DNA of 34,987 nt, from positions 1-34,987 of the forward strand of contig JAJBVW010000084.1 of NCBI GenBank assembly GCA_020866945.1. The letters run 5' to 3'. Shown piece after piece: positions 1 to 34,987 of the stretch; the stretch's first letter is position 1, and every line of letters begins with the position of its first letter. This DNA comes from Oscillospiraceae bacterium. GTDB taxonomy: Bacteria > Bacillota > Clostridia > Oscillospirales > Oscillospiraceae. The notes below the pieces were generated by a model that worked only from the letters and a program-made list of their open reading frames with translations, did not search any database and was not told where the DNA came from. The position numbers and the translations under genes were made by a program.

Positions 1-158
1 GTGCAGCATTCCTGTCAAGCCCCTTTCCGGAAAATCCTATAATAATTTTAAAACACGTGAAAGATTTTGTCAACTAAAAATTTTCTCTCACATCGAAAAA
101 GTTTGGAAAAATTTTGGAAAGATTACAAAACTCATAAAGACATCTGTGTTATTTATGA

Positions 159-187
159 TTGTCAACGGAAAAAAAGTATGCTATAAT
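159..187 (+). promoter_or_regulatory. Putative sigma-A promoter for the 244..2497 secreted-protein genes
   Basis: TTGTCA (159..164), 17-nt spacer, TATAAT (182..187) preceded by TGc (extended -10). Sits in an AT-rich stretch about 55 nt upstream of the first start codon. Confidence 0.55.
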
Positions 188-243
188 GACCTTAATCTTG
201 TGAAAATATCTACGTTACGGTTTCGCACAGAAAGGAGTTAACA

Positions 244-588
244 ATGAAACATCCCACACGCACTTTGTGCCTCATCCTCGCTCTGGTGCTGGCCCTCGGC
301 CTGCTAGCCGGCTGCTCCGGCAGCTATGTGGACATCGACACCGCGGGCGCGGCAGCGGCAGCCGCCGCCGGCAGCGCCACGCCGAAGCCCACTGCCACAG
401 CCAGCGCGGCATCCACCCCCACCGCTCAGGCCGCCACCGACACCGGCGCTTCCGCCGAAATGTCCGGCACAGCCTCCGGAGGAGCCGCCGCCGCTGACAC
501 CACGACCACCGATGCCGGCGCTGCTGCGGATGCATCCGCCTCCGGCGAGGCATCCGGCGAAGCCTCCGGCGAGATGCCCACTGCCTGA
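244..588 (+). CDS. Small low-complexity Ala/Thr/Ser/Gly-rich lipoprotein
   Basis: AAAGGAG RBS 8 nt upstream of the ATG. Signal peptide with lipobox LLAGC|SGS. The remainder is A/T/S/G/E low complexity. Confidence 0.75.
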   Translation: MKHPTRTLCLILALVLALGLLAGCSGSYVDIDTAGAAAAAAAGSATPKPTATASAASTPTAQAATDTGASAEMSGTASGGAAAADTTTTDAGAAADASASGEASGEASGEMPTA

Positions 589-700
589 CAGCATACGCCA
601 CCAAATACTTTAGGGAACCACGATCCAATGACCGCACCGCGTTATTCGATCTGCGGTTCCCTCGCTTTTTACCAGCCAAAAATTTGAAAGGAGAAAAAAT

Positions 701-2497
701 ATGAAGAAACTGTTATCCCTGCTGCTGGCCATAATGATGCTTGTGGCCCTGGCAGCGCCCGCGCTGGCCTCTGACGAGGCAAGCGGAGAGACGGCTGACG
801 CCTCCGCCGAAGCCGCAGAAGAAACAGAGGAGGAAACCGGCCCCATCGCCGTCATCGTCATCACGGACGAGGGCGAGGACGAGACCCAGGAGCAGACGGA
901 GGGCATCGACCTGACCTTCTTTGACGGCGGCGAGCAGACGGAAACCGGCATTTCCGGCTTTCTGATGACCTCCGACGACTCTCAGGCCGCCTTGTATTAC
1001 TCCGAGCTGAGCGAGGACACCGGCGCGTTTTATACCATTGGCGGCGACGGGGTCAATGTGGCGCTGGATGAATACGACGTGACCGAGATTGCCGCGCAGT
1101 GGCTGGAGGCCCTGGGCGTGGAGGGCTTTGATTCCGCCGTCGTTCTGGGCGACGGGGACGAGGCGGACTCCTGCTCCCCGGTCATTTCCGCCAAGGGCTA
1201 TACCTATCTGAATATTGCGAACACGCTGGTTCTGGCCTCCGGCACGGCCCGCAGCGCCCTGTATTCTGACGTAGTGGGCGGCACCACTGTCGCCGGCCCC
1301 GGCGCGGGCGGCATGAGCCAGGGCAGCGAGGAGCCTGTCGTCGTCATCACCGGCTCCCTGCTGGAAACCCTGGGCGGCCCGGAGGAGCAGGCGGAGGACA
1401 CCATCACCGTCACCAGCACCGGCAACCGCGCCCGCGGCATTCAGCCCCAGGGCAAGAGCATTACCTATCTCTACGATTCCGCCATCGTGTCCCACACCTG
1501 GGGCGCATGGAGCACAGACTCCGCCCGCGTCAGCCTTGACCTGGTGGCCTATCGCAGTCTGGGTCTCAGCCAGGGCGGCTACGGCGCTTATGCCGACACT
1601 AGCTGCCATCTGTTCCTGTACGGCAGCACCGTCATGGGCAGCTCCGACGGCATCGTCGCCTCCAACGACGGCGAGATATATGCCGTATCCAGCGACTGCA
1701 CTGACGACTCCGCCACGCTGCGGGCCATTATGGATAAATCCGGCGACCGCGCTCTGAGCTGGCAGGACTATGAGACCGAGGAGGGCGACGTGATGGAGAG
1801 CGTTATCTCCGGCGGCGCTACCGCTGTCCAGTTCCATATGCCCGACCAGGGCGGTTCCGGCGCGGGCAACACCCGCAAGGGCACCCTTTATATGAACGGC
1901 GGCACCCTCTCCACCGATGAAAGCCTGATCGACGGCGGCGTGGAGAGCCTGGACGCCTATGAGCTGAACTATGCCGGCGCCTGCATCGTCACCAAATCCA
2001 CCCAGGCCAACATTCTGCTGGTGGGCGTGGAGATGGAAAGCTGGAGCGGCGTGCTTATCCACGCGGTCATCAATAACGACTCCAATGTGAACAATATCGC
2101 CGACGGCGACGAGGCTCTTGGCAGCGACATCACCCTGCGGGATATGGACGTGACCGGCGACATCGTGAACGACGACTATCAGCGGGCCATGCGTCTGTAT
2201 CTCGACAACACCACCCTGACCGGAGCTATCTATTCCAACACCTGCGAGGACTGGAACGCGCTCTGCGAGGCGGAGTTCGACGGTGAGTACATCCTCAACG
2301 AGGACGGCTATGAAACCGTCTGGGGCGTGGAAATCACGCTGGCCAACGGCTCCGTCTGGAACGTCACGGAAACGTCTGTGGTGTCCGAGCTTATCATCAA
2401 CGACGGCTGCACCATCAACGGCGTTATCACCGAAAACGAGGACGGCACGCTGACCATCTCCCCCCTCGAAACCACCGCTTCCGGCGAGGCTTCGTAA
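701..2497 (+). CDS. Secreted acidic protein of unknown function (598 aa)
   Basis: GAAAGGAG RBS. N-terminal signal peptide MKKLLSLLLAIMMLVALAAPALA|SDE, then an E/D/T-rich acidic linker and a Gly/Asp/Thr-rich body. I recognise no catalytic motif. Confidence 0.7.
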   Translation: MKKLLSLLLAIMMLVALAAPALASDEASGETADASAEAAEETEEETGPIAVIVITDEGEDETQEQTEGIDLTFFDGGEQTETGISGFLMTSDDSQAALYYSELSEDTGAFYTIGGDGVNVALDEYDVTEIAAQWLEALGVEGFDSAVVLGDGDEADSCSPVISAKGYTYLNIANTLVLASGTARSALYSDVVGGTTVAGPGAGGMSQGSEEPVVVITGSLLETLGGPEEQAEDTITVTSTGNRARGIQPQGKSITYLYDSAIVSHTWGAWSTDSARVSLDLVAYRSLGLSQGGYGAYADTSCHLFLYGSTVMGSSDGIVASNDGEIYAVSSDCTDDSATLRAIMDKSGDRALSWQDYETEEGDVMESVISGGATAVQFHMPDQGGSGAGNTRKGTLYMNGGTLSTDESLIDGGVESLDAYELNYAGACIVTKSTQANILLVGVEMESWSGVLIHAVINNDSNVNNIADGDEALGSDITLRDMDVTGDIVNDDYQRAMRLYLDNTTLTGAIYSNTCEDWNALCEAEFDGEYILNEDGYETVWGVEITLANGSVWNVTETSVVSELIINDGCTINGVITENEDGTLTISPLETTASGEAS

Positions 2498-2573
2498 TAT
2501 CAGGTATTAAACCGAATAATTCTCACGCTGTCCTAATGCGCCCACACAGGGCGCATCAGGCAGCATATAAAAA

Positions 2574-2601
2574 GGCTCAATCCTAAGATTGGGCCTTTTT
2601 T
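2574..2601. terminator. Bidirectional intrinsic terminator between convergent genes
   Basis: GGCTCAATC / cuaa loop / GATTGGGCC stem with one G-U pair. It is flanked by an A-run on the 5' side and TTTTTT on the 3' side. Confidence 0.7.
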
Positions 2602-2604
2602 ATA

Positions 2605-5600
2605 TTAATGGTTCATGATTAGCATTTGCAGTCGGTTTTCCACGTTGGCAAAGCTCGTGTCCGGGTCAAGGTCGAGGGGAAGTATTTGGATGTCCGGGTA
2701 ACGGGCCTTCAGCTTCTTGATGGTGCCACGGCCACAGATGTGATTCGGCAGGCAGCCGAACGGCTGAAGAATGATAAAGCTCCTGACGCCCTCCTCGGCA
2801 TATCGGGCGATTTCCGCCGCCATCAGCCAGCCCTCGCCGCAGCTCAGTGTCTCCGGGATGATGTCGCTTATGCCGTCATACATCTCCTTCGGGGAGTGGC
2901 CCTTTTCAAACAGGGGATGCCGGGCCGCCACCTTTTCCAGGGAGCGCTGCACATAATCAAACAGCCCGTTGACCAGGAAGGGATAGGGGGGTATATTGGC
3001 GTGGCAATCCTTAATCTCCGCCCCAGTGGCCTGGAAATCCTTCCGAAGCTGGTCGGTGATACGCGGGAACACAGTCTCCATGCCGTTTTGCTCGATATAT
3101 TCCTCAATATGGAAGTTGGAGCCGGGGTGATAGGTGACAAGAAGCTCCCCTGTGACGAATACGCGGGGCTTTAGCTGCGAGCGGTCATAAGGGATGGCCG
3201 CCAAGTCGTCAATGCAGCCTTCAAACGCCCGCCGGGCGGGGGATATGCCCTCCTTCAGCGCCTGGGACACCTTCTCCACACACTGGTGATAGACCCGGTT
3301 CGTCTCCCCGGGGTTTACCTCGTAGGGCCGGATTTTGCGGACGATCTCCGTCATGATGTCCAGCATCATAAAGCCCCACACCGCCCCCAGCACGGCGCTC
3401 AGGCCCAGCAGGGCCACGCCGGGGTGCATATCCTTTGTGTCGTTCACATCCGTGGTCAGCACCGGCACCCCGTCAAACCCGGCGGCGTCCAGCCCCTTCC
3501 GCAGCAGCCCGGCATAGTGGGACATCCGGCAGTCGCACTGGAATTTCACTATGCCAACGGCCACCTCGTCCTGGTTATAGTTGCCCCGTTTCAGCTCACC
3601 GATAAGCTCGCCGATGACCATCTGGGCGGGGAAACAGATGTCGTTATGGACATATTTTTTTCCAAGGCGTATCTGTTCCAGGCCGCCGACAGGAACGGAC
3701 TTCACAATGTAATTTTCCTTTTCCAGCAGGGCGCACAACAGCACCGCCGCCTCCCCTGTGATGTTCGGCAGGAGCAGCGTCCGCTTCTTCTTGTCCCCGG
3801 GCAGAAATTTTGCGGGACTTGGCGGGGGCAGCTCCCGGAAATATGGGCTTTGATAGACCTGGAGCGCCGGGTCAGTGGCCTGGCTCCGACGGCGGCGGAG
3901 CCGGACGCCGCCGGTGTTCCCACTGGCCGTCAGCGGCTCGGAGGCGGCGGGGGCAATCGTAACCCCGGCGGCCTGTCGCTCCTCCGCCAGCTTGCGGCGG
4001 ATATGGACGGTCTCAATGAAGGACTGCACCCGGATAGCCAGGGAGCCTGCGGCGTCGCTCTCGTCCAGCTTCAGGACAAGAGGGGATTTCTGTCCGCTCT
4101 CCGTCAGTATTCGGATAATCTCATCCGACAGCACCGCGTCATGGCCGCAGCCAAAGCTGACGAGCTGGACATATTCCAAATGCTCCTCTCTCGCGGCAAT
4201 CATGGCCCCGCCAAGCATACGGGTGTGGAAGTCGTTCGTTATCTCGATGCGGGTGTTGTGCAGATCCACCTTTTCAAGCCCCGGCAGACTGTCCACCGGC
4301 AGGACGGGAATGCCCTGGTTCGCGAACAGCTTGGAAAGTCCGTGGCAGACGAAGGAATCTGAATGATAGGGCCTTCCAGCCAGAACGACGGCAAAGCTGT
4401 TCTCCCGCCGGACTGTATCCAAAATCTGCGCCGCCTCGTCCCGCAGGGTCTGGCGGAAGGAGCGCAGGGCCTCTCTCCCCTGGGCAAACGCGGCCTCCGC
4501 CTGCTTTTCGCTGGCCCCCAGGGTCTCCACAGCGTAGCGGCATATCTGCTTTTCCCTGTCCTTCTCCGTGAACCAGTGGAACACAGGAGTGTCGAAGGGG
4601 ATGTGATACCGCTCCTCCGGGTTCTGGGAATTTCGCACCACCATGGGATAGCCCATGACCACGGAGCAGACGTAGGGGCTGAGCTTATCCTTCCCCTCCG
4701 GGGGCATATGCATGACATAGGGCATGAAAATGCGGTCTACTCCCTGCTCCGCCAAGTCCATCACATGACCGTGGGCCAGCTTGGCCGGGAAACAAATGGT
4801 GTCCGAGGCCACATAGGTGATCCCCTGCTCGTAGAGCTTTCGCCCGCTGGGGTGGGAGAATTTCGTGTCATATCCCAGGGCGCGGAAGAAGGTGCTCCAG
4901 AAGGGCATACTGTCCCAAAATTCCAGCACGCGCGGCAATCCCACGGTCTGCCCCTGCTTTTCCCGAACCGGTTCACAGGGGTACAGCTCAAAGAGCATTT
5001 TCTCCCGCCTGAGAAACAGGTCAGGGGCAGGCTCCGCCTTCTTCTCCTCCTGCGGTGCGGACGGCTTCTCTCCTGTTTTCTTCTCACCGGGGTATTCGTC
5101 GTCCACCGTGGCCCCACGCTCACAGCGGTTGCCCGTGACCCAGGCCCCGCCGGTGGAAAACAGCATGACCGTCCGGCTGCAATGGTTGGCGCAGCCGGGG
5201 CAGCGGTCGCCGTTGCGGGTGATATAGTCAAAGTCCCGCAGGCCGTCCAGCCCTATAAAGGAGGTGGATTCCCCGTTGGCGTACCCCTCATGCTCCACCT
5301 GCTGCTTCACAAGAAGGGCCGCGCCCAAGGCGCCCATCTCGCCGGGATAGGGAGCCAGAGAAACCTCCCGGCCCAGGTATTCCTCCAGCGCCCGCAGAAC
5401 CGCCCGATTGCGGAACGTGCCGCCTTGGACGACCACATGATCTCCCAGCTCATCCTTGTTGGCAATGCGGACAACTTTTGTGAACACGTTCTCGATAATA
5501 GACCGGCACAGTCCCGCCATAATGTCGTCCGGCAGCTTGCCGTCCCTCTGTTCGTTTATAATAGTGCTGTTCATAAACACGGTGCAGCGGCTCCCCAGGG

Positions 5601-7106
5601 AGGCGGGGTTTTCCGAGCGGAAGGCCGCGGCGGCGATCTCCTCCACCGGCATACCCAGATTGGAGGCGAAGTTTTCCAAAAACGAGCCGCAGCCGGAGGA
5701 GCAGGCTTCGTTCAGCATAATGTTTGTGATGATGCCGTCGTTCAGCCAGATGGCCTTCATGTCCTGGCCGCCGATGTCCAGCAGGAAGGTGGCGTCGGGG
5801 AAATACTGCAAGCAGCCCTTGGCGTGGGCCACGGTCTCCACCACATGATAATCCGCCCCCAGGGCGCGGGCAAAAAGCTTTTCCCCATAGCCCGTGGTGC
5901 CAAGACCCAGGATTTCCAGGGGACGGCCCAGGGCCTCGTATTTATCTGCCAGGGCCAGCAGGCCCTCCTTTATCACCCGCAGGGGTTCCCCGTTGTTGTT
6001 GGCGTAAAAGCGGTCAATGACCCGCTCGTCCTCGTCCAGCAGCACCAGCTTGGAGGTAGTACTGCCGGAGTCGATGCCAAGGTACACCTGTAACGGCCCC
6101 TGGCCGGTTGGCTCCTGCACCGGCAGCAGCTCCCGGTCATGGCGGGCCATAAAGGCGTCCCGCTCCTGGGCTGATTTGAAAAACGGCTCCGCTGTGTGAC
6201 TGACGGCGGAAGCCGTGGCCGCCGTGCTTTTCAGCCGCTCCCGCAGTTCCCCGGCGGTCAGCATGGCGCACTCGTCGTCTGTGGGGGCGAAAATGCGGTC
6301 AATGGCGATGGCGGTGCCGAAGGCCACAATGGTTTCCGGGTGCTCCGGGATGATGACCTGCTCCGGCGTGAGCTGAAGCCGCTCCCCAAAGACCCGGATC
6401 AGGGTGGGGTTAAAGGTGAGCGGCCCGCCCTCAAACACCACCGGCGGGGCGATCTCAAGGCCCTGGGCCAGGCCACCGATGGTCTGCCTCGCAATGGCGT
6501 GAAAGACCGAGAGGGCCACGTCCTCATGGGAGGCCCCCTGAATCAGCAGGGGCTGGATGTCCGTTTTGGCAAAACCCCGCACCGGCCAGATATATCGAAA
6601 ACCGTCGTCCCCTTGGCTGCGAGAGATTCAAACTCCGTAGTTTCGATGTTCAGGAGCTTCGCGATCTCGTCGATAAAGGCCCCGGTGCCGCCGGCGCAGC
6701 TCCCGTTCATACGCATATCGGAGGCGACCAGCTTCTCCGTTTTTTCGTCAAGGTGGAAAAAAATAATCTTGGCATCCTGGCCGCCCAGCTCGATAGCGGT
6801 GCGGGCCTGGGGATACCAAGTGCTTACGGCGGCGGCGTTTGCCACCACCTCCTGTATGTAATGGACGCCAAGGCGCTCCGCCACCGGCTTGCCGCCGGAG
6901 CCGCACACCGCCGCCCGAAAGCGTCTGCCAGGAAATTGCTCCTCCAGCAGGCCCAAAAGCTGCTCCACCGTCTCCGCCTGGCGGGCGTTGTGGCGGTAAT
7001 AGCAGGAATAGAGCATTTTCCCGCTCCCGCCCTCCGCCACGGCCAGCTTTACCGTGGTGGAGCCAACGTCTATCCCAAGCCTCAAATCCTCATGACTCGG
7101 CTGCAT
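2605..7106 (-). pseudogene. Frameshifted ~1500-aa BcrAD/BadFG-type activase fused to 2-hydroxyacyl-CoA-dehydratase/benzoyl-CoA-reductase-like domains (plasmalogen synthase PlsR-PlsA fusion type)
   Basis: ORFs 6543..7106 (187 aa) and 2605..6582 (1325 aa) read as one gene. The first starts with the ATPase motif LGIDVGSTTVKLAV. The second carries a second ATPase repeat (LGIDSGSTTSKLVLLD), the Cys cluster CPGCANHC and large HgdB/DUF2229-like C-terminal domains. Adding one T to the minus-strand T4 run (plus-strand A4 at 6571..6574) joins ...FDISGRCGV to FAKTDIQPLL, restoring the conserved C-x-VFA motif. Confidence 0.8.
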
Positions 7107-7124
7107 ATCTGAAATTCCCTCTTT

Positions 7125-7997
7125 CTATCTGGCCGCCGCCGGTATCCACCCGGCGATGTCGCTGTCCTCGAAATCGTAGGTCAGCGGCTTGCCGTAGGCC
7201 TTCTCATAAGCGGCCCGCTTCTGCTCATAATCCTTTTCCATCATAGCGATGCTGTTCTGCCGCACATTCTTTCCCTCCTGGGGATAGACCGGCGGCAGCA
7301 CATGAACCACATACCGCACCTGGCGGAAATCGTCCCGGTTTTTCTCCTTCTCCGGCAGGTCGATGATCTCCACAAAGCAGGACACCACCGGCACGCCGCA
7401 CTTGGCAGCATAGTAATAGGCCCCCCGCTTGGGTGGGCGGGGCTTGCGATAATTAAACCACATCTCCTGCTCCGGGTATATCAGCACCCAGTTGCCCCCG
7501 TCCAGCAGCGCGGCCAGCTTTTTCAGAAACGTCCCCGCCAGATAGTCCGGGTCGGTGGTCATGGGGACAGTGTCCGCGTAATTCATCAGAAAGCCGAAAA
7601 GCCCGGTCATGGCCAGATTGCTCTCCTGGCTGATGATGAACAGCCGTTTCCGCCCGGTTTTCTTCACCATGGTGAAAACGGCGGTGTTGTCCACCGGGTT
7701 AAAGTGGTTGCTGGTAATGACCGCGCCGCCGGTGATGTCCTTCAGGTTTTCCAGCCCCTCTATTTGGGTGGAGCCGTTCACCAGCTTCGCCGCCGTGTTC
7801 TCTATGACCCGCGCTATCCGATTGCAGATACTGTACCGGGGCCGTTTTCGCTTTTCCCAAAATTCCCGCACCAGCGCGGCCTTCTGCTCATCCGTCAGGT
7901 TTGGGTCATCCACCTCCACCTTAGCGTGAAACTCTCCCCGGCCCGCAGCGGCGCGGATATTTTCAATGACTTGATCCTTCTCTCCCCCAAAGATCAT
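7125..7997 (-). CDS. PlsC/LPLAT-family (lysophospholipid) acyltransferase
   Basis: HX4D acyltransferase motif NHFNPVDN. Length and layout fit the 1-acyl-sn-glycerol-3-phosphate acyltransferase family. The start overlaps the stop of the upstream GT8 gene by 4 nt. Confidence 0.75.
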   Translation of the reverse strand: MIFGGEKDQVIENIRAAAGRGEFHAKVEVDDPNLTDEQKAALVREFWEKRKRPRYSICNRIARVIENTAAKLVNGSTQIEGLENLKDITGGAVITSNHFNPVDNTAVFTMVKKTGRKRLFIISQESNLAMTGLFGFLMNYADTVPMTTDPDYLAGTFLKKLAALLDGGNWVLIYPEQEMWFNYRKPRPPKRGAYYYAAKCGVPVVSCFVEIIDLPEKEKNRDDFRQVRYVVHVLPPVYPQEGKNVRQNSIAMMEKDYEQKRAAYEKAYGKPLTYDFEDSDIAGWIPAAAR

Positions 7998-8956
7998 AAA
8001 CGTATCGTTCCTTCACTTTCGTGTATCTTTTTAAAGGTAACAGGGTTATTGGGAATCCGCATGGCGTTTTCCAGCATATTTTGCAGGCATTTTGTGTCGG
8101 ATTCCTTCTGCTCGTCGGAATAATTCCGCTTTATCTCCAAAAGCTCCTGATAGTAGACATTTTCCCTGGCGTACTGCCAGAAATAGTCCTCATACTGCAC
8201 ATCGTCATAGCACCAGGGCTTGTCGAACAAATTATAGTGTATCAGGCTGGGATTGGCCATAGGCTCCTTCTGCTTGTTGGGCATGGCGTCCCATTCCTCT
8301 TCCAGGAAATGAATACGCCCAAGGCACATGGCGTTGAGGTAATCCTGGTCGGGGGCGATGCTGTCGAAGTGATAGGTGTTCAACAGATGGAGAAAATGCT
8401 CCGTCATATGACATTTCCGCATTTCCGCCAGATTCATCAGCAATATGCCGGAATTTATGTACTGATAGCGGTTCACGCCGGTGGATTCCTCGATATAATG
8501 GGCAAACTCCGGGATCTCCGACACGGAATGATCCGGGCAGGCCCCCACCAGATTGTTCCCCAGCTCGATGTTATACAGGCGGGAGATGTCCCCCGGCACG
8601 ACGATGTCGCTGTCGATGTAGATGCCCTTATCATATTCCGGGAACATCTCAGGTATGAACAGGCGGAAGTAGATGGTCATGGTGAAATAGTCGCACCGCA
8701 GGCGGTTCTCCTTGCGGTCGGTGATGCTCTCCAGTCCCTCCTTCATCTCCTCAAACAGAACCTGGAACCAGTCCTCCCCGATGGAAGACAGCTTTTCAAT
8801 ATTCTCCTCCGTCAGCTCCTGGTGGAGAATGTGAACATGGTATTGATAGTCGCGGGAGGCGTTAGCCTTCATAGAGGCCAGCGCCACCCCCAGACAGGGG
8901 GCGTAGCCGTTATCGATGGTGAAAAAGATAGGGATAATGGGTTTTTCCTGAGTCAT
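7994..8956 (-). CDS. Family 8 glycosyltransferase (LgtC/GspA-like retaining hexosyltransferase)
   Basis: GT8 signatures: IPIFFTIDNGYA, the DxD motif in IYIDSDIVV, NSGILLMNL, DQDYLN and LIHYNLFDKPW. GGAGAAAGG RBS upstream. Confidence 0.8.
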   Translation of the reverse strand: MTQEKPIIPIFFTIDNGYAPCLGVALASMKANASRDYQYHVHILHQELTEENIEKLSSIGEDWFQVLFEEMKEGLESITDRKENRLRCDYFTMTIYFRLFIPEMFPEYDKGIYIDSDIVVPGDISRLYNIELGNNLVGACPDHSVSEIPEFAHYIEESTGVNRYQYINSGILLMNLAEMRKCHMTEHFLHLLNTYHFDSIAPDQDYLNAMCLGRIHFLEEEWDAMPNKQKEPMANPSLIHYNLFDKPWCYDDVQYEDYFWQYARENVYYQELLEIKRNYSDEQKESDTKCLQNMLENAMRIPNNPVTFKKIHESEGTIRL

Positions 8957-8974
8957 GTTGGGTATCCTTTCTCC

Positions 8975-9835
8975 TTAAAATAGCTGAGGTTTTAGCTGGG
9001 TGAATTCCTGTAACAGGTCGTCATATTCGTGGAGCTTCAGCTTTTCATGCACCTGCTCCACCTGCCAAGGCTTGACGCAAAGGGTGTGGAACCAGGGGAA
9101 GAAGCGGAAACTGGTGGTAAAGTGCTGAAGCACCGTGTCATCCCGCAAAATTCGCTGCTCGTTGAAGCGGCGGGGGCATATTTTCTTCCGCACGCACAGC
9201 TTGTTGATGGCGGACTGGTCGGGCATGAACATCTCCTTTTCCCGGCAGCGGGCGCGGCATTTTTCAAAAAGGCCGGTTTTGCGAATCTCCTTGAGATTCA
9301 GCAGCAGCACGCCGGAATTGAGATAATCCATATGCAGCGGACGGTTGCGAAAGAAGAATCGGCCATAATAATCCAGCACACCGGCCAGCTCATATTCAAG
9401 GCCCTCCTGCCCAGCGCCCTTTTTCGCGGGATAGGTCAAGTCCTGGGCGTAAAAGGCCGTGCAGTCCCGGCGGCATATGACGTCATAGTCAAGATACAGC
9501 AGCCTGTCCGGCAGCTCCGGCACCAGGTCGGCATACAGCCGGAGCATACACCCTGCCGTGAAGCGGGTGCTGAGGTTCGCCTCCGGCGTGTCAGCGACGA
9601 AGAGGTCTGTTATATCCAGCTTTTTCACAAAGCTGTCCCGATTTTCCGCCTTGACCTGCATATCCAAAAAGGCAATGGCCTGGTCGGTCATGGGAAGATA
9701 GGTCTTCTCCCCCTCCTGATAGTGCATGGTCAGGACATAGATGTGCAGCGCCTCCTGCACTGTCCTGCGAAGGGAAAGGACGGACAGCAGCAGCCCTTCC
9801 TGTATATTTTTATCTCCGCAGTAGAGAATGTTCAT
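8975..9835 (-). CDS. Family 8 glycosyltransferase (second copy)
   Basis: GT8 signatures: LYLDYDVICRRD (DxD), LNSGVLLLNL, MPDQSAINK. I start it at the internal ATG (MNILYCGD, 9835) because GGAG lies 7 nt upstream. The tracked ORF extends to 9946 without homology-like sequence. Confidence 0.75.
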   Translation of the reverse strand: MNILYCGDKNIQEGLLLSVLSLRRTVQEALHIYVLTMHYQEGEKTYLPMTDQAIAFLDMQVKAENRDSFVKKLDITDLFVADTPEANLSTRFTAGCMLRLYADLVPELPDRLLYLDYDVICRRDCTAFYAQDLTYPAKKGAGQEGLEYELAGVLDYYGRFFFRNRPLHMDYLNSGVLLLNLKEIRKTGLFEKCRARCREKEMFMPDQSAINKLCVRKKICPRRFNEQRILRDDTVLQHFTTSFRFFPWFHTLCVKPWQVEQVHEKLKLHEYDDLLQEFTQLKPQLF

Positions 9836-10051
9836 GAAAATGCTCCTCTCGCGCCGGAGCTTCTCGGCTTCTCCGGCCTCTCTCCTCCCAATATGTCTTG
9901 ACAATGGGTAGTCTTTGTTAATCATATTGTAAGCGACTTTTGTCAACAGAACATCAAGCGCAAAGCCGAAAAAGAAATTTTTTTCAAGTCAGAAAAGGAG
10001 AATAATCTATTCTTTTTTACATTTTCCACCCACCTGTCAGCGCCATATGAT

Positions 10052-10093
10052 AAAACAACAGAGAAGCGGTCTCCATTGCAGAGCCGCTCTCTG
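10052..10093 (-). terminator. Intrinsic terminator after the YolD-like gene
   Basis: On the minus strand, CAGAGAGCGG...CCGCTTCTCTG forms a stem with a 1-nt bulge, followed by TTGTTTTAT. Confidence 0.55.
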
Positions 10094-10097
10094 TCGT

Positions 10098-10532
10098 TCA
10101 GGCATAGGAATCATCTAAGCTGCGGAACATTGCTCCGCTGACGTCTACAATTTCATCAATCGGAATGTCCACACCGTCTTTCAGCACGACAAGCCTTTGC
10201 AACACGTCTATCCTCTTCACCCTACTGGTAACAGTGCGGTAAGCGCCACCCTCTTTGCGCGCATCGGGAACGAAGTAGGTGAGCTTCACCACAGGAGTCT
10301 CCGCCAGGTTTTCCTGGAGCAGACTTAGCCGCTCCGACAAACGCTGCTTCATCTCATCATCCAGCTCTATTCTCTGGTCAGTCAGCCGCGCAGTCTCTTT
10401 CACCGCGGCGTCGTAGCCGGTGAGCGCCGCGAAAGGTGAAAACTGCGCCGCTCGGTCGAGCATCGCCATATGCGGACGATTTTCCGAAACGTGATGAGGC
10501 AAGCCGATAATATCGCTGTACTCTTTTTTCAC
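10098..10532 (-). CDS. YolD-like protein (accessory partner of UvrX/YqjW-type Y-family polymerases)
   Basis: 144 aa. GTG start overlaps the polymerase stop (GTGA), with GGAGG 9 nt upstream. Size, position immediately downstream of a Y-family polymerase and sequence character match the B. subtilis yolD/yqjX arrangement. Confidence 0.65.
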   Translation of the reverse strand: MKKEYSDIIGLPHHVSENRPHMAMLDRAAQFSPFAALTGYDAAVKETARLTDQRIELDDEMKQRLSERLSLLQENLAETPVVKLTYFVPDARKEGGAYRTVTSRVKRIDVLQRLVVLKDGVDIPIDEIVDVSGAMFRSLDDSYA

Positions 10533-12046
10533 GCCTTATGTCCTCCGATTTGTGCGTTGCGTGCTTTGCCGGTGGCTCCTTCCTCCAGATTCATGCCTTT
10601 CAGCAGGGCGTCCTTCCCGTATTTTTCCCAAATGGAAAGAACCGCTTTCTGACGACGCTTTTCCTTTTCCATCGTTTTCTGTTCCTCTTTTCGCTTCCGC
10701 TCCAGAGCAGCATAGTCCGTGAACAGGTCAAGCTGCTCTGGTTCCGCAGGTTTGACCAGCCCCTCTTCAACGACGTGATTTGCGACCACATACATCCTGC
10801 GCACCAGCAGATTTGGTTCAACAATGCGGTCAAACAAGTCCATAACGGCCTTGGTAATCAGCCTTGTAGAGGATGTCTGACATCCCAGATTTGCGGAGCC
10901 ATGGGCCGGCTTTGGGATTTTTCTGCCGTAGTGGTCGGTGGTGACCTCGCCTTTATATGTCTTTTGCCGCCGGAGGTCGGTCAGATTTTCAACGTCATAT
11001 CCTATGGTCAGCACAATTTGATCGGTCTCCAATCCCTTGTCCACCAAATCCATGGAGAGCGCATCGGCCATTTCCCGGACGACCAGCTTGGCCTTTTCAA
11101 ATTCGTATGGCGATTGCAGCACCTGACCGGAGCTAATGCTGTTGTTTTCCGGTCTGTATGCTTTGATGTCTGCAATGCGGCAAGGCTCCCAGCCCCAGGC
11201 ATGGTCAATCAGCAGCTCAGCGTTAACGCCAAACTCCTTGTAAAGCCGGCTCTCGCCGCAGTCGCTGAGACTATATCTTGCAATATCGCCCATGGTATAA
11301 AGCCCCAGCTTCGCAAGTCGCCTGGCATAGCCGCGCCCCACGCGCCAGAAATCAGTGATGGGCTGATGCGCCCACAGCCTCTGCCGATAGCTAATTTCGT
11401 CCAGCTCCGCAATGCGCACGCCGTCCTTGTCGGCAGGAATATGCTTCGCGTCAATATCCATGGCAATCTTGCAGAGGTAGAGATTTGTTCCTATCCCGGC
11501 TGTGGCCGTGATGCCGGTCTGCTTTAAAACGGCCTGTATCATCTTCATAGCCAGCGCATGAGGCGTGAGCTGATAGGTTCGCAAATAATCGGTAACATCC
11601 ATGAACACTTCGTCGATGCTGTAAACATGAATGTCCTCCGGGGCAATGAAGCGAAGATATATCTGATAAATTTCCGTGCTGAACTGTATATAACGCGCCA
11701 TCTGCGGCATGGCCACGATGTAGTCCAGCGCCAGCGAAGGGTCAGCGGTGAGTTCACGGATGTCACAGGAGGAGCCGGTCAGCACCCCGCCCGGCGCGCG
11801 ACGCCGCCGTTCCCCGTTGACATCTCTCACCCGCTGGACAACCTCAAACAGTCTGGCACGGCCGGAGATACCATAGGTTTTCAGCGCCGGCGACACCGCA
11901 AGGCATATCGTTTTTTCCGTGCGGCTCTTGTCCGCCACCACCAGGTTGGTGGTCAGCGGGTCAAACCCGCGTTCCACGCACTCCACCGAGGCATAGAACG
12001 ATTTCAGGTCGATGGCAATATAGGTACGGTTCGTCAAGCGGTTCAC
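10529..12046 (-). CDS. Y-family (translesion) DNA polymerase, UvrX/YqjW/ImpB-like
   Basis: N-terminus YIAIDLKSFYASVECVERGFDPLTTNLVVAD, which contains the catalytic Asp. Little-finger region present. Beta-clamp binding motif QLDLF. C-terminal tail ...RNAQIGGHKA typical of this clade. The start is ambiguous: GTG at 12046, or TTG at 12037, which has better spacing from AAGAGG. Confidence 0.9.
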   Translation of the reverse strand: MNRLTNRTYIAIDLKSFYASVECVERGFDPLTTNLVVADKSRTEKTICLAVSPALKTYGISGRARLFEVVQRVRDVNGERRRRAPGGVLTGSSCDIRELTADPSLALDYIVAMPQMARYIQFSTEIYQIYLRFIAPEDIHVYSIDEVFMDVTDYLRTYQLTPHALAMKMIQAVLKQTGITATAGIGTNLYLCKIAMDIDAKHIPADKDGVRIAELDEISYRQRLWAHQPITDFWRVGRGYARRLAKLGLYTMGDIARYSLSDCGESRLYKEFGVNAELLIDHAWGWEPCRIADIKAYRPENNSISSGQVLQSPYEFEKAKLVVREMADALSMDLVDKGLETDQIVLTIGYDVENLTDLRRQKTYKGEVTTDHYGRKIPKPAHGSANLGCQTSSTRLITKAVMDLFDRIVEPNLLVRRMYVVANHVVEEGLVKPAEPEQLDLFTDYAALERKRKEEQKTMEKEKRRQKAVLSIWEKYGKDALLKGMNLEEGATGKARNAQIGGHKA

Positions 12047-12144
12047 CTCTTTTCATAATAAATGGCGGCCATGCCATTCCGCACTCCGTCGGCAGCACGA
12101 GGTTCGTCCGGTTCACGCTGTTCACCCTGGCGCCCATCCAATGA

Positions 12145-12216
12145 CGAACAAAATTTCATGAAACTGTTGACGCGAACAGATTTATGTGATAATATATAAA
12201 CACGAACATAATTTCG
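12145..12216. promoter_or_regulatory. Three phased operator-like boxes CGAAC-N4-TTTC/TTAT (degenerate Cheo/LexA-box-like)
   Basis: CGAACAAAATTTC (12145..12157), CGAACAGATTTAT (12173..12185) and CGAACATAATTTCG (12203..12216). Start-to-start spacing is 28 and 30 bp. Each differs from the Firmicute SOS box CGAAC-N4-GTTCG mainly in the right half-site. Confidence 0.5.
12167..12195 (+). promoter_or_regulatory. Putative promoter for the XRE/ImmA pair
   Basis: TTGACG (12167..12172), 17-nt spacer, TAATAT (12190..12195). The middle CGAAC box lies in the spacer. Confidence 0.4.
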
Positions 12217-12229
12217 CTTCAACAGGGCT

Positions 12230-12258
12230 ATTATAACAAGAGATACCGCATATGTCAA
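12230..12258 (-). promoter_or_regulatory. Perfect-consensus sigma-A promoter for the Y-family polymerase/YolD operon
   Basis: The minus strand reads TTGACA (12258..12253), tatgcggtatctcttgt (17 nt), TATAAT (12235..12230). Confidence 0.7.
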
Positions 12259-12280
12259 CACTTATTCATGAATAAGTGTT
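12257..12280. repeat. 24-bp perfect palindrome (candidate repressor operator)
   Basis: AACACTTATTCATGAATAAGTGTT is its own reverse complement. It abuts or overlaps the -35 of the polymerase promoter and lies about 25 nt upstream of the XRE start codon. Confidence 0.85.
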
Positions 12281-12305
12281 CGTATTTCCAGAAGAAAGGA
12301 TTCTT

Positions 12306-12722
12306 ATGTCGTTCAAAGACAGACTGAAAGAAAAAAGAACAGCGGCGCATATGACGCAGGCGGAGCTTGCGGCCAGGGCCGGCATTACTCCCCGTACCAT
12401 CCAGAATTATGAGCTTGGTACACGAAAGCCTGCCAACATGGAGATTGCCCAAAGGCTTGCGGAATCACTTCAAACAACGACCGAGTATCTGCTGGGCAGC
12501 GCGGGAACCTATGTCGTCGAAGCCCACGAAAAGGGCGGCGCACGCGTGGCGCGGGATATAGACGAGCTTGTAGGCGAGGTCACAGGAATGTTCACCGGCG
12601 GCGAGCTGAGCGAAGACGCGCTGGATGGGGCAATGAAGGCTCTGAACGATGCTTATTGGATTGCCAAGGAAAATAACAAACGATATGCTCCAAAGAAGAC
12701 GCAAAGGACTGCCGCAAAGTAA
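12306..12722 (+). CDS. XRE-family helix-turn-helix transcriptional regulator
   Basis: HTH_3 signature LKEKRTAAHMTQAELAARAGITPRTIQNYELGTRKP. AAAGGA RBS precedes the ATG at 12306. The tracked ORF begins 30 nt earlier. Confidence 0.85.
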   Translation: MSFKDRLKEKRTAAHMTQAELAARAGITPRTIQNYELGTRKPANMEIAQRLAESLQTTTEYLLGSAGTYVVEAHEKGGARVARDIDELVGEVTGMFTGGELSEDALDGAMKALNDAYWIAKENNKRYAPKKTQRTAAK

Positions 12723-12774
12723 CCGGCGTTTGTCATACAGGAACAGAATTATACGTTAGATCAAATCGAGGTGT

Positions 12775-13287
12775 ATGATGAACGCTGAACAATTATCACA
12801 GGTCGGGAACCGGCTGGTGAAGCGCTGCGGTACAAGAGACCCTTTTGAAATTTCCGAGCAGATTGGCATTAACATCATGTTCTGTGAGGACTTCGGGGCC
12901 TTGAAGGGGATGTACCGGGTCATTAAACGCAACCGTTTTATCTTTCTGAACAAGGATTTGGACGAGGATATGCTTCGCATTGTCTGCGCCCACGAGCTTG
13001 GTCACGACCAGCTGCACCGGCAAATGGCAAAGACCCACCCTATCCAGGAGTTTATGCTATATGACATGAAATCGGAGCCGGAGTATGAAGCAAACATTGT
13101 CGCGGCTGAGATTTTGATGGACAACGAGGAAGTGCTGAGCTATATCTTCGATTATGGATATACGGCGGAGCAAATCGCGAGGGCAATGTCCACTGACATC
13201 AACCTGGTGGCATTAAAGGTGGCGCATTTGGCAACGCTTGGGTATCCCCTTCGTCCGCTGGAGCATAAAAGCGATTTTTTGAAATAA
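12775..13287 (+). CDS. ImmA/IrrE-family zinc metallopeptidase (COG2856)
   Basis: HEXXH motif in CAHELGHDQLH, with a downstream E in the EYEAN region. Size and pairing with an upstream XRE gene are typical of ImmR/ImmA and DdrO/IrrE modules. Confidence 0.8.
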   Translation: MMNAEQLSQVGNRLVKRCGTRDPFEISEQIGINIMFCEDFGALKGMYRVIKRNRFIFLNKDLDEDMLRIVCAHELGHDQLHRQMAKTHPIQEFMLYDMKSEPEYEANIVAAEILMDNEEVLSYIFDYGYTAEQIARAMSTDINLVALKVAHLATLGYPLRPLEHKSDFLK

Positions 13288-13331
13288 AGTAATAAGCCAA
13301 AGTCTTTTCCTCCATTTTCGGAAAATTCCCG

Positions 13332-13360
13332 TTGACAGGGGCCGAAAAAGGCGGTATGAT
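13332..13360 (+). promoter_or_regulatory. Near-consensus sigma-A promoter for the pheA leader
   Basis: TTGACA (13332..13337), 17-nt spacer, TATGAT (13355..13360). Confidence 0.7.
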
Positions 13361-13392
13361 AGACCTACTCTTAATAAGGAGCGTTTTTGATA

Positions 13393-13449
13393 ATGTCCTT
13401 CACCTTTGCCGCGGAATTTACTTTCTTTTACTTTTGCAAGAAAAAGTAA
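13393..13449 (+). CDS. Phe-rich leader peptide (18 aa, MSFTFAAEFTFFYFCKKK), putative pheA attenuator peptide
   Basis: An ATG with AAGGAG 11 nt upstream. 6 of 18 codons are Phe, plus one Tyr. It lies between a promoter and a strong terminator directly upstream of pheA. Confidence 0.6.
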   Translation: MSFTFAAEFTFFYFCKKK

Positions 13450-13487
13450 AAGTGATTTCCCCTGCGGCAAGCTGAAAAGTCAACCCA

Positions 13488-13524
13488 AGCTGTGCAGTGA
13501 AGAAATCACTGCACAGCTTTTTTG
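13488..13524 (+). terminator. Intrinsic terminator in the pheA leader (attenuator)
   Basis: Perfect 13-bp stem AGCTGTGCAGTGA / agaaa loop / TCACTGCACAGCT, followed by TTTTTT. It ends 41 nt before the pheA start codon. Confidence 0.85.
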
Positions 13525-13565
13525 TATGTCTAATCAAATTTTTTGTTTTAAGAAAGGGAACCAAC

Positions 13566-14705
13566 ATGGAATTGGAACAGCTCAAACAGCAGATTGATGC
13601 CATTGACAGCCAGATGAGCCATCTGTTCGCGCAGCGTATGGCCGTCAGCGGCCAGATTGCCAAGGTTCGTGCAGCGGAGGGGCTGCTGCCGGACGCCGCC
13701 GGTATGCGGGATGCCCGCGCACGCTTTCAGGCCCAGGCCGGACAGGAGCTTGAGGATTATGCCGGCGTGATTTACAGCACCCTCCAGGACGTAAGCCAAA
13801 GCTATCAGACCGCCCTGGTACGGGGGAAAAGCCCCCTCTGCGACCGCATTGCCCAGGGCCTCGCGGACACACCTCCCCTGTTCCCGGAGAAGGCCACCGT
13901 GGCCTGTCAGGGCGTGGAAGGGGCCTTCGCCCAGATTGCCGTCCAGAGGCTGTTCCGGGAGCCTTCAATATCTTATGTAAACCGTTTTGAGGCCGTATTC
14001 TCCGCCATAGCCAACGGCTTTTGCCGTTATGGGGTGCTGCCTCTGGAAAACAGCACCGCCGGTTCTGTCAACAAGATATATGACCTGATGATGGAATACA
14101 ATTTCAGCATCGTCCGTTCCGTGCGTCTGAAGGTAGACCACAATCTGATGGCCCTGCCCGGCGCGAAGCTGGAGGACATCAAGGAGATTGTCTCCCACGA
14201 GCAGGCCATCGCCCAGTGCGCGGATTTCCTGAAATCCCACCCCAGCATTCATGTGACGGTGTGCGAAAATACCGCCGTGGCCGCAAAGATGGTAGCGGAA
14301 TCCGGCCGCCGGGATCTTGCGGCGCTTGCCTCTCACGACTGCGGCGCACTGTACGGCCTGCAGCCGCTGGCGGAGGGCATTCAGGACAAGGGCAACAATT
14401 ACACCCGCTTCATCTGCATCGGCAAAGACCTTGAGATATTCCCCGGCGCGGATCGCACAAGTATTATGTTAACTGTAAACCACAAGCCCGGCTCTCTCTA
14501 CCGGGTCATGGCCCGCATAAACGCGCTGGGCATCAACATGACCAAGCTGGAAAGCCGTCCTCTCCCCGACCGGGATTTCGAGTTCATGTTCTATTTCGAC
14601 CTGGATACCTCCGTCTATTCTCCTCGCTTCATTCAACTGATGGGCGGCCTGGAAAGTCTGTGCGAGACATTCAAGTATCTGGGAAGTTATACGGAAATTG
14701 TGTAA
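13566..14705 (+). CDS. pheA: Bifunctional chorismate mutase / prephenate dehydratase (P-protein)
   Basis: N-terminal CM_2 helix region (LKQQIDAIDSQMSHLFAQRMAVSGQIAKVR). PDT domain (VACQGVEGAFAQIA, LENSTAGSV, NYTRFICIG). C-terminal ACT domain with the ESRP motif (MTKLESRPL). I start it at MELEQL (AAGGGA RBS) rather than the tracked 13497, which would lie inside the terminator. Confidence 0.9.
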   Translation: MELEQLKQQIDAIDSQMSHLFAQRMAVSGQIAKVRAAEGLLPDAAGMRDARARFQAQAGQELEDYAGVIYSTLQDVSQSYQTALVRGKSPLCDRIAQGLADTPPLFPEKATVACQGVEGAFAQIAVQRLFREPSISYVNRFEAVFSAIANGFCRYGVLPLENSTAGSVNKIYDLMMEYNFSIVRSVRLKVDHNLMALPGAKLEDIKEIVSHEQAIAQCADFLKSHPSIHVTVCENTAVAAKMVAESGRRDLAALASHDCGALYGLQPLAEGIQDKGNNYTRFICIGKDLEIFPGADRTSIMLTVNHKPGSLYRVMARINALGINMTKLESRPLPDRDFEFMFYFDLDTSVYSPRFIQLMGGLESLCETFKYLGSYTEIV

Positions 14706-14774
14706 TAACCACCCTTATTGAAAATCCCGCAGGGGGGATTCATTCTCATGAATCACCCGCTGCCGCTTATGTAT

Positions 14775-17186
14775 TTATTCCACTTTCTTCATATACCTGG
14801 ACGCCGCTTTCAGCATCAGGCGCTTCATCCCGGTGTCTTCAAATTCGATTTCCACCAGAAAATCCCCGCCCATGGGGGTCATTTTTTGTATAACACCGGT
14901 CTTGAAGGCGTTATGGATAACTCGGTCGCCCACCTTGTAATCCAGAACCGGCTTCCCCTGAGGCCGGGGCGGCGCGATGGTCTTTTTCTGCGATGACTGC
15001 CGTGTATCGCGCCGGGCTGCGCCGTCCGGCGTCCAGTCGTCCGCCTGAGGAACGTCCTCGAAGTCAAAATAGCTGTTTTTCAGCGACTGATAGGGCCGGT
15101 CGATATGCTCCGGCGGTATCTCGTCCACAAAGCGGCTGACCCGGTGCGGAGCCGTCTGGCCGAATACCATGCGCTGCCGGGCGCTGGTAATATAAAGCCG
15201 TTTTTTCGCGCGAGTGATGGCAACGTAGGCCAGACGCCGCTCCTCCTCCATCTGCTCCTGCTCCCCGATGGCCTGGAGGGACGGGAATATCCCTTCCTCC
15301 ATCCCGGCGATGAACACGGTGGGAAATTCCAGGCCTTTGGCGGAGTGAATGGTCATCATGGTAACGGTGTTCTCATCCAAATCCACATTTTGCAGGTCGG
15401 TATACAGGCTGACCTCATCCAAAAAGCCCGCCAGGGAATTGTCCCCCGTCTGGCGGACATGGGTGGCAATAAAGCTTTTCAGCTCCCGGACGTTTTCCAG
15501 CCGGTTCAGACTGTCCTCCGTGTGGGCCTCCTCCAGCAGACGGGCATAGCCGGTTTTTTCCAGCAGCGCGTCGTACAGCTCCTCCAGCCCGGCGGTCTGG
15601 GTCATTTGGGACAGCTCGTTCATCATCTGGGCAAAGGCTTTCAGCTTCTCCGCCGCACGGGACAGCTCCGGGAAATTACCCGCGATGGAGACGACGGTAA
15701 AGAGCGGTCCACCGTTCTGTGCAGCGATGGTTCTGGCCCGGTCAATGGTCGTCTGGCCGATGCCGCGAGGCGGCGTGTTGATAATACGCGTCAGGCGCAG
15801 GTCATCCGCCGGGTTCAGCAGTACGAAGAAATATGCCATCAAATCCTTGATTTCCGCCCGCTCAAAGAAGGGGTTTCCCTTCACAATCCGGGGGCGGATA
15901 CCGCTGCGCAGAAACGCCTGCTCCAAAGCGCGGGACTGCGCGTTCAGCCGATACAGCACCGCATGGTCTCGCAGATTGTCGCCCCGGTCTACAGCCTGAA
16001 GCACCTGGCGGACGATATATTGGGCTTCGTCCTCCTCGTTTTTCGCCACATAGAGTGTGATGCGGTCGCCCTCCCCCGCCTTCGTCCAAAGGCGCTTGCC
16101 CTTGCGCCCGGTGTTGTGGGCTACCACACCGTTGGCTGCCTCCAGGATATGTCCTGTGGAGCGATAATTCTGTTCCAGGCGAATCACGCGGGCGTTGTCA
16201 TACTGGTCTTCAAAGGACAGGATATTCTCAATGGTCGCGCCCCGGAATGCGTAGATAGACTGGTCGTCGTCACCCACCACGCATATATTCTTATGACCTC
16301 CGGCCAGAAGCGTCGCCAGCATATATTGCAGGTTGTTGGTGTCCTGATACTCATCTATCAGCACATAGCGGAACTTTCGCTGGTAATATTCCCGTACATC
16401 GGGAAACTCACGAAGAAGGCGAACGGTGTTATAAATCAGGTCCTCGAAATCCATGGCCCCCGCCTCCAGAAGCCGCTCGCTGTACGCCTGATACAGCTTG
16501 GCCGCACCCTGGAGCCGGAAATCTCCGGCCCGCTCTGCCAGGGCCATGAGCGCCTCCGGCGTCTGCATTCTATCCTTGGCCTTGTCGATAACGCCCAGCA
16601 CCCACTTGGGGGGATACATTTTTTCGTCCCGGTTCTGCTCCTTTACCAGGCGTTTCATAACAGCGGTGCGGTCGGCGGTATCATAAATGGTGAAGCTGCT
16701 GGGATAGCCCAGCTTCTCCCCATCCCGCCGCAGAATACGCACGCAGGCGGAATGGAATGTCCTGGCCCAGACCTCCTCCGCCGCCTCCCCCAGCATGGAG
16801 GAAAGCCTGTCCTTCAGCTCACCAGCCGCCTTGTTGGTGAAGGTAATAGCCAGTATCTGCCAGGGCGCCACCTGGTCATAGGCAGCGGCTTCCTCCGCCT
16901 GACGGCGCAGCTCCTGCTCCCCGTCCAGATACCGGCGCATAACGCGCAGCTTTTCCTCGTCTGCATCGGGGGGCAGTTCCCGGCAGTCGGATGCGCGGCC
17001 ATATTTCATCAGGTTCGCAATGCGGTTTATCAGCACCGTGGTCTTGCCGCTTCCGGCTCCGGCCAATATCAGCAGCGGCCCCTCCGTTGCCAGCACCGCT
17101 TCCCGCTGGCGGTCATTCAAATGGGGAAAGCTTCGGGCAATAACCTCCCGGCGCGTATCTATATAATTTTTCGTAAAACTATCCAT
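14775..17186 (-). CDS. pcrA: ATP-dependent DNA helicase PcrA (UvrD/Rep superfamily 1)
   Basis: Motifs GAGSGKTTVL, IDEYQDTN, NYRS, TIHSAKGLEF and VAITRAK. C-terminal Tudor-like tail (YKVGDRVIHNAFKTGVI). Start set at MDSFTKNY (17186). Confidence 0.9.
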   Translation of the reverse strand: MDSFTKNYIDTRREVIARSFPHLNDRQREAVLATEGPLLILAGAGSGKTTVLINRIANLMKYGRASDCRELPPDADEEKLRVMRRYLDGEQELRRQAEEAAAYDQVAPWQILAITFTNKAAGELKDRLSSMLGEAAEEVWARTFHSACVRILRRDGEKLGYPSSFTIYDTADRTAVMKRLVKEQNRDEKMYPPKWVLGVIDKAKDRMQTPEALMALAERAGDFRLQGAAKLYQAYSERLLEAGAMDFEDLIYNTVRLLREFPDVREYYQRKFRYVLIDEYQDTNNLQYMLATLLAGGHKNICVVGDDDQSIYAFRGATIENILSFEDQYDNARVIRLEQNYRSTGHILEAANGVVAHNTGRKGKRLWTKAGEGDRITLYVAKNEEDEAQYIVRQVLQAVDRGDNLRDHAVLYRLNAQSRALEQAFLRSGIRPRIVKGNPFFERAEIKDLMAYFFVLLNPADDLRLTRIINTPPRGIGQTTIDRARTIAAQNGGPLFTVVSIAGNFPELSRAAEKLKAFAQMMNELSQMTQTAGLEELYDALLEKTGYARLLEEAHTEDSLNRLENVRELKSFIATHVRQTGDNSLAGFLDEVSLYTDLQNVDLDENTVTMMTIHSAKGLEFPTVFIAGMEEGIFPSLQAIGEQEQMEEERRLAYVAITRAKKRLYITSARQRMVFGQTAPHRVSRFVDEIPPEHIDRPYQSLKNSYFDFEDVPQADDWTPDGAARRDTRQSSQKKTIAPPRPQGKPVLDYKVGDRVIHNAFKTGVIQKMTPMGGDFLVEIEFEDTGMKRLMLKAASRYMKKVE

Positions 17187-17305
17187 GCCTGTAAGTATAC
17201 CACACTTCCCCGCTCCATGGCTATATAAAATCCGAAATCTAACGTCAAAAAGAACGCCTTGCAATTTTCGTCCCATGCTCCTATAATACTACACGCTGGG
17301 CGGAT

Positions 17306-18661
17306 ATGCCGTCCGGAGAGAGAGGGTATTTTTTGTTTACGAAAGCGCAGATAAAGGCCCTGCTCATTCCTTTGGTGATAGAGCAGGTGCTGACAGGGCT
17401 GATGGGCGTCGCGGATACGCTGATGGTCTCCAATGTGGGCGAGGCCGCCATATCCGGCGTGTCCCTGGTAGATGCCATCAACACCCTTGTCGTCTATTTC
17501 TTCTCCGCACTTGGCGCCGGCGGCACCATTGTCTGCGCCCAATATATTGGCCATGAGGAGCTGAACAAGGCAAACCTAGCCTCCCGACAGGTGCTGATTG
17601 CGGCGCTGGGTCTGGCGCTGTTTCTCAGCGTGACCCTGGCGAGCCTGCGCGGGCCAATTCTGCGGCTGATTTTCGGCTCCGTAGAGGCGGACGTTTTGGC
17701 GGCAGCCGATGTATATTTTCTGGTGACTGCCTTGAGCTATCCCTTTTTGGGTCTGTATTCCGTCAGCGCGGCGCTGCACCGGGCCACCGGCAACTCCAAG
17801 CGGCCTATGATTGTGGCAGCCGTGGCGGACGGAGTCAATATCGTCGGCAATGCCATTTTGATTTTTGCCTGCGGGCTGGGTGTGCTCGGCGCGGCGCTGT
17901 CCGCACTGTTCAGCCGCATTTTGTGCTCTGTGGTAATGCTGTATTTCCAAAGCCGCCCCGGGCAGGTCATTACACTGGGCCGGCTTCGGGATTTTCGGCT
18001 GGATGGCGCCATGATGAAGCGCATCATTCGCATCGGTTTGCCCACCGCCGTGGAAAACAGTATGTTCCAATTCGGCAAGCTGGTGGTACAAAGCACCGTG
18101 GCCAGCCTTGGGACAACCGCCATCGCAGCCCAGGCCATCGTCTCTACGCTGGAAAACTTTGGTTCCATGCCGGCCATGGCCATTGGCACCGGCCTTCTCA
18201 CGGTGGTGGGGCAATGCCTTGGGCGGGGCCAGACGGAAGAGGCCAAGCGATATATGACCTACTTCACCAAAATATCCACCGGAGTCATCCTGCTGACCAG
18301 CGTGCTGCTGTCCGTTTCAGTGCCGGTCGTCGTTCGGTTCACTGCGCTCAGCGCCGAAGGCGCGCGGCTTGCCTGCCAGCTGATATGGTTCAGCTCCGTT
18401 TTGAAGGTATTCACCTGGCCCTGCGCCTTCACACTTCCCAACGGTCTTCGAGCCTCCGGGGATGTATCCTATACCATGTGGGTCAGCGGCATCAGTATGT
18501 GGGTATTCCGCGTGGCGTTGAGCTGGTTTTTGTGCCGCGCTACCTCCATCGGCCTCTGGGGCGTGTGGATAGGCTGGTGCGTAGACTGGCTGTTCCGAGA
18601 AATCTGCTTTGTCGCGCGCTATCGCAGCGACAAATGGCTGGGGAAAAAGGTGCTTGAATAG
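17306..18661 (+). CDS. MATE-family efflux transporter
   Basis: About 12 predicted TM segments. MatE signature near the N-terminus (ALLIPLVIEQVLTGLMGVADTLMVS). Alternative TTG start at 17333 with a better RBS (GGAGAGAGAGGG). Confidence 0.85.
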   Translation: MPSGERGYFLFTKAQIKALLIPLVIEQVLTGLMGVADTLMVSNVGEAAISGVSLVDAINTLVVYFFSALGAGGTIVCAQYIGHEELNKANLASRQVLIAALGLALFLSVTLASLRGPILRLIFGSVEADVLAAADVYFLVTALSYPFLGLYSVSAALHRATGNSKRPMIVAAVADGVNIVGNAILIFACGLGVLGAALSALFSRILCSVVMLYFQSRPGQVITLGRLRDFRLDGAMMKRIIRIGLPTAVENSMFQFGKLVVQSTVASLGTTAIAAQAIVSTLENFGSMPAMAIGTGLLTVVGQCLGRGQTEEAKRYMTYFTKISTGVILLTSVLLSVSVPVVVRFTALSAEGARLACQLIWFSSVLKVFTWPCAFTLPNGLRASGDVSYTMWVSGISMWVFRVALSWFLCRATSIGLWGVWIGWCVDWLFREICFVARYRSDKWLGKKVLE

Positions 18662-18684
18662 CTAACATACTGCCAAATAATAAT

Positions 18685-18736
18685 GCTCCCTCCATGCTTG
18701 ACAGCGTTGTTATCGCTGTCTCTCCATGGAGGGAGC
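18685..18736. terminator. Composite hairpin / bidirectional terminator between convergent genes
   Basis: 12-bp outer stem GCTCCCTCCATG...CATGGAGGGAGC enclosing an inner hairpin GACAGCG...CGCTGTC. A/T-rich flanks on both sides. Confidence 0.55.
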
Positions 18737-18779
18737 TATTACATTTTGGGACGTTATTTGCTGCGGAATAGGCTTCTTT

Positions 18780-19112
18780 TTATTCCTGAACCTCTGCGGT
18801 CTCAGGTTCGGCAGGGGATTCCTCGGCGGCAGCCTCAGGGGCGGAAGCCTCGGCGGGCGCGGCCTCATCAAAGACGACCAGGTCGTCCTCGACCTCCTTG
18901 CCGGCGTTTTCGTCGATGTGCAGCACATTCATGGCCTTTTTCTTCGCCTTCCGCCAGGCCACGCCGATGACCGCGCCGGCCACAACCACCACGCCTACAA
19001 CAGCCTGAATCGCAAAGGTCGTGACAGAGGGGTCAACATAGGAGGCGCACGCAGGCACCATCAGCAGCAGGGCAAAGCAGAGCGTGTAAAAGACAGTCCG
19101 AATCGTTTTCAA
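18780..19112 (-). CDS. Small membrane protein with an acidic C-terminal tail
   Basis: N-terminal hydrophobic signal/anchor (FYTLCFALLLMVPACAS), a second TM (FAIQAVVGVVVVAGAVIGVAW) followed by RKAKKK, then an E/A/P-rich tail. Confidence 0.6.
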   Translation of the reverse strand: MKTIRTVFYTLCFALLLMVPACASYVDPSVTTFAIQAVVGVVVVAGAVIGVAWRKAKKKAMNVLHIDENAGKEVEDDLVVFDEAAPAEASAPEAAAEESPAEPETAEVQE

Positions 19113-19227
19113 GAGTTTGTCCTTCTTTCTTATGGATTGTGTATAAGTATATCATTGATATAGCATTTTCGCAAGCCATATTTCTGCGAAAGACAGAATA
19201 AACCATCAGCACTCCCACGAAATGGCA

Positions 19228-20007
19228 TCAGGTCACATAGGTTTTATCCAGCGCCTTCAGCTCATCCAGCGTATCTATCTCCTGGATGTCTGAAAAGGCA
19301 CAGGGGCGGACGCGGACAGTATAGTGGTCGTGAAAGATATTGAGTGGAACGGCCTCAAAAAACGCCTGACGATTTTCCTCCCGCTGGAAGGCAGCGGGGA
19401 GATCCTCCCCCAGGCGGCGGCCGTCCTCTTCTGACCAGTAGGAGACGCCGAACATATGACAGCAGTCATCCCCGCCCTTTTGGACGCACTGGATAACCCC
19501 GTCCTTTACGGGAAAGCACCAATCGTCCGTGTGAGCCACCGGTACGCCCAGGAAGTTTGAGCTATATTGATATTTGCAGATAAGGCCGGGATTTTGCAGC
19601 AACAGGTCAGCCTCGAACACATAAGCGTTTTGCAGGTACTCCGACGCCTGGAGAATGGAGGAGATGTTATTTGTCTCGTCATAGAGTGGGTTTTCAATGA
19701 ACTGTATCATGGGATACTCTTCCAGCAGCGAATTAAACGCCTCCCCCATATAGCCACGGACGAGATATATCTCCTCTATCCCGGCAGCCAGCACCGCATC
19801 CAGCAGCGACGCTATGATGGGACGTCCGAACACCGGAATCAGGGGCTTGGGAGTCGTCAGCGTCAGCGGCGCGAGACGGCTGCCGAAGCCCGCCGCCATA
19901 AACACAGCCCGCCTGGCGCGGTATGGCTCCAGTGCGGCCAGCTCCGCCGCCGTGGCGATCCCCTGCCGCTCTTTTTCTGCCAGGGCATTAAACTCCTGTT
20001 CCGTCAT
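19228..20007 (-). CDS. licC: LicC-type cytidylyltransferase (phosphocholine or phospho-aminoalcohol)
   Basis: AVFMAAGFGSRLAPLTLTTPKPL (G-x-G-x-R-L nucleotide loop), ETNNISSILQA and a C-terminal IQEIDTLDELKALD, all parallel to S. pneumoniae LicC motifs. The start overlaps the licA stop by 4 nt. Confidence 0.75.
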   Translation of the reverse strand: MTEQEFNALAEKERQGIATAAELAALEPYRARRAVFMAAGFGSRLAPLTLTTPKPLIPVFGRPIIASLLDAVLAAGIEEIYLVRGYMGEAFNSLLEEYPMIQFIENPLYDETNNISSILQASEYLQNAYVFEADLLLQNPGLICKYQYSSNFLGVPVAHTDDWCFPVKDGVIQCVQKGGDDCCHMFGVSYWSEEDGRRLGEDLPAAFQREENRQAFFEAVPLNIFHDHYTVRVRPCAFSDIQEIDTLDELKALDKTYVT

Positions 20008-20912
20008 ACCGTTCCCTCCTGGAAAAGCCGCTCAAGGCTCTCCCTTGCGTATCGGACGCCAAGCTGGGCGTAATCCTGATAAAAAATCCTGTCCTGCGGC
20101 TCCATCTTTGTTTTGAATACCGACCAGGTGCCCCACATGATAGCGGCACTGGCGCACATGGCAAACAGCTTTCTGCGCTCTGCCGATGTGGACGGCCTCT
20201 CTAAATACAGCTCCAGCAAATGAACGCACGCCTCCGCCGGTAAATCTCCATCGTGGCAAAAATCCCCTAAATCCTCCATGGGGTCGCTGATGCTCGCGTA
20301 TTCCCAGTCAATCAGCACAGGCTCCCGTCCATGCGGAAACAGAAAGTTATGGGGCAGACAGTCTCCATGGACAAGCTGGAACTGACTGCCGTCACCATAA
20401 TAGGCCGGGCATACAGACAGCACCCGCTCCCGCACGGGCCAATACTCAGCGGGGTAAAACGACTCTCCCTCCACGTCCTTCACACACTGGATGTAATATT
20501 CCATCCTGTCCAGGGCAGTGTTCTGCCGTTCACCCTTTATTTTCAAGCCATGAAAGCGTCGCAGCAGGGCCATCCCCCGGCGCAGCTCCCCCTCGTCGGC
20601 GGTATTTATCACATGACTTTCTGGGTAATATACCGTCACACGAATGCCGGTGTCCGGCTCAAAGTAGCACACCTCGTCGGTAATATGCTCGTCCTTCAGC
20701 CGAGCATACAGTGCACACTCCGCGCGGCGGTCACAGAACATCTCCGTTCCCCGCCCGGGCAGGCGAAGCATATAGTCCCCCACCGTGGTGCGGAACACAT
20801 AGGTATCGTTTGTGATGCCCCGCCCCGGGTTATTGTACGCCTCCAAAACCTGCTCCTGACGCAGATTCATAGCCCGAAGGAATATTTCCGTTGTCCTCTC
20901 ATCCACTGACAT
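20004..20912 (-). CDS. licA: Choline/ethanolamine-kinase family protein (LicA-like)
   Basis: Brenner motif LVHGDCLPHNFL and choline-kinase motif LIDWEYASISDPMEDLGDF. Confidence 0.75.
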   Translation of the reverse strand: MSVDERTTEIFLRAMNLRQEQVLEAYNNPGRGITNDTYVFRTTVGDYMLRLPGRGTEMFCDRRAECALYARLKDEHITDEVCYFEPDTGIRVTVYYPESHVINTADEGELRRGMALLRRFHGLKIKGERQNTALDRMEYYIQCVKDVEGESFYPAEYWPVRERVLSVCPAYYGDGSQFQLVHGDCLPHNFLFPHGREPVLIDWEYASISDPMEDLGDFCHDGDLPAEACVHLLELYLERPSTSAERRKLFAMCASAAIMWGTWSVFKTKMEPQDRIFYQDYAQLGVRYARESLERLFQEGTV

Positions 20913-20930
20913 AGGCAGCGTTTCCTTATC

Positions 20931-22508
20931 TCATATAAACGCCCGGCGGAAAAGCCGGTTGTGGATGCTGCGGCGAAGAAGTCCCAGCACACCTGGCGTT
21001 TTGCCGTCATATTTTTTCCCGGCAAGATACAGCGCCTGAATCTGAATAGTCCGAATATCAGGTGCGGTCAGTGGGTCATCGCTCAAAACCACAAAGTCCG
21101 CAATCTTTCCTTCCGTCAAGCTGCCCCGTTCATGCTCGTCAAAGCTCATATACGCCGGGTTGTAGGTTATCATTCGCAGCGCATCCAGCCGTTCCATCCT
21201 CGCCTCTGCGTCGGGGTGAGAAACAGCGTTCGCCATGGCTGCCAGAGGATTCGGCATGGTGCATGGGCCGTCCGACCCGTCCCCCATTACCACGCCCCGG
21301 CGCTGGAGCTGTCCCAAGGGATTTAAGGCCCCGGCCCGCTCCGGGCCGAGTATCCTGTCCAAATATTCCTGAGGCTCCTGCTTCCAGAAGATAAAGGGCG
21401 ACTGCACCGCCACGCACAGCTTCAGTCTTGCGATACGGTCAAGCTGCTCAGGTGTGGCCATGCAGCAATGTATCAGCACATGACGGGCATCCTCCCTCGG
21501 ATAATCCGCCATCGCGGCCTCATAGGCTGTGACTGCCTGCTCCACCGCACGGTCTCCAATGGCGTGCATGGCAATCTGCAGACCCATGCGATTCGCCCGA
21601 ATGACAAAGTCGTTTATCTCCTCCTGGCTATAATACAGAACACCGACATTATTGGGGTCATTCGCATAGGGGCTTGTTAGGGCCGCATCCTCCGAACCAA
21701 AGCAGCCATCCAGCGCGAGCTTGAAGCAGCCGCCCACACGGGGGAACTTCCGCTTTTTCACAGCCTCCAAATCCATGGTCTGAAAAAATATGCGGTACGC
21801 CTGGGGCAGACCGGGGGCAAGAATATTTATCATGTCCACATCCAAATCGCCGGTGTAGCCCACACCCTCAACATTATGGACAAGGCCAATCCCCACGTCC
21901 GCCAGCGCCTTCGCCCCTTTGGAAAGGCCCCGCACCACGTCCAGGATAGGTATTTTTGCCGTTACCTCGTTCACGCCCTTATAAAAGGCGTTCTGATACA
22001 GCCAGCCGCTCTCTCCGTCATAGCCGGGGTCGTTTTTCACCTCGTCCGTCAGCAGGGACAGCATGGCGCTGTTGCAAACGGCGGCATGGCCGTCATATTT
22101 CACCACCATAAGAGGCCGGTCTGTCCAGCTGTCCATATCGGCCCGCTCCGGCAGACGCCCCTCCCGAACCGTATGGGCGGAGCAGCCATAGCCCATCAGC
22201 ACCTTGGCCCTGGGATGGGCATCCGCGTAAGCCCGCACGATGGCCGCATCCTCGTCAAAGCTCTCTGCATCCATGAGATAGAAAGTCTGCTGGAAGGTGG
22301 CAAAGGACTCAAAATGGATATGCGTGTCCGCGAAGGCTGGCGTCACCGCCGCCCCCTGAAGGTCAACGACCCTGGCCCTCTGACAGGATGCCGGCAGATT
22401 TTCCGGGCTGCCGACCCATACAATGCGGCCCTTATCCACCGCCATGGCGGAAAAAAATCTGTTTTCCGGCTCGCAGGAAATAAACCTGGCGTTTTTATAT
22501 ACAACCAT
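20931..22508 (-). CDS. Amidohydrolase-family metal-dependent hydrolase (Amidohydro_3 / YtcJ-like)
   Basis: 525 aa. HxH metal motif in FADTHIHF. Later HAIGD and VLIHC histidines and the DG-S-DGP region are typical of the family. Confidence 0.75.
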   Translation of the reverse strand: MVVYKNARFISCEPENRFFSAMAVDKGRIVWVGSPENLPASCQRARVVDLQGAAVTPAFADTHIHFESFATFQQTFYLMDAESFDEDAAIVRAYADAHPRAKVLMGYGCSAHTVREGRLPERADMDSWTDRPLMVVKYDGHAAVCNSAMLSLLTDEVKNDPGYDGESGWLYQNAFYKGVNEVTAKIPILDVVRGLSKGAKALADVGIGLVHNVEGVGYTGDLDVDMINILAPGLPQAYRIFFQTMDLEAVKKRKFPRVGGCFKLALDGCFGSEDAALTSPYANDPNNVGVLYYSQEEINDFVIRANRMGLQIAMHAIGDRAVEQAVTAYEAAMADYPREDARHVLIHCCMATPEQLDRIARLKLCVAVQSPFIFWKQEPQEYLDRILGPERAGALNPLGQLQRRGVVMGDGSDGPCTMPNPLAAMANAVSHPDAEARMERLDALRMITYNPAYMSFDEHERGSLTEGKIADFVVLSDDPLTAPDIRTIQIQALYLAGKKYDGKTPGVLGLLRRSIHNRLFRRAFI

Positions 22509-22548
22509 GCCTGACCCTCCCCCACGGAAATTCCGTCAAAATTAAAAT

Positions 22549-24354
22549 TTACAGTTTTATTTTTTCCAGCGCCTGATACAGCGCCTCATTGTCCGCCTCA
22601 TCCCGGACAGCCACGCGGATGAAATCCGCTCCGCCGAAGCCGTTTTTGGTGGACAGGTCTTTGATAAGCAGATTATCGTCCCGCAGAAGACGGTTTGCAA
22701 GCTCCTTGGAGCCAATGCCCTCCACGCGGCACATAATATAGTTTGCCTGGGACGGATAGGGCGTCAGGAAGGCGTATGCTCCCAGCCGCTCCTCCATTTT
22801 TTCCCGCTGGCGGACGATTTTGTTGCAGGCAGTTCTGTACTCCCCGCTGTAAAGGCCTACAATCTGGAAGAAATATTCTCCAAAGGAGTTGATATTCCAG
22901 ATGGGCAACAGTCCGCGGAGCTGCTCCATCCAGGCCGTATTGCCACTGGCGGCCACGCCCAGACGCAGCCCCGGCACTCCGTAGGATTTGCTGATGCTCT
23001 TAATGACCATCAGGTTCGGATAGGCATCCAAAATATCGTTATCCAGCAGCGTAAAGCGCAGCGGCGCCTCTGCAAAGTCCACAAAGGACTCGTCCACCAC
23101 AAAGGTCGTGCCATGCTCCCGGCAGATGTCGGCCAGCTCCAAAATTTCCTCGCGCTTCAAAAAGCTGCCGCTGGGGTTATCGGGATTGATGATGACAAGA
23201 TTATCCATCTCCGCCGCTGCTTTGCGAAGGGCGGACATATCAAACTGGAAGCCATAGTCTCTGGCCTGGATGGGAACGATCTCGCAGTCCGGGAAGCAGC
23301 GGACATATTCGTTGAAAGCAGGAATAGAAAGGCCCGTCCGGCCCCGCATGGTGCGGCCCAGGGTGTTGATAAGCTCCGCCGCCCCGTTCCCGACCAGGAC
23401 AAGTTCGTCCCGTATGCCGAACATCTTGCCCGCCATCAGCTTTTGCACATACATCCCGGACGGGTAGCTAGTGAGAAGCTGGGAATAGGAATACTGCATC
23501 TGCTCCAGCATTTTCTTCGGAGGAAAATAGGGATTCACCAGATAGCAGAAGTCCTTCAGCCCGTCAAACCGCCAATAGCCGCCGAAGTGCAGTTCGTAAG
23601 CGTGGAGCCTGTCCTCATCTCTGGCAAAAATGGTATTGGCAATGTCCAAATCCTGCACATCGTCTATCTCGTACCATTTCAAATCGCCCATCTTAAAGGC
23701 CCGCAGGCCGGCAAACGGCAGATGGGCCAGGGCTTTCAGCACCATTTCATAATACTGGTTGGCCCCATATGCCTGGAGATAGGACATCATGAACGGCACA
23801 TACTGCCGGGTGGAAAACTCCCGGCTGAATTTATACACGTTCACGGTTTTATAGTAGGTGTCCGCGCTGGCGAAACTGAAATCCTTTTTCTCGATAAACT
23901 CCCGGATAAGGCCGTCTTCGTCCACCAGGGTAACGGTGCCGTCCATCCACTGCTCGTACTTCGCCACGGCCACCATGTTCGGCTCCGGGGCCTCCACCAG
24001 ACGGCGTATCAGGCTGGGGTCATAAATCAGGTCAGATTCCAGCAGGACGGTATCATCCGCCATCAGCTCCTCCCGCGCCAGATACAGAGAATAAATATTA
24101 TTCGTGGTGGCATAGTCCGGGTTTTCCACAAAGACAAGGTCAAAGTCGCTGAGCTTTTCCCGGGCAAAGGCTTTTAGCTTTTCCCCCTCATAACCCACCA
24201 CAATGACAAAACGCCGGATGCCCGCCTGGCGCAGGGCCTCCGCCGCGTGCTCCAGGAGAGTATAGCCCCCCACCTTCACCATGCACTTGGTCTGGTTGTT
24301 CGTATAGGCCCCCAGGCGCTTTCCCATCCCGGCAGCCAGCATCAATGCCTGCAT
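22549..24354 (-). CDS. Fusion protein: N-terminal LicC-type cytidylyltransferase plus C-terminal class I/II PLP enzyme (HisC/CobD-like aminotransferase or decarboxylase)
   Basis: The first ~250 aa carry MLAAGMGKRL, TNNIYSLYLAREEL and WYEIDDVQDLDIA, close parallels to LicC. The C-terminal ~350 aa carry NPDNPSG, DESFVDF and the PLP-lysine motif SISKSYGVPGLRLG. Confidence 0.8.
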   Translation of the reverse strand: MQALMLAAGMGKRLGAYTNNQTKCMVKVGGYTLLEHAAEALRQAGIRRFVIVVGYEGEKLKAFAREKLSDFDLVFVENPDYATTNNIYSLYLAREELMADDTVLLESDLIYDPSLIRRLVEAPEPNMVAVAKYEQWMDGTVTLVDEDGLIREFIEKKDFSFASADTYYKTVNVYKFSREFSTRQYVPFMMSYLQAYGANQYYEMVLKALAHLPFAGLRAFKMGDLKWYEIDDVQDLDIANTIFARDEDRLHAYELHFGGYWRFDGLKDFCYLVNPYFPPKKMLEQMQYSYSQLLTSYPSGMYVQKLMAGKMFGIRDELVLVGNGAAELINTLGRTMRGRTGLSIPAFNEYVRCFPDCEIVPIQARDYGFQFDMSALRKAAAEMDNLVIINPDNPSGSFLKREEILELADICREHGTTFVVDESFVDFAEAPLRFTLLDNDILDAYPNLMVIKSISKSYGVPGLRLGVAASGNTAWMEQLRGLLPIWNINSFGEYFFQIVGLYSGEYRTACNKIVRQREKMEERLGAYAFLTPYPSQANYIMCRVEGIGSKELANRLLRDDNLLIKDLSTKNGFGGADFIRVAVRDEADNEALYQALEKIKL

Positions 24355-24365
24355 AGCAAATCCTC

Positions 24366-25163
24366 TCAGTCCTCTCGAATCAACCGGGCGTACAGGCCCA
24401 AAAAGTCGTAGCCCATCTTGTGATGCAGGGACAGGGTGTTCTCGTTATCAGCGCCTAAATAGGCAAGCCCCCGCTTTCCCTCCGTCAGCACCAGATTCCA
24501 GGTGCTTGCAGTAATGGCCCGGCCCAGGCCGTGTCCGCGCATTTCCGTGTCCGTCACAAGACCGCTGATAACGGCAAGCTCCTCCGTCTCCGCGCTGGTG
24601 GCGTTGGTGGCTACCAGCCGTCCCCCCGGCTCCCGCATGACGAATAGACGGCCAAAGCCGCTGTCAATGCGATTTTCCAACTGCTCGCACAGGCTCTCAT
24701 AGGTGTACACGGAGTTGTAGATAGGCTCCTTCATCATCAGCCGGGCAATCTCCGGCACGTCCGCCTTGCCCGCCTGCTGGACGGACAGATCGGATTTCCC
24801 GTCCATCAGCTTGTCCGTGGTGATAATGTGGCTCAGCTCATAGGCGTATGTATCCTTCGTCTTTCCCTTCAATGGGTCGATGCTCCGCTGCTCCCCTGTA
24901 ACGCACTTGGGGTGCAGCTGCTCAATCATGGCCAGCGCCTCCCGCTGGGGAAACACGTCCCGGCTGTAAAGGTGCAGGGTGTCAAAATAGCGGTACATGA
25001 CTCCGTCTATCCGATCGCCCTCCCCGCACATCCAAAGGCCCACATCCGGCCCCTGGGCGCCGTATTCCTTCATGTCCATATACAGGTAAAAGCACTTGTA
25101 CTTATCCTCGCCAATGTAGTCTATCACCTGTGGGATATATGAGTTATCACATTGAATCATCAT
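24366..25163 (-). CDS. GNAT-family N-acetyltransferase
   Basis: Acetyl-CoA motif A region VISGLVTDTEMRGHGLGRAI. Start set at MMIQCDN, 4 nt after the upstream stop. The tracked ORF would overlap the upstream gene by 155 nt. Confidence 0.65.
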   Translation of the reverse strand: MMIQCDNSYIPQVIDYIGEDKYKCFYLYMDMKEYGAQGPDVGLWMCGEGDRIDGVMYRYFDTLHLYSRDVFPQREALAMIEQLHPKCVTGEQRSIDPLKGKTKDTYAYELSHIITTDKLMDGKSDLSVQQAGKADVPEIARLMMKEPIYNSVYTYESLCEQLENRIDSGFGRLFVMREPGGRLVATNATSAETEELAVISGLVTDTEMRGHGLGRAITASTWNLVLTEGKRGLAYLGADNENTLSLHHKMGYDFLGLYARLIRED

Positions 25164-25167
25164 CGCT

Positions 25168-27069
25168 TTATTTCCCGTTTTGTCCGTCCTTTGCCTTTTT
25201 TTGATTTTCCACCATGCGGCCGATGAGATAATCTGCCGCATATTTTCCGCTCTCGCCGAAGTGATATAGCTTCTCCCGCCGGACAGCCTCCAGCGTTTCC
25301 GCGTAGGCAGCCCGGTTTTCAATCATATCCAGCGCCGCAGCCGCCGCCTTTTCCCGCACTTCATCCAGCTCCAGCGCCGCGCCCATCACTGCCCGGAGCT
25401 TCGCGTCCGGGGCACAGCGGGCAATGTCCTCGTCCATCCAGGCCTCATTGACCCGCTTCATGGGAGTATTAATGTAAAGCACCGGCTTTTTGGTCGCCAG
25501 AGCGTATTCACAGCCAATGTTTGACCAGTCGGTCACCAGAATATCCGAGGAGAACACTGTCTCGTTGGAGCTGAAATTGAGCTGGAAACGGAAGCGTTCC
25601 TTGTCGTACCCCTCACAGTCGTGAATGAGCTTTTCAAGCCGCTGGGGGAAGCGGCGGATATACTGCGGATGGGGCCGGACGGTCACGTCAAAGCCCGCCG
25701 CCAGCAGCGGCTCCGCCAAATCCGCAAGGCAGCTGTCCAGGATATTATCCGCCTGCCAGGAGGGGGCGATAAGCACCGTTTTCACAGGATTTTCATGCTT
25801 TTCCATACGGTCATATTCCGCCGCCATGTTATCAATGACGCCATAGCCGCAGGGTATCATTTTCTGGTTCGGCAGGCCCATTTTTTCGTTCCAGCCGCGC
25901 ATCTCCACCTCGAAGCCAGGAGTGGGCGTCAGCAGGGTATCAAAATGGTCAAGCGCTCCCTTCCGCAGCGTCACCAGGCCGGAGAATATGCCGTGGAACA
26001 TATAAACGTATTCCACGTCCTTGCGCACATAGCTGCGCTTAAAGTGGTAGGTGTCCAGATCCGGCATGGTCATTACCACGATGTCCGCGTCCATCTTCAT
26101 AAACAGGGTAATCATCCGCCGCTCGCCAATATAATAGGGCTGAATGCGCGGTTCCTTTTCCGCAAGGGCGAAGATCTGGTCGTCCGGGTCGCTGGTGACG
26201 TAGTTTATCACCACGTTTGTCTGGGCCAGCAGCTCCTCGATGGTATTCTGAAAATACTTATAAAATCCGCTGGCCTCGGAATAGAACACCAGCCGCTTGT
26301 TGGCCACATGGAAAAAGTGCTTGTAATCTGCTTTTTCCCGCTTTTTCAGCTCCTTGGTCTGTGTCTGGCCGAACTGATCCAGCGCCTCCAGCTCCTTCCG
26401 GCTGGCCTCCAGCGCCTCATAGTCCACATACTTTTTCGGCGGCATGATGGCGTTGCAGGCAAGCTGCACCAGGATGGAAAAGAGATTGCTGTATATCCAG
26501 TACAGCGCCACGCCGGTGGAAACAAACACACCCAGCACCAGCGAAATGCCCACAGACACCCCATTTGAGGAGAGCTGCTCGGCTTTACTCTGCTCCCGCT
26601 GAAGGGGATTGATGTAGTTTTGCGCGAAGCTCAGCACCACTGCCGCAAGTCCAGCGCCTAATGGCATGAGCCACGTCCAGCCCCCATCCGTCATCGGGAT
26701 AAGGCCCAGGGCCGGGGCCGCGCCGGTGTCCGTTACCGAATGGATGACGCCAATCATCCCCAAAAGGATGATGATTTGAATAATCAGCGGGATAGTGCTC
26801 AGCAGGGGCCGGTAATGCTTTTCCTTATACAAAGCCGCCTGCTCGTCGCCTATCTTCTCCCGGTCGCCGTAATACTGCACCTTGATGCGGTTCAGCTCCG
26901 GCATCAGGGCCACCATTTTCAGCCCGTTGCGGTTCGTCCACAGGGAAACGGGCATGAGAATGATTTTAGTGAGCAGTGTAAACAGGGCGATAGCCACCAC
27001 GTAATTCGGCACGATGGCATAGCACAGATCCATCACATAGCCGAATATTTTTGCCAGAAAGTCTATCAT
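25168..27069 (-). CDS. Fusion protein: N-terminal YidC/Oxa1-type membrane insertase domain plus C-terminal CDP-glycerol glycerophosphotransferase (TagB/TagF, Glyphos_transf) domain
   Basis: The first ~215 aa match the YidC core: AIALFTLLTKIILMPVSLW, LMPELNRIKVQYYGDREKIGDEQAALYKEKHYRPL, LIIQIIILLG and ALYWIYSNLFSILVQ. The C-terminal ~380 aa match TagF: VLIAPSWQ, VRPHPQ and ILVTDWSNIGCEYALATKKPVLYI. Confidence 0.8.
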   Translation of the reverse strand: MIDFLAKIFGYVMDLCYAIVPNYVVAIALFTLLTKIILMPVSLWTNRNGLKMVALMPELNRIKVQYYGDREKIGDEQAALYKEKHYRPLLSTIPLIIQIIILLGMIGVIHSVTDTGAAPALGLIPMTDGGWTWLMPLGAGLAAVVLSFAQNYINPLQREQSKAEQLSSNGVSVGISLVLGVFVSTGVALYWIYSNLFSILVQLACNAIMPPKKYVDYEALEASRKELEALDQFGQTQTKELKKREKADYKHFFHVANKRLVFYSEASGFYKYFQNTIEELLAQTNVVINYVTSDPDDQIFALAEKEPRIQPYYIGERRMITLFMKMDADIVVMTMPDLDTYHFKRSYVRKDVEYVYMFHGIFSGLVTLRKGALDHFDTLLTPTPGFEVEMRGWNEKMGLPNQKMIPCGYGVIDNMAAEYDRMEKHENPVKTVLIAPSWQADNILDSCLADLAEPLLAAGFDVTVRPHPQYIRRFPQRLEKLIHDCEGYDKERFRFQLNFSSNETVFSSDILVTDWSNIGCEYALATKKPVLYINTPMKRVNEAWMDEDIARCAPDAKLRAVMGAALELDEVREKAAAAALDMIENRAAYAETLEAVRREKLYHFGESGKYAADYLIGRMVENQKKAKDGQNGK

Positions 27070-27096
27070 TTCTTACTCTCTCAGCCTCCTGCCGTA

Positions 27097-28866
27097 TCAA
27101 TAGAAGGAGTCGTACAGCGGCTCGATAGCGTCGGCCACGCCGTACAGGTACCAGTAGCGTTCTTCCTCATAAATGGTGTCCCGGTCGCCGATATAGTTGA
27201 ACACGCCGAACACGTTATAGCGGTAGGAGCCGTTGGCCTGGGCGTCCCACTGGTTCAGGTTGCCAACCCAGTCCACATCGGGATAGGACTTCATATAGCC
27301 CCAAACGCGGGTCGTCCGCTCCCGGACGTCTCCCTCCTCCCAGTCAAAGACTGTGGTGCCGTAGTCGCTGTAATCCTCACCCAGGGCATAAAGGATAGTG
27401 GGCATAATGTCTTCCTGGGCCACGGGAGCGCTTGTGACCTGCATTTCCTCAAACTCCTGGCCGGGCATCTTGATAAGAAATGCCGCCTGGAAGCACTCAA
27501 AATAGCCATGGTCGGCGGAGATGATGATGGTGGCATCATCATAGATGCCCTGCTCCTTCATCTGCTCCAAGAACTCGCCGACAGCCAGCAGATAACCGTG
27601 GAGCTGGCTCATGCGGTCGGTTTCATCCTCGTCGCACAAATAGCCATCATAATCCACTACATAGGGGAAATGCGCGCCCTGAAGGTGATACCAGCTGAAT
27701 ATCTTGGTGTCATCCGTCAGACTGATGCGCTCCTCCTGAAGCTCGGTATAGAAGTCATAGTTAATGTGCAGCTTTTCCACGCCCTGATATTCCGCCACGT
27801 CCACGATGCCGCCGGTGGAGACATAGAAGTCATTTTTCAGCATGGTGGGCAGATAGCGGTACAGGGACATATACACCACATTTTCCAGCAGCTCCCCCGT
27901 CACCACAAGGTCGCCGGCCACAGCGATATTGTCCACCTTGCCCAGCATATTCTCCGTGTCAATCGCGGCGTAGTTGGACTCAAGATAGAGATTTACCGTA
28001 TAGCCATTGTCGTGGAGCGTGTCATAGAAGTTATTTGCCAGGTCGCTGTGCCAGGCGTTATACACCGTCTCCACAGTGGGAATAGTTGTGTCAAAATACT
28101 CATGGGTCAGCAGATAGCACAGGGACGGGAAGGTGAAAGAGTAGCAGGAGGACATATTATCGTAGTAGATAAAGTCCTGGAAAAACTCCGCCAGCGTGGG
28201 ATCCTCCTCCAGCGCCTCCTCAAAAATCAGGGGGGAGAACTGGTCAAGGGTAATAACGATGATGTTCTCATCCGAGGATAGCACAAACTCATCATCCCCC
28301 GCGAGCTGATAGTTGATGGCGTCCGGATCCTCCGCCTGCCAGGTAGTCACCAGACTGACAGCCTGGGCCAGCACCAGCGCGGCACAGAGAATATAACCCG
28401 CCGTGCGGTATGCGCCATGCAAAAACCATCCGGCTATCACAATGACCACCAGGGCCACAGCCCACACGGCAATGTTTATATACGCGGCTTGGGCATCATC
28501 ATGCCAATCGAAGCCAGAGCCATCCAGTACCGCCAGCTCGCCGTTCAGCAGAACGCCCTGGAGATAGAACAGCACAGCAACGCCCAGCAGAAGGGCATAA
28601 ACAATGCGCTGGGCCTTACCGGGAACAAAGGCCAGCACAGCGGACAGAAGCGCCGTCGCTCCGACCGTTACCCCAGCCAAAGACCAGAACAACGTTCCCG
28701 CCGAAAAAGTCAGATATGCCTGGTTTGAGTTTACAATGTCCAGCGGGCCAAAGAACAACCCGGTAAAGCACAGCAAAAAGGCCGGTGCCAGCAGCCCCAG
28801 AAATCGGTGGAGCCAATTTTTCCAGTAGTCTTTGCCAGACACAGCCTTCGTCTTATGTTCTTCCAT
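27097..28866 (-). CDS. LtaS/sulfatase-superfamily membrane ectoenzyme (phospho-alcohol transferase-like)
   Basis: Five N-terminal TM segments, then an alkaline-phosphatase-fold domain with IIVITLDQFSP (metal/nucleophile region) and IIISADHGY. Start set at MEEHKTK (28866), with AGGAGG upstream. Confidence 0.75.
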   Translation of the reverse strand: MEEHKTKAVSGKDYWKNWLHRFLGLLAPAFLLCFTGLFFGPLDIVNSNQAYLTFSAGTLFWSLAGVTVGATALLSAVLAFVPGKAQRIVYALLLGVAVLFYLQGVLLNGELAVLDGSGFDWHDDAQAAYINIAVWAVALVVIVIAGWFLHGAYRTAGYILCAALVLAQAVSLVTTWQAEDPDAINYQLAGDDEFVLSSDENIIVITLDQFSPLIFEEALEEDPTLAEFFQDFIYYDNMSSCYSFTFPSLCYLLTHEYFDTTIPTVETVYNAWHSDLANNFYDTLHDNGYTVNLYLESNYAAIDTENMLGKVDNIAVAGDLVVTGELLENVVYMSLYRYLPTMLKNDFYVSTGGIVDVAEYQGVEKLHINYDFYTELQEERISLTDDTKIFSWYHLQGAHFPYVVDYDGYLCDEDETDRMSQLHGYLLAVGEFLEQMKEQGIYDDATIIISADHGYFECFQAAFLIKMPGQEFEEMQVTSAPVAQEDIMPTILYALGEDYSDYGTTVFDWEEGDVRERTTRVWGYMKSYPDVDWVGNLNQWDAQANGSYRYNVFGVFNYIGDRDTIYEEERYWYLYGVADAIEPLYDSFY

Positions 28867-29064
28867 GGTTATAAGGGTTCCTCCTAAGATACGGGATTTG
28901 GGGGGTGAAAGTCTTAAGCGTCTTTCACACACAAGCAAAGGTTTACGGACAGCCTGCATATTAACAATTATTTAATAAATAATAACACTTATTTTACAGG
29001 ATTACAACAGGAATCCGCAATCTGTTACAAAAAAAACTGTATATCTACCTTAACAAAGTGCCTA

Positions 29065-29093
29065 TTGACGAACGACGGGGAACAATTTATAAT
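29065..29093 (+). promoter_or_regulatory. Putative sigma-A promoter for the acyltransferase gene
   Basis: TTGACG (29065..29070), 17-nt spacer, TATAAT (29088..29093). Confidence 0.6.
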
Positions 29094-29133
29094 ATTTTAC
29101 AAAACATTCACAAAGACTCGAAGGAGCTGCCTT

Positions 29134-30189
29134 ATGGAAACTTTAGCTTCCCCTGCGCCCGCCGCCACCGCAAAAAAGCGCTGGTACCGGGCCGATAACA
29201 TCCGCTGGATTCTGCTGTTTAACGTCATTGCGGAGCATATGCTGACCCAGACGGATATTACTTACAACTGGCTAATCACCGTAATCGTCTGCTGGTCGCG
29301 CATGATCACCATGCCCGCATTCTGCTTTTTATCCGGGTATTTCTCCAAAAAAGGGGATAAATGCTATCAGAGCGCCATCTTTGACTTCCTCATCCCCTAT
29401 CTTATCTTCAACTCCATTTTTGCCCTGATATTCGGCTCCTCCGCAGCAGACATCTTCACGCCCACCTTTGTGTATTGGTATCTGCTGAGTATGTTCTGCT
29501 GGAAGCTGATGACCAAGGCGCTGCAGCAGATAAAATATATTCTACCTCTATCCATCGCTGTGGCTCTGTTGGTAGGCGGACTGAATGATATAGGCCATTT
29601 CCTGAGCCTGAGCCGCACCATCGGCTTCCTTCCCTTCTATATCGTCGGCATGAAGATGAGCCGCGAGGATGTTGCCAAGGTGGAAAAGCTCCCCAAAATT
29701 CCCGTTCTGCTTATCACTCTGGCCGTCATGGGTGTCTGGGGCTGGCTAAATGTAAAGGGCGTGTATCACATCGACTTCTATTATTACTGGGAGCCTTATG
29801 CCGGTGTGGCCGGCGATCCCCTGAGTATGTTCTCCTATAGCTTTTTGAAGGGCATCATCCTGCGTGCGCTTGGCTATGTCATCTCCGGGCTGCTGATTGT
29901 GTTCCTGTTCTGCTTCGTGCCGGACAGGTCTCTCCCCATCATCCGGGACGGCGGCACCCGCACCATGGTTCCCTATCTGCTGCATACCTATTTCATCATG
30001 AACATGGGGTATCTCTACAGCTTTGTCCCCGCTCTGGATCACTGGTATTTCACCATCCCCATCGCCGTGGTCATGGCTGTGTTCCTCCTCTGGCTCCTTG
30101 GCCTGCCCGCGCTGGATCAGCTGTATAAGGATTTGATGAGCTTCATCAAAAAGCTGCTTTACAAGGAGCCGGACATGCCAAAGGCATAG
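29134..30189 (+). CDS. Acyltransferase family 3 integral membrane O-acyltransferase
   Basis: About 10 TM segments. N-terminal R..DNIRWILLFNVIAEH signature of Acyl_transf_3. GAAGGAG RBS before the ATG at 29134. Confidence 0.75.
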   Translation: METLASPAPAATAKKRWYRADNIRWILLFNVIAEHMLTQTDITYNWLITVIVCWSRMITMPAFCFLSGYFSKKGDKCYQSAIFDFLIPYLIFNSIFALIFGSSAADIFTPTFVYWYLLSMFCWKLMTKALQQIKYILPLSIAVALLVGGLNDIGHFLSLSRTIGFLPFYIVGMKMSREDVAKVEKLPKIPVLLITLAVMGVWGWLNVKGVYHIDFYYYWEPYAGVAGDPLSMFSYSFLKGIILRALGYVISGLLIVFLFCFVPDRSLPIIRDGGTRTMVPYLLHTYFIMNMGYLYSFVPALDHWYFTIPIAVVMAVFLLWLLGLPALDQLYKDLMSFIKKLLYKEPDMPKA

Positions 30190-30212
30190 CCCGCAGACCT
30201 CCAAAAAATCAC

Positions 30213-30246
30213 GCGCTGGACAGCAATTTGCTCTCCAGCGCTTTTT
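30213..30246 (+). terminator. Intrinsic terminator after the acyltransferase gene
   Basis: 13-bp stem GCGCTGGACAGCA/TGCTCTCCAGCGC with one mismatch, followed by TTTTT. Confidence 0.75.
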
Positions 30247-30287
30247 CATTCTCTGCCGTATTTATATTTCCAGGAGAAAACGCAAGT

Positions 30288-30322
30288 AAAAAGCCTGTGA
30301 TTACTGAAATCACAGGCTTTTT
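30288..30322. terminator. Bidirectional intrinsic terminator (serves tRNA-Ala on the minus strand)
   Basis: AAGCCTGTGATT / loop / AATCACAGGCTT, with an A-run on the 5' side and a T-run on the 3' side. Confidence 0.75.
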
Positions 30323-30325
30323 ACT

Positions 30326-30401
30326 TGGTGGAGACGAAGGGATTCGAACCCTCGACCTCTCGGATGCGAACCGAACGCTCTCCCAGCTGAGCTACGCCCC
30401 C
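30326..30401 (-). tRNA. tRNA-Ala (anticodon CGC)
   Basis: The reverse complement is GGGGGCGTAGCTCAGCTGGGAGAGCGTTCGGTTCGCATCCGAGAGGTCGAGGGTTCGAATCCCTTCGTCTCCACCA, 76 nt. It folds as a cloverleaf with a G3:U70 Ala identity pair, anticodon loop TTCGCAT, a T-loop GGTTCGAATCC and an encoded CCA. Confidence 0.9.
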
Positions 30402-30414
30402 ACGCCGCTATGAC

Positions 30415-30442
30415 ATTATAGCACGAATTTTTATTTTGTAAA
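30415..30442 (-). promoter_or_regulatory. Putative promoter for tRNA-Ala
   Basis: The minus strand reads TTTACA, 16-nt spacer, TGc-TATAAT (extended -10). The -10 ends 13 nt before the mature tRNA 5' end. Confidence 0.5.
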
Positions 30443-30449
30443 GTCCCTC

Positions 30450-30478
30450 TTGATAAAAAAGTTTTCCTGGTTTATAAT
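30450..30478 (+). promoter_or_regulatory. Promoter for SRP RNA
   Basis: TTGATA (30450..30455), 17-nt spacer, TATAAT (30473..30478). Confidence 0.7.
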
Positions 30479-30480
30479 AT

Positions 30481-30760
30481 GCTCTGGAGCTGTACTAGTC
30501 GGGGAGCCAGCGGTGCCCTGTACCCGCAATCCGCTATAGCGGGGACGAACTCCTGCCCCCGGATATTCGATGTGTTGCCTGCCCGCAGCAAGTAGCGTTG
30601 ATGGCTCGGTCTTGCGCAACGGGAACCCGTGAACCATGTCAGGCGGGGAACCGAGCAGCATTAAGCGGGGCCTCCCGTGTGCCGTGAGGTCGCCGGGTCT
30701 GAGCCAACTACTGCGGTAACGGATGTGTCGAGTATACAAAGGCAGGTGTGCAGCTCTTTT
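30481..30760 (+). ncRNA. ffs: Signal recognition particle RNA, long Bacillus-type (scRNA with Alu domain)
   Basis: Long stretches parallel B. subtilis scRNA: GGGGAGCCAGCGGTGCCCTGTACCCGCAATCCGCTATAGCGGGG (Alu domain), GCGCAACGGGAACCCGTGAACCATGTCAGGCGGGGAACCGAGCAGCATTAAGCGG (domain IV) and GTGCCGTGAGG. The 5' GAGCTGTAC pairs with the 3' GTGTGCAGCTC. T-run at 30757..30760. Its position directly upstream of dnaX is the canonical Firmicute synteny. Ends are approximate. Confidence 0.9.
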
Positions 30761-30814
30761 ATTATACCATTATTGGAGTTATATTTCTCTATTTAAGGAT
30801 AAGAGGCTTTTTTC

Positions 30815-32569
30815 ATGTATCAGGCGCTCTATCGAAAATGGCGCCCACGCACCTTTGACGATGTGGTGGGCCAGGATCATATCACGACCACCCTGAAGCG
30901 GCAGGTACAGACGGGCCGCCTGTCCCATGCATATCTCTTTATCGGGACGCGCGGCACCGGAAAGACCACCTGCGCCAAAATCTTGGCCAGGGCTGTGAAC
31001 TGCGAGCACCCCATAGACGGCAATCCCTGCAACCAGTGCGCAGCCTGCCGGGGTATCGAAGAGGGCAGCATTCTGGACGTGGTGGAGCTGGACGCCGCCT
31101 CCAACAACCGCGTGGATGACGTCCGCGCCCTGCAGGACGAGGCCATCTTCTCCCCCGCCAGTGTGAAAAAGCGGGTCTACATCATCGACGAGGTTCATAT
31201 GCTCTCCACGGCGGCCTTCAACGCCCTCCTGAAAATATTGGAGGAACCGCCCGAGCATTTGATGTTCATTCTCTGCACCACAGAGCTGCACAAGGTTCTG
31301 CCCACCATTGTCTCCCGCTGCCAGCGCCACAGCTTCAAGCGCATTGAGCCGGAGGCCATTGCGGGGCGGCTCGCCTACGTGGCGGAGCAGGAGGGGCTGA
31401 CGCTGGAGCCGGAGGCCGGCGCCTTATTGGCACGTCTTGCGGACGGTGGAATGCGGGACGCGCTGAGCCTGCTGGATCAGTGCGCTGCCACGGAGCATAT
31501 TGGTTCCCAGGAGGTTCTTTCCGCCATGGGGCTGGCCGGGAGCCAGCGGACGGCGGAGCTGCTGGATGCTGTATGCGCCGGTTCTTCCGAAAAGGCTCTG
31601 ACAACATTCAATGCACTCTGGAAGGACGGCAAAGACCCCGCCGGTATATTGGACGAACTGGCAGGGCTGATGCGGGACGTGCTGCTGCTTCAGGTAGCCC
31701 CAGAGAGCGGGGATGCCCTGCTCTCTGGCCTGTACGAAAAGAAAACACTGCAATATTTTGCCGCAAAGCTGCCCGGCGCGCGGCTGATGGACGGCATGAA
31801 TGAGATTCGAGCCGCTGACCTTTCCGGCGCAAATCCCCGGCGAACGGCGGAGCTGTGTCTTGTGCGCCTGTGCGTGCCGGAGACCGGGGCCACGCTGGCA
31901 GGACTGAAAACCCGCGTGGCCCGACTGGAGGCCGCCTGGAAGACGGGTATCGCCCCGTCTGCAAGCGCTCCCGTTTCTCCCTTGTCGGAGACGCCGGAGC
32001 CAATAAAGCCCCTCCAAGCGTCCGCACCGGAACCAAAACCAGCGCCCACAATGTCAGCGGAGGATGTCCCCTGGTATACAGACGATGACGCGCCCCCGGA
32101 GGAGCCAGACTTTATGCCTCCTGCGGAGCCAGAGCCGGAGCCGGAGCCAACGTCTGTTCGGGCCGTTGCTCCTTCCCCGCCCCCATCGGAACCGGAACCC
32201 GCGCCCGCGCCGCCTCAGACGGTGCCATCGGAACCGGGCGGCACATTTTGGGACACGCTAATACATTATTTAAACGGCAAGGTCGATATGGGTACTTATG
32301 CCATTCTCTCTCTTCCAACCCAGGTGTCTGGCTCGCTTGCGGGGGATGTGCTGACGGTTTACCTGCTCTCCCCCATTGCAAAAATGATGGTGAATACCCC
32401 CGCAATGTCCGCCGCCATTCAATCGGAGGCCAGCGCCATCGCGGGCAAGCCAGTGCGCGTGAGCTTTTCTGACCAGCCTCCGGCCCCCTCCCCGGTTGCT
32501 CCCTCGGTTCAGCCGGACACGAGCAAGCTGGACGCACTGAAAAAATTCCCCAACTTTCGGATTGAATAA
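30815..32569 (+). CDS. dnaX: DNA polymerase III subunits gamma/tau
   Basis: YRKWRPRTFDDVVGQ, Walker A GTRGTGKTT, Zn module CEHPIDGNPCNQCAACRGI, Walker B IIDEVHMLS, SRCQRHSF. A Pro/Glu/Ala-rich linker precedes the C-terminal domain. Confidence 0.95.
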   Translation: MYQALYRKWRPRTFDDVVGQDHITTTLKRQVQTGRLSHAYLFIGTRGTGKTTCAKILARAVNCEHPIDGNPCNQCAACRGIEEGSILDVVELDAASNNRVDDVRALQDEAIFSPASVKKRVYIIDEVHMLSTAAFNALLKILEEPPEHLMFILCTTELHKVLPTIVSRCQRHSFKRIEPEAIAGRLAYVAEQEGLTLEPEAGALLARLADGGMRDALSLLDQCAATEHIGSQEVLSAMGLAGSQRTAELLDAVCAGSSEKALTTFNALWKDGKDPAGILDELAGLMRDVLLLQVAPESGDALLSGLYEKKTLQYFAAKLPGARLMDGMNEIRAADLSGANPRRTAELCLVRLCVPETGATLAGLKTRVARLEAAWKTGIAPSASAPVSPLSETPEPIKPLQASAPEPKPAPTMSAEDVPWYTDDDAPPEEPDFMPPAEPEPEPEPTSVRAVAPSPPPSEPEPAPAPPQTVPSEPGGTFWDTLIHYLNGKVDMGTYAILSLPTQVSGSLAGDVLTVYLLSPIAKMMVNTPAMSAAIQSEASAIAGKPVRVSFSDQPPAPSPVAPSVQPDTSKLDALKKFPNFRIE

Positions 32570-32596
32570 ACTAAACATAACAGGAGACGACATATT

Positions 32597-32947
32597 ATGG
32601 CTAAAAATTCCTATCGCGGCGGCGCATATGGCGGCATGAACCAGGCCGCTATGATGAAGCAGGCGCAAAAAATGCAGCAGGATTTGATTAAAATGCAGGC
32701 AGAGCTGGAAACGCAAACCTATACCGCCGCGTCCGGCGGCGGCGTGGTGAGGGCCACCGTTTCCGGCAAACGGGAGCTGACCGAAGTGGTCATCGACCCG
32801 GAGGCTGTTGACCCGGAGGACGTGGAAATGCTCCAGGATTTAATCGTGGCCGCAGTAAATGAGGCGCTCCGCAAGGCGGAGGACGCGTCTAACCAGTCCA
32901 TGAGTCGTATAACCGGGAACCTTGGCGGTCTCGGCGGTATGTTTTGA
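32597..32947 (+). CDS. ybaB: YbaB/EbfC-family nucleoid-associated protein
   Basis: 116 aa with MMKQAQKMQQDLIKMQAELE...GGGVVRATVSGKRELTEVVIDPEAVDPEDVEMLQDLIVAAVNEAL. Located immediately after dnaX. Confidence 0.9.
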   Translation: MAKNSYRGGAYGGMNQAAMMKQAQKMQQDLIKMQAELETQTYTAASGGGVVRATVSGKRELTEVVIDPEAVDPEDVEMLQDLIVAAVNEALRKAEDASNQSMSRITGNLGGLGGMF

Positions 32948-32964
32948 GTTTTATCTCCGCAGCC

Positions 32965-33018
32965 GCGGGGCAATGGAAATCAGACAGAGTCGTGGTTTCC
33001 ATTGCCCCGCTGTTTTTT
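32965..33018 (+). terminator. Intrinsic terminator after ybaB
   Basis: 15-bp perfect stem GCGGGGCAATGGAAA...TTTCCATTGCCCCGC, followed by TGTTTTTT. Confidence 0.8.
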
Positions 33019-33156
33019 CAGAAAACTGAACATACAGAGGGTTTTCTAACAAACTGTAAGAATTTGGAAAAATATTGACAAACTATGCTCATCTGTAATA
33101 TAGTAAGTTGTGTGTATTTCATTTCGCGCTTTGGCGCAAATTGGGAGGTTGTTCAA

Positions 33157-34987
33157 ATGAAAAAGCAAATTTTTGCACTGCTGCTGGCGCTGGTTCTCTG
33201 CCTGTCCCTGCTCCCCGCCGGCGTGCTGGCAGCGGATGAGACAGCTGACGTATCCGAGAGCAGTGAAGCAGCGAGCGACGAAAATTCCGCAGCCGTTGCC
33301 AGCGAAACAGAAACTGTGGCGGATACAGCGGAGGAAGCTGATACCATAGAGCAAAGCAGCGAGAGCGTAATGCTTGCCAGCGCTGCCGCCGATGATTCGG
33401 CTGTGGAGCCTGTGATTTCGCCAATAACCGGCGACTTGGACTCCATCTATCTGATGACCGGATGGGACACCATGTCGAACTATTTCGACCTGGGCGAGAA
33501 CGCGTTTGAATCCCTGGTCTACACCACGGTCGATTCCTATATTTACTATAACGCCGGGTCCTCCTTCGACGGCTATCTGATTGATGCCAGCAATATTTAT
33601 GCAGGCTATCAAATCCCTTATGAACTGTTCATGGAGCAGGTAGATGCCATGTTCGTGACCTACAGCGACATGAAGGATTTTCTCACCCAGCAGGGCGTAT
33701 ATGACGCGGTCTCGGACACCGTGACCATCCAATACTACGGCGGCGTGGGCGACACCAGGACATGGGATGCCTTCACCACCTATGAGGACGAGGATTACCT
33801 CTATGTCCAGGGCATTTATTCCAGCGGCATATCCGAGGCCGGTGATTTTACCCTGACCGACGACATGGTGGAAAATATTGATTACTATATCAGCGAGTCT
33901 GGTGCTCACGGGGCAATCACAACGCCCATCGAGCTGGTTCTGGTTCGCTCGGGATCCGGCTATAAAATCGCCGCCTGGCGGGAGATAAGCTACTATATCA
34001 TCGACAACGTGCTGTACTATCGCATTACGTCTGATATAACGGAGTACTATTACCCCATCACCGTGAATATCAGTACTTCAACCAACGGCGAGGAGACTTC
34101 CTTGAATACAACCTTTTCCTTTGACGACAGGACTGTGGTCTCCTCGAATCCCGCCGCAACCGTGACATTTAGCAATGGGCTGAATCAATACGTCAACGGC
34201 GTCGCCTGGCGGGCAGATACTGCATCTGTAACCTTTGATATAACCGCGCCGGACGGCTATACTGTAGCCGTGACGTATTCGGACGACGTCAACACCGACA
34301 AAACAGTCACTCCTTACAGCTTCGGCACCTATGAGATATTCTCCGTCGGTGGACTGACTATTGACGTAACGCTTGAGGCAGAGGTAGTGGAAACGCCTGC
34401 CCCCTCCCCTTCCCCGACGCCTACCGCAGCTCCCTCTCCCACACCGACCGAAGCGCCCGCTGCCAGCGAGACGCAGGCGTTTGACCTCGCGGAGGTTCCT
34501 GCCGGACTTAGCTATGACACCGTGGAGGAGCTTGAAGACGCATTGACAGAGCTGGTTCTAACCGCAGCCACGGATGAGTATTCCGCCGAAAATACAGCAG
34601 TCTATAATGTTTTGATAAGCACTGACGGCGGCGACACATGGCGAGAGCCGACGGATGAGGATTTGGTGAACGGCAAAATTACCGTGACGCTCCCCTATCC
34701 TGACGGCACGAATGAAAACTATAAGTTCACCGTGGTACATATGTTCACCACCGGCGACAAGGCTGGACAGACGGAGACCCCCGTGGCAACAAACACCGCC
34801 GACGGTATCCAGGTTACGCTCACGGGCCTGTCCCCGGTAGCTATCGCCTGGACGGAGAGTACGGCAAATACAGCATCCCCCGCCGCTGCCACCACAACTG
34901 CAACCGCCACAGAGAATGCAACAGCGCCTCACACAGGGGATGATACAAACGCTTATCTCTGGCTGGCATTCGCAATCCTCTGCGCCG
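33157..34987 (+). CDS. Secreted cell-surface protein with LPXTG-like (APHTG) C-terminal sorting signal; 3' end runs off the window
   Basis: Not in the ORF track because it has no stop in the window. I translated it codon by codon from ATG 33157 (GGGAGG RBS) and it stays open to 34987. Signal peptide MKKQIFALLLALVLCLSLLPAGVLA|ADE, an acidic linker, a Tyr-rich globular region and a Pro/Thr/Ser linker (TPAPSPSPTPTAAPSPTPTEAP). It ends ...TAPHTGDDTNAYLWLAFAILCA. Confidence 0.8.
   Translation, partial: MKKQIFALLLALVLCLSLLPAGVLAADETADVSESSEAASDENSAAVASETETVADTAEEADTIEQSSESVMLASAAADDSAVEPVISPITGDLDSIYLMTGWDTMSNYFDLGENAFESLVYTTVDSYIYYNAGSSFDGYLIDASNIYAGYQIPYELFMEQVDAMFVTYSDMKDFLTQQGVYDAVSDTVTIQYYGGVGDTRTWDAFTTYEDEDYLYVQGIYSSGISEAGDFTLTDDMVENIDYYISESGAHGAITTPIELVLVRSGSGYKIAAWREISYYIIDNVLYYRITSDITEYYYPITVNISTSTNGEETSLNTTFSFDDRTVVSSNPAATVTFSNGLNQYVNGVAWRADTASVTFDITAPDGYTVAVTYSDDVNTDKTVTPYSFGTYEIFSVGGLTIDVTLEAEVVETPAPSPSPTPTAAPSPTPTEAPAASETQAFDLAEVPAGLSYDTVEELEDALTELVLTAATDEYSAENTAVYNVLISTDGGDTWREPTDEDLVNGKITVTLPYPDGTNENYKFTVVHMFTTGDKAGQTETPVATNTADGIQVTLTGLSPVAIAWTESTANTASPAAATTTATATENATAPHTGDDTNAYLWLAFAILCA

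What the first reader, a model, noticed from the sequence alone, without database searches (positions are those of the whole stretch)
13332..13565. Phe-rich leader peptide plus terminator upstream of pheA: a ribosome-mediated attenuator in a Firmicute instead of a T-box
Seen directly, in order:
- a near-consensus promoter, TTGACA-17-TATGAT
- AAGGAG followed by an 18-codon ORF, MSFTFAAEFTFFYFCKKK, with 6 Phe and 1 Tyr (13393..13449)
- a perfect 13-bp stem plus U6 terminator (13488..13524)
- pheA, starting 41 nt later

Alternative pairings exist. The Phe/Tyr codon stretch CTTTTACTTTT (13425..13435) is complementary to AAAAGTAAAAG (13442..13452), which spans the stop codon. AGTGATTTC (13451..13459) is complementary to GAAATCACT (13502..13510), which covers the loop and the first 5 nt of the terminator 3' arm. 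A ribosome stalled on Phe codons would free the 13442..13459 segment to compete with the terminator. A ribosome reaching the stop codon would mask that segment. This mirrors E. coli pheL-pheA logic. Firmicutes usually regulate aromatic amino acid genes with T-boxes or TRAP, and I see no T-box motif here.
Basis: partly seen in the sequence, partly recalled or inferred. Interest (0 to 1): 0.65.

Follow-up and report, generated by a model that had tools for sequence, protein, structure and literature searches.

The report
Phenylalanine leader-peptide attenuator before pheA
The DNA just before the phenylalanine-synthesis gene pheA in this gut Oscillospiraceae bacterium carries a conserved switch that looks like the classic E. 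coli one, in which ribosomes slowing on Phe codons of a tiny gene decide whether transcription stops or continues; this switch type is rare in Firmicutes, and this family is not in Rfam or in the papers I searched.

Summary
The promoter is TTGACA-17-TATGAT. A Shine-Dalgarno site precedes an 18-codon ORF, MSFTFAAEFTFFYFCKKK. A 14-bp terminator stem follows, and pheA (chorismate mutase plus prephenate dehydratase) starts 41 nt after it.

The element is not a chance ORF. I found 16 distinct versions, always directly upstream of pheA, in uncultured Oscillospiraceae whose PheA is 65-95% identical to the window's. Each keeps the promoter, ribosome-binding site, ATG, a 17-19-codon frame with 4-7 Phe, the stop position and the terminator.

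Three mutually exclusive structures are conserved:
- a 1:2 hairpin that pairs the Phe codons with the stop-codon region;
- the 3:4 terminator.

The terminator and the outer helix of the antiterminator show compensatory changes. Folding with a ribosome footprint gives the classical logic. A stall on most Phe codons favours the antiterminator. A ribosome at the stop codon blocks it.

No Rfam family matches, including T-box, Phe_leader and Leu/phe leader. No RNA data exist, so function is inferred.

The parts
13332..13360 (+). Sigma-70-type promoter: TTGACA (13332-37), 17-nt spacer, TATGAT (13355-60). The inferred transcription start is near 13367.
   Evidence: TTGACA-17-TATNAT-like is conserved in all 15 leaders examined.
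13376..13381 (+). Shine-Dalgarno site (AAGGAG) of the leader ORF.
   Evidence: A GGAG-type site lies upstream of the leader ATG in nearly all relatives.
13393..13449 (+). Leader ORF (pheL-like), MSFTFAAEFTFFYFCKKK*. Phe codons are at 13399, 13405, 13417, 13423, 13426 and 13432.
   Evidence: The frame, a length of 17-19 codons and the core F-x-x-E-F-x-F-F-[YT]-F are conserved. The five ORF differences from the closest relative, L161, are all synonymous third-position changes.
13400..13475 (+). The 1:2 hairpin (anti-antiterminator or pause-type hairpin). Segment 1 (13400-13435, within the ORF, including the Phe codons) pairs with segment 2 (13442-13475, stop codon and downstream). Alone it folds at -27.8 kcal/mol.
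   Evidence: The upper helix, FF[YT]F codons with [KR]-stop, is conserved at 9-11 of 11 anchored positions in all 15 leaders, with T:A to C:G changes at two positions.
13451..13510 (+). The 2:3 antiterminator. 13451-13473 pairs with 13488-13510, that is, the terminator's 5' arm, loop and first 5 nt of its 3' arm. It folds at -20.1 kcal/mol.
   Evidence: One search gives the structure; outer helix 88% paired against 80.7 +/- 1.6 for shuffles (0/500), and 4 of 9 pairs have changes on both sides; z = -5.2 against shuffled segment 2.
13487..13523 (+). The 3:4 intrinsic terminator: a 14-bp perfect stem (13487-13500 with 13506-13519), loop AGAAA and a T6 run (13518-13523). It folds at -23.3 kcal/mol.
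   Evidence: A terminator is present in every leader. Six of 11 consensus pairs show compensatory changes.
13566..14705 (+). pheA, a bifunctional chorismate mutase / prephenate dehydratase of 379 aa. It is the regulated gene and is monocistronic, since the next gene (14775-17276) is a convergent UvrD/PcrA-type helicase.
   Evidence: Pfam PDT 1.5e-55 and CM_2 6.5e-08. Homologues are named chorismate mutase/prephenate dehydratase.

Best explanation
This is a classical leader-peptide (ribosome-mediated) transcription attenuator that adjusts pheA transcription to the supply of charged tRNA-Phe.

Transcription starts near 13367, and a ribosome translates the 18-codon leader.

- **Phe plentiful.** The ribosome runs to the TAA at 13447. 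Its footprint covers 13451-13459 (GUGAUUUC), so segment 2 cannot pair with the terminator region. The 14-bp terminator forms and RNA polymerase stops at the U-run near 13523.
- **Phe-tRNA scarce.** The ribosome stalls on one of the six Phe codons inside segment 1. This opens the 1:2 hairpin and leaves segment 2 free. Segment 2 (13451-13473) pairs with the terminator's 5' arm, loop and upper 3' arm (13488-13510) as they emerge. The terminator cannot form and pheA is transcribed.
- **No ribosome.** The 1:2 hairpin holds segment 2 and the terminator forms.

Shown here: the sequence features, their conservation, covariation in the terminator and in the outer antiterminator helix, and the thermodynamic switch under footprint constraints.

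Inferred: that the ORF is translated, that termination occurs, and that readthrough responds to Phe.
For: - **Anatomy** was verified.
- **Linkage to pheA.** I found 16 distinct leaders, always directly upstream of pheA. The flanking genes differ: ImmA/IrrE, rnfB, an MS channel, peptidase S9 and Dabb. The unit that travels together is therefore leader plus pheA.
- **Specificity.** A profile HMM of the leader hits nothing else in 818 kb of related loci or in the rest of the window.
- **Translation signals.** The promoter, Shine-Dalgarno site and ATG are conserved. ORF length changes only by whole codons (17-19). The distance from the stop to the GAU of segment 2 is fixed at 6-8 nt.
- **Coding constraint.** The window and L161 (PheA 95% identical) differ at five ORF positions, all third-position and synonymous. 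Five Phe codon columns are kept in 12-14 of 14 leaders (three of them in all 14). The three codons after the last conserved Phe are highly variable, with 12 different codons in the first of them.
- **Structures.** Six of 11 terminator pairs are compensatory. For the outer antiterminator helix, 4 of 9 pairs change on both sides, the covariation score is 0.337 against 0.189 +/- 0.028 (0/500 shuffles), and slid registers pair at 48% or less. The antiterminator duplex is far stronger than with shuffled segment 2 in 13 of 15 leaders.
- **Switch logic**, measured on nascent RNA ending 5 nt into the 3' arm. With a footprint on a Phe codon, the antiterminator probability is 0.6-1.0 at most stall sites. 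The exceptions are the last one or two Phe codons in L161, L166 and L164. With the footprint on the stop codon it is 0.00 in all 15 leaders. With no ribosome it is about 0 in 10 of the 15.
- **Natural deletions.** L002-L004 keep the homologous promoter and pheA ribosome-binding site but lack exactly the roughly 155-nt leader, so it behaves as a discrete regulatory module.
Against: - There are no transcript, Term-seq or ribosome data. No public RNA run holds this sequence.
- All carriers found are uncultured MAGs or metagenome contigs.
- Across the whole family, third codon positions are no more variable than first and second positions (entropy 0.66 against 0.68 and 0.68). Much of the ORF's conservation could therefore be explained by RNA pairing alone.
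- At full-length equilibrium the terminator always wins (probability above 0.9 at almost every stall site in 13 of 15 leaders). As in E. coli, the mechanism therefore depends on kinetics and probably on a polymerase pause, which I could not test.
- Bacillota are classed at phylum level as having 'runaway' transcription that outpaces ribosomes (PMC13323073). That would work against ribosome-controlled attenuation unless the polymerase pauses in the leader.
- In 3 to 5 leaders (clearly L162, L165 and L007; partly L176 and L167) the antiterminator is favoured even without a ribosome.
Confidence: 0.8

Rival explanations
1. A translation-independent structured RNA. The conserved hairpins and terminator would form a riboswitch-like or protein-bound attenuator, and the Phe-rich ORF would be a by-product of U-rich strands pairing with A-rich strands.
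For: Codon-position entropy across the family shows no excess at third positions. Most conserved ORF nucleotides lie in helices. The leader is very strongly structured (z = -7).
Against: The Shine-Dalgarno site, ATG, frame-preserving indels and fixed stop position are conserved. All five differences between the window and L161 are synonymous. Helix positions outside Phe codons change by compensation, while Phe codons change only between TTT and TTC. No Rfam family matches, including T-box, at E <= 10 in the window or E <= 1 in 11 other leaders. The leader, about 100 nt before the terminator, has no conserved multi-helix junction or internal-loop core of the kind aptamers have.
Confidence: 0.07
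2. The small ORF encodes a functional hydrophobic micropeptide with its own terminator, for example a membrane peptide or type I toxin-like product. Its position next to pheA would be incidental.
For: The peptide is short and aromatic/hydrophobic, with a basic C-terminus. It has its own strong promoter and terminator.
Against: It is found only directly upstream of pheA, on the same strand, in 16 distinct contexts with different upstream neighbours. It was not found elsewhere. The C-terminal residues are hypervariable, including charge reversals such as KKK, ETR, EER and NGR. The stop codon and downstream sequence are built into alternative pairings with the terminator. No antisense RNA or antitoxin feature was seen.
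Confidence: 0.03
3. A ribosome-dependent attenuator that reports general translation speed (for example antibiotic or stringent stress, as with erm- or vmlR-type leaders) rather than Phe specifically.
For: The same architecture would respond to any stall within segment 1. Antibiotic-responsive leader peptides are the commoner kind in Firmicutes (background in PMC2965389).
Against: The regulated gene is always pheA. Phe makes up 4-7 of 17-19 codons, against about 4% Phe in the window's genes. The Phe positions are the most conserved codons.
Confidence: 0.05
4. A decayed or constitutively terminating or read-through leader with no present regulatory role in this genome.
For: Some relatives have lost the element cleanly (L002-L004). 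One has an insertion of about 270 nt between the terminator and pheA (L185). The element is therefore dispensable.
Against: The window copy is intact in every part and among the best: a perfect 14-bp stem, a T6 run and a perfect 9-bp outer antiterminator helix. Purifying selection is visible against L161.
Confidence: 0.04

Closest known systems
pheL-pheA attenuator of E. coli and other Gammaproteobacteria (Rfam Phe_leader RF01859; Gurvich et al. 2010, PMC3082878)
   Same: Both have a short leader ORF rich in Phe codons and 1:2 (pause), 2:3 (antiterminator) and 3:4 (terminator) pairings. In both the terminator lies just upstream of a bifunctional chorismate mutase/prephenate dehydratase gene. 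The position of the ribosome, on the Phe codons or at the stop codon, selects the structure.
   Different: There is no detectable homology: no Rfam hit at E <= 10 in the window or E <= 1 in 11 other leaders. Phe codons are spread out (F3, F5, F9, F11, F12, F14) rather than in a run of 7. The stop codon sits inside the 1:2 hairpin, opposite the FF[YT]F codons. The host is Bacillota (Oscillospiraceae). A 2010 survey of the 200 nt upstream of pheA in all sequenced bacteria found such leaders outside Proteobacteria only in Bacteroides and Desulfobacterium (PMC3082878).
Predicted His-leader attenuators in Firmicutes (Bacillus cereus group hisS/hisZ; Peptostreptococcaceae including C. difficile; Erysipelotrichales) - PMC2965389, PMC9413887
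   Same: They are classical leader peptide plus terminator/antiterminator elements in Firmicutes. They were identified by comparative genomics, in lineages that lack the usual T-box or repressor.
   Different: They sense a different amino acid and control a different operon, and the sequences are unrelated. I found no experimental validation reported for either in the passages I read.
Leu/phe leader motif of Lactococcus lactis (Rfam RF01743; Weinberg et al. 2010, PMC2864571)
   Same: It is a Firmicute cis-regulatory leader classed as a peptide leader involving Phe and Leu codons.
   Different: Its covariance model does not match this leader. It is confined to Lactococcus. I did not examine its gene context here.
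T-box riboswitch (Rfam RF00230), the usual amino-acid sensor in Firmicutes
   Same: It occupies the same position, a 5' leader ending in a terminator/antiterminator choice. It also reads the same signal, the charging state of a tRNA. T-boxes are recorded upstream of chorismate mutase/prephenate dehydratase genes in other species (table in PMC2836559).
   Different: No T-box match was found at any threshold used. The leader is too short for Stem I plus a specifier loop. It carries a translatable ORF with a Shine-Dalgarno site, so sensing would be through the ribosome and not by direct tRNA binding.

Membership tests
Classical leader-peptide (ribosome-mediated) transcription attenuators | Short ORF with its own ribosome-binding site and start codon in the 5' leader of a biosynthetic operon | tested here: met
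   AAGGAG at 13376-81 and ATG at 13393, giving an 18-codon ORF. The Shine-Dalgarno site, ATG and a 17-19-codon frame are conserved in 16 distinct leaders.
Classical leader-peptide (ribosome-mediated) transcription attenuators | Regulatory codons for the amino acid made by the downstream genes are over-represented in the ORF | tested here: met
   The window's leader has 6 Phe in 18 codons, and relatives have 4-7 in 17-19. Phe makes up about 4% of codons in the window's genes. This is the only short ORF with 6 Phe in the window. The downstream gene is pheA.
Classical leader-peptide (ribosome-mediated) transcription attenuators | Intrinsic terminator between the leader ORF and the first structural gene | tested here: met
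   A 14-bp stem plus a T-run at 13487-13523. A terminator is present in all leaders. Six of 11 pairs show compensatory changes.
Classical leader-peptide (ribosome-mediated) transcription attenuators | An antiterminator (2:3) mutually exclusive with the terminator, and a 1:2 pairing that overlaps the regulatory codons and the stop codon | tested here: met
   The structures are given. Covariation of the outer 2:3 helix is. The conserved 1:2 upper helix is.
Classical leader-peptide (ribosome-mediated) transcription attenuators | The geometry lets a ribosome at the regulatory codons free segment 2 and a ribosome at the stop codon mask it | tested here: met
   In footprint-constrained partition functions for 15 leaders, the antiterminator probability is 0.6-1.0 at most Phe stall sites and 0.00 at the stop codon. 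The distance from the stop to the segment 2 core is constant at 6-8 nt.
Classical leader-peptide (ribosome-mediated) transcription attenuators | Termination and readthrough shown to respond to the cognate amino acid and to leader translation | not testable with these tools
   No RNA run holds the sequence. This needs Term-seq and reporter assays.
Rfam Phe_leader (RF01859) / Leu/phe leader (RF01743) | Match to the family covariance model | tested here: not met
   No hit to either family at E <= 10 in window 13200-13700, at the gathering score in the window, or at E <= 1 in 11 leader-bearing loci.
T-box riboswitch (RF00230) | Match to the T-box covariance model (Stem I with specifier loop, and the conserved T-box sequence in the antiterminator) | tested here: not met
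   No T-box hit.

The most novel reading that the evidence does not exclude
This would be an independently evolved pheL-type attenuator family, absent from Rfam and from the 2010 pan-bacterial pheL survey. It is confined to a clade of uncultured gut Oscillospiraceae. Working ribosome-controlled attenuation there would mean that ribosome and polymerase are coordinated at leaders in a phylum currently classed wholesale as having 'runaway' (uncoupled) transcription. Natural variants that lack the leader (L002-L004) would offer ready-made comparisons.
Probability: 0.6. Interest if true: 0.55.

Novelty: new member of a known kind. Interest (0 to 1): 0.45.

Why it matters
**Regulation of amino-acid genes.** Firmicutes are textbook users of T-boxes, TRAP and repressors for these genes. 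Classical leader-peptide attenuation is considered mainly proteobacterial and actinobacterial. A well-conserved Phe leader in Clostridia adds a clean case with covariation support. It shows that the same solution as E. coli pheL arose again without sequence homology.

**Transcription-translation coupling.** Ribosome-mediated attenuation requires the ribosome to keep up with the polymerase in the leader. This element therefore gives a concrete test of whether pausing restores coupling in a phylum described as transcribing ahead of its ribosomes.

**Annotation.** The element is unannotated. It causes at least one wrong pheA start call, in L164. A covariance model built from these 16 leaders would let it be annotated in gut metagenomes.

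Tried and rejected
- **RNA evidence.** Two searches of public runs found only two small runs of unknown type holding 11-14% of the sampled words, and no RNA run holding any. I did not lay reads.
- **Plasmid collection.** No match.
- **Metagenome scan with the PheA alignment.** The closer relatives came from exact-protein look-ups instead.
- **RNAalifold on the plain MAFFT alignment.** It recovered only the terminator, because one-nucleotide register shifts (TAC or ACC codon types, one-codon indels) blur the 1:2 and 2:3 helices. I therefore anchored short ungapped blocks on invariant GAT and TC motifs.
- **Codon-position entropy across the family.** It did not show the third-position excess expected of ordinary coding sequence. 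I do not count it as support. The coding evidence rests on the closest pair, the translation signals and frame conservation.
- **Equilibrium folding of the complete leader.** The terminator wins whatever the footprint, so thermodynamics of the full RNA cannot discriminate. Only nascent-transcript states do.
- **Rejected as the main antiterminator.** The weak pairing of CTGC (13462-65) with GCAG (13494-97) acting alone. It is part of the larger hairpin.
- **Rejected: Tyr co-sensing.** The single Tyr codon alternates with Thr (ACC) in half the leaders. It tracks the base before the stop codon (AAG or AGG), so it is a pairing constraint.

Full report
**Observation.**
- The promoter is TTGACA (13332-37), a 17-nt spacer and TATGAT (13355-60).
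- AAGGAG lies at 13376-81.
- The ORF at 13393-13449 encodes MSFTFAAEFTFFYFCKKK, with 6 Phe and 1 Tyr.
- The terminator is in fact a perfect 14-bp stem (13487-13500 with 13506-13519) with a 5-nt loop and a T6 run (13518-23).
- The pheA ATG is at 13566, 41 nt after 13524.
- Both stated complementarities are exact.

pheA encodes a 379-aa chorismate mutase plus prephenate dehydratase. It is monocistronic, because the next gene is a convergent UvrD/PcrA-type helicase. The leader folds far better than shuffles (z = -7.0). No Rfam family, including T-box, matches it.

**Source organism and relatives.** The closest PheA proteins come from uncultured Oscillospiraceae. I collected 185 pheA loci in three ways: a genome scan, a metagenome scan and exact-protein look-ups.

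A Phe-rich short ORF upstream of pheA occurs only in loci whose PheA is 65-95% identical to the window's. There are 16 distinct versions. Examples are MSFIFTAEFNFFYFYPKK, MRFGFTAEFSFFTFARQK, MRFFTAEFRFFTFPETR, MRFVFAVEFNAFYFRKKK and MTRRFTAEFILFTFGNRR.

The upstream neighbour varies among ImmA/IrrE, rnfB, an MS channel, peptidase S9 and Dabb. The downstream gene is always pheA. A profile HMM of the leader finds nothing else in 818 kb of these loci or in the rest of the window. Of 24 short ORFs with at least 5 Phe in all loci, 21 are this leader.

Loci with PheA at 64% identity or less lack it. So do L180-182 (67%) and L002-L005 (74%). L002-L004 keep the homologous promoter and pheA ribosome-binding site and lack exactly the roughly 155-nt leader. 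It therefore behaves as a discrete module that can be lost.

**Evidence that the ORF is read.**
- All leaders keep TTGACA-17-TATNAT-like, a GGAG-type Shine-Dalgarno site (AAGGG in L179) and ATG.
- ORF length changes only by whole codons, from 17 to 19.
- The stretch from the conserved F-[TA]-[AV]-E-F to the stop is 14 codons in every case.
- The stop codon lies a fixed 6-8 nt before the segment 2 core GAU.
- The window and L161 (PheA 95% identical) differ at five ORF positions, all third-position and synonymous.
- Five Phe columns are kept in 12-14 of 14 leaders, three of them in all 14, and change only between TTT and TTC. The three codons after the last conserved Phe are highly variable.

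One caveat applies. Across the family, third positions are not more variable than the others, because most of the ORF is also helix. The conserved non-Phe residues (T/A-A/V-E) are explained by pairing of GCNGAAUU with segment 2.

**Structures.** In the window the three alternative structures are as follows:
- 1:2 is 13400-13435 with 13442-13475 (-27.8 kcal/mol). Its upper helix pairs the FFYF codons with AAAAGUAAAAG, across the stop codon.
- 2:3 is 13451-13473 with 13488-13510 (-20.1 kcal/mol).
- 3:4 is 13487-13500 with 13506-13519 (-23.3 kcal/mol).

The inner part pairs segment 2 with the whole 5' arm of the terminator. The antiterminator can therefore start forming before the 3' arm exists, as in textbook attenuators.

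Conservation and covariation of each structure:
- **Terminator.** Six of 11 consensus pairs have compensatory changes.
- **Outer 2:3 helix**, aligned on the invariant GAU and UC. It is 88% paired against 80.7 +/- 1.6 in column shuffles (0/500). The covariation score is 0.337 against 0.189 (0/500). Slid registers pair at 48% or less. Four of 9 pairs change on both sides; for example, U:A, C:G and G:C all occur at one position.
- **2:3 duplex energy.** It beats nearly all of 300 dinucleotide shuffles of segment 2 (at most 5 as good) in 13 of 15 leaders, with z from -2.9 to -5.2.
- **1:2 upper helix.** It is present in all 15 leaders, paired at 9-11 of 11 anchored positions, with linked T:A to C:G changes. 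These changes explain why Tyr (UAC) goes with Lys-stop (AAG UAA) and Thr (ACC) goes with Arg-stop (AGG UAA).

**Switch logic.** I placed a 30-nt footprint on each Phe codon, on the stop codon or nowhere. I then computed pair probabilities in the nascent RNA that ends 5 nt into the 3' arm.
- With the footprint on a Phe codon, the outer antiterminator helix has probability 0.6-1.0 at most stall sites in the 15 leaders. In the window it is 0.99-1.00 for F3 to F12 and 0.62 for F14. The last one or two Phe codons of L161, L166 and L164 give 0.04-0.18.
- With the footprint on the stop codon it is 0.00 in all 15.
- With no ribosome it is about 0 in 10 of 15, because 1:2 holds segment 2.

In the complete leader at equilibrium the terminator dominates almost regardless of footprint. 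As in E. coli, the decision must therefore be kinetic.

**Comparison with known systems.** The element works like the gammaproteobacterial pheL-pheA attenuator (PMC3082878), but no homology is detectable. That paper's survey of the sequence upstream of pheA in all bacteria sequenced by 2010 found candidates outside Proteobacteria only in Bacteroides and Desulfobacterium.

Leader-peptide attenuators in Firmicutes are rare but predicted. Known cases are his leaders in the B. cereus group, Peptostreptococcaceae and Erysipelotrichales (PMC2965389, PMC9413887) and the Lactococcus Leu/phe leader (PMC2864571).

Twenty related pheA loci scanned with Rfam have no T-box or other known RNA upstream. In this lineage the leader is therefore not visibly a replacement for a T-box.

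Bacillota are classed at phylum level as transcribing ahead of their ribosomes (PMC13323073). A working ribosome-dependent attenuator therefore probably needs a leader pause.

**Limits.** Nothing here shows transcription, termination, translation or a response to Phe. No public RNA run contains the sequence, and all carriers found are uncultured. I put 0.8 on the attenuator model. The remainder is split among four rivals: a translation-independent RNA element, a general translation-speed sensor, an inactive relic and an unrelated micropeptide gene.

Noticed in passing
L002:1760-1870, L003:2400-2512, L004:2400-2512 compared with L001:1990-2225: Close relatives (PheA 85-87% identical to L001) keep the homologous promoter (TTGACA...GGTATCATT) and pheA ribosome-binding site, but lack exactly the roughly 155-nt leader ORF, hairpins and terminator. 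These are natural attenuator-less variants.
   Followed up: yes
L185:1-1000 (same PheA protein as L183 and L184): About 270 nt is inserted between the attenuator's terminator and the pheA ribosome-binding site. The insert begins with an inverted repeat (CTTTGTAATACTTTTTC...GAAAAAGTATTACAAAG), so it may be a small mobile or repeat element.
   Followed up: no
L164:2001-2024 (proteins P0003 and P0004, 386-387 aa): The called PheA start is an ATG inside the tail of the attenuator terminator (TTTTTTGTTATGTGG). The start homologous to the other PheA proteins is the ATG 21 nt downstream. The unannotated leader probably caused a wrong start call.
   Followed up: partly
window 10529-13287: A Y-family (ImpB/MucB/SamB) polymerase gene lies on the minus strand (10529-12046). 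It is followed on the plus strand by an XRE-type HTH gene (12276-12722) and an ImmA/IrrE M78 peptidase gene (12775-13287). That pair is typical of prophage or mobile-element and stress-response switches. This neighbourhood is not shared by the other leader-bearing loci.
   Followed up: no
window 30329-30401 (-) and 30490-30753 (+): A tRNA gene and a bacterial large SRP RNA (210 bits). The SRP RNA type is consistent with a Firmicute host.
   Followed up: no
L162, L165, L007 (partly L176, L167) leaders: In these leaders the antiterminator is already favoured in nascent RNA without any ribosome, with probability 0.8-0.98. By default they would read through and would need a ribosome at the stop codon to terminate. 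The other leaders terminate by default.
   Followed up: partly
window 13376-13400: The minimum-energy fold pairs the leader's Shine-Dalgarno site (AAGGA) with 13396-13400 in a small hairpin. The 5' ends of the relatives printed fold differently, and I did not evaluate this further.
   Followed up: no

Follow-up and report, generated by a model that had tools for sequence, protein, structure and literature searches.

In Streptococcus pneumoniae, the Lic pathway (LicB, LicA, LicC, LicD1/2 and TacF) supplies an envelope polymer with a zwitterionic head group, which a kinase and a cytidylyltransferase convert to its CDP-activated form. LtaS and EptA/MCR-1 both act as phosphotransferases; the donor group comes from phosphatidylglycerol for LtaS and from phosphatidylethanolamine for EptA, and LtaP and LtaS form a primase/synthase pair. 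The Dlt system (DltA-D and DltX) is a multi-component relay by which a group that alters charge leaves an activated donor in the cytoplasm and ends up on a polymer outside the cell; its microprotein DltX carries D-Ala on an invariant extracellular tyrosine, and motif-partner enzyme fusions occur in related systems (PMC12148441). In the phosphonate tailoring clusters described by Rice et al. 2019 (PMC6697681) the downstream transferases were LicD-like or unassigned, and in Selenomonas, clusters that combine Ppm with several sulfatases have been assigned to 'phosphonolipid' groups (PMC8942020). Protein insertases have been reported to scramble lipids as a general property, in a study that extends to YidC (bioRxiv 10.1101/2023.09.01.555937).

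The locus considered here comes from a gut Oscillospiraceae and lies in a window of 34,987 nucleotides, the whole stretch of DNA that was analysed. We consider it, with a probability of roughly 55%, to be a system of modular build in which zwitterionic phospho-head groups, activated as nucleotide derivatives, are attached to an extracytoplasmic acceptor in the envelope, a glycopolymer or a glycolipid. A prior description of the machine at its centre, formed by an alkaline-phosphatase-superfamily (AP) ectoenzyme, a YidC-TagF fusion and a microprotein, was not found in the literature. The features of the locus are as follows:

g1, 27097-28866, minus strand: membrane-anchored AP ectoenzyme (Pfam, AF2, Foldseek)
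g2, 25168-27069, minus strand: fusion of YidC/Oxa1 with a TagF-type GT-B domain (Pfam, NCBIfam, AF2, Foldseek)
g3, 24366-25163, minus strand: two-domain GNAT-type acyltransferase (Pfam)
g4, 22549-24354, minus strand: LicC-type nucleotidyltransferase with a CobD-like PLP enzyme (Pfam, NCBIfam, PDB)
g5, 20931-22508, minus strand: cytoplasmic Amidohydro_3 metal hydrolase (Pfam)
g6, 20004-20912, minus strand: LicA-type kinase of the choline/ethanolamine family (Pfam, PDB)
g7, 19228-20007, minus strand: LicC-type cytidylyltransferase (PDB)
microprotein gene (110 aa), 18780-19112, minus strand (sequence, ribosome-binding site, conserved motif)
g8, 29134-30189, plus strand: divergent Acyl_transf_3 membrane O-acyltransferase (Pfam)
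promoter-like site, 28979-29007, minus strand: TTGTAA/17 nt/TATTAT with TG, upstream of g1 (consensus match only)
hairpin and U-rich tract, 18672-18737, minus strand: likely intrinsic terminator (RNA fold)
MatE gene, 17306-18661, convergent: the only MOP-superfamily member of the window

The genes g1 to g7 are spaced by gaps of 27, 4, 11, 40 and 18 nt and one 4-nt overlap, which matches exactly the original prediction made from the sequence. That prediction counted eight genes on the minus strand; seven are there, but the eighth that it listed is g8, on the plus strand, and the true eighth is the microprotein gene, which had been missed. The g1 ORF is open up to 28959 and its start was set at 28866 because homologs are about 589 aa long and AGGAGG precedes this ATG. 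The ATG of g3 lies 4 nt past the g2 stop, the mechanical ORF beginning earlier at a TTG, and the likely start of g8 is the ATG at 29134, which has a GAAGGAG ribosome-binding site. The microprotein gene starts with TTG behind a GAAGGA ribosome-binding site and is the last gene before the hairpin, which faces the convergent MatE gene; the fold of 18662-18782 (minus strand) has a dG of -45.7 kcal/mol (z = -7.1, with none of 200 shuffles as stable). A consensus scan places a second promoter-like site before the microprotein gene, which speaks against co-transcription. As a promoter-like site precedes g1, the gaps are tight and the sole strong terminator follows the last gene, it is plausible that the run from g1 to the microprotein gene is a single transcription unit.

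The domain identities are solid, and searches of Pfam, NCBIfam and PDB bore out those proposed originally. The g1 protein has an N-terminal helical membrane domain followed by an extracytoplasmic catalytic domain (Sulfatase and Phosphodiest in Pfam), in which D208, T245, H399, D452 and H453 are invariant across 29 homologs. Its AF2 model (pLDDT 89) finds PbgA/YejM, MCR-1, EptA and LtaS/LtaP as top Foldseek matches, and on this model g1 is LtaS/EptA/PbgA-like in architecture. The earlier label 'LtaS-type' thus holds for architecture but not for the family, as g1 scores 23 bits against the NCBIfam LtaS equivalog model, the cut-off of which is 970. It is probably not a formylglycine sulfatase, since a Thr (in T-F-P-S) stands where the sulfatase motif C/S-x-P-x-R has Cys or Ser.

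The g2 protein combines a YidC/Oxa1 insertase domain (about residues 1-210; 60KD_IMP 103 bits, TIGR03592 92 bits for a cut-off of 84) with a TagF-type GT-B domain (about residues 255-600). The insertase half keeps all insertase signatures, with K35, aligned to R366 of E. coli YidC, in place of the groove arginine. The weak point of the TagF assignment is that it is carried by a modest Pfam match (Glyphos_transf, PF04464, 28.1 bits for a cut-off of 22.1, covering profile positions 159-291 of 367) and by the predicted GT-B fold; among solved TagF-family enzymes, TarL is matched with E-values of 0.028 (profile) and 0.37 (single sequence). In Foldseek, the AF2 model (pLDDT 88) has the TagF-like capsule polymerases 8qoy and 8a0m among its GT-B matches and also retrieves YidC 6al2. 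The motifs HG, APSWQ, RPHPQ and TDWS are invariant. A YidC core ends in the cytoplasm, so that the TagF-type domain behind it would face the CDP-activated head group (CDP-X).

In the microprotein a signal peptide leads to S-Y-V-D-P-S, where cleavage is predicted; a single transmembrane helix, KKK and an acidic tail follow. A family search gave 2144 matches at E<=0.001; in the best 120 of these, Y, D, P and Q are invariant, Y-x-D-P lies at the predicted signal-peptidase site in 120/120 and neither a Pfam domain nor an informative name is attached. The Ser is variable (S to A in loci L031, L033, L035 and L041). Direct scanning of the window microprotein and five relatives gave zero significant Pfam or NCBIfam matches.

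We compared the window with 42 related loci (L001-L042). Among the 36 genome loci recovered through the YidC-TagF fusion, which include the cultured Eubacterium coprostanoligenes and Clostridium aminobutyricum as well as Lentisphaerota, 33 have an AP-type gene and 35 the microprotein motif. Searching from the microprotein, we found the YidC fusion in L037, L038 and L040, and distant AP homologs (27-31% identity) in L041 and L042 each have both partners. By sequence comparison, the conserved core is therefore the AP ectoenzyme, the YidC-TagF fusion and the microprotein. Core parts are also joined to each other: metagenome-predicted single polypeptides have both the order Sulfatase-YidC-TagF and the order YidC-TagF-Sulfatase (some could be gene-calling artefacts), four YidC-TagF-AP proteins carry an AxA|Y-x-D-P-S microprotein module between TagF and AP, the microprotein motif is fused onto the AP N-terminus in L033 and L035, and L041 has microprotein and AP pairs in tandem.

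Various modules stand beside this core, namely LicC-CobD, LicC-LicA, a methyltransferase, phosphonate modules (Ppm and Ppd with Fe-ADH or a class V aminotransferase, and a PntC-like nucleotidyltransferase) and a fusion of a TagD-like CT with a GFO oxidoreductase, accompanied by an aminotransferase. All head-group modules seen there are predicted to yield amine-bearing phospho or phosphono groups; about 16 of the 36 loci have no recognisable head-group module within 10 kb. The TagF-type domain is likely the consumer of the nucleotide-activated head groups, as was originally proposed, because the same fusion accompanies LicC-LicA, PntC/PEP-mutase and TagD-type modules in other lineages. Gene content, the three-part core, the fusions and the interchangeable modules are what sequence comparison and structure prediction show.

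By contrast, the eight genes listed originally do not co-occur as one fixed unit across the 42 loci. Besides the window, L001, L004 and L009 have g5-g7, and six loci closely related to it lack them (L002, L003, L005-L007 and L010); in the place of these genes, after g4 and ahead of the terminal microprotein gene, L005-L007 have nothing and L002, L003 and L010 a different gene of 1072 aa, so that g5-g7 look like an optional cassette in the Oscillospiraceae clade. The genes g3 and g4 are limited to this clade, apart from a g4 homolog in L037, and the conserved unit is the core with the microprotein.

The g4 protein is probably bifunctional. Its N-terminus matches LicC 1jyk (NTP_transf_3 in Pfam) and its PLP domain (residues 266-599) has as best PDB matches 6oux, a 'Thr phosphate decarboxylase-like' entry, and then CobD 1lc5; it scores 180 bits with TIGR01140 CobD, short of the cut-off of 290, versus 130 bits with hisC. 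The Lys of its SISK motif, which we take to be the PLP lysine, aligns with a Lys of 6oux. The PLP half is probably an O-phospho-Ser/Thr decarboxylase, with an aminotransferase as the alternative, and this resemblance to Ser/Thr-phosphate decarboxylases makes likely the amino-alcohol phosphate, besides or instead of phosphocholine, that the original prediction put forward. The g6 protein (APH and Choline_kinase in Pfam) matches 3dxq, of the choline/ethanolamine kinase family, and LicA 4r77 near full length (68-72 bits), and g7, which has an N-terminal extension of 30 aa, matches LicC 1jyk best, over its full length (residues 33-254 versus 27-247, 69 bits). The g5 hydrolase (Amidohydro_3, 214 bits) has only the uncharacterized 3icj and 3igh as PDB matches. 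The head groups made here are probably phosphoethanolamine or aminopropanol phosphate and, in addition, an amino alcohol resembling choline. The g3 gene (FR47 and Acetyltransf_1) follows g2 in L001-L010, L008 having g3 without g4; N-tailoring of the head-group amine is a guess at its role. The divergent g8 gene is confirmed, though its Acyl_transf_3 match is weak (32 bits for a cut-off of 31); it lies beside g1 in L001, L002 and L006-L010 (57-97% identity) and is a possible co-tailoring enzyme.

We infer every chemical step and the acceptor from family membership, architecture and context. In the modular decoration system that we propose, g4 would decarboxylate O-phospho-L-serine, a normal metabolite, or O-phospho-threonine to phosphoethanolamine or aminopropanol phosphate and then cytidylylate the product to a CDP-amino alcohol. 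The g5-g7 cassette would supply a second head group by a LicA/LicC-type route, from amino alcohol to phospho-alcohol to CDP-alcohol, in which g5 may free the alcohol from an amide precursor; g3 and g8 may modify either the head group or its acceptor. The cytoplasmic TagF-type domain would pass phospho-X from CDP-X to a membrane-bound intermediate, for which the hydroxyl of a lipid or glycolipid is the simplest candidate, and the hydrophilic groove of the YidC domain would let the charged head group reach the outer leaflet; alternatively, this domain may simply act as an insertase for g1 or the microprotein, or as an anchor for the TagF domain. Outside, g1 would take phospho-X through its Thr245 nucleophile and, with the microprotein, hand it to the final acceptor. 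The microprotein's invariant Tyr and Asp, placed at the outer interface of the membrane, would recognise the amine that all head groups share or carry the group themselves. This reading is favoured by the invariant catalytic set of g1 and its predicted fold, like that of lipid-dependent phosphotransferases, by a core kept from all three search starts together with the fusions and the varied amine-yielding modules, by the embedding of g5-g7 inside the operon, by the predicted topology of g2 with K35 in its groove and by the lipid scrambling reported for insertases. Against it count the modest TagF match, the complete insertase signatures of the YidC domain, the unsettled choice between decarboxylase and aminotransferase for g4 and the 16 or so loci in which no head-group module is recognised. 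Finding the same core in many anaerobes beside phosphocholine, phosphonate and serinol-type pathways probably points to cell-surface decoration.

The microprotein could itself be the carrier, by analogy with DltX, although we judge this rather unlikely. The TagF domain would load phospho-X on the Tyr at the microprotein N-terminus while this short acidic tail lies in the groove of YidC; once the tail has emerged outside, the AP ectoenzyme would move phospho-X onto Thr245 and then to the acceptor, without a lipid intermediate. The invariance of Y-x-D-P next to a variable Ser would suit such a role, as would the occurrence of the microprotein one-to-one with the AP enzyme, fused to it or between TagF and AP, and DltX offers a precedent both for a Tyr-borne group and for motif-partner fusions. 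The architecture of the microprotein is also like that of procoat or Pf3 coat, which are classical substrates of YidC alone, and the invariant Asp could pair with K35 of the groove. However, the Tyr of the cleaved microprotein would be outside and the TagF active site inside, so that the tail would have to re-enter repeatedly, and we know of no YidC with reversible action of this kind. To our knowledge, TagF-family enzymes use lipid-linked acceptors, on which they modify a sugar or glycerol hydroxyl, and do not act on proteins; in the C. difficile flagellin case (CD0244), a sugar is the modified target.

It is quite improbable that g1 is a true LtaS-type polymerase building a poly(phospho-alcohol) or other lipid-anchored chain outside, with g2 only priming or supplying a special phospholipid or glycolipid donor and the microprotein as membrane anchor or primer. 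The architecture and catalytic residues of g1 agree with LtaS and LtaP, tandem AP paralogs in L035 (four copies), L036, L031, L008 and L041 recall the LtaP/LtaS pair, an LCP gene adjoins L041 and GT genes flank L028, L038 and L040; yet most of the associated head groups (choline, ethanolamine, aminopropanol, AEP and HEP) have no free hydroxyl for extension, so that polymerisation cannot be the general function, and the LtaS equivalog score also speaks against it. We find it highly doubtful that unusual amino-phospho(no)lipids or phospho-X-glycolipids are the end products, the YidC domain equilibrating the leaflets and the AP enzyme remodelling or recycling lipids. The TagF domain is tethered to the membrane and clostridia have phosphoethanolamine-modified glycosyl diradylglycerols, and the 'phosphonolipid' class of the Selenomonas clusters would fit as well, but such a pathway hardly explains why a transferase outside the cytoplasm would keep its catalytic residues invariant and have a partner microprotein of its own, and several loci are flanked by polysaccharide genes. 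An ordinary Lic-type phosphocholine teichoic acid locus, whose licB, licD and tacF map to other parts of the genome and beside which g1, g2 and the microprotein happen to lie, functionally unrelated (as a spare YidC and a sulfatase would be), would account for the LicA-like g6 and LicC-like g7; it is very improbable, as the three core genes are adjacent across phyla, fused in all parts and repeatedly paired with non-choline modules, g5-g7 are embedded between core genes and the Thr of g1 argues against a sulfatase.

Compared with known systems, g1 resembles LtaS/LtaP, EptA/MCR-1 and PbgA, the structures that match it best, in joining an N-terminal polytopic domain to an AP-fold domain outside the cytoplasm, with the invariant Thr, the metal-ligand set (D, T, D-H) and the His. 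By contrast with LtaS and EptA, it fails the LtaS equivalog model, has no EptA_B_N domain and has an obligate partner microprotein, sometimes fused at its N-terminus, and its donor would come from a dedicated TagF-type enzyme rather than from bulk phospholipid. The g2 domain shares PF04464, the GT-B fold, a cytoplasm-facing position at the membrane and presumably the transfer of phospho-alcohol from CDP-alcohol to a hydroxyl with TagF/TarF/TarL and the TagF-like capsule polymerases (Cps3D, Bcs3). It is distinct in its fusion to a YidC insertase core, its very low similarity to solved members and a context that suggests amino-alcohol or phosphonate donors, not CDP-glycerol or CDP-ribitol; a TagGH-type ABC exporter is absent here. 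The g4 fusion of a LicC-like nucleotidyltransferase with an amine-forming PLP enzyme recalls PntC-AEPT Tde1415 of Treponema denticola and phosphonate tailoring clusters (PMC6697681), and a fusion of the Tde1415 type (class V) lies beside the same YidC-TagF core in L012; the g4 PLP domain is, however, of class I/II and CobD-like, whereas 6pd1 is annotated as class V, and the window has no ppm or ppd. CobD and SMUL_1544, the O-phospho-Thr/Ser decarboxylases of cobamide biosynthesis that best match g4 residues 266-599 in NCBIfam and PDB, differ from g4, which is joined to a cytidylyltransferase, does not reach the equivalog cut-off and belongs to an envelope locus without neighbouring cobamide genes. 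With Dlt, the locus would share the relay logic and a microprotein that crosses the membrane once and has an invariant Tyr at the end lying outside, but Dlt carries out acyl transfer with MBOAT and SGNH proteins whereas here YidC-TagF and the AP superfamily would transfer a phosphoryl group, and the Tyr is C-terminal in DltX and N-terminal here; the families are unrelated and the likeness is an analogy only. LicA and LicC of the S. pneumoniae Lic pathway are among the closest solved relatives of g6 and g7. As originally noted, LicB, LicD-family transferases and a polysaccharide flippase of the TacF type are missing among the window ORFs scanned with Pfam and NCBIfam profiles; transfer is assigned here to the fusion of YidC with the TagF-type domain, the extracytoplasmic AP-type enzyme and the microprotein, and g4 adds a second, decarboxylase-based supply route. 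The earlier view that this is unlike a textbook teichoic acid locus holds.

Seven co-directional genes, here called g1 to g7, occupy the minus strand between 19228 and 28866, with gaps of 27, 4, 11, 40 and 18 nt and one 4-nt overlap, as originally described, and profile and structure-database searches upheld every domain call of the original prediction. Its inventory of these seven genes stands, with the exception of one overlooked minus-strand gene that encodes a 110-aa microprotein. For g1 and g3, the starts chosen in that prediction were preferred over the longest ORF, an alternative ATG for g1 at 28959 being without a ribosome-binding site. The features used here are:

28866, minus strand: ATG start of g1, with AGGAGG upstream; homologs are about 589 aa long
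25163, minus strand: ATG start of g3, a GNAT protein by profile search
g5, minus strand: Amidohydro_3 protein by profile search
29134, plus strand: probable start of g8, a divergent gene with a weak Acyl_transf_3 match
18780-19112, minus strand: microprotein gene, TTG start with a GAAGGA ribosome-binding site, 115 nt downstream of g7
3' of the microprotein gene, minus strand: hairpin with dG -45.7 kcal/mol and z -7.1

This hairpin is the sole strong terminator-like structure of the cluster; elsewhere in the operon, a terminator scan gave matches no more frequent than in shuffled sequence. A promoter-like site is found upstream of g1 and a weaker one ahead of the microprotein gene. Because a promoter-like site precedes g1 and the only strong hairpin follows the microprotein gene, the transcription unit would most simply extend from g1 through the microprotein gene, from ~28970 to ~18680. 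A riboswitch or other leader upstream of g1 was rejected, as an Rfam search of this region gave no match.

The flanking genes are housekeeping ones (PcrA, MatE, tRNA, SRP RNA and dnaX). The tRNA gene (30329-30401, minus strand) is followed by a 20-bp perfect hairpin (30283-30327), the SRP RNA (30490-30753, plus strand) is just upstream of dnaX, and the operon is therefore in a housekeeping neighbourhood. The MatE gene (17306-18661) was considered as the missing flippase and judged to be there by chance, since it is a typical MatE match in convergent orientation; MatE genes in other loci are few and weakly similar (25-27% identity), and their positions vary. About 9 kb from the operon, two GT8 glycosyltransferase genes and an LPLAT-type acyltransferase gene lie in a row (7125-9946, minus strand) and could make a glycolipid or polysaccharide acceptor. 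Two overlapping minus-strand ORFs at 2605-7106 (1325 aa and 187 aa) both match BcrAD_BadFG, the longer also DUF2229, and look like one CoA-enzyme activase gene of ~1500 aa broken by a frameshift or an assembly error. A stretch of lower GC (0.49-0.56) at 10529-13287 contains genes for a Y-family (ImpB/MucB) polymerase and an IrrE/M78 peptidase and may be the remnant of a mobile element or SOS cassette.

The second gene, g2, encodes a YidC-TagF fusion. Its N-terminal domain matches PF02096 (60KD_IMP) with 103.5 bits (cut-off 35) and TIGR03592 (yidC_oxa1_cterm) with 92.1 bits (cut-off 84.3), and a profile of the fusion family finds E. coli YidC at E 3e-16. The AF2 model (pLDDT 88) agrees for this domain with the five-helix YidC core, which has a hairpin on the cytoplasmic side and a positively charged residue in its first TM helix; Foldseek aligned the domain to YidC 6al2 over 212 columns with an rmsd of 3.7. 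The charge is K35, which aligns gap-free with the groove residue R366 of E. coli YidC, is Lys rather than Arg in g2, and is conserved in at least 90% of homologs. The procoat-like microprotein of the same operon is at most suggestive of an insertase activity. As the C-terminus of the YidC core is cytoplasmic, the TagF domain is placed on the side of the membrane where CDP-activated donors are made.

The C-terminal domain of g2 matches PF04464 (Glyphos_transf) with 28.1 bits (gathering score 22.1), over profile positions 159-291 of 367 only; fused relatives reach 52 bits over positions 12-292, and most g2 homologs have a precomputed PF04464 match. Foldseek assigned it to the GT-B fold, with the TagF-like capsule polymerases 8qoy and 8a0m among the top matches. 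Sequence similarity to solved TagF-family enzymes is marginal: among the motifs invariant in g2 homologs (H359-G360, A435-P-S-W-Q439, R465-P-H-P-Q469 and T513-D-W-S516), only the TDWS block aligned to a solved member, weakly, with LISDYSS of TarL (E 0.37). By comparison with HG, PTW-R, HP and TDYSS, the His-containing motifs of the TagF family, a catalytic His can be placed in g2 only tentatively. The designation TagF-type is thus supported by the Pfam match and the fold, and the genomic context argues for CDP-amino alcohols or CMP-phosphonates as probable donors rather than CDP-glycerol or CDP-ribitol.

The ectoenzyme g1 belongs to the alkaline-phosphatase (AP) superfamily (Sulfatase/Phosphodiest by profile search). 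In its AF2 model (pLDDT 89), six long helices at the N-terminus precede an alpha/beta domain, and the best Foldseek matches to the model were PbgA/YejM, MCR-1, EptA, LtaS and LtaP. The predicted architecture is thus LtaS-like, with a polytopic N-terminus and an extracellular AP-fold domain carrying a putative Thr nucleophile and metal ligands. Residues D208, T245 (in T-F-P-S), H399 and D452-H453 are invariant in homologs, a set that reads as the signature of a Thr-nucleophile phosphotransferase; by motif, we presume correspondence to T300 and D475/H476 of LtaS. LtaS proper was rejected, since the equivalog model NF053595 gave 23.3 bits against a cut-off of 970, and PDB LtaS and LtaP match only at E ~0.01. 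A formylglycine sulfatase was likewise rejected, as the invariant T-F-P-S has Thr and no Arg where C/S-x-P-x-R is expected.

The microprotein has a signal peptide, the stretch S-Y-V-D-P-S-V-T-T at a predicted A-x-A cleavage site, one TM helix, the sequence WRKAKKK and an acidic tail, and it has no Pfam or NCBIfam match. A family search gave 2144 matches at E<=0.001; the best 120 of these all share Y, D, P and, further along, a Q, 118 of them have Ala at position -1, and informative annotation was not found among them. On this sequence evidence, microproteins with the invariant Tyr would define a new family. A lipoprotein was rejected, as there is no lipobox Cys, and modification of the Ser of Y-x-D-P-S is unlikely, this residue being Ala in four loci (L031, L033, L035 and L041). 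The acidic C-terminal tail led us to consider a MifM-like translational sensor of YidC; this was rejected, because the gene is downstream of the fusion and the tail is absent from the L041 microproteins.

Comparison with other genomes points to these three proteins as a core. The best 120 fusion homologs of a first search are almost all ~630 aa long with both Pfam domains, and the fusion profile, run against 1.84 billion cluster representatives (50% identity clusters), gave 801 matches at E<=1e-30, a count that takes in fragments and unfused TagF-type relatives. Many proteins of ~380-400 aa (P0406, P0416, P0427-P0493 and others) match the TagF half only (positions ~243-620, E ~1e-70), so unfused relatives of this TagF subfamily exist. 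A scan of one genome per species yielded 36 loci with the YidC-TagF fusion, including those of the cultured Eubacterium coprostanoligenes ATCC 51222 and Clostridium aminobutyricum DSM 2634, of Lentisphaeria and Victivallales MAGs and of one Eggerthellaceae MAG; onto these we mapped the proteins of the window together with a set of enzymes for head groups. An AP-superfamily gene is present in 33 of the 36, mostly adjoining the fusion gene, and the microprotein motif in 35, mostly directly downstream of it. Starting from the microprotein family, all three contexts examined contained the YidC fusion, and both contexts reached from g1 homologs at 27-31% identity contained fusion and microprotein together.

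Tandem gene pairs and gene fusions associate the same partners. The two AP paralogs of L041 each have a microprotein gene of their own in front, the copies being almost identical; every AP paralog of L033 and L035 begins with a module A-x-A|Y-I-D-P-A-T-T as its N-terminus. Long proteins among the best profile matches have the orders Sulfatase-YidC-TagF and YidC-TagF-Sulfatase, both topologically consistent, and four of the YidC-TagF-AP proteins carry the microprotein module between TagF and AP with the A-x-A site intact. Some of these metagenome-predicted fusions could be artefacts, an explanation made less credible by their number and by the two independent domain orders. AP, YidC-TagF and microprotein thus appear to be parts of a single machine.

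The genes around this core vary. The original prediction had treated eight genes as a unit, and this did not hold across relatives: g5-g7 are present in the window and in the close Oscillospiraceae relatives L001, L004 and L009, and absent from L002, L003, L005-L007 and L010. The window is ~99% identical in protein to the L001 contig, from an Oscillospiraceae MAG. Genes g3 and g4 are restricted to the close relatives L001-L010, apart from a g4 homolog in L037. The microprotein gene terminates the operon in all ten close relatives, and between it and g4 lies either no gene (L005-L007), the g5-g7 set, or an unrelated 1072-aa gene (L002, L003 and L010); g5-g7 are therefore an optional cassette inserted inside the operon. 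The 1072-aa protein (14766-17984 in L002) is unannotated, with a faint Peptidase_M14 match only. In L001, the g5 amidohydrolase matches as two overlapping pieces (7865-9438), which points to a frameshift there, whether as a pseudogene or through an assembly error; in the window, g5 is intact.

In the window, g4 joins a LicC-like NTP_transf_3 domain to a CobD-like PLP domain (Aminotran_1_2). TIGR01140 (CobD) is the best model for the latter, at 180 bits against its cut-off of 290.55, with hisC at 130 bits; 6oux and then 1lc5 lead the PDB matches, and the Lys of the SISK motif aligns with a Lys of 6oux. By sequence, the domain appears closest to the CobD-type O-phospho-Thr/Ser decarboxylases. 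Tde1415, a class V AEP transaminase fused to a LicC-like nucleotidyltransferase, was rejected as a model for g4, whose PLP domain is instead of class I/II and CobD-like; the window has no ppm or ppd, and 6pd1 was not among the g4 matches in the PDB at 1e-10. A HisC-like aminotransferase of the L039 type is also less likely, as identity is only 21% and the scores are opposite (hisC 234 and CobD 149 for the L039 enzyme). On balance, we lean modestly towards a decarboxylase over an aminotransferase converting DHAP to serinol phosphate. Since O-phospho-L-serine is a central metabolite, g4 alone could give CDP-ethanolamine, which fits the relatives in which a kinase is lacking; combined with a Thr kinase, it would yield CDP-aminopropanol.

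The kinase g6 is of the choline/ethanolamine-kinase family, with 3dxq and LicA 4r77 as best solved relatives, and g7 is of LicC type, with a full-length match to 1jyk; they would act as a pair of LicA/LicC type on a second amino alcohol. As originally stated, no LicB/EamA, LicD or polysaccharide-flippase homolog was found among the scanned window ORFs, so that, within these ORFs, g6 and g7 are all that is present of a complete Lic1 set (LicA, LicB, LicC and LicD). LicC-type enzymes beside the core carry N-terminal extensions, of 30 aa in g7 (19228-20007), ~70 aa in the LicC-LicA fusions of L031 and L033, and an HTH_24-like segment in the L024 enzyme (12095-12991, minus strand).

Other loci have other supply modules beside the core, including the LicC-LicA fusions of L031 and L033. 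Four loci (L016, L017, L023 and L041) have a PEP mutase-cytidylyltransferase fusion, phosphonopyruvate decarboxylase, an Fe-ADH and a PntC-like nucleotidyltransferase, and in L012 Ppm and Ppd are accompanied by a Tde1415-type fusion of PntC and a class V aminotransferase. L039 and L040, and L033 in a more distant version, have a fusion of a TagD-like glycerol-3-phosphate cytidylyltransferase to a GFO/IDH/MocA oxidoreductase, together with an aminotransferase; a serinol-type head group would match this set. The NTP-CobD fusion of L037 is accompanied by an OCD/mu-crystallin enzyme, and L038 has a SAM methyltransferase. Most predicted products are amine-bearing phospho or phosphono groups; the Fe-ADH phosphonate type may give hydroxyethylphosphonate instead. 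In ~16 of the 36 loci, mostly of the 'Eubacterium' clade, there is no recognisable head-group module within 10 kb. Several loci are flanked by GT1, GT2, epimerase, Bac_transf and LCP genes, which fits a glycopolymer acceptor.

Two loci stand apart. L011 (DALTWF010000025.1), binned as the archaeon Methanocorpusculum, has a complete bacterial-type core with AP, YidC-TagF, class V aminotransferase, nucleotidyltransferase and microprotein, by either binning contamination or horizontal transfer. In the Eggerthellaceae locus L013 (6991-10007), an EamA (LicB-family) transporter lies upstream of the fusion gene, which has HH in place of the HG motif. The 1.7 kb of contig left over contain neither an AP gene nor a microprotein, and the locus may be a variant that has diverged or is in decay.

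Sequence comparison and structure prediction, and these only, establish the gene content, the core with its conservation and its fusions, and the modular supply; the mechanism that follows is what we infer. At the inner leaflet, the TagF domain would move a phosphorylated head group (phospho-X) onto a membrane-bound hydroxyl, with CDP-X or a CMP-phosphonate as donor, and the YidC groove would be the passage for the zwitterionic head group; protein insertases are reported to scramble lipids as a general property (10.1101/2023.09.01.555937). Outside, the AP enzyme with the microprotein would take phospho-X onto Thr245 and then pass it to the acceptor, in the manner of LtaS and EptA with their phospholipid donors, and the invariant Tyr and Asp of the microprotein could recognise the shared ammonium group at the outer interface.

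Alternatively, the microprotein Tyr would itself carry phospho-X, the procoat-like microprotein being a client of the YidC groove. The TagF domain would then load a phospho-amino-alcohol or phosphonate onto the N-terminal Tyr in the groove, which would deliver the tail outside for transfer to the envelope by AP. We consider this shuttle improbable, at about one chance in five. If true, an insertase domain would have become part of a relay for small molecules, a counterpart of D-alanylation that is carried by a protein and requires neither lipid carrier nor flippase; the relay would also be the transfer step that is still lacking for phosphonates of the cell surface.

Charge, resistance to antimicrobial peptides and recognition by the host are all influenced by phosphocholine, phosphoethanolamine and aminoethylphosphonate on the cell surface. 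The loci point to one widespread, uncharacterized machine that, in gut Clostridia, Lentisphaerota and other groups, adjoins the supply pathways for all of these. For the transferase and translocation steps that are still missing, the core is a concrete candidate, and it suggests a non-canonical role of a YidC domain; as it is found in two cultured strains, these hypotheses are directly testable.

In the literature on YidC-TagF fusions, on CDP-ethanolamine or serine-phosphate decarboxylase in teichoic acids and on Lic genes in Clostridia, of which the coverage is patchy for subscription journals, no account of the system was found. Ppm clusters with 'multiple sulfatases' were noted in Selenomonas by a genomic survey (PMC8942020) and may be the same core, and the phosphonate steps after nucleotidyl activation have been called 'enigmatic' (PMC6697681). 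The locus is probably a variant form of a known kind of system, envelope decoration with nucleotide-activated phospho-head groups, and a new translocation mechanism is a real possibility. The D-Ala carrier DltX uses an extracellular, invariant Tyr as its attachment site (PMC12148441); the analogy with the microprotein is functional only, the C-terminal FXYXXF motif of DltX and homology to it being absent from the microprotein, whose motif is the N-terminal Y-x-D-P. On the supply side, the window operon is similar to the Lic pathway, to the CobD family and to the activation of phosphonates by enzymes of PntC type, and the transfer side joins in one arrangement families known from TagF, LtaS/EptA and YidC.

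Follow-up and report, generated by a model that had tools for sequence, protein, structure and literature searches.

Why would a bacterium join a membrane protein insertase covalently to a teichoic acid-type phosphotransferase? The question is raised by a single gene, here called FUS, which lies in a stretch of 34,987 nucleotides from an Oscillospiraceae bacterium (GCA_020866945.1, JAJBVW010000084.1:1-34987; hereafter the window) and occupies positions 25168..27069 of the minus strand. Translation of the window gave an uninterrupted open reading frame of 633 aa plus stop. The original prediction had read this gene as a YidC core with a cytoplasmic TagF-type domain behind it, an architecture that is borne out by Pfam, NCBIfam and fold matches: the HMM check that it proposed placed both 60KD_IMP and Glyphos_transf above their gathering cut-offs, and all six quoted motifs (TLLTKIILMP, LMPELNRIKVQYYGD, ALYWIYSNLFSILVQ, VLIAPSWQ, RPHPQ and ILVTDWSN) are present in the translation. 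The AlphaFold2 model of the whole protein reached a mean pLDDT of 87.7 and a pTM of 0.71.

A frameshift or misassembly could in principle have fused a housekeeping yidC with a neighbouring tagF-like gene. Both domains are present together, however, in more than 110 full-length homologues (about 625-645 aa; 54-99% identity) from independent assemblies. At the 80 best loci, taken from species-representative genomes that include the cultured isolates Eggerthella sinensis DSM 16107, Raoultibacter massiliensis, Gordonibacter sp. and Anaerotruncus sp. G3, the match runs from about query residues 1-6 to 620-633, bar a few that are cut by contig ends. The helical linker between the two domains (aa 211-254; 26308..26439, minus strand; model helices 217-231 and 239-254) is conserved as well, with 54% mean pairwise identity in a family alignment of 86 sequences. 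Nothing was found in support of an artefact, the chance of which we regard as negligible: because full-length homologues recur across independent assemblies and cultured isolates, the frameshift or misassembly origin is ruled out and the fusion is genuine.

The YidC/Oxa1-like core spans aa 1-210 (26440..27069, minus strand) and consists of an N-terminal amphipathic helix, TM1 with K35, the C1 hairpin and TM2-TM5. Pfam 60KD_IMP matched aa 23-206 over profile positions 1-162 of 163 (E 1.5e-29; 103.5 bits, gathering cut-off 35 bits) and NCBIfam TIGR03592 (yidC_oxa1_cterm) scored 92.1 bits with a cut-off of 84.3, in agreement with a YidC-like N-terminal region. By sequence, the FUS family profile also finds E. 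coli YidC (E 2e-16) and B. halodurans YidC2 (E 1e-13), and Foldseek superposed E. coli YidC (6al2) on the FUS model over 209 columns with an rmsd of 3.7 Å. The AlphaFold2 helices (residues 2-19, 23-65, 70-83, 88-115, 130-153, 162-180 and 185-208) follow the order expected for a five-helix YidC core with a cytoplasmic coiled-coil C1 hairpin. FUS shares this core and hairpin with the YidC/Oxa1/Alb3 proteins (E. coli YidC, B. halodurans YidC2, SpoIIIJ/MisCA and YqjG/MisCB), and it also shares the positive charge of the first core helix, Q98 in the place of Q429, a YW..SN...Q pattern in the last helix and an N-out/C-in topology that both orders of ectoenzyme fusion, described below, support. The positive charge, correctly predicted to be a lysine in TM1, is K35, which the family profile aligns to E. 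coli R366 and B. halodurans R72; it is Lys in 84 and Arg in 1 of the 86 sequences. Across the same alignment Q98, S172, Y190, W191, N195 and N206 are 100% conserved, as is Q157-x-E159-Q160, a motif peculiar to this family that lies in the cytoplasmic C2 loop. Selection is as strong on the YidC part as on the enzyme part, with mean pairwise identities of 56% in the former and of 61% and 50% in the two halves of the latter. By profile, five-helix fold and groove positive charge, FUS is a member of the YidC/Oxa1/Alb3 superfamily.

Within this superfamily the FUS branch is divergent. It carries Lys for Arg, lacks the canonical G-C/LP motif before Q98, adds the invariant C2-loop motif QxEQ and numerous TM residues that are both polar and fixed, and has a 380-aa enzyme where YidC has a short basic C-terminal tail. 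The NCBIfam YidC equivalog models (NF00xxxx) all failed on FUS, scoring 22-73 bits against cut-offs of 276-1094. Whereas YidC is a universal, single housekeeping gene found at a conserved rnpA-yidC-jag position, FUS is sporadic and often multi-copy, and it belongs to an operon for envelope decoration. Some genomes (L004, L028, and L037 with L061) have two or more fusion paralogues, and at locus L034 a canonical YidC lies 1.3 kb from the fusion, with 143 bits to TIGR03592 as against 92 for FUS. Hence FUS is unlikely to be its genome's housekeeping YidC.

The C-terminal domain (aa 255-633; 25171..26307, minus strand) is a divergent TagF-like GT-B phosphotransferase domain, predicted to be cytoplasmic. 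Pfam Glyphos_transf (PF04464) gave a modest match to aa 403-532 (E 1.3e-6; 28.1 bits, gathering cut-off 22.1 bits), limited to profile positions 159-291 of 367, that is, to the C-terminal half; relatives of FUS score 35-70 bits with wider coverage. Among PDB folds, Foldseek placed the model closest to the teichoic acid polymerase TagF (3l7l, E 2e-9) and next to TagF-like capsule polymerases and TarL (8a0c, 8a0m, 8qoy, 8va1), and the predicted fold is thus a GT-B fold closest to TagF. Sequence searches of the PDB returned only a 13-bit TarL fragment with the TagF part and no TagF-family match with the family profile, so that the link to TagF comes from the fold search and Pfam only. H359, S437, R465, H467, D514 and S516 are invariant in the 86 sequences, which cover two phyla, and the TDWS motif aligns with the SDYSS region of TarL. 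The two invariant histidines lie one in each half of the domain and may be equivalent to the catalytic and pyrophosphate-binding histidines H444/H584 of TagF. The GT-B fold and the TD(W/Y)S motif are shared with TagF, TarL, TarF, TagB and capsule polymerases, as may be the two-histidine pattern of H359 and H467. FUS differs from these enzymes in its strong divergence, with no PDB sequence match and a Pfam match over half the domain, and in being embedded in the membrane covalently through the YidC core, whereas TagF enzymes are peripheral.

What the TagF-like domain might transfer is suggested by the genes around it. Downstream, on the same strand, a GNAT acetyltransferase (FR47-like, 265 aa from Met54 of the listed ORF; 24366..25163; Pfam FR47 and Acetyltransf_1) begins with a start codon 4 nt past the FUS stop, and members of its cluster (c5) recur downstream of the fusion in 12 of 84 non-redundant related loci. 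It is followed, all on the minus strand and identified by Pfam, by a bifunctional gene that combines an NTP_transf_3 nucleotidyltransferase with a CobD-like PLP-dependent phospho-amino-acid decarboxylase (22549..24354; TIGR01140, L-threonine-O-3-phosphate decarboxylase, 180 bits, below its 290-bit cut-off) and probably makes an activated head group; an Amidohydro_3 family metallohydrolase (20931..22508, E 9e-63), whose cluster (c13) recurs in 7 related loci; a LicA-like kinase of the APH/choline-kinase family (20004..20912; APH, Choline_kinase); and a LicC-like nucleotidyltransferase (19228..20007; NTP_transferase, NTP_transf_3), the cluster of which (c1) is found in 37 of the 84 loci. At the other end of the operon, a promoter-like site upstream of the gene preceding FUS (28979..29007, minus strand; TTGTAA, 17-nt spacer, TATTAT, extended TG) is a possible operon promoter, judged by its consensus match. 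Beyond it a divergently transcribed Acyl_transf_3 membrane acyltransferase, assigned by Pfam (29065..30189, plus strand; cluster c7), keeps the same position in 11 Oscillospiraceae-type loci. An Rfam scan of the operon returned no riboswitch and no other RNA.

Donor cassettes differ by locus and always concern CDP/CMP-type head groups: a choline-type kinase with a cytidylyltransferase, phosphonate genes or, as in the window, the CobD-like decarboxylase fusion; one relative (P0142) is itself fused to a choline kinase. The "CDP-glycerol" label given to the domain at the outset is not supported, since the window contains no TagD-type glycerol-3-phosphate cytidylyltransferase and the FUS-linked donor genes are those for amino-alcohol phosphate, choline-type and phosphonate groups, not CDP-glycerol or CDP-ribitol as in the TagF family. 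Gene context likewise gives no support to a CDP-glycerol teichoic acid polymerase, and nothing points to the polymerase activity implied by "polymerase or primase". The kinase and cytidylyltransferase steps are those of the Lic pathway, whose LicA-like and LicC-like enzymes are encoded near FUS. LicD, in contrast, has an unrelated fold, acts wholly in the cytoplasm on lipid-linked precursors, and is absent from both the window and the minimal four-gene locus L087/L088, where licC-like, licA-like, FUS and c2-SULF genes stand amid housekeeping genes.

Two partners, SULF and c2, proved the most informative and had been overlooked in the original prediction. SULF (27097..28959, minus strand) lies directly upstream of FUS. 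It encodes five predicted TM helices, visible as five hydropathy peaks, ahead of an LtaS-like ectodomain of the alkaline-phosphatase superfamily (Pfam Sulfatase, 33 bits, cut-off 25); its true start is probably Met32, at 28866, and its homologues are 585-597 aa long. The best PDB match of the SULF family profile was the S. aureus LtaS ectodomain (E 3e-14), while the NCBIfam LtaS models gave 20-23 bits against a cut-off of 970. Thr276 falls on the nucleophile position when aligned to a sulfatase-family structure, and D239, H430 and the metal-ligand motif D483-H484 are invariant; in LtaS the active-site residues are E255, T300, D475 and H476. The LtaS match, the metal ligands and the Thr in the nucleophile's place make SULF resemble a transferase and not a sulfatase. 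It shares with LtaS, LtaP, GacH and EptA the polytopic N-terminal TM domain, the extracellular alkaline-phosphatase-superfamily domain, the Thr and the Asp/His metal ligands. These known enzymes use bulk phospholipids (the head group source of LtaS and GacH is a membrane lipid) and have no dedicated cytoplasmic partner, whereas SULF is tied genetically, and sometimes covalently, to a cytoplasmic CDP-dependent transferase.

This tie is seen in 51 of 69 assessable fusion genes, in which SULF is a same-strand neighbour (48) or fused (3); in 10 more it lies within 8 kb, and for 8 there is none within 10 kb. Among the best 150 cluster representatives for the TagF part, the order SULF-YidC-TagF occurred 8 times and YidC-TagF-(c2)-SULF 8 times, and FUS-SULF gene fusions make up 16 of the 58 representatives that contain a YidC part. 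Pfam confirmed the triple fusions P0125, P0126, P0153, P0132, L039 and L044. Both orders fit an N-out/C-in YidC core with the TagF-like domain inside and the SULF ectodomain outside. They also bear on whether the two proteins merely share an operon, FUS decorating an internal precursor and SULF acting independently as an LTA-type synthase or a trimming phosphodiesterase, so that nothing would pass from one to the other. The 8 fusion genes with no SULF inside 10 kb and the LicD and Wzx-like genes of some loci would fit such unrelated activities, but independent fusions in both orders and strict FUS-SULF adjacency over two phyla make them very improbable.

The second partner, c2 (18780..19112, minus strand), is the last gene of the operon and was recognized by clustering and HMM search as a small hairpin membrane module. 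It consists of a hydrophobic segment, A-S-Y-V-D-P-S-V-T-T-F-A-I-Q, a TM helix, RKAKKK and then IDENAGKEVEDD, with the family motif A-Y-I/V-D-P-S. Pfam and NCBIfam scans of c2 gave no match, and it is a module without an earlier name. It lies no more than 8 kb from 67 of the 69 assessable fusion genes, is fused to SULF in Coriobacteriia, and stands between TagF and SULF in triple fusions. Its short outer loop is acidic, with an invariant Asp, and a hairpin of this kind has the classic shape of a YidC substrate. M13 procoat, a YidC-only substrate, is similar in this respect.

The shape of c2 suggests two functions for the core other than lipid passage. First, FUS might be a dedicated insertase or chaperone whose YidC-like core inserts c2 and the polytopic SULF, while the TagF-like domain works separately on lipid-linked precursors in the cytoplasm. 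The original prediction had raised coupling to insertion of a partner protein; that idea gains in c2, shaped like a classic YidC substrate, a concrete candidate. The signature residues of canonical YidC are retained (K35 for R366, Q98 for Q429, YW..SN for Y516-N521, and a complete C1 hairpin), c2 recalls M13 procoat, and the neighbouring partner genes do encode membrane proteins. Against this, insertion happens once per molecule, so that a one-to-one covalent fusion with an enzyme is hard to account for and an in-cis fusion to the inserted protein even harder; the C-terminal 380-aa domain would occupy the place where canonical YidC docks on the ribosome, to judge from structures 4utq and 5m5h; and a canonical YidC lies beside the fusion in L034, with paralogous fusions in some other genomes. 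We consider the insertase function improbable.

Second, the YidC-like core might move nothing and serve to anchor the TagF-like enzyme, its groove holding c2 as a parked substrate. In that case c2 would tie the cytoplasmic enzyme to the LtaS-like ectoenzyme and the product would cross by another route. The near-constant presence of c2 and its fusions to SULF are consistent with a scaffold of this kind, and the invariant Asp of its outer loop and the groove residue Lys35 fit the charge pairing that reportedly exists between YidC and its substrates. TagF-clade relatives with a plain TM anchor (P0133) or a YidC remnant cut down to TM1 (P0130), and rare c2-TagF proteins entirely without YidC, point the same way. 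The c2-TagF forms, however, are probably secondary, because they make up two clusters on contigs of 2-4 kb and are nested inside the fusion clade. Mere anchoring, moreover, would not call for all five core helices, about 15 polar positions that stay fixed and a C2-loop motif kept in two phyla, and the minimal locus L087/L088 encodes no other translocator, so a pure scaffold appears rather unlikely to us, as does a linking role for c2 with the product crossing elsewhere.

The best explanation of these data is that FUS is the half, turned toward the cytoplasm, of a conserved envelope-decorating machine that spans the membrane. As to how it works, we tentatively favour an MprF-like relay, to which we would give a little less than an even chance, in which a head group is loaded onto a membrane acceptor by the TagF-like domain, conveyed outward through the YidC groove and handed to a surface polymer by SULF. 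Cytoplasmic enzymes encoded nearby would first make a small CDP- or CMP-activated head group, probably an amino-alcohol phosphate in the window (through the kinase, the CobD-like decarboxylase and the cytidylyltransferases) and a choline-type phosphate or 2-aminoethyl/2-hydroxyethyl-phosphonate in other loci. The TagF-like domain would then place this phospho(no) head group on a hydroxyl of a membrane-embedded lipid or glycolipid in the inner leaflet, and the hydrophilic, positive groove of the core, open to cytoplasm and bilayer, would let it reach the outer leaflet. There SULF, tethered through the c2 hairpin, would take it over by way of a Thr-phospho intermediate and pass it to teichoic acid, a polysaccharide or another surface acceptor. 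The fusion, both folds, the pattern of conservation and the linkage of FUS to SULF, c2 and donor-synthesis genes are observed; the lipid acceptor, the translocation through the groove and the use of the FUS product by SULF are what we infer.

The outward passage is the conduit proposed in the original prediction, and it has gained indirect support, because the ectoenzyme is fused in two orders, the polar groove residues are invariant, and no LicD, Wzx, ABC exporter or other translocator was found near the minimal locus. The observation that the operon has no recognizable flippase also holds, since only a convergent MATE gene, not conserved in related loci, adjoins it. Scrambling of glycerophospholipids has been shown for E. 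coli YidC in vitro and for B. subtilis MisCB in simulation (PMC11047089). This precedent is limited to ordinary glycerophospholipids and in that respect counts against the relay. Characterized TagF-family enzymes act on lipid-linked glycans or growing polymers, which likewise speaks against it, as do TagF-part relatives that lack the YidC core, whether they have a plain TM anchor (P0133), no anchor (P0183) or the TM1 remnant of P0130. The substrate-like shape of c2 is no less compatible with docking or insertion than with the passage of a lipid. Several Coriobacteriia loci also hold LicD or a GtrA-sized or Wzx-sized protein, so that a conventional cytoplasmic route exists beside the fusion, and the fusion genes with no SULF nearby weigh on the same side.

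The plan of the relay has known counterparts. Cytoplasmic activation, a membrane carrier, a flip and transfer on the outside are the steps of GtrA/GtrB/GtrC, CsbB/GtcA/YfhO and ArnC/ArnEF/ArnT, and the proposed relay follows the same order. Those systems move sugars on undecaprenyl phosphate with a GT2 enzyme, a small flippase and a GT-C enzyme, whereas FUS would carry a phospho(no) head group, and none of the three protein families is the same. Another counterpart is MprF, a synthase fused with its own translocator (PMC8131360), in which a cytoplasmic head-group domain is joined to a lipid-carrying TM domain (PMC8131360, PMC2774229); for FUS the translocation step is deduced. The folds are unrelated, the donor is aminoacyl-tRNA in MprF and would be CDP/CMP-linked in FUS, and MprF has no ectoenzyme partner.

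The FUS gene set is widespread in gut Gram-positive bacteria: FUS occurs at full length in 80 species genomes of Bacillota and Coriobacteriia, with 569-570 candidate loci in total; genes in related loci were called by homology-weighted ORF selection. Many further representatives of about 380 aa match the TagF profile only, which also counts against the relay, although a part of them are pieces of fusion proteins. In the literature, searches that paired YidC with glycerophosphotransferase, phosphonate, the Pfam names, LtaS or CDP-glycerol returned nothing on the FUS architecture, those for phosphorylcholine, licC and gut taxa returned only unrelated gut-microbiome and diet papers, and the key phosphonate paper mentions neither YidC nor TagF nor sulfatase. 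Public databases name FUS homologues only "insertase YidC". Hundreds of genomes, at the least, carry the label "membrane protein insertase YidC", which conceals the enzyme domain and may distort tallies of yidC paralogues.

The known role of YidC/Oxa1 proteins is protein insertion; lipid scrambling by them is a recent report, in vitro only. It is possible, though on balance doubtful, that here the YidC/Oxa1 fold has become a dedicated translocator of a lipid-borne head group, fused to the enzyme that makes the lipid and coupled through c2 to SULF; just as doubtfully, gut Bacillota and Coriobacteriia would then possess a self-contained and hitherto unrecognized route that takes phosphocholine-type, amino-alcohol-phosphate or phosphonate groups from CDP/CMP donors to the surface. 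If true, FUS would provide a physiological setting and a genetic handle for the passage of head groups or lipids through an insertase groove. Phosphocholine and phosphonate epitopes on gut commensals matter in host recognition. As enzymes acting downstream of CMP-AEP or CDP-choline, PMC6697681 names only those of LicD-like type or glycosyltransferases, and FUS could fill this known gap in phosphonate and phosphocholine surface decoration in many Gram-positive gut bacteria.

The fusion gene (25168..27069, minus strand) is an uninterrupted ORF of 633 aa, and every YidC and TagF motif named in the original prediction was found in its translation. Pfam 60KD_IMP matched residues 23-206 over nearly the whole profile (E 1.5e-29; 103.5 bits, cut-off 35), the NCBIfam model TIGR03592 passed with 92.1 bits against a cut-off of 84.3, and Pfam Glyphos_transf gave a modest pass covering residues 403-532 only (28.1 bits against a cut-off of 22.1). 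An AlphaFold2 model built from 42 homologues was confident (pLDDT 87.7, pTM 0.71). In it, an amphipathic N-terminal helix precedes five TM helices and the C1 hairpin, and a pair of linker helices then leads into a GT-B domain of two Rossmann folds. Foldseek against the PDB returned teichoic acid polymerase TagF as the top match (3l7l, E 2e-9), followed by TagF-like capsule polymerases and TarL, and matched E. coli YidC (6al2) over 209 columns at an rmsd of 3.7 Å. The family profile also matched E. coli YidC (E 2e-16) and B. halodurans YidC2 (E 1e-13), aligning K35 with R366/R72, Q98 with Q429, and Y190-W191..S194-N195..Q202 with Y516-Y517..S520-N521..Q528. The TagF part proved too divergent for matches in a PDB sequence search, and only its TDWS region aligned with TarL. 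The predicted fusion stands: at the domain level the protein belongs to the YidC/Oxa1 superfamily, and by fold and Pfam it counts as a divergent TagF-like family member. Housekeeping YidC was rejected as its identity, as all equivalog models fail. CDP-glycerol use and polymerase activity find no support.

The architecture is widespread. More than 110 clusters of about 625-645 aa share 54-99% identity, each with both Pfam domains, and a survey of one genome per GTDB species, with both search patterns lying within the TagF part, yielded at least 570 confirmed stretches. Among the best 80 of these at least 570 loci, the match runs from residue ~1-6 to 620-633, save for a few cut by contig ends, and the carriers span Bacillota (Oscillospiraceae, Lachnospiraceae, Christensenellaceae, Acutalibacteraceae, Anaerotruncus) and Actinomycetota (Eggerthellaceae, Atopobiaceae, Coriobacteriaceae). 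Carriers include the cultured Eggerthella sinensis DSM 16107, Gordonibacter sp., Raoultibacter massiliensis and Tractidigestivibacter species. The idea that a frameshift or misassembly created the fusion is refuted, and we give it practically no credence. Fusion genes also occur in two MAGs with Gram-negative labels, Bacteroidaceae (L017) and Fibrobacter (P0338), which are probably binning errors or contamination.

Several variants were observed. Two cluster representatives, P0122 (943 aa) and P0128 (833 aa), have a signal anchor at the N-terminus, then a domain of ~200-300 aa that precedes the YidC core; this domain is predicted to be extracellular, has no Pfam match and recalls the P1 domain of Gram-negative YidC. 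In P0130 (458 aa) the YidC part is cut down to its first helix, and with the loci L060:9995-12076 and L079:9944-12064 it makes up a set of variants that includes one with a ~70-aa insertion splitting the YidC core and one with a ~50-aa insertion in the TagF domain. A canonical unfused YidC (335 aa, Arg in TM1) is encoded at L034:7666-8673 on the minus strand of a Christensenellaceae MAG; it lies beside a fusion gene, so both kinds of YidC exist in at least one genome.

The 86 fusion proteins compared, from two phyla, have a mean pairwise identity of 56% in the YidC part, 61% in the N-terminal half of the TagF part and 50% in its C-terminal half. The groove is under selection: position 35 is Lys in 84 proteins and Arg in 1, and N48, G68, P94, Q98, Q157, E159, Q160, S172, Y190, W191, N195 and N206 are fully conserved, an unusual number of invariant polar residues in or beside the membrane. 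The cytoplasmic C2 loop holds a QxEQ motif specific to the fusion family. The sites of the TagF part are likewise intact, with H359, S437, R465, H467, D514 and S516 conserved in all 86. Given this conservation and these fixed positions, the YidC part is not a decaying anchor.

To define the neighbourhood, ORFs in 86 loci (approximate calls) were weighted by cross-locus homology and clustered, revealing a family of polytopic proteins with a sulfatase-family ectodomain, here called SULF. Among 69 assessable fusion genes, SULF is adjacent on the same strand in 48 (21 upstream, as in the window, and 27 downstream, as in Coriobacteriia), fused in 3, within 8 kb in 10 and absent within 10 kb in 8. 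In the window, the LtaS-like SULF gene occupies 27097..28959 on the minus strand; its listed start is probably too far upstream and the true one Met32 (28866), which gives a protein of 589 aa (homologues have 585-597 aa), and a promoter-like site lies upstream of SULF, at 29007-28979. The best match of the SULF family profile was the S. aureus LtaS ectodomain (E 3e-14). D239, H430 and D483-H484 are invariant and Thr276 occupies the nucleophile position, the residue pattern of LtaS/GacH (E255, T300, D475 and H476 in LtaS), whereas the Cys/Ser-formylglycine pattern of true sulfatases is missing. Enzymes of the LtaS/GacH type draw the head group they transfer from a membrane lipid.

The TagF part alone, searched against 1.84 billion cluster representatives, gave 1,634 matches, 320 of them at E <= 1e-30. 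Local HMMs assigned the best 150 of the 1,634 to YidC-TagF (39), SULF-YidC-TagF (8), YidC-TagF-(c2)-SULF (8), c2-TagF (3) and TagF only (92, including fusion-protein fragments such as P0136, P0149, P0172 and P0174), c2 being a small hairpin membrane module. Pfam confirmed both triple-fusion orders, with 60KD_IMP, Glyphos_transf and Sulfatase in one protein in L039 and L044. The triple fusions measure 1,170-1,545 aa and were seen at L026:9950-14155, L039:10004-14167 and L044:9896-14104 and in P0125, P0126, P0127, P0132, P0135, P0153 and others; the L044 protein, from Raoultibacter massiliensis, is a 1,390-aa example. Both orders make topological sense only with an N-out/C-in YidC core, a cytoplasmic TagF domain and a SULF catalytic domain on the outer side. 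The view that the fusion protein and SULF have independent activities is contradicted by their repeated fusion, and we regard it as very improbable.

The c2 module is a second, previously unnoticed and unannotated partner. In it, a hydrophobic segment is followed by a near-invariant A-Y-(I/V)-D-P-S-V-x-T-Y-x-I-Q-A motif, a TM helix and a basic stretch, and the tail is acidic (IDENxxKEVEEDIV). Motifs of the similar form Y-I-(D/G)-P-G open many alkaline-phosphatase-family membrane proteins; c2 itself matched no Pfam or NCBIfam family. It is the final operon gene in the window (18780..19112, minus strand), was also located at L020:11950-12230 and at residues 729-793 of the L044 ORF, and is present in 69 of the 86 loci. 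Of the 69 assessable fusion genes, 67 have a c2 module no more than 8 kb away, and for 50 the distance is at most 500 nt. Bacillota encode it on its own as a protein of 80-120 aa, in Coriobacteriia it forms the SULF N-terminus, and in triple fusions it sits between TagF and SULF; direct fusion to a TagF-like domain is rare.

The c2 module resembles a YidC substrate in being a hairpin whose outer loop is short and acidic, and its invariant Asp lies opposite the invariant Lys35; both features would fit a YidC core that just anchors TagF and keeps the c2 hairpin in its groove. TagF-clade relatives anchored by a plain TM segment (P0133), lacking any anchor (P0183) or carrying a one-helix YidC remnant (P0130) point the same way. 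However, the YidC core is complete and strongly constrained, and the minimal locus L087/L088, set among housekeeping genes, holds only licC-like and licA-like genes, the fusion gene and c2-SULF, with no LicD, Wzx, ABC exporter or other translocator in the neighbourhood; we consider such a scaffold unlikely, if the most serious rival. A dedicated insertase serving c2 and SULF is more doubtful still: insertion happens only once, which makes a stoichiometric fusion, sometimes in cis to the supposed client, difficult to account for, the ribosome-docking C-terminal face is taken up by the enzyme domain, and in L034 the canonical YidC (143 bits on TIGR03592) lies 1.3 kb from the fusion gene.

The variable neighbours share a theme, the making of CDP- or CMP-activated small head groups. 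The window encodes an APH/choline-kinase-family kinase, two nucleotidyltransferases, an amidohydrolase and a GNAT protein. One of the two nucleotidyltransferases, MobA-like, is joined in a single ORF (22549-24354, minus strand) to a CobD-like PLP enzyme of the threonine-phosphate decarboxylase type; this ORF and the kinase (20004-20912) suggest a CDP-activated amino-alcohol phosphate, e.g., aminopropanol or ethanolamine phosphate. Loci of Lachnospiraceae and others carry a PEP mutase-cytidylyltransferase fusion, phosphonopyruvate decarboxylase and an Fe-alcohol dehydrogenase or aminotransferase, which is phosphonate chemistry, and Coriobacteriia loci an EamA (LicB-like) permease, nucleotidyltransferases and LicD. 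P0142 (905 aa) extends YidC-TagF with a C-terminal choline/ethanolamine kinase domain (Pfam), tying the family to Lic-type head-group activation. Some genomes hold two fusion paralogues: L004 (10001-11890 and 21325-end), L028 (6781-8667 and 9983-11878), and L037 with L061 (same MAG). Each adjoins different donor-synthesis genes, which suggests one machine per head group. A MATE-family transporter gene (17306-18661, plus strand), convergent with the operon end and not conserved beside the fusion in other loci, is probably unrelated. Ordinary housekeeping features lie just past the operon: tRNA-Ala(CGC) (30326-30401, minus strand), the large bacterial SRP RNA (30490-30753, plus strand; Rfam RF01854, 210 bits) and dnaX (30815-32569, plus strand).

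The fusion gene is linked to SULF, c2 and donor genes, and the fusion protein, c2 and SULF very probably act as a single functional unit that installs CDP/CMP-derived head groups. Of the readings considered, a transmembrane relay has the best support, and we propose its full mechanism tentatively. The TagF-like domain would move a head group from its nucleotide donor to a membrane-embedded acceptor, possibly a lipid, at the inner leaflet; the polar head group would pass via the YidC-like groove to the outer leaflet; and SULF, tied in by c2, would place it on the final surface acceptor by an LtaS/GacH-type Thr mechanism. Precedents exist. In proteoliposomes, E. coli YidC scrambles glycerophospholipids, as B. 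subtilis MisCB does in simulation (PMC11047089), and in MprF a synthase is fused to the translocator of the lipid that it makes (PMC8131360).

Full-text literature searches found no paper on the YidC-TagF architecture, and it goes unmentioned in the main paper on nucleotide-activated phosphonates. At NCBI and JGI the only names given to these proteins are "membrane protein insertase YidC" and "YidC/Oxa1 family membrane protein insertase", which leaves their enzyme domain invisible in database annotation; truncated pieces with the TagF part alone (P0281, P0310) are named YidC as well. The pieces of the system are of known kinds, while their combination and the pathway it implies are new. If translocation through the groove were shown, the function of the YidC fold in this family would be categorically new.
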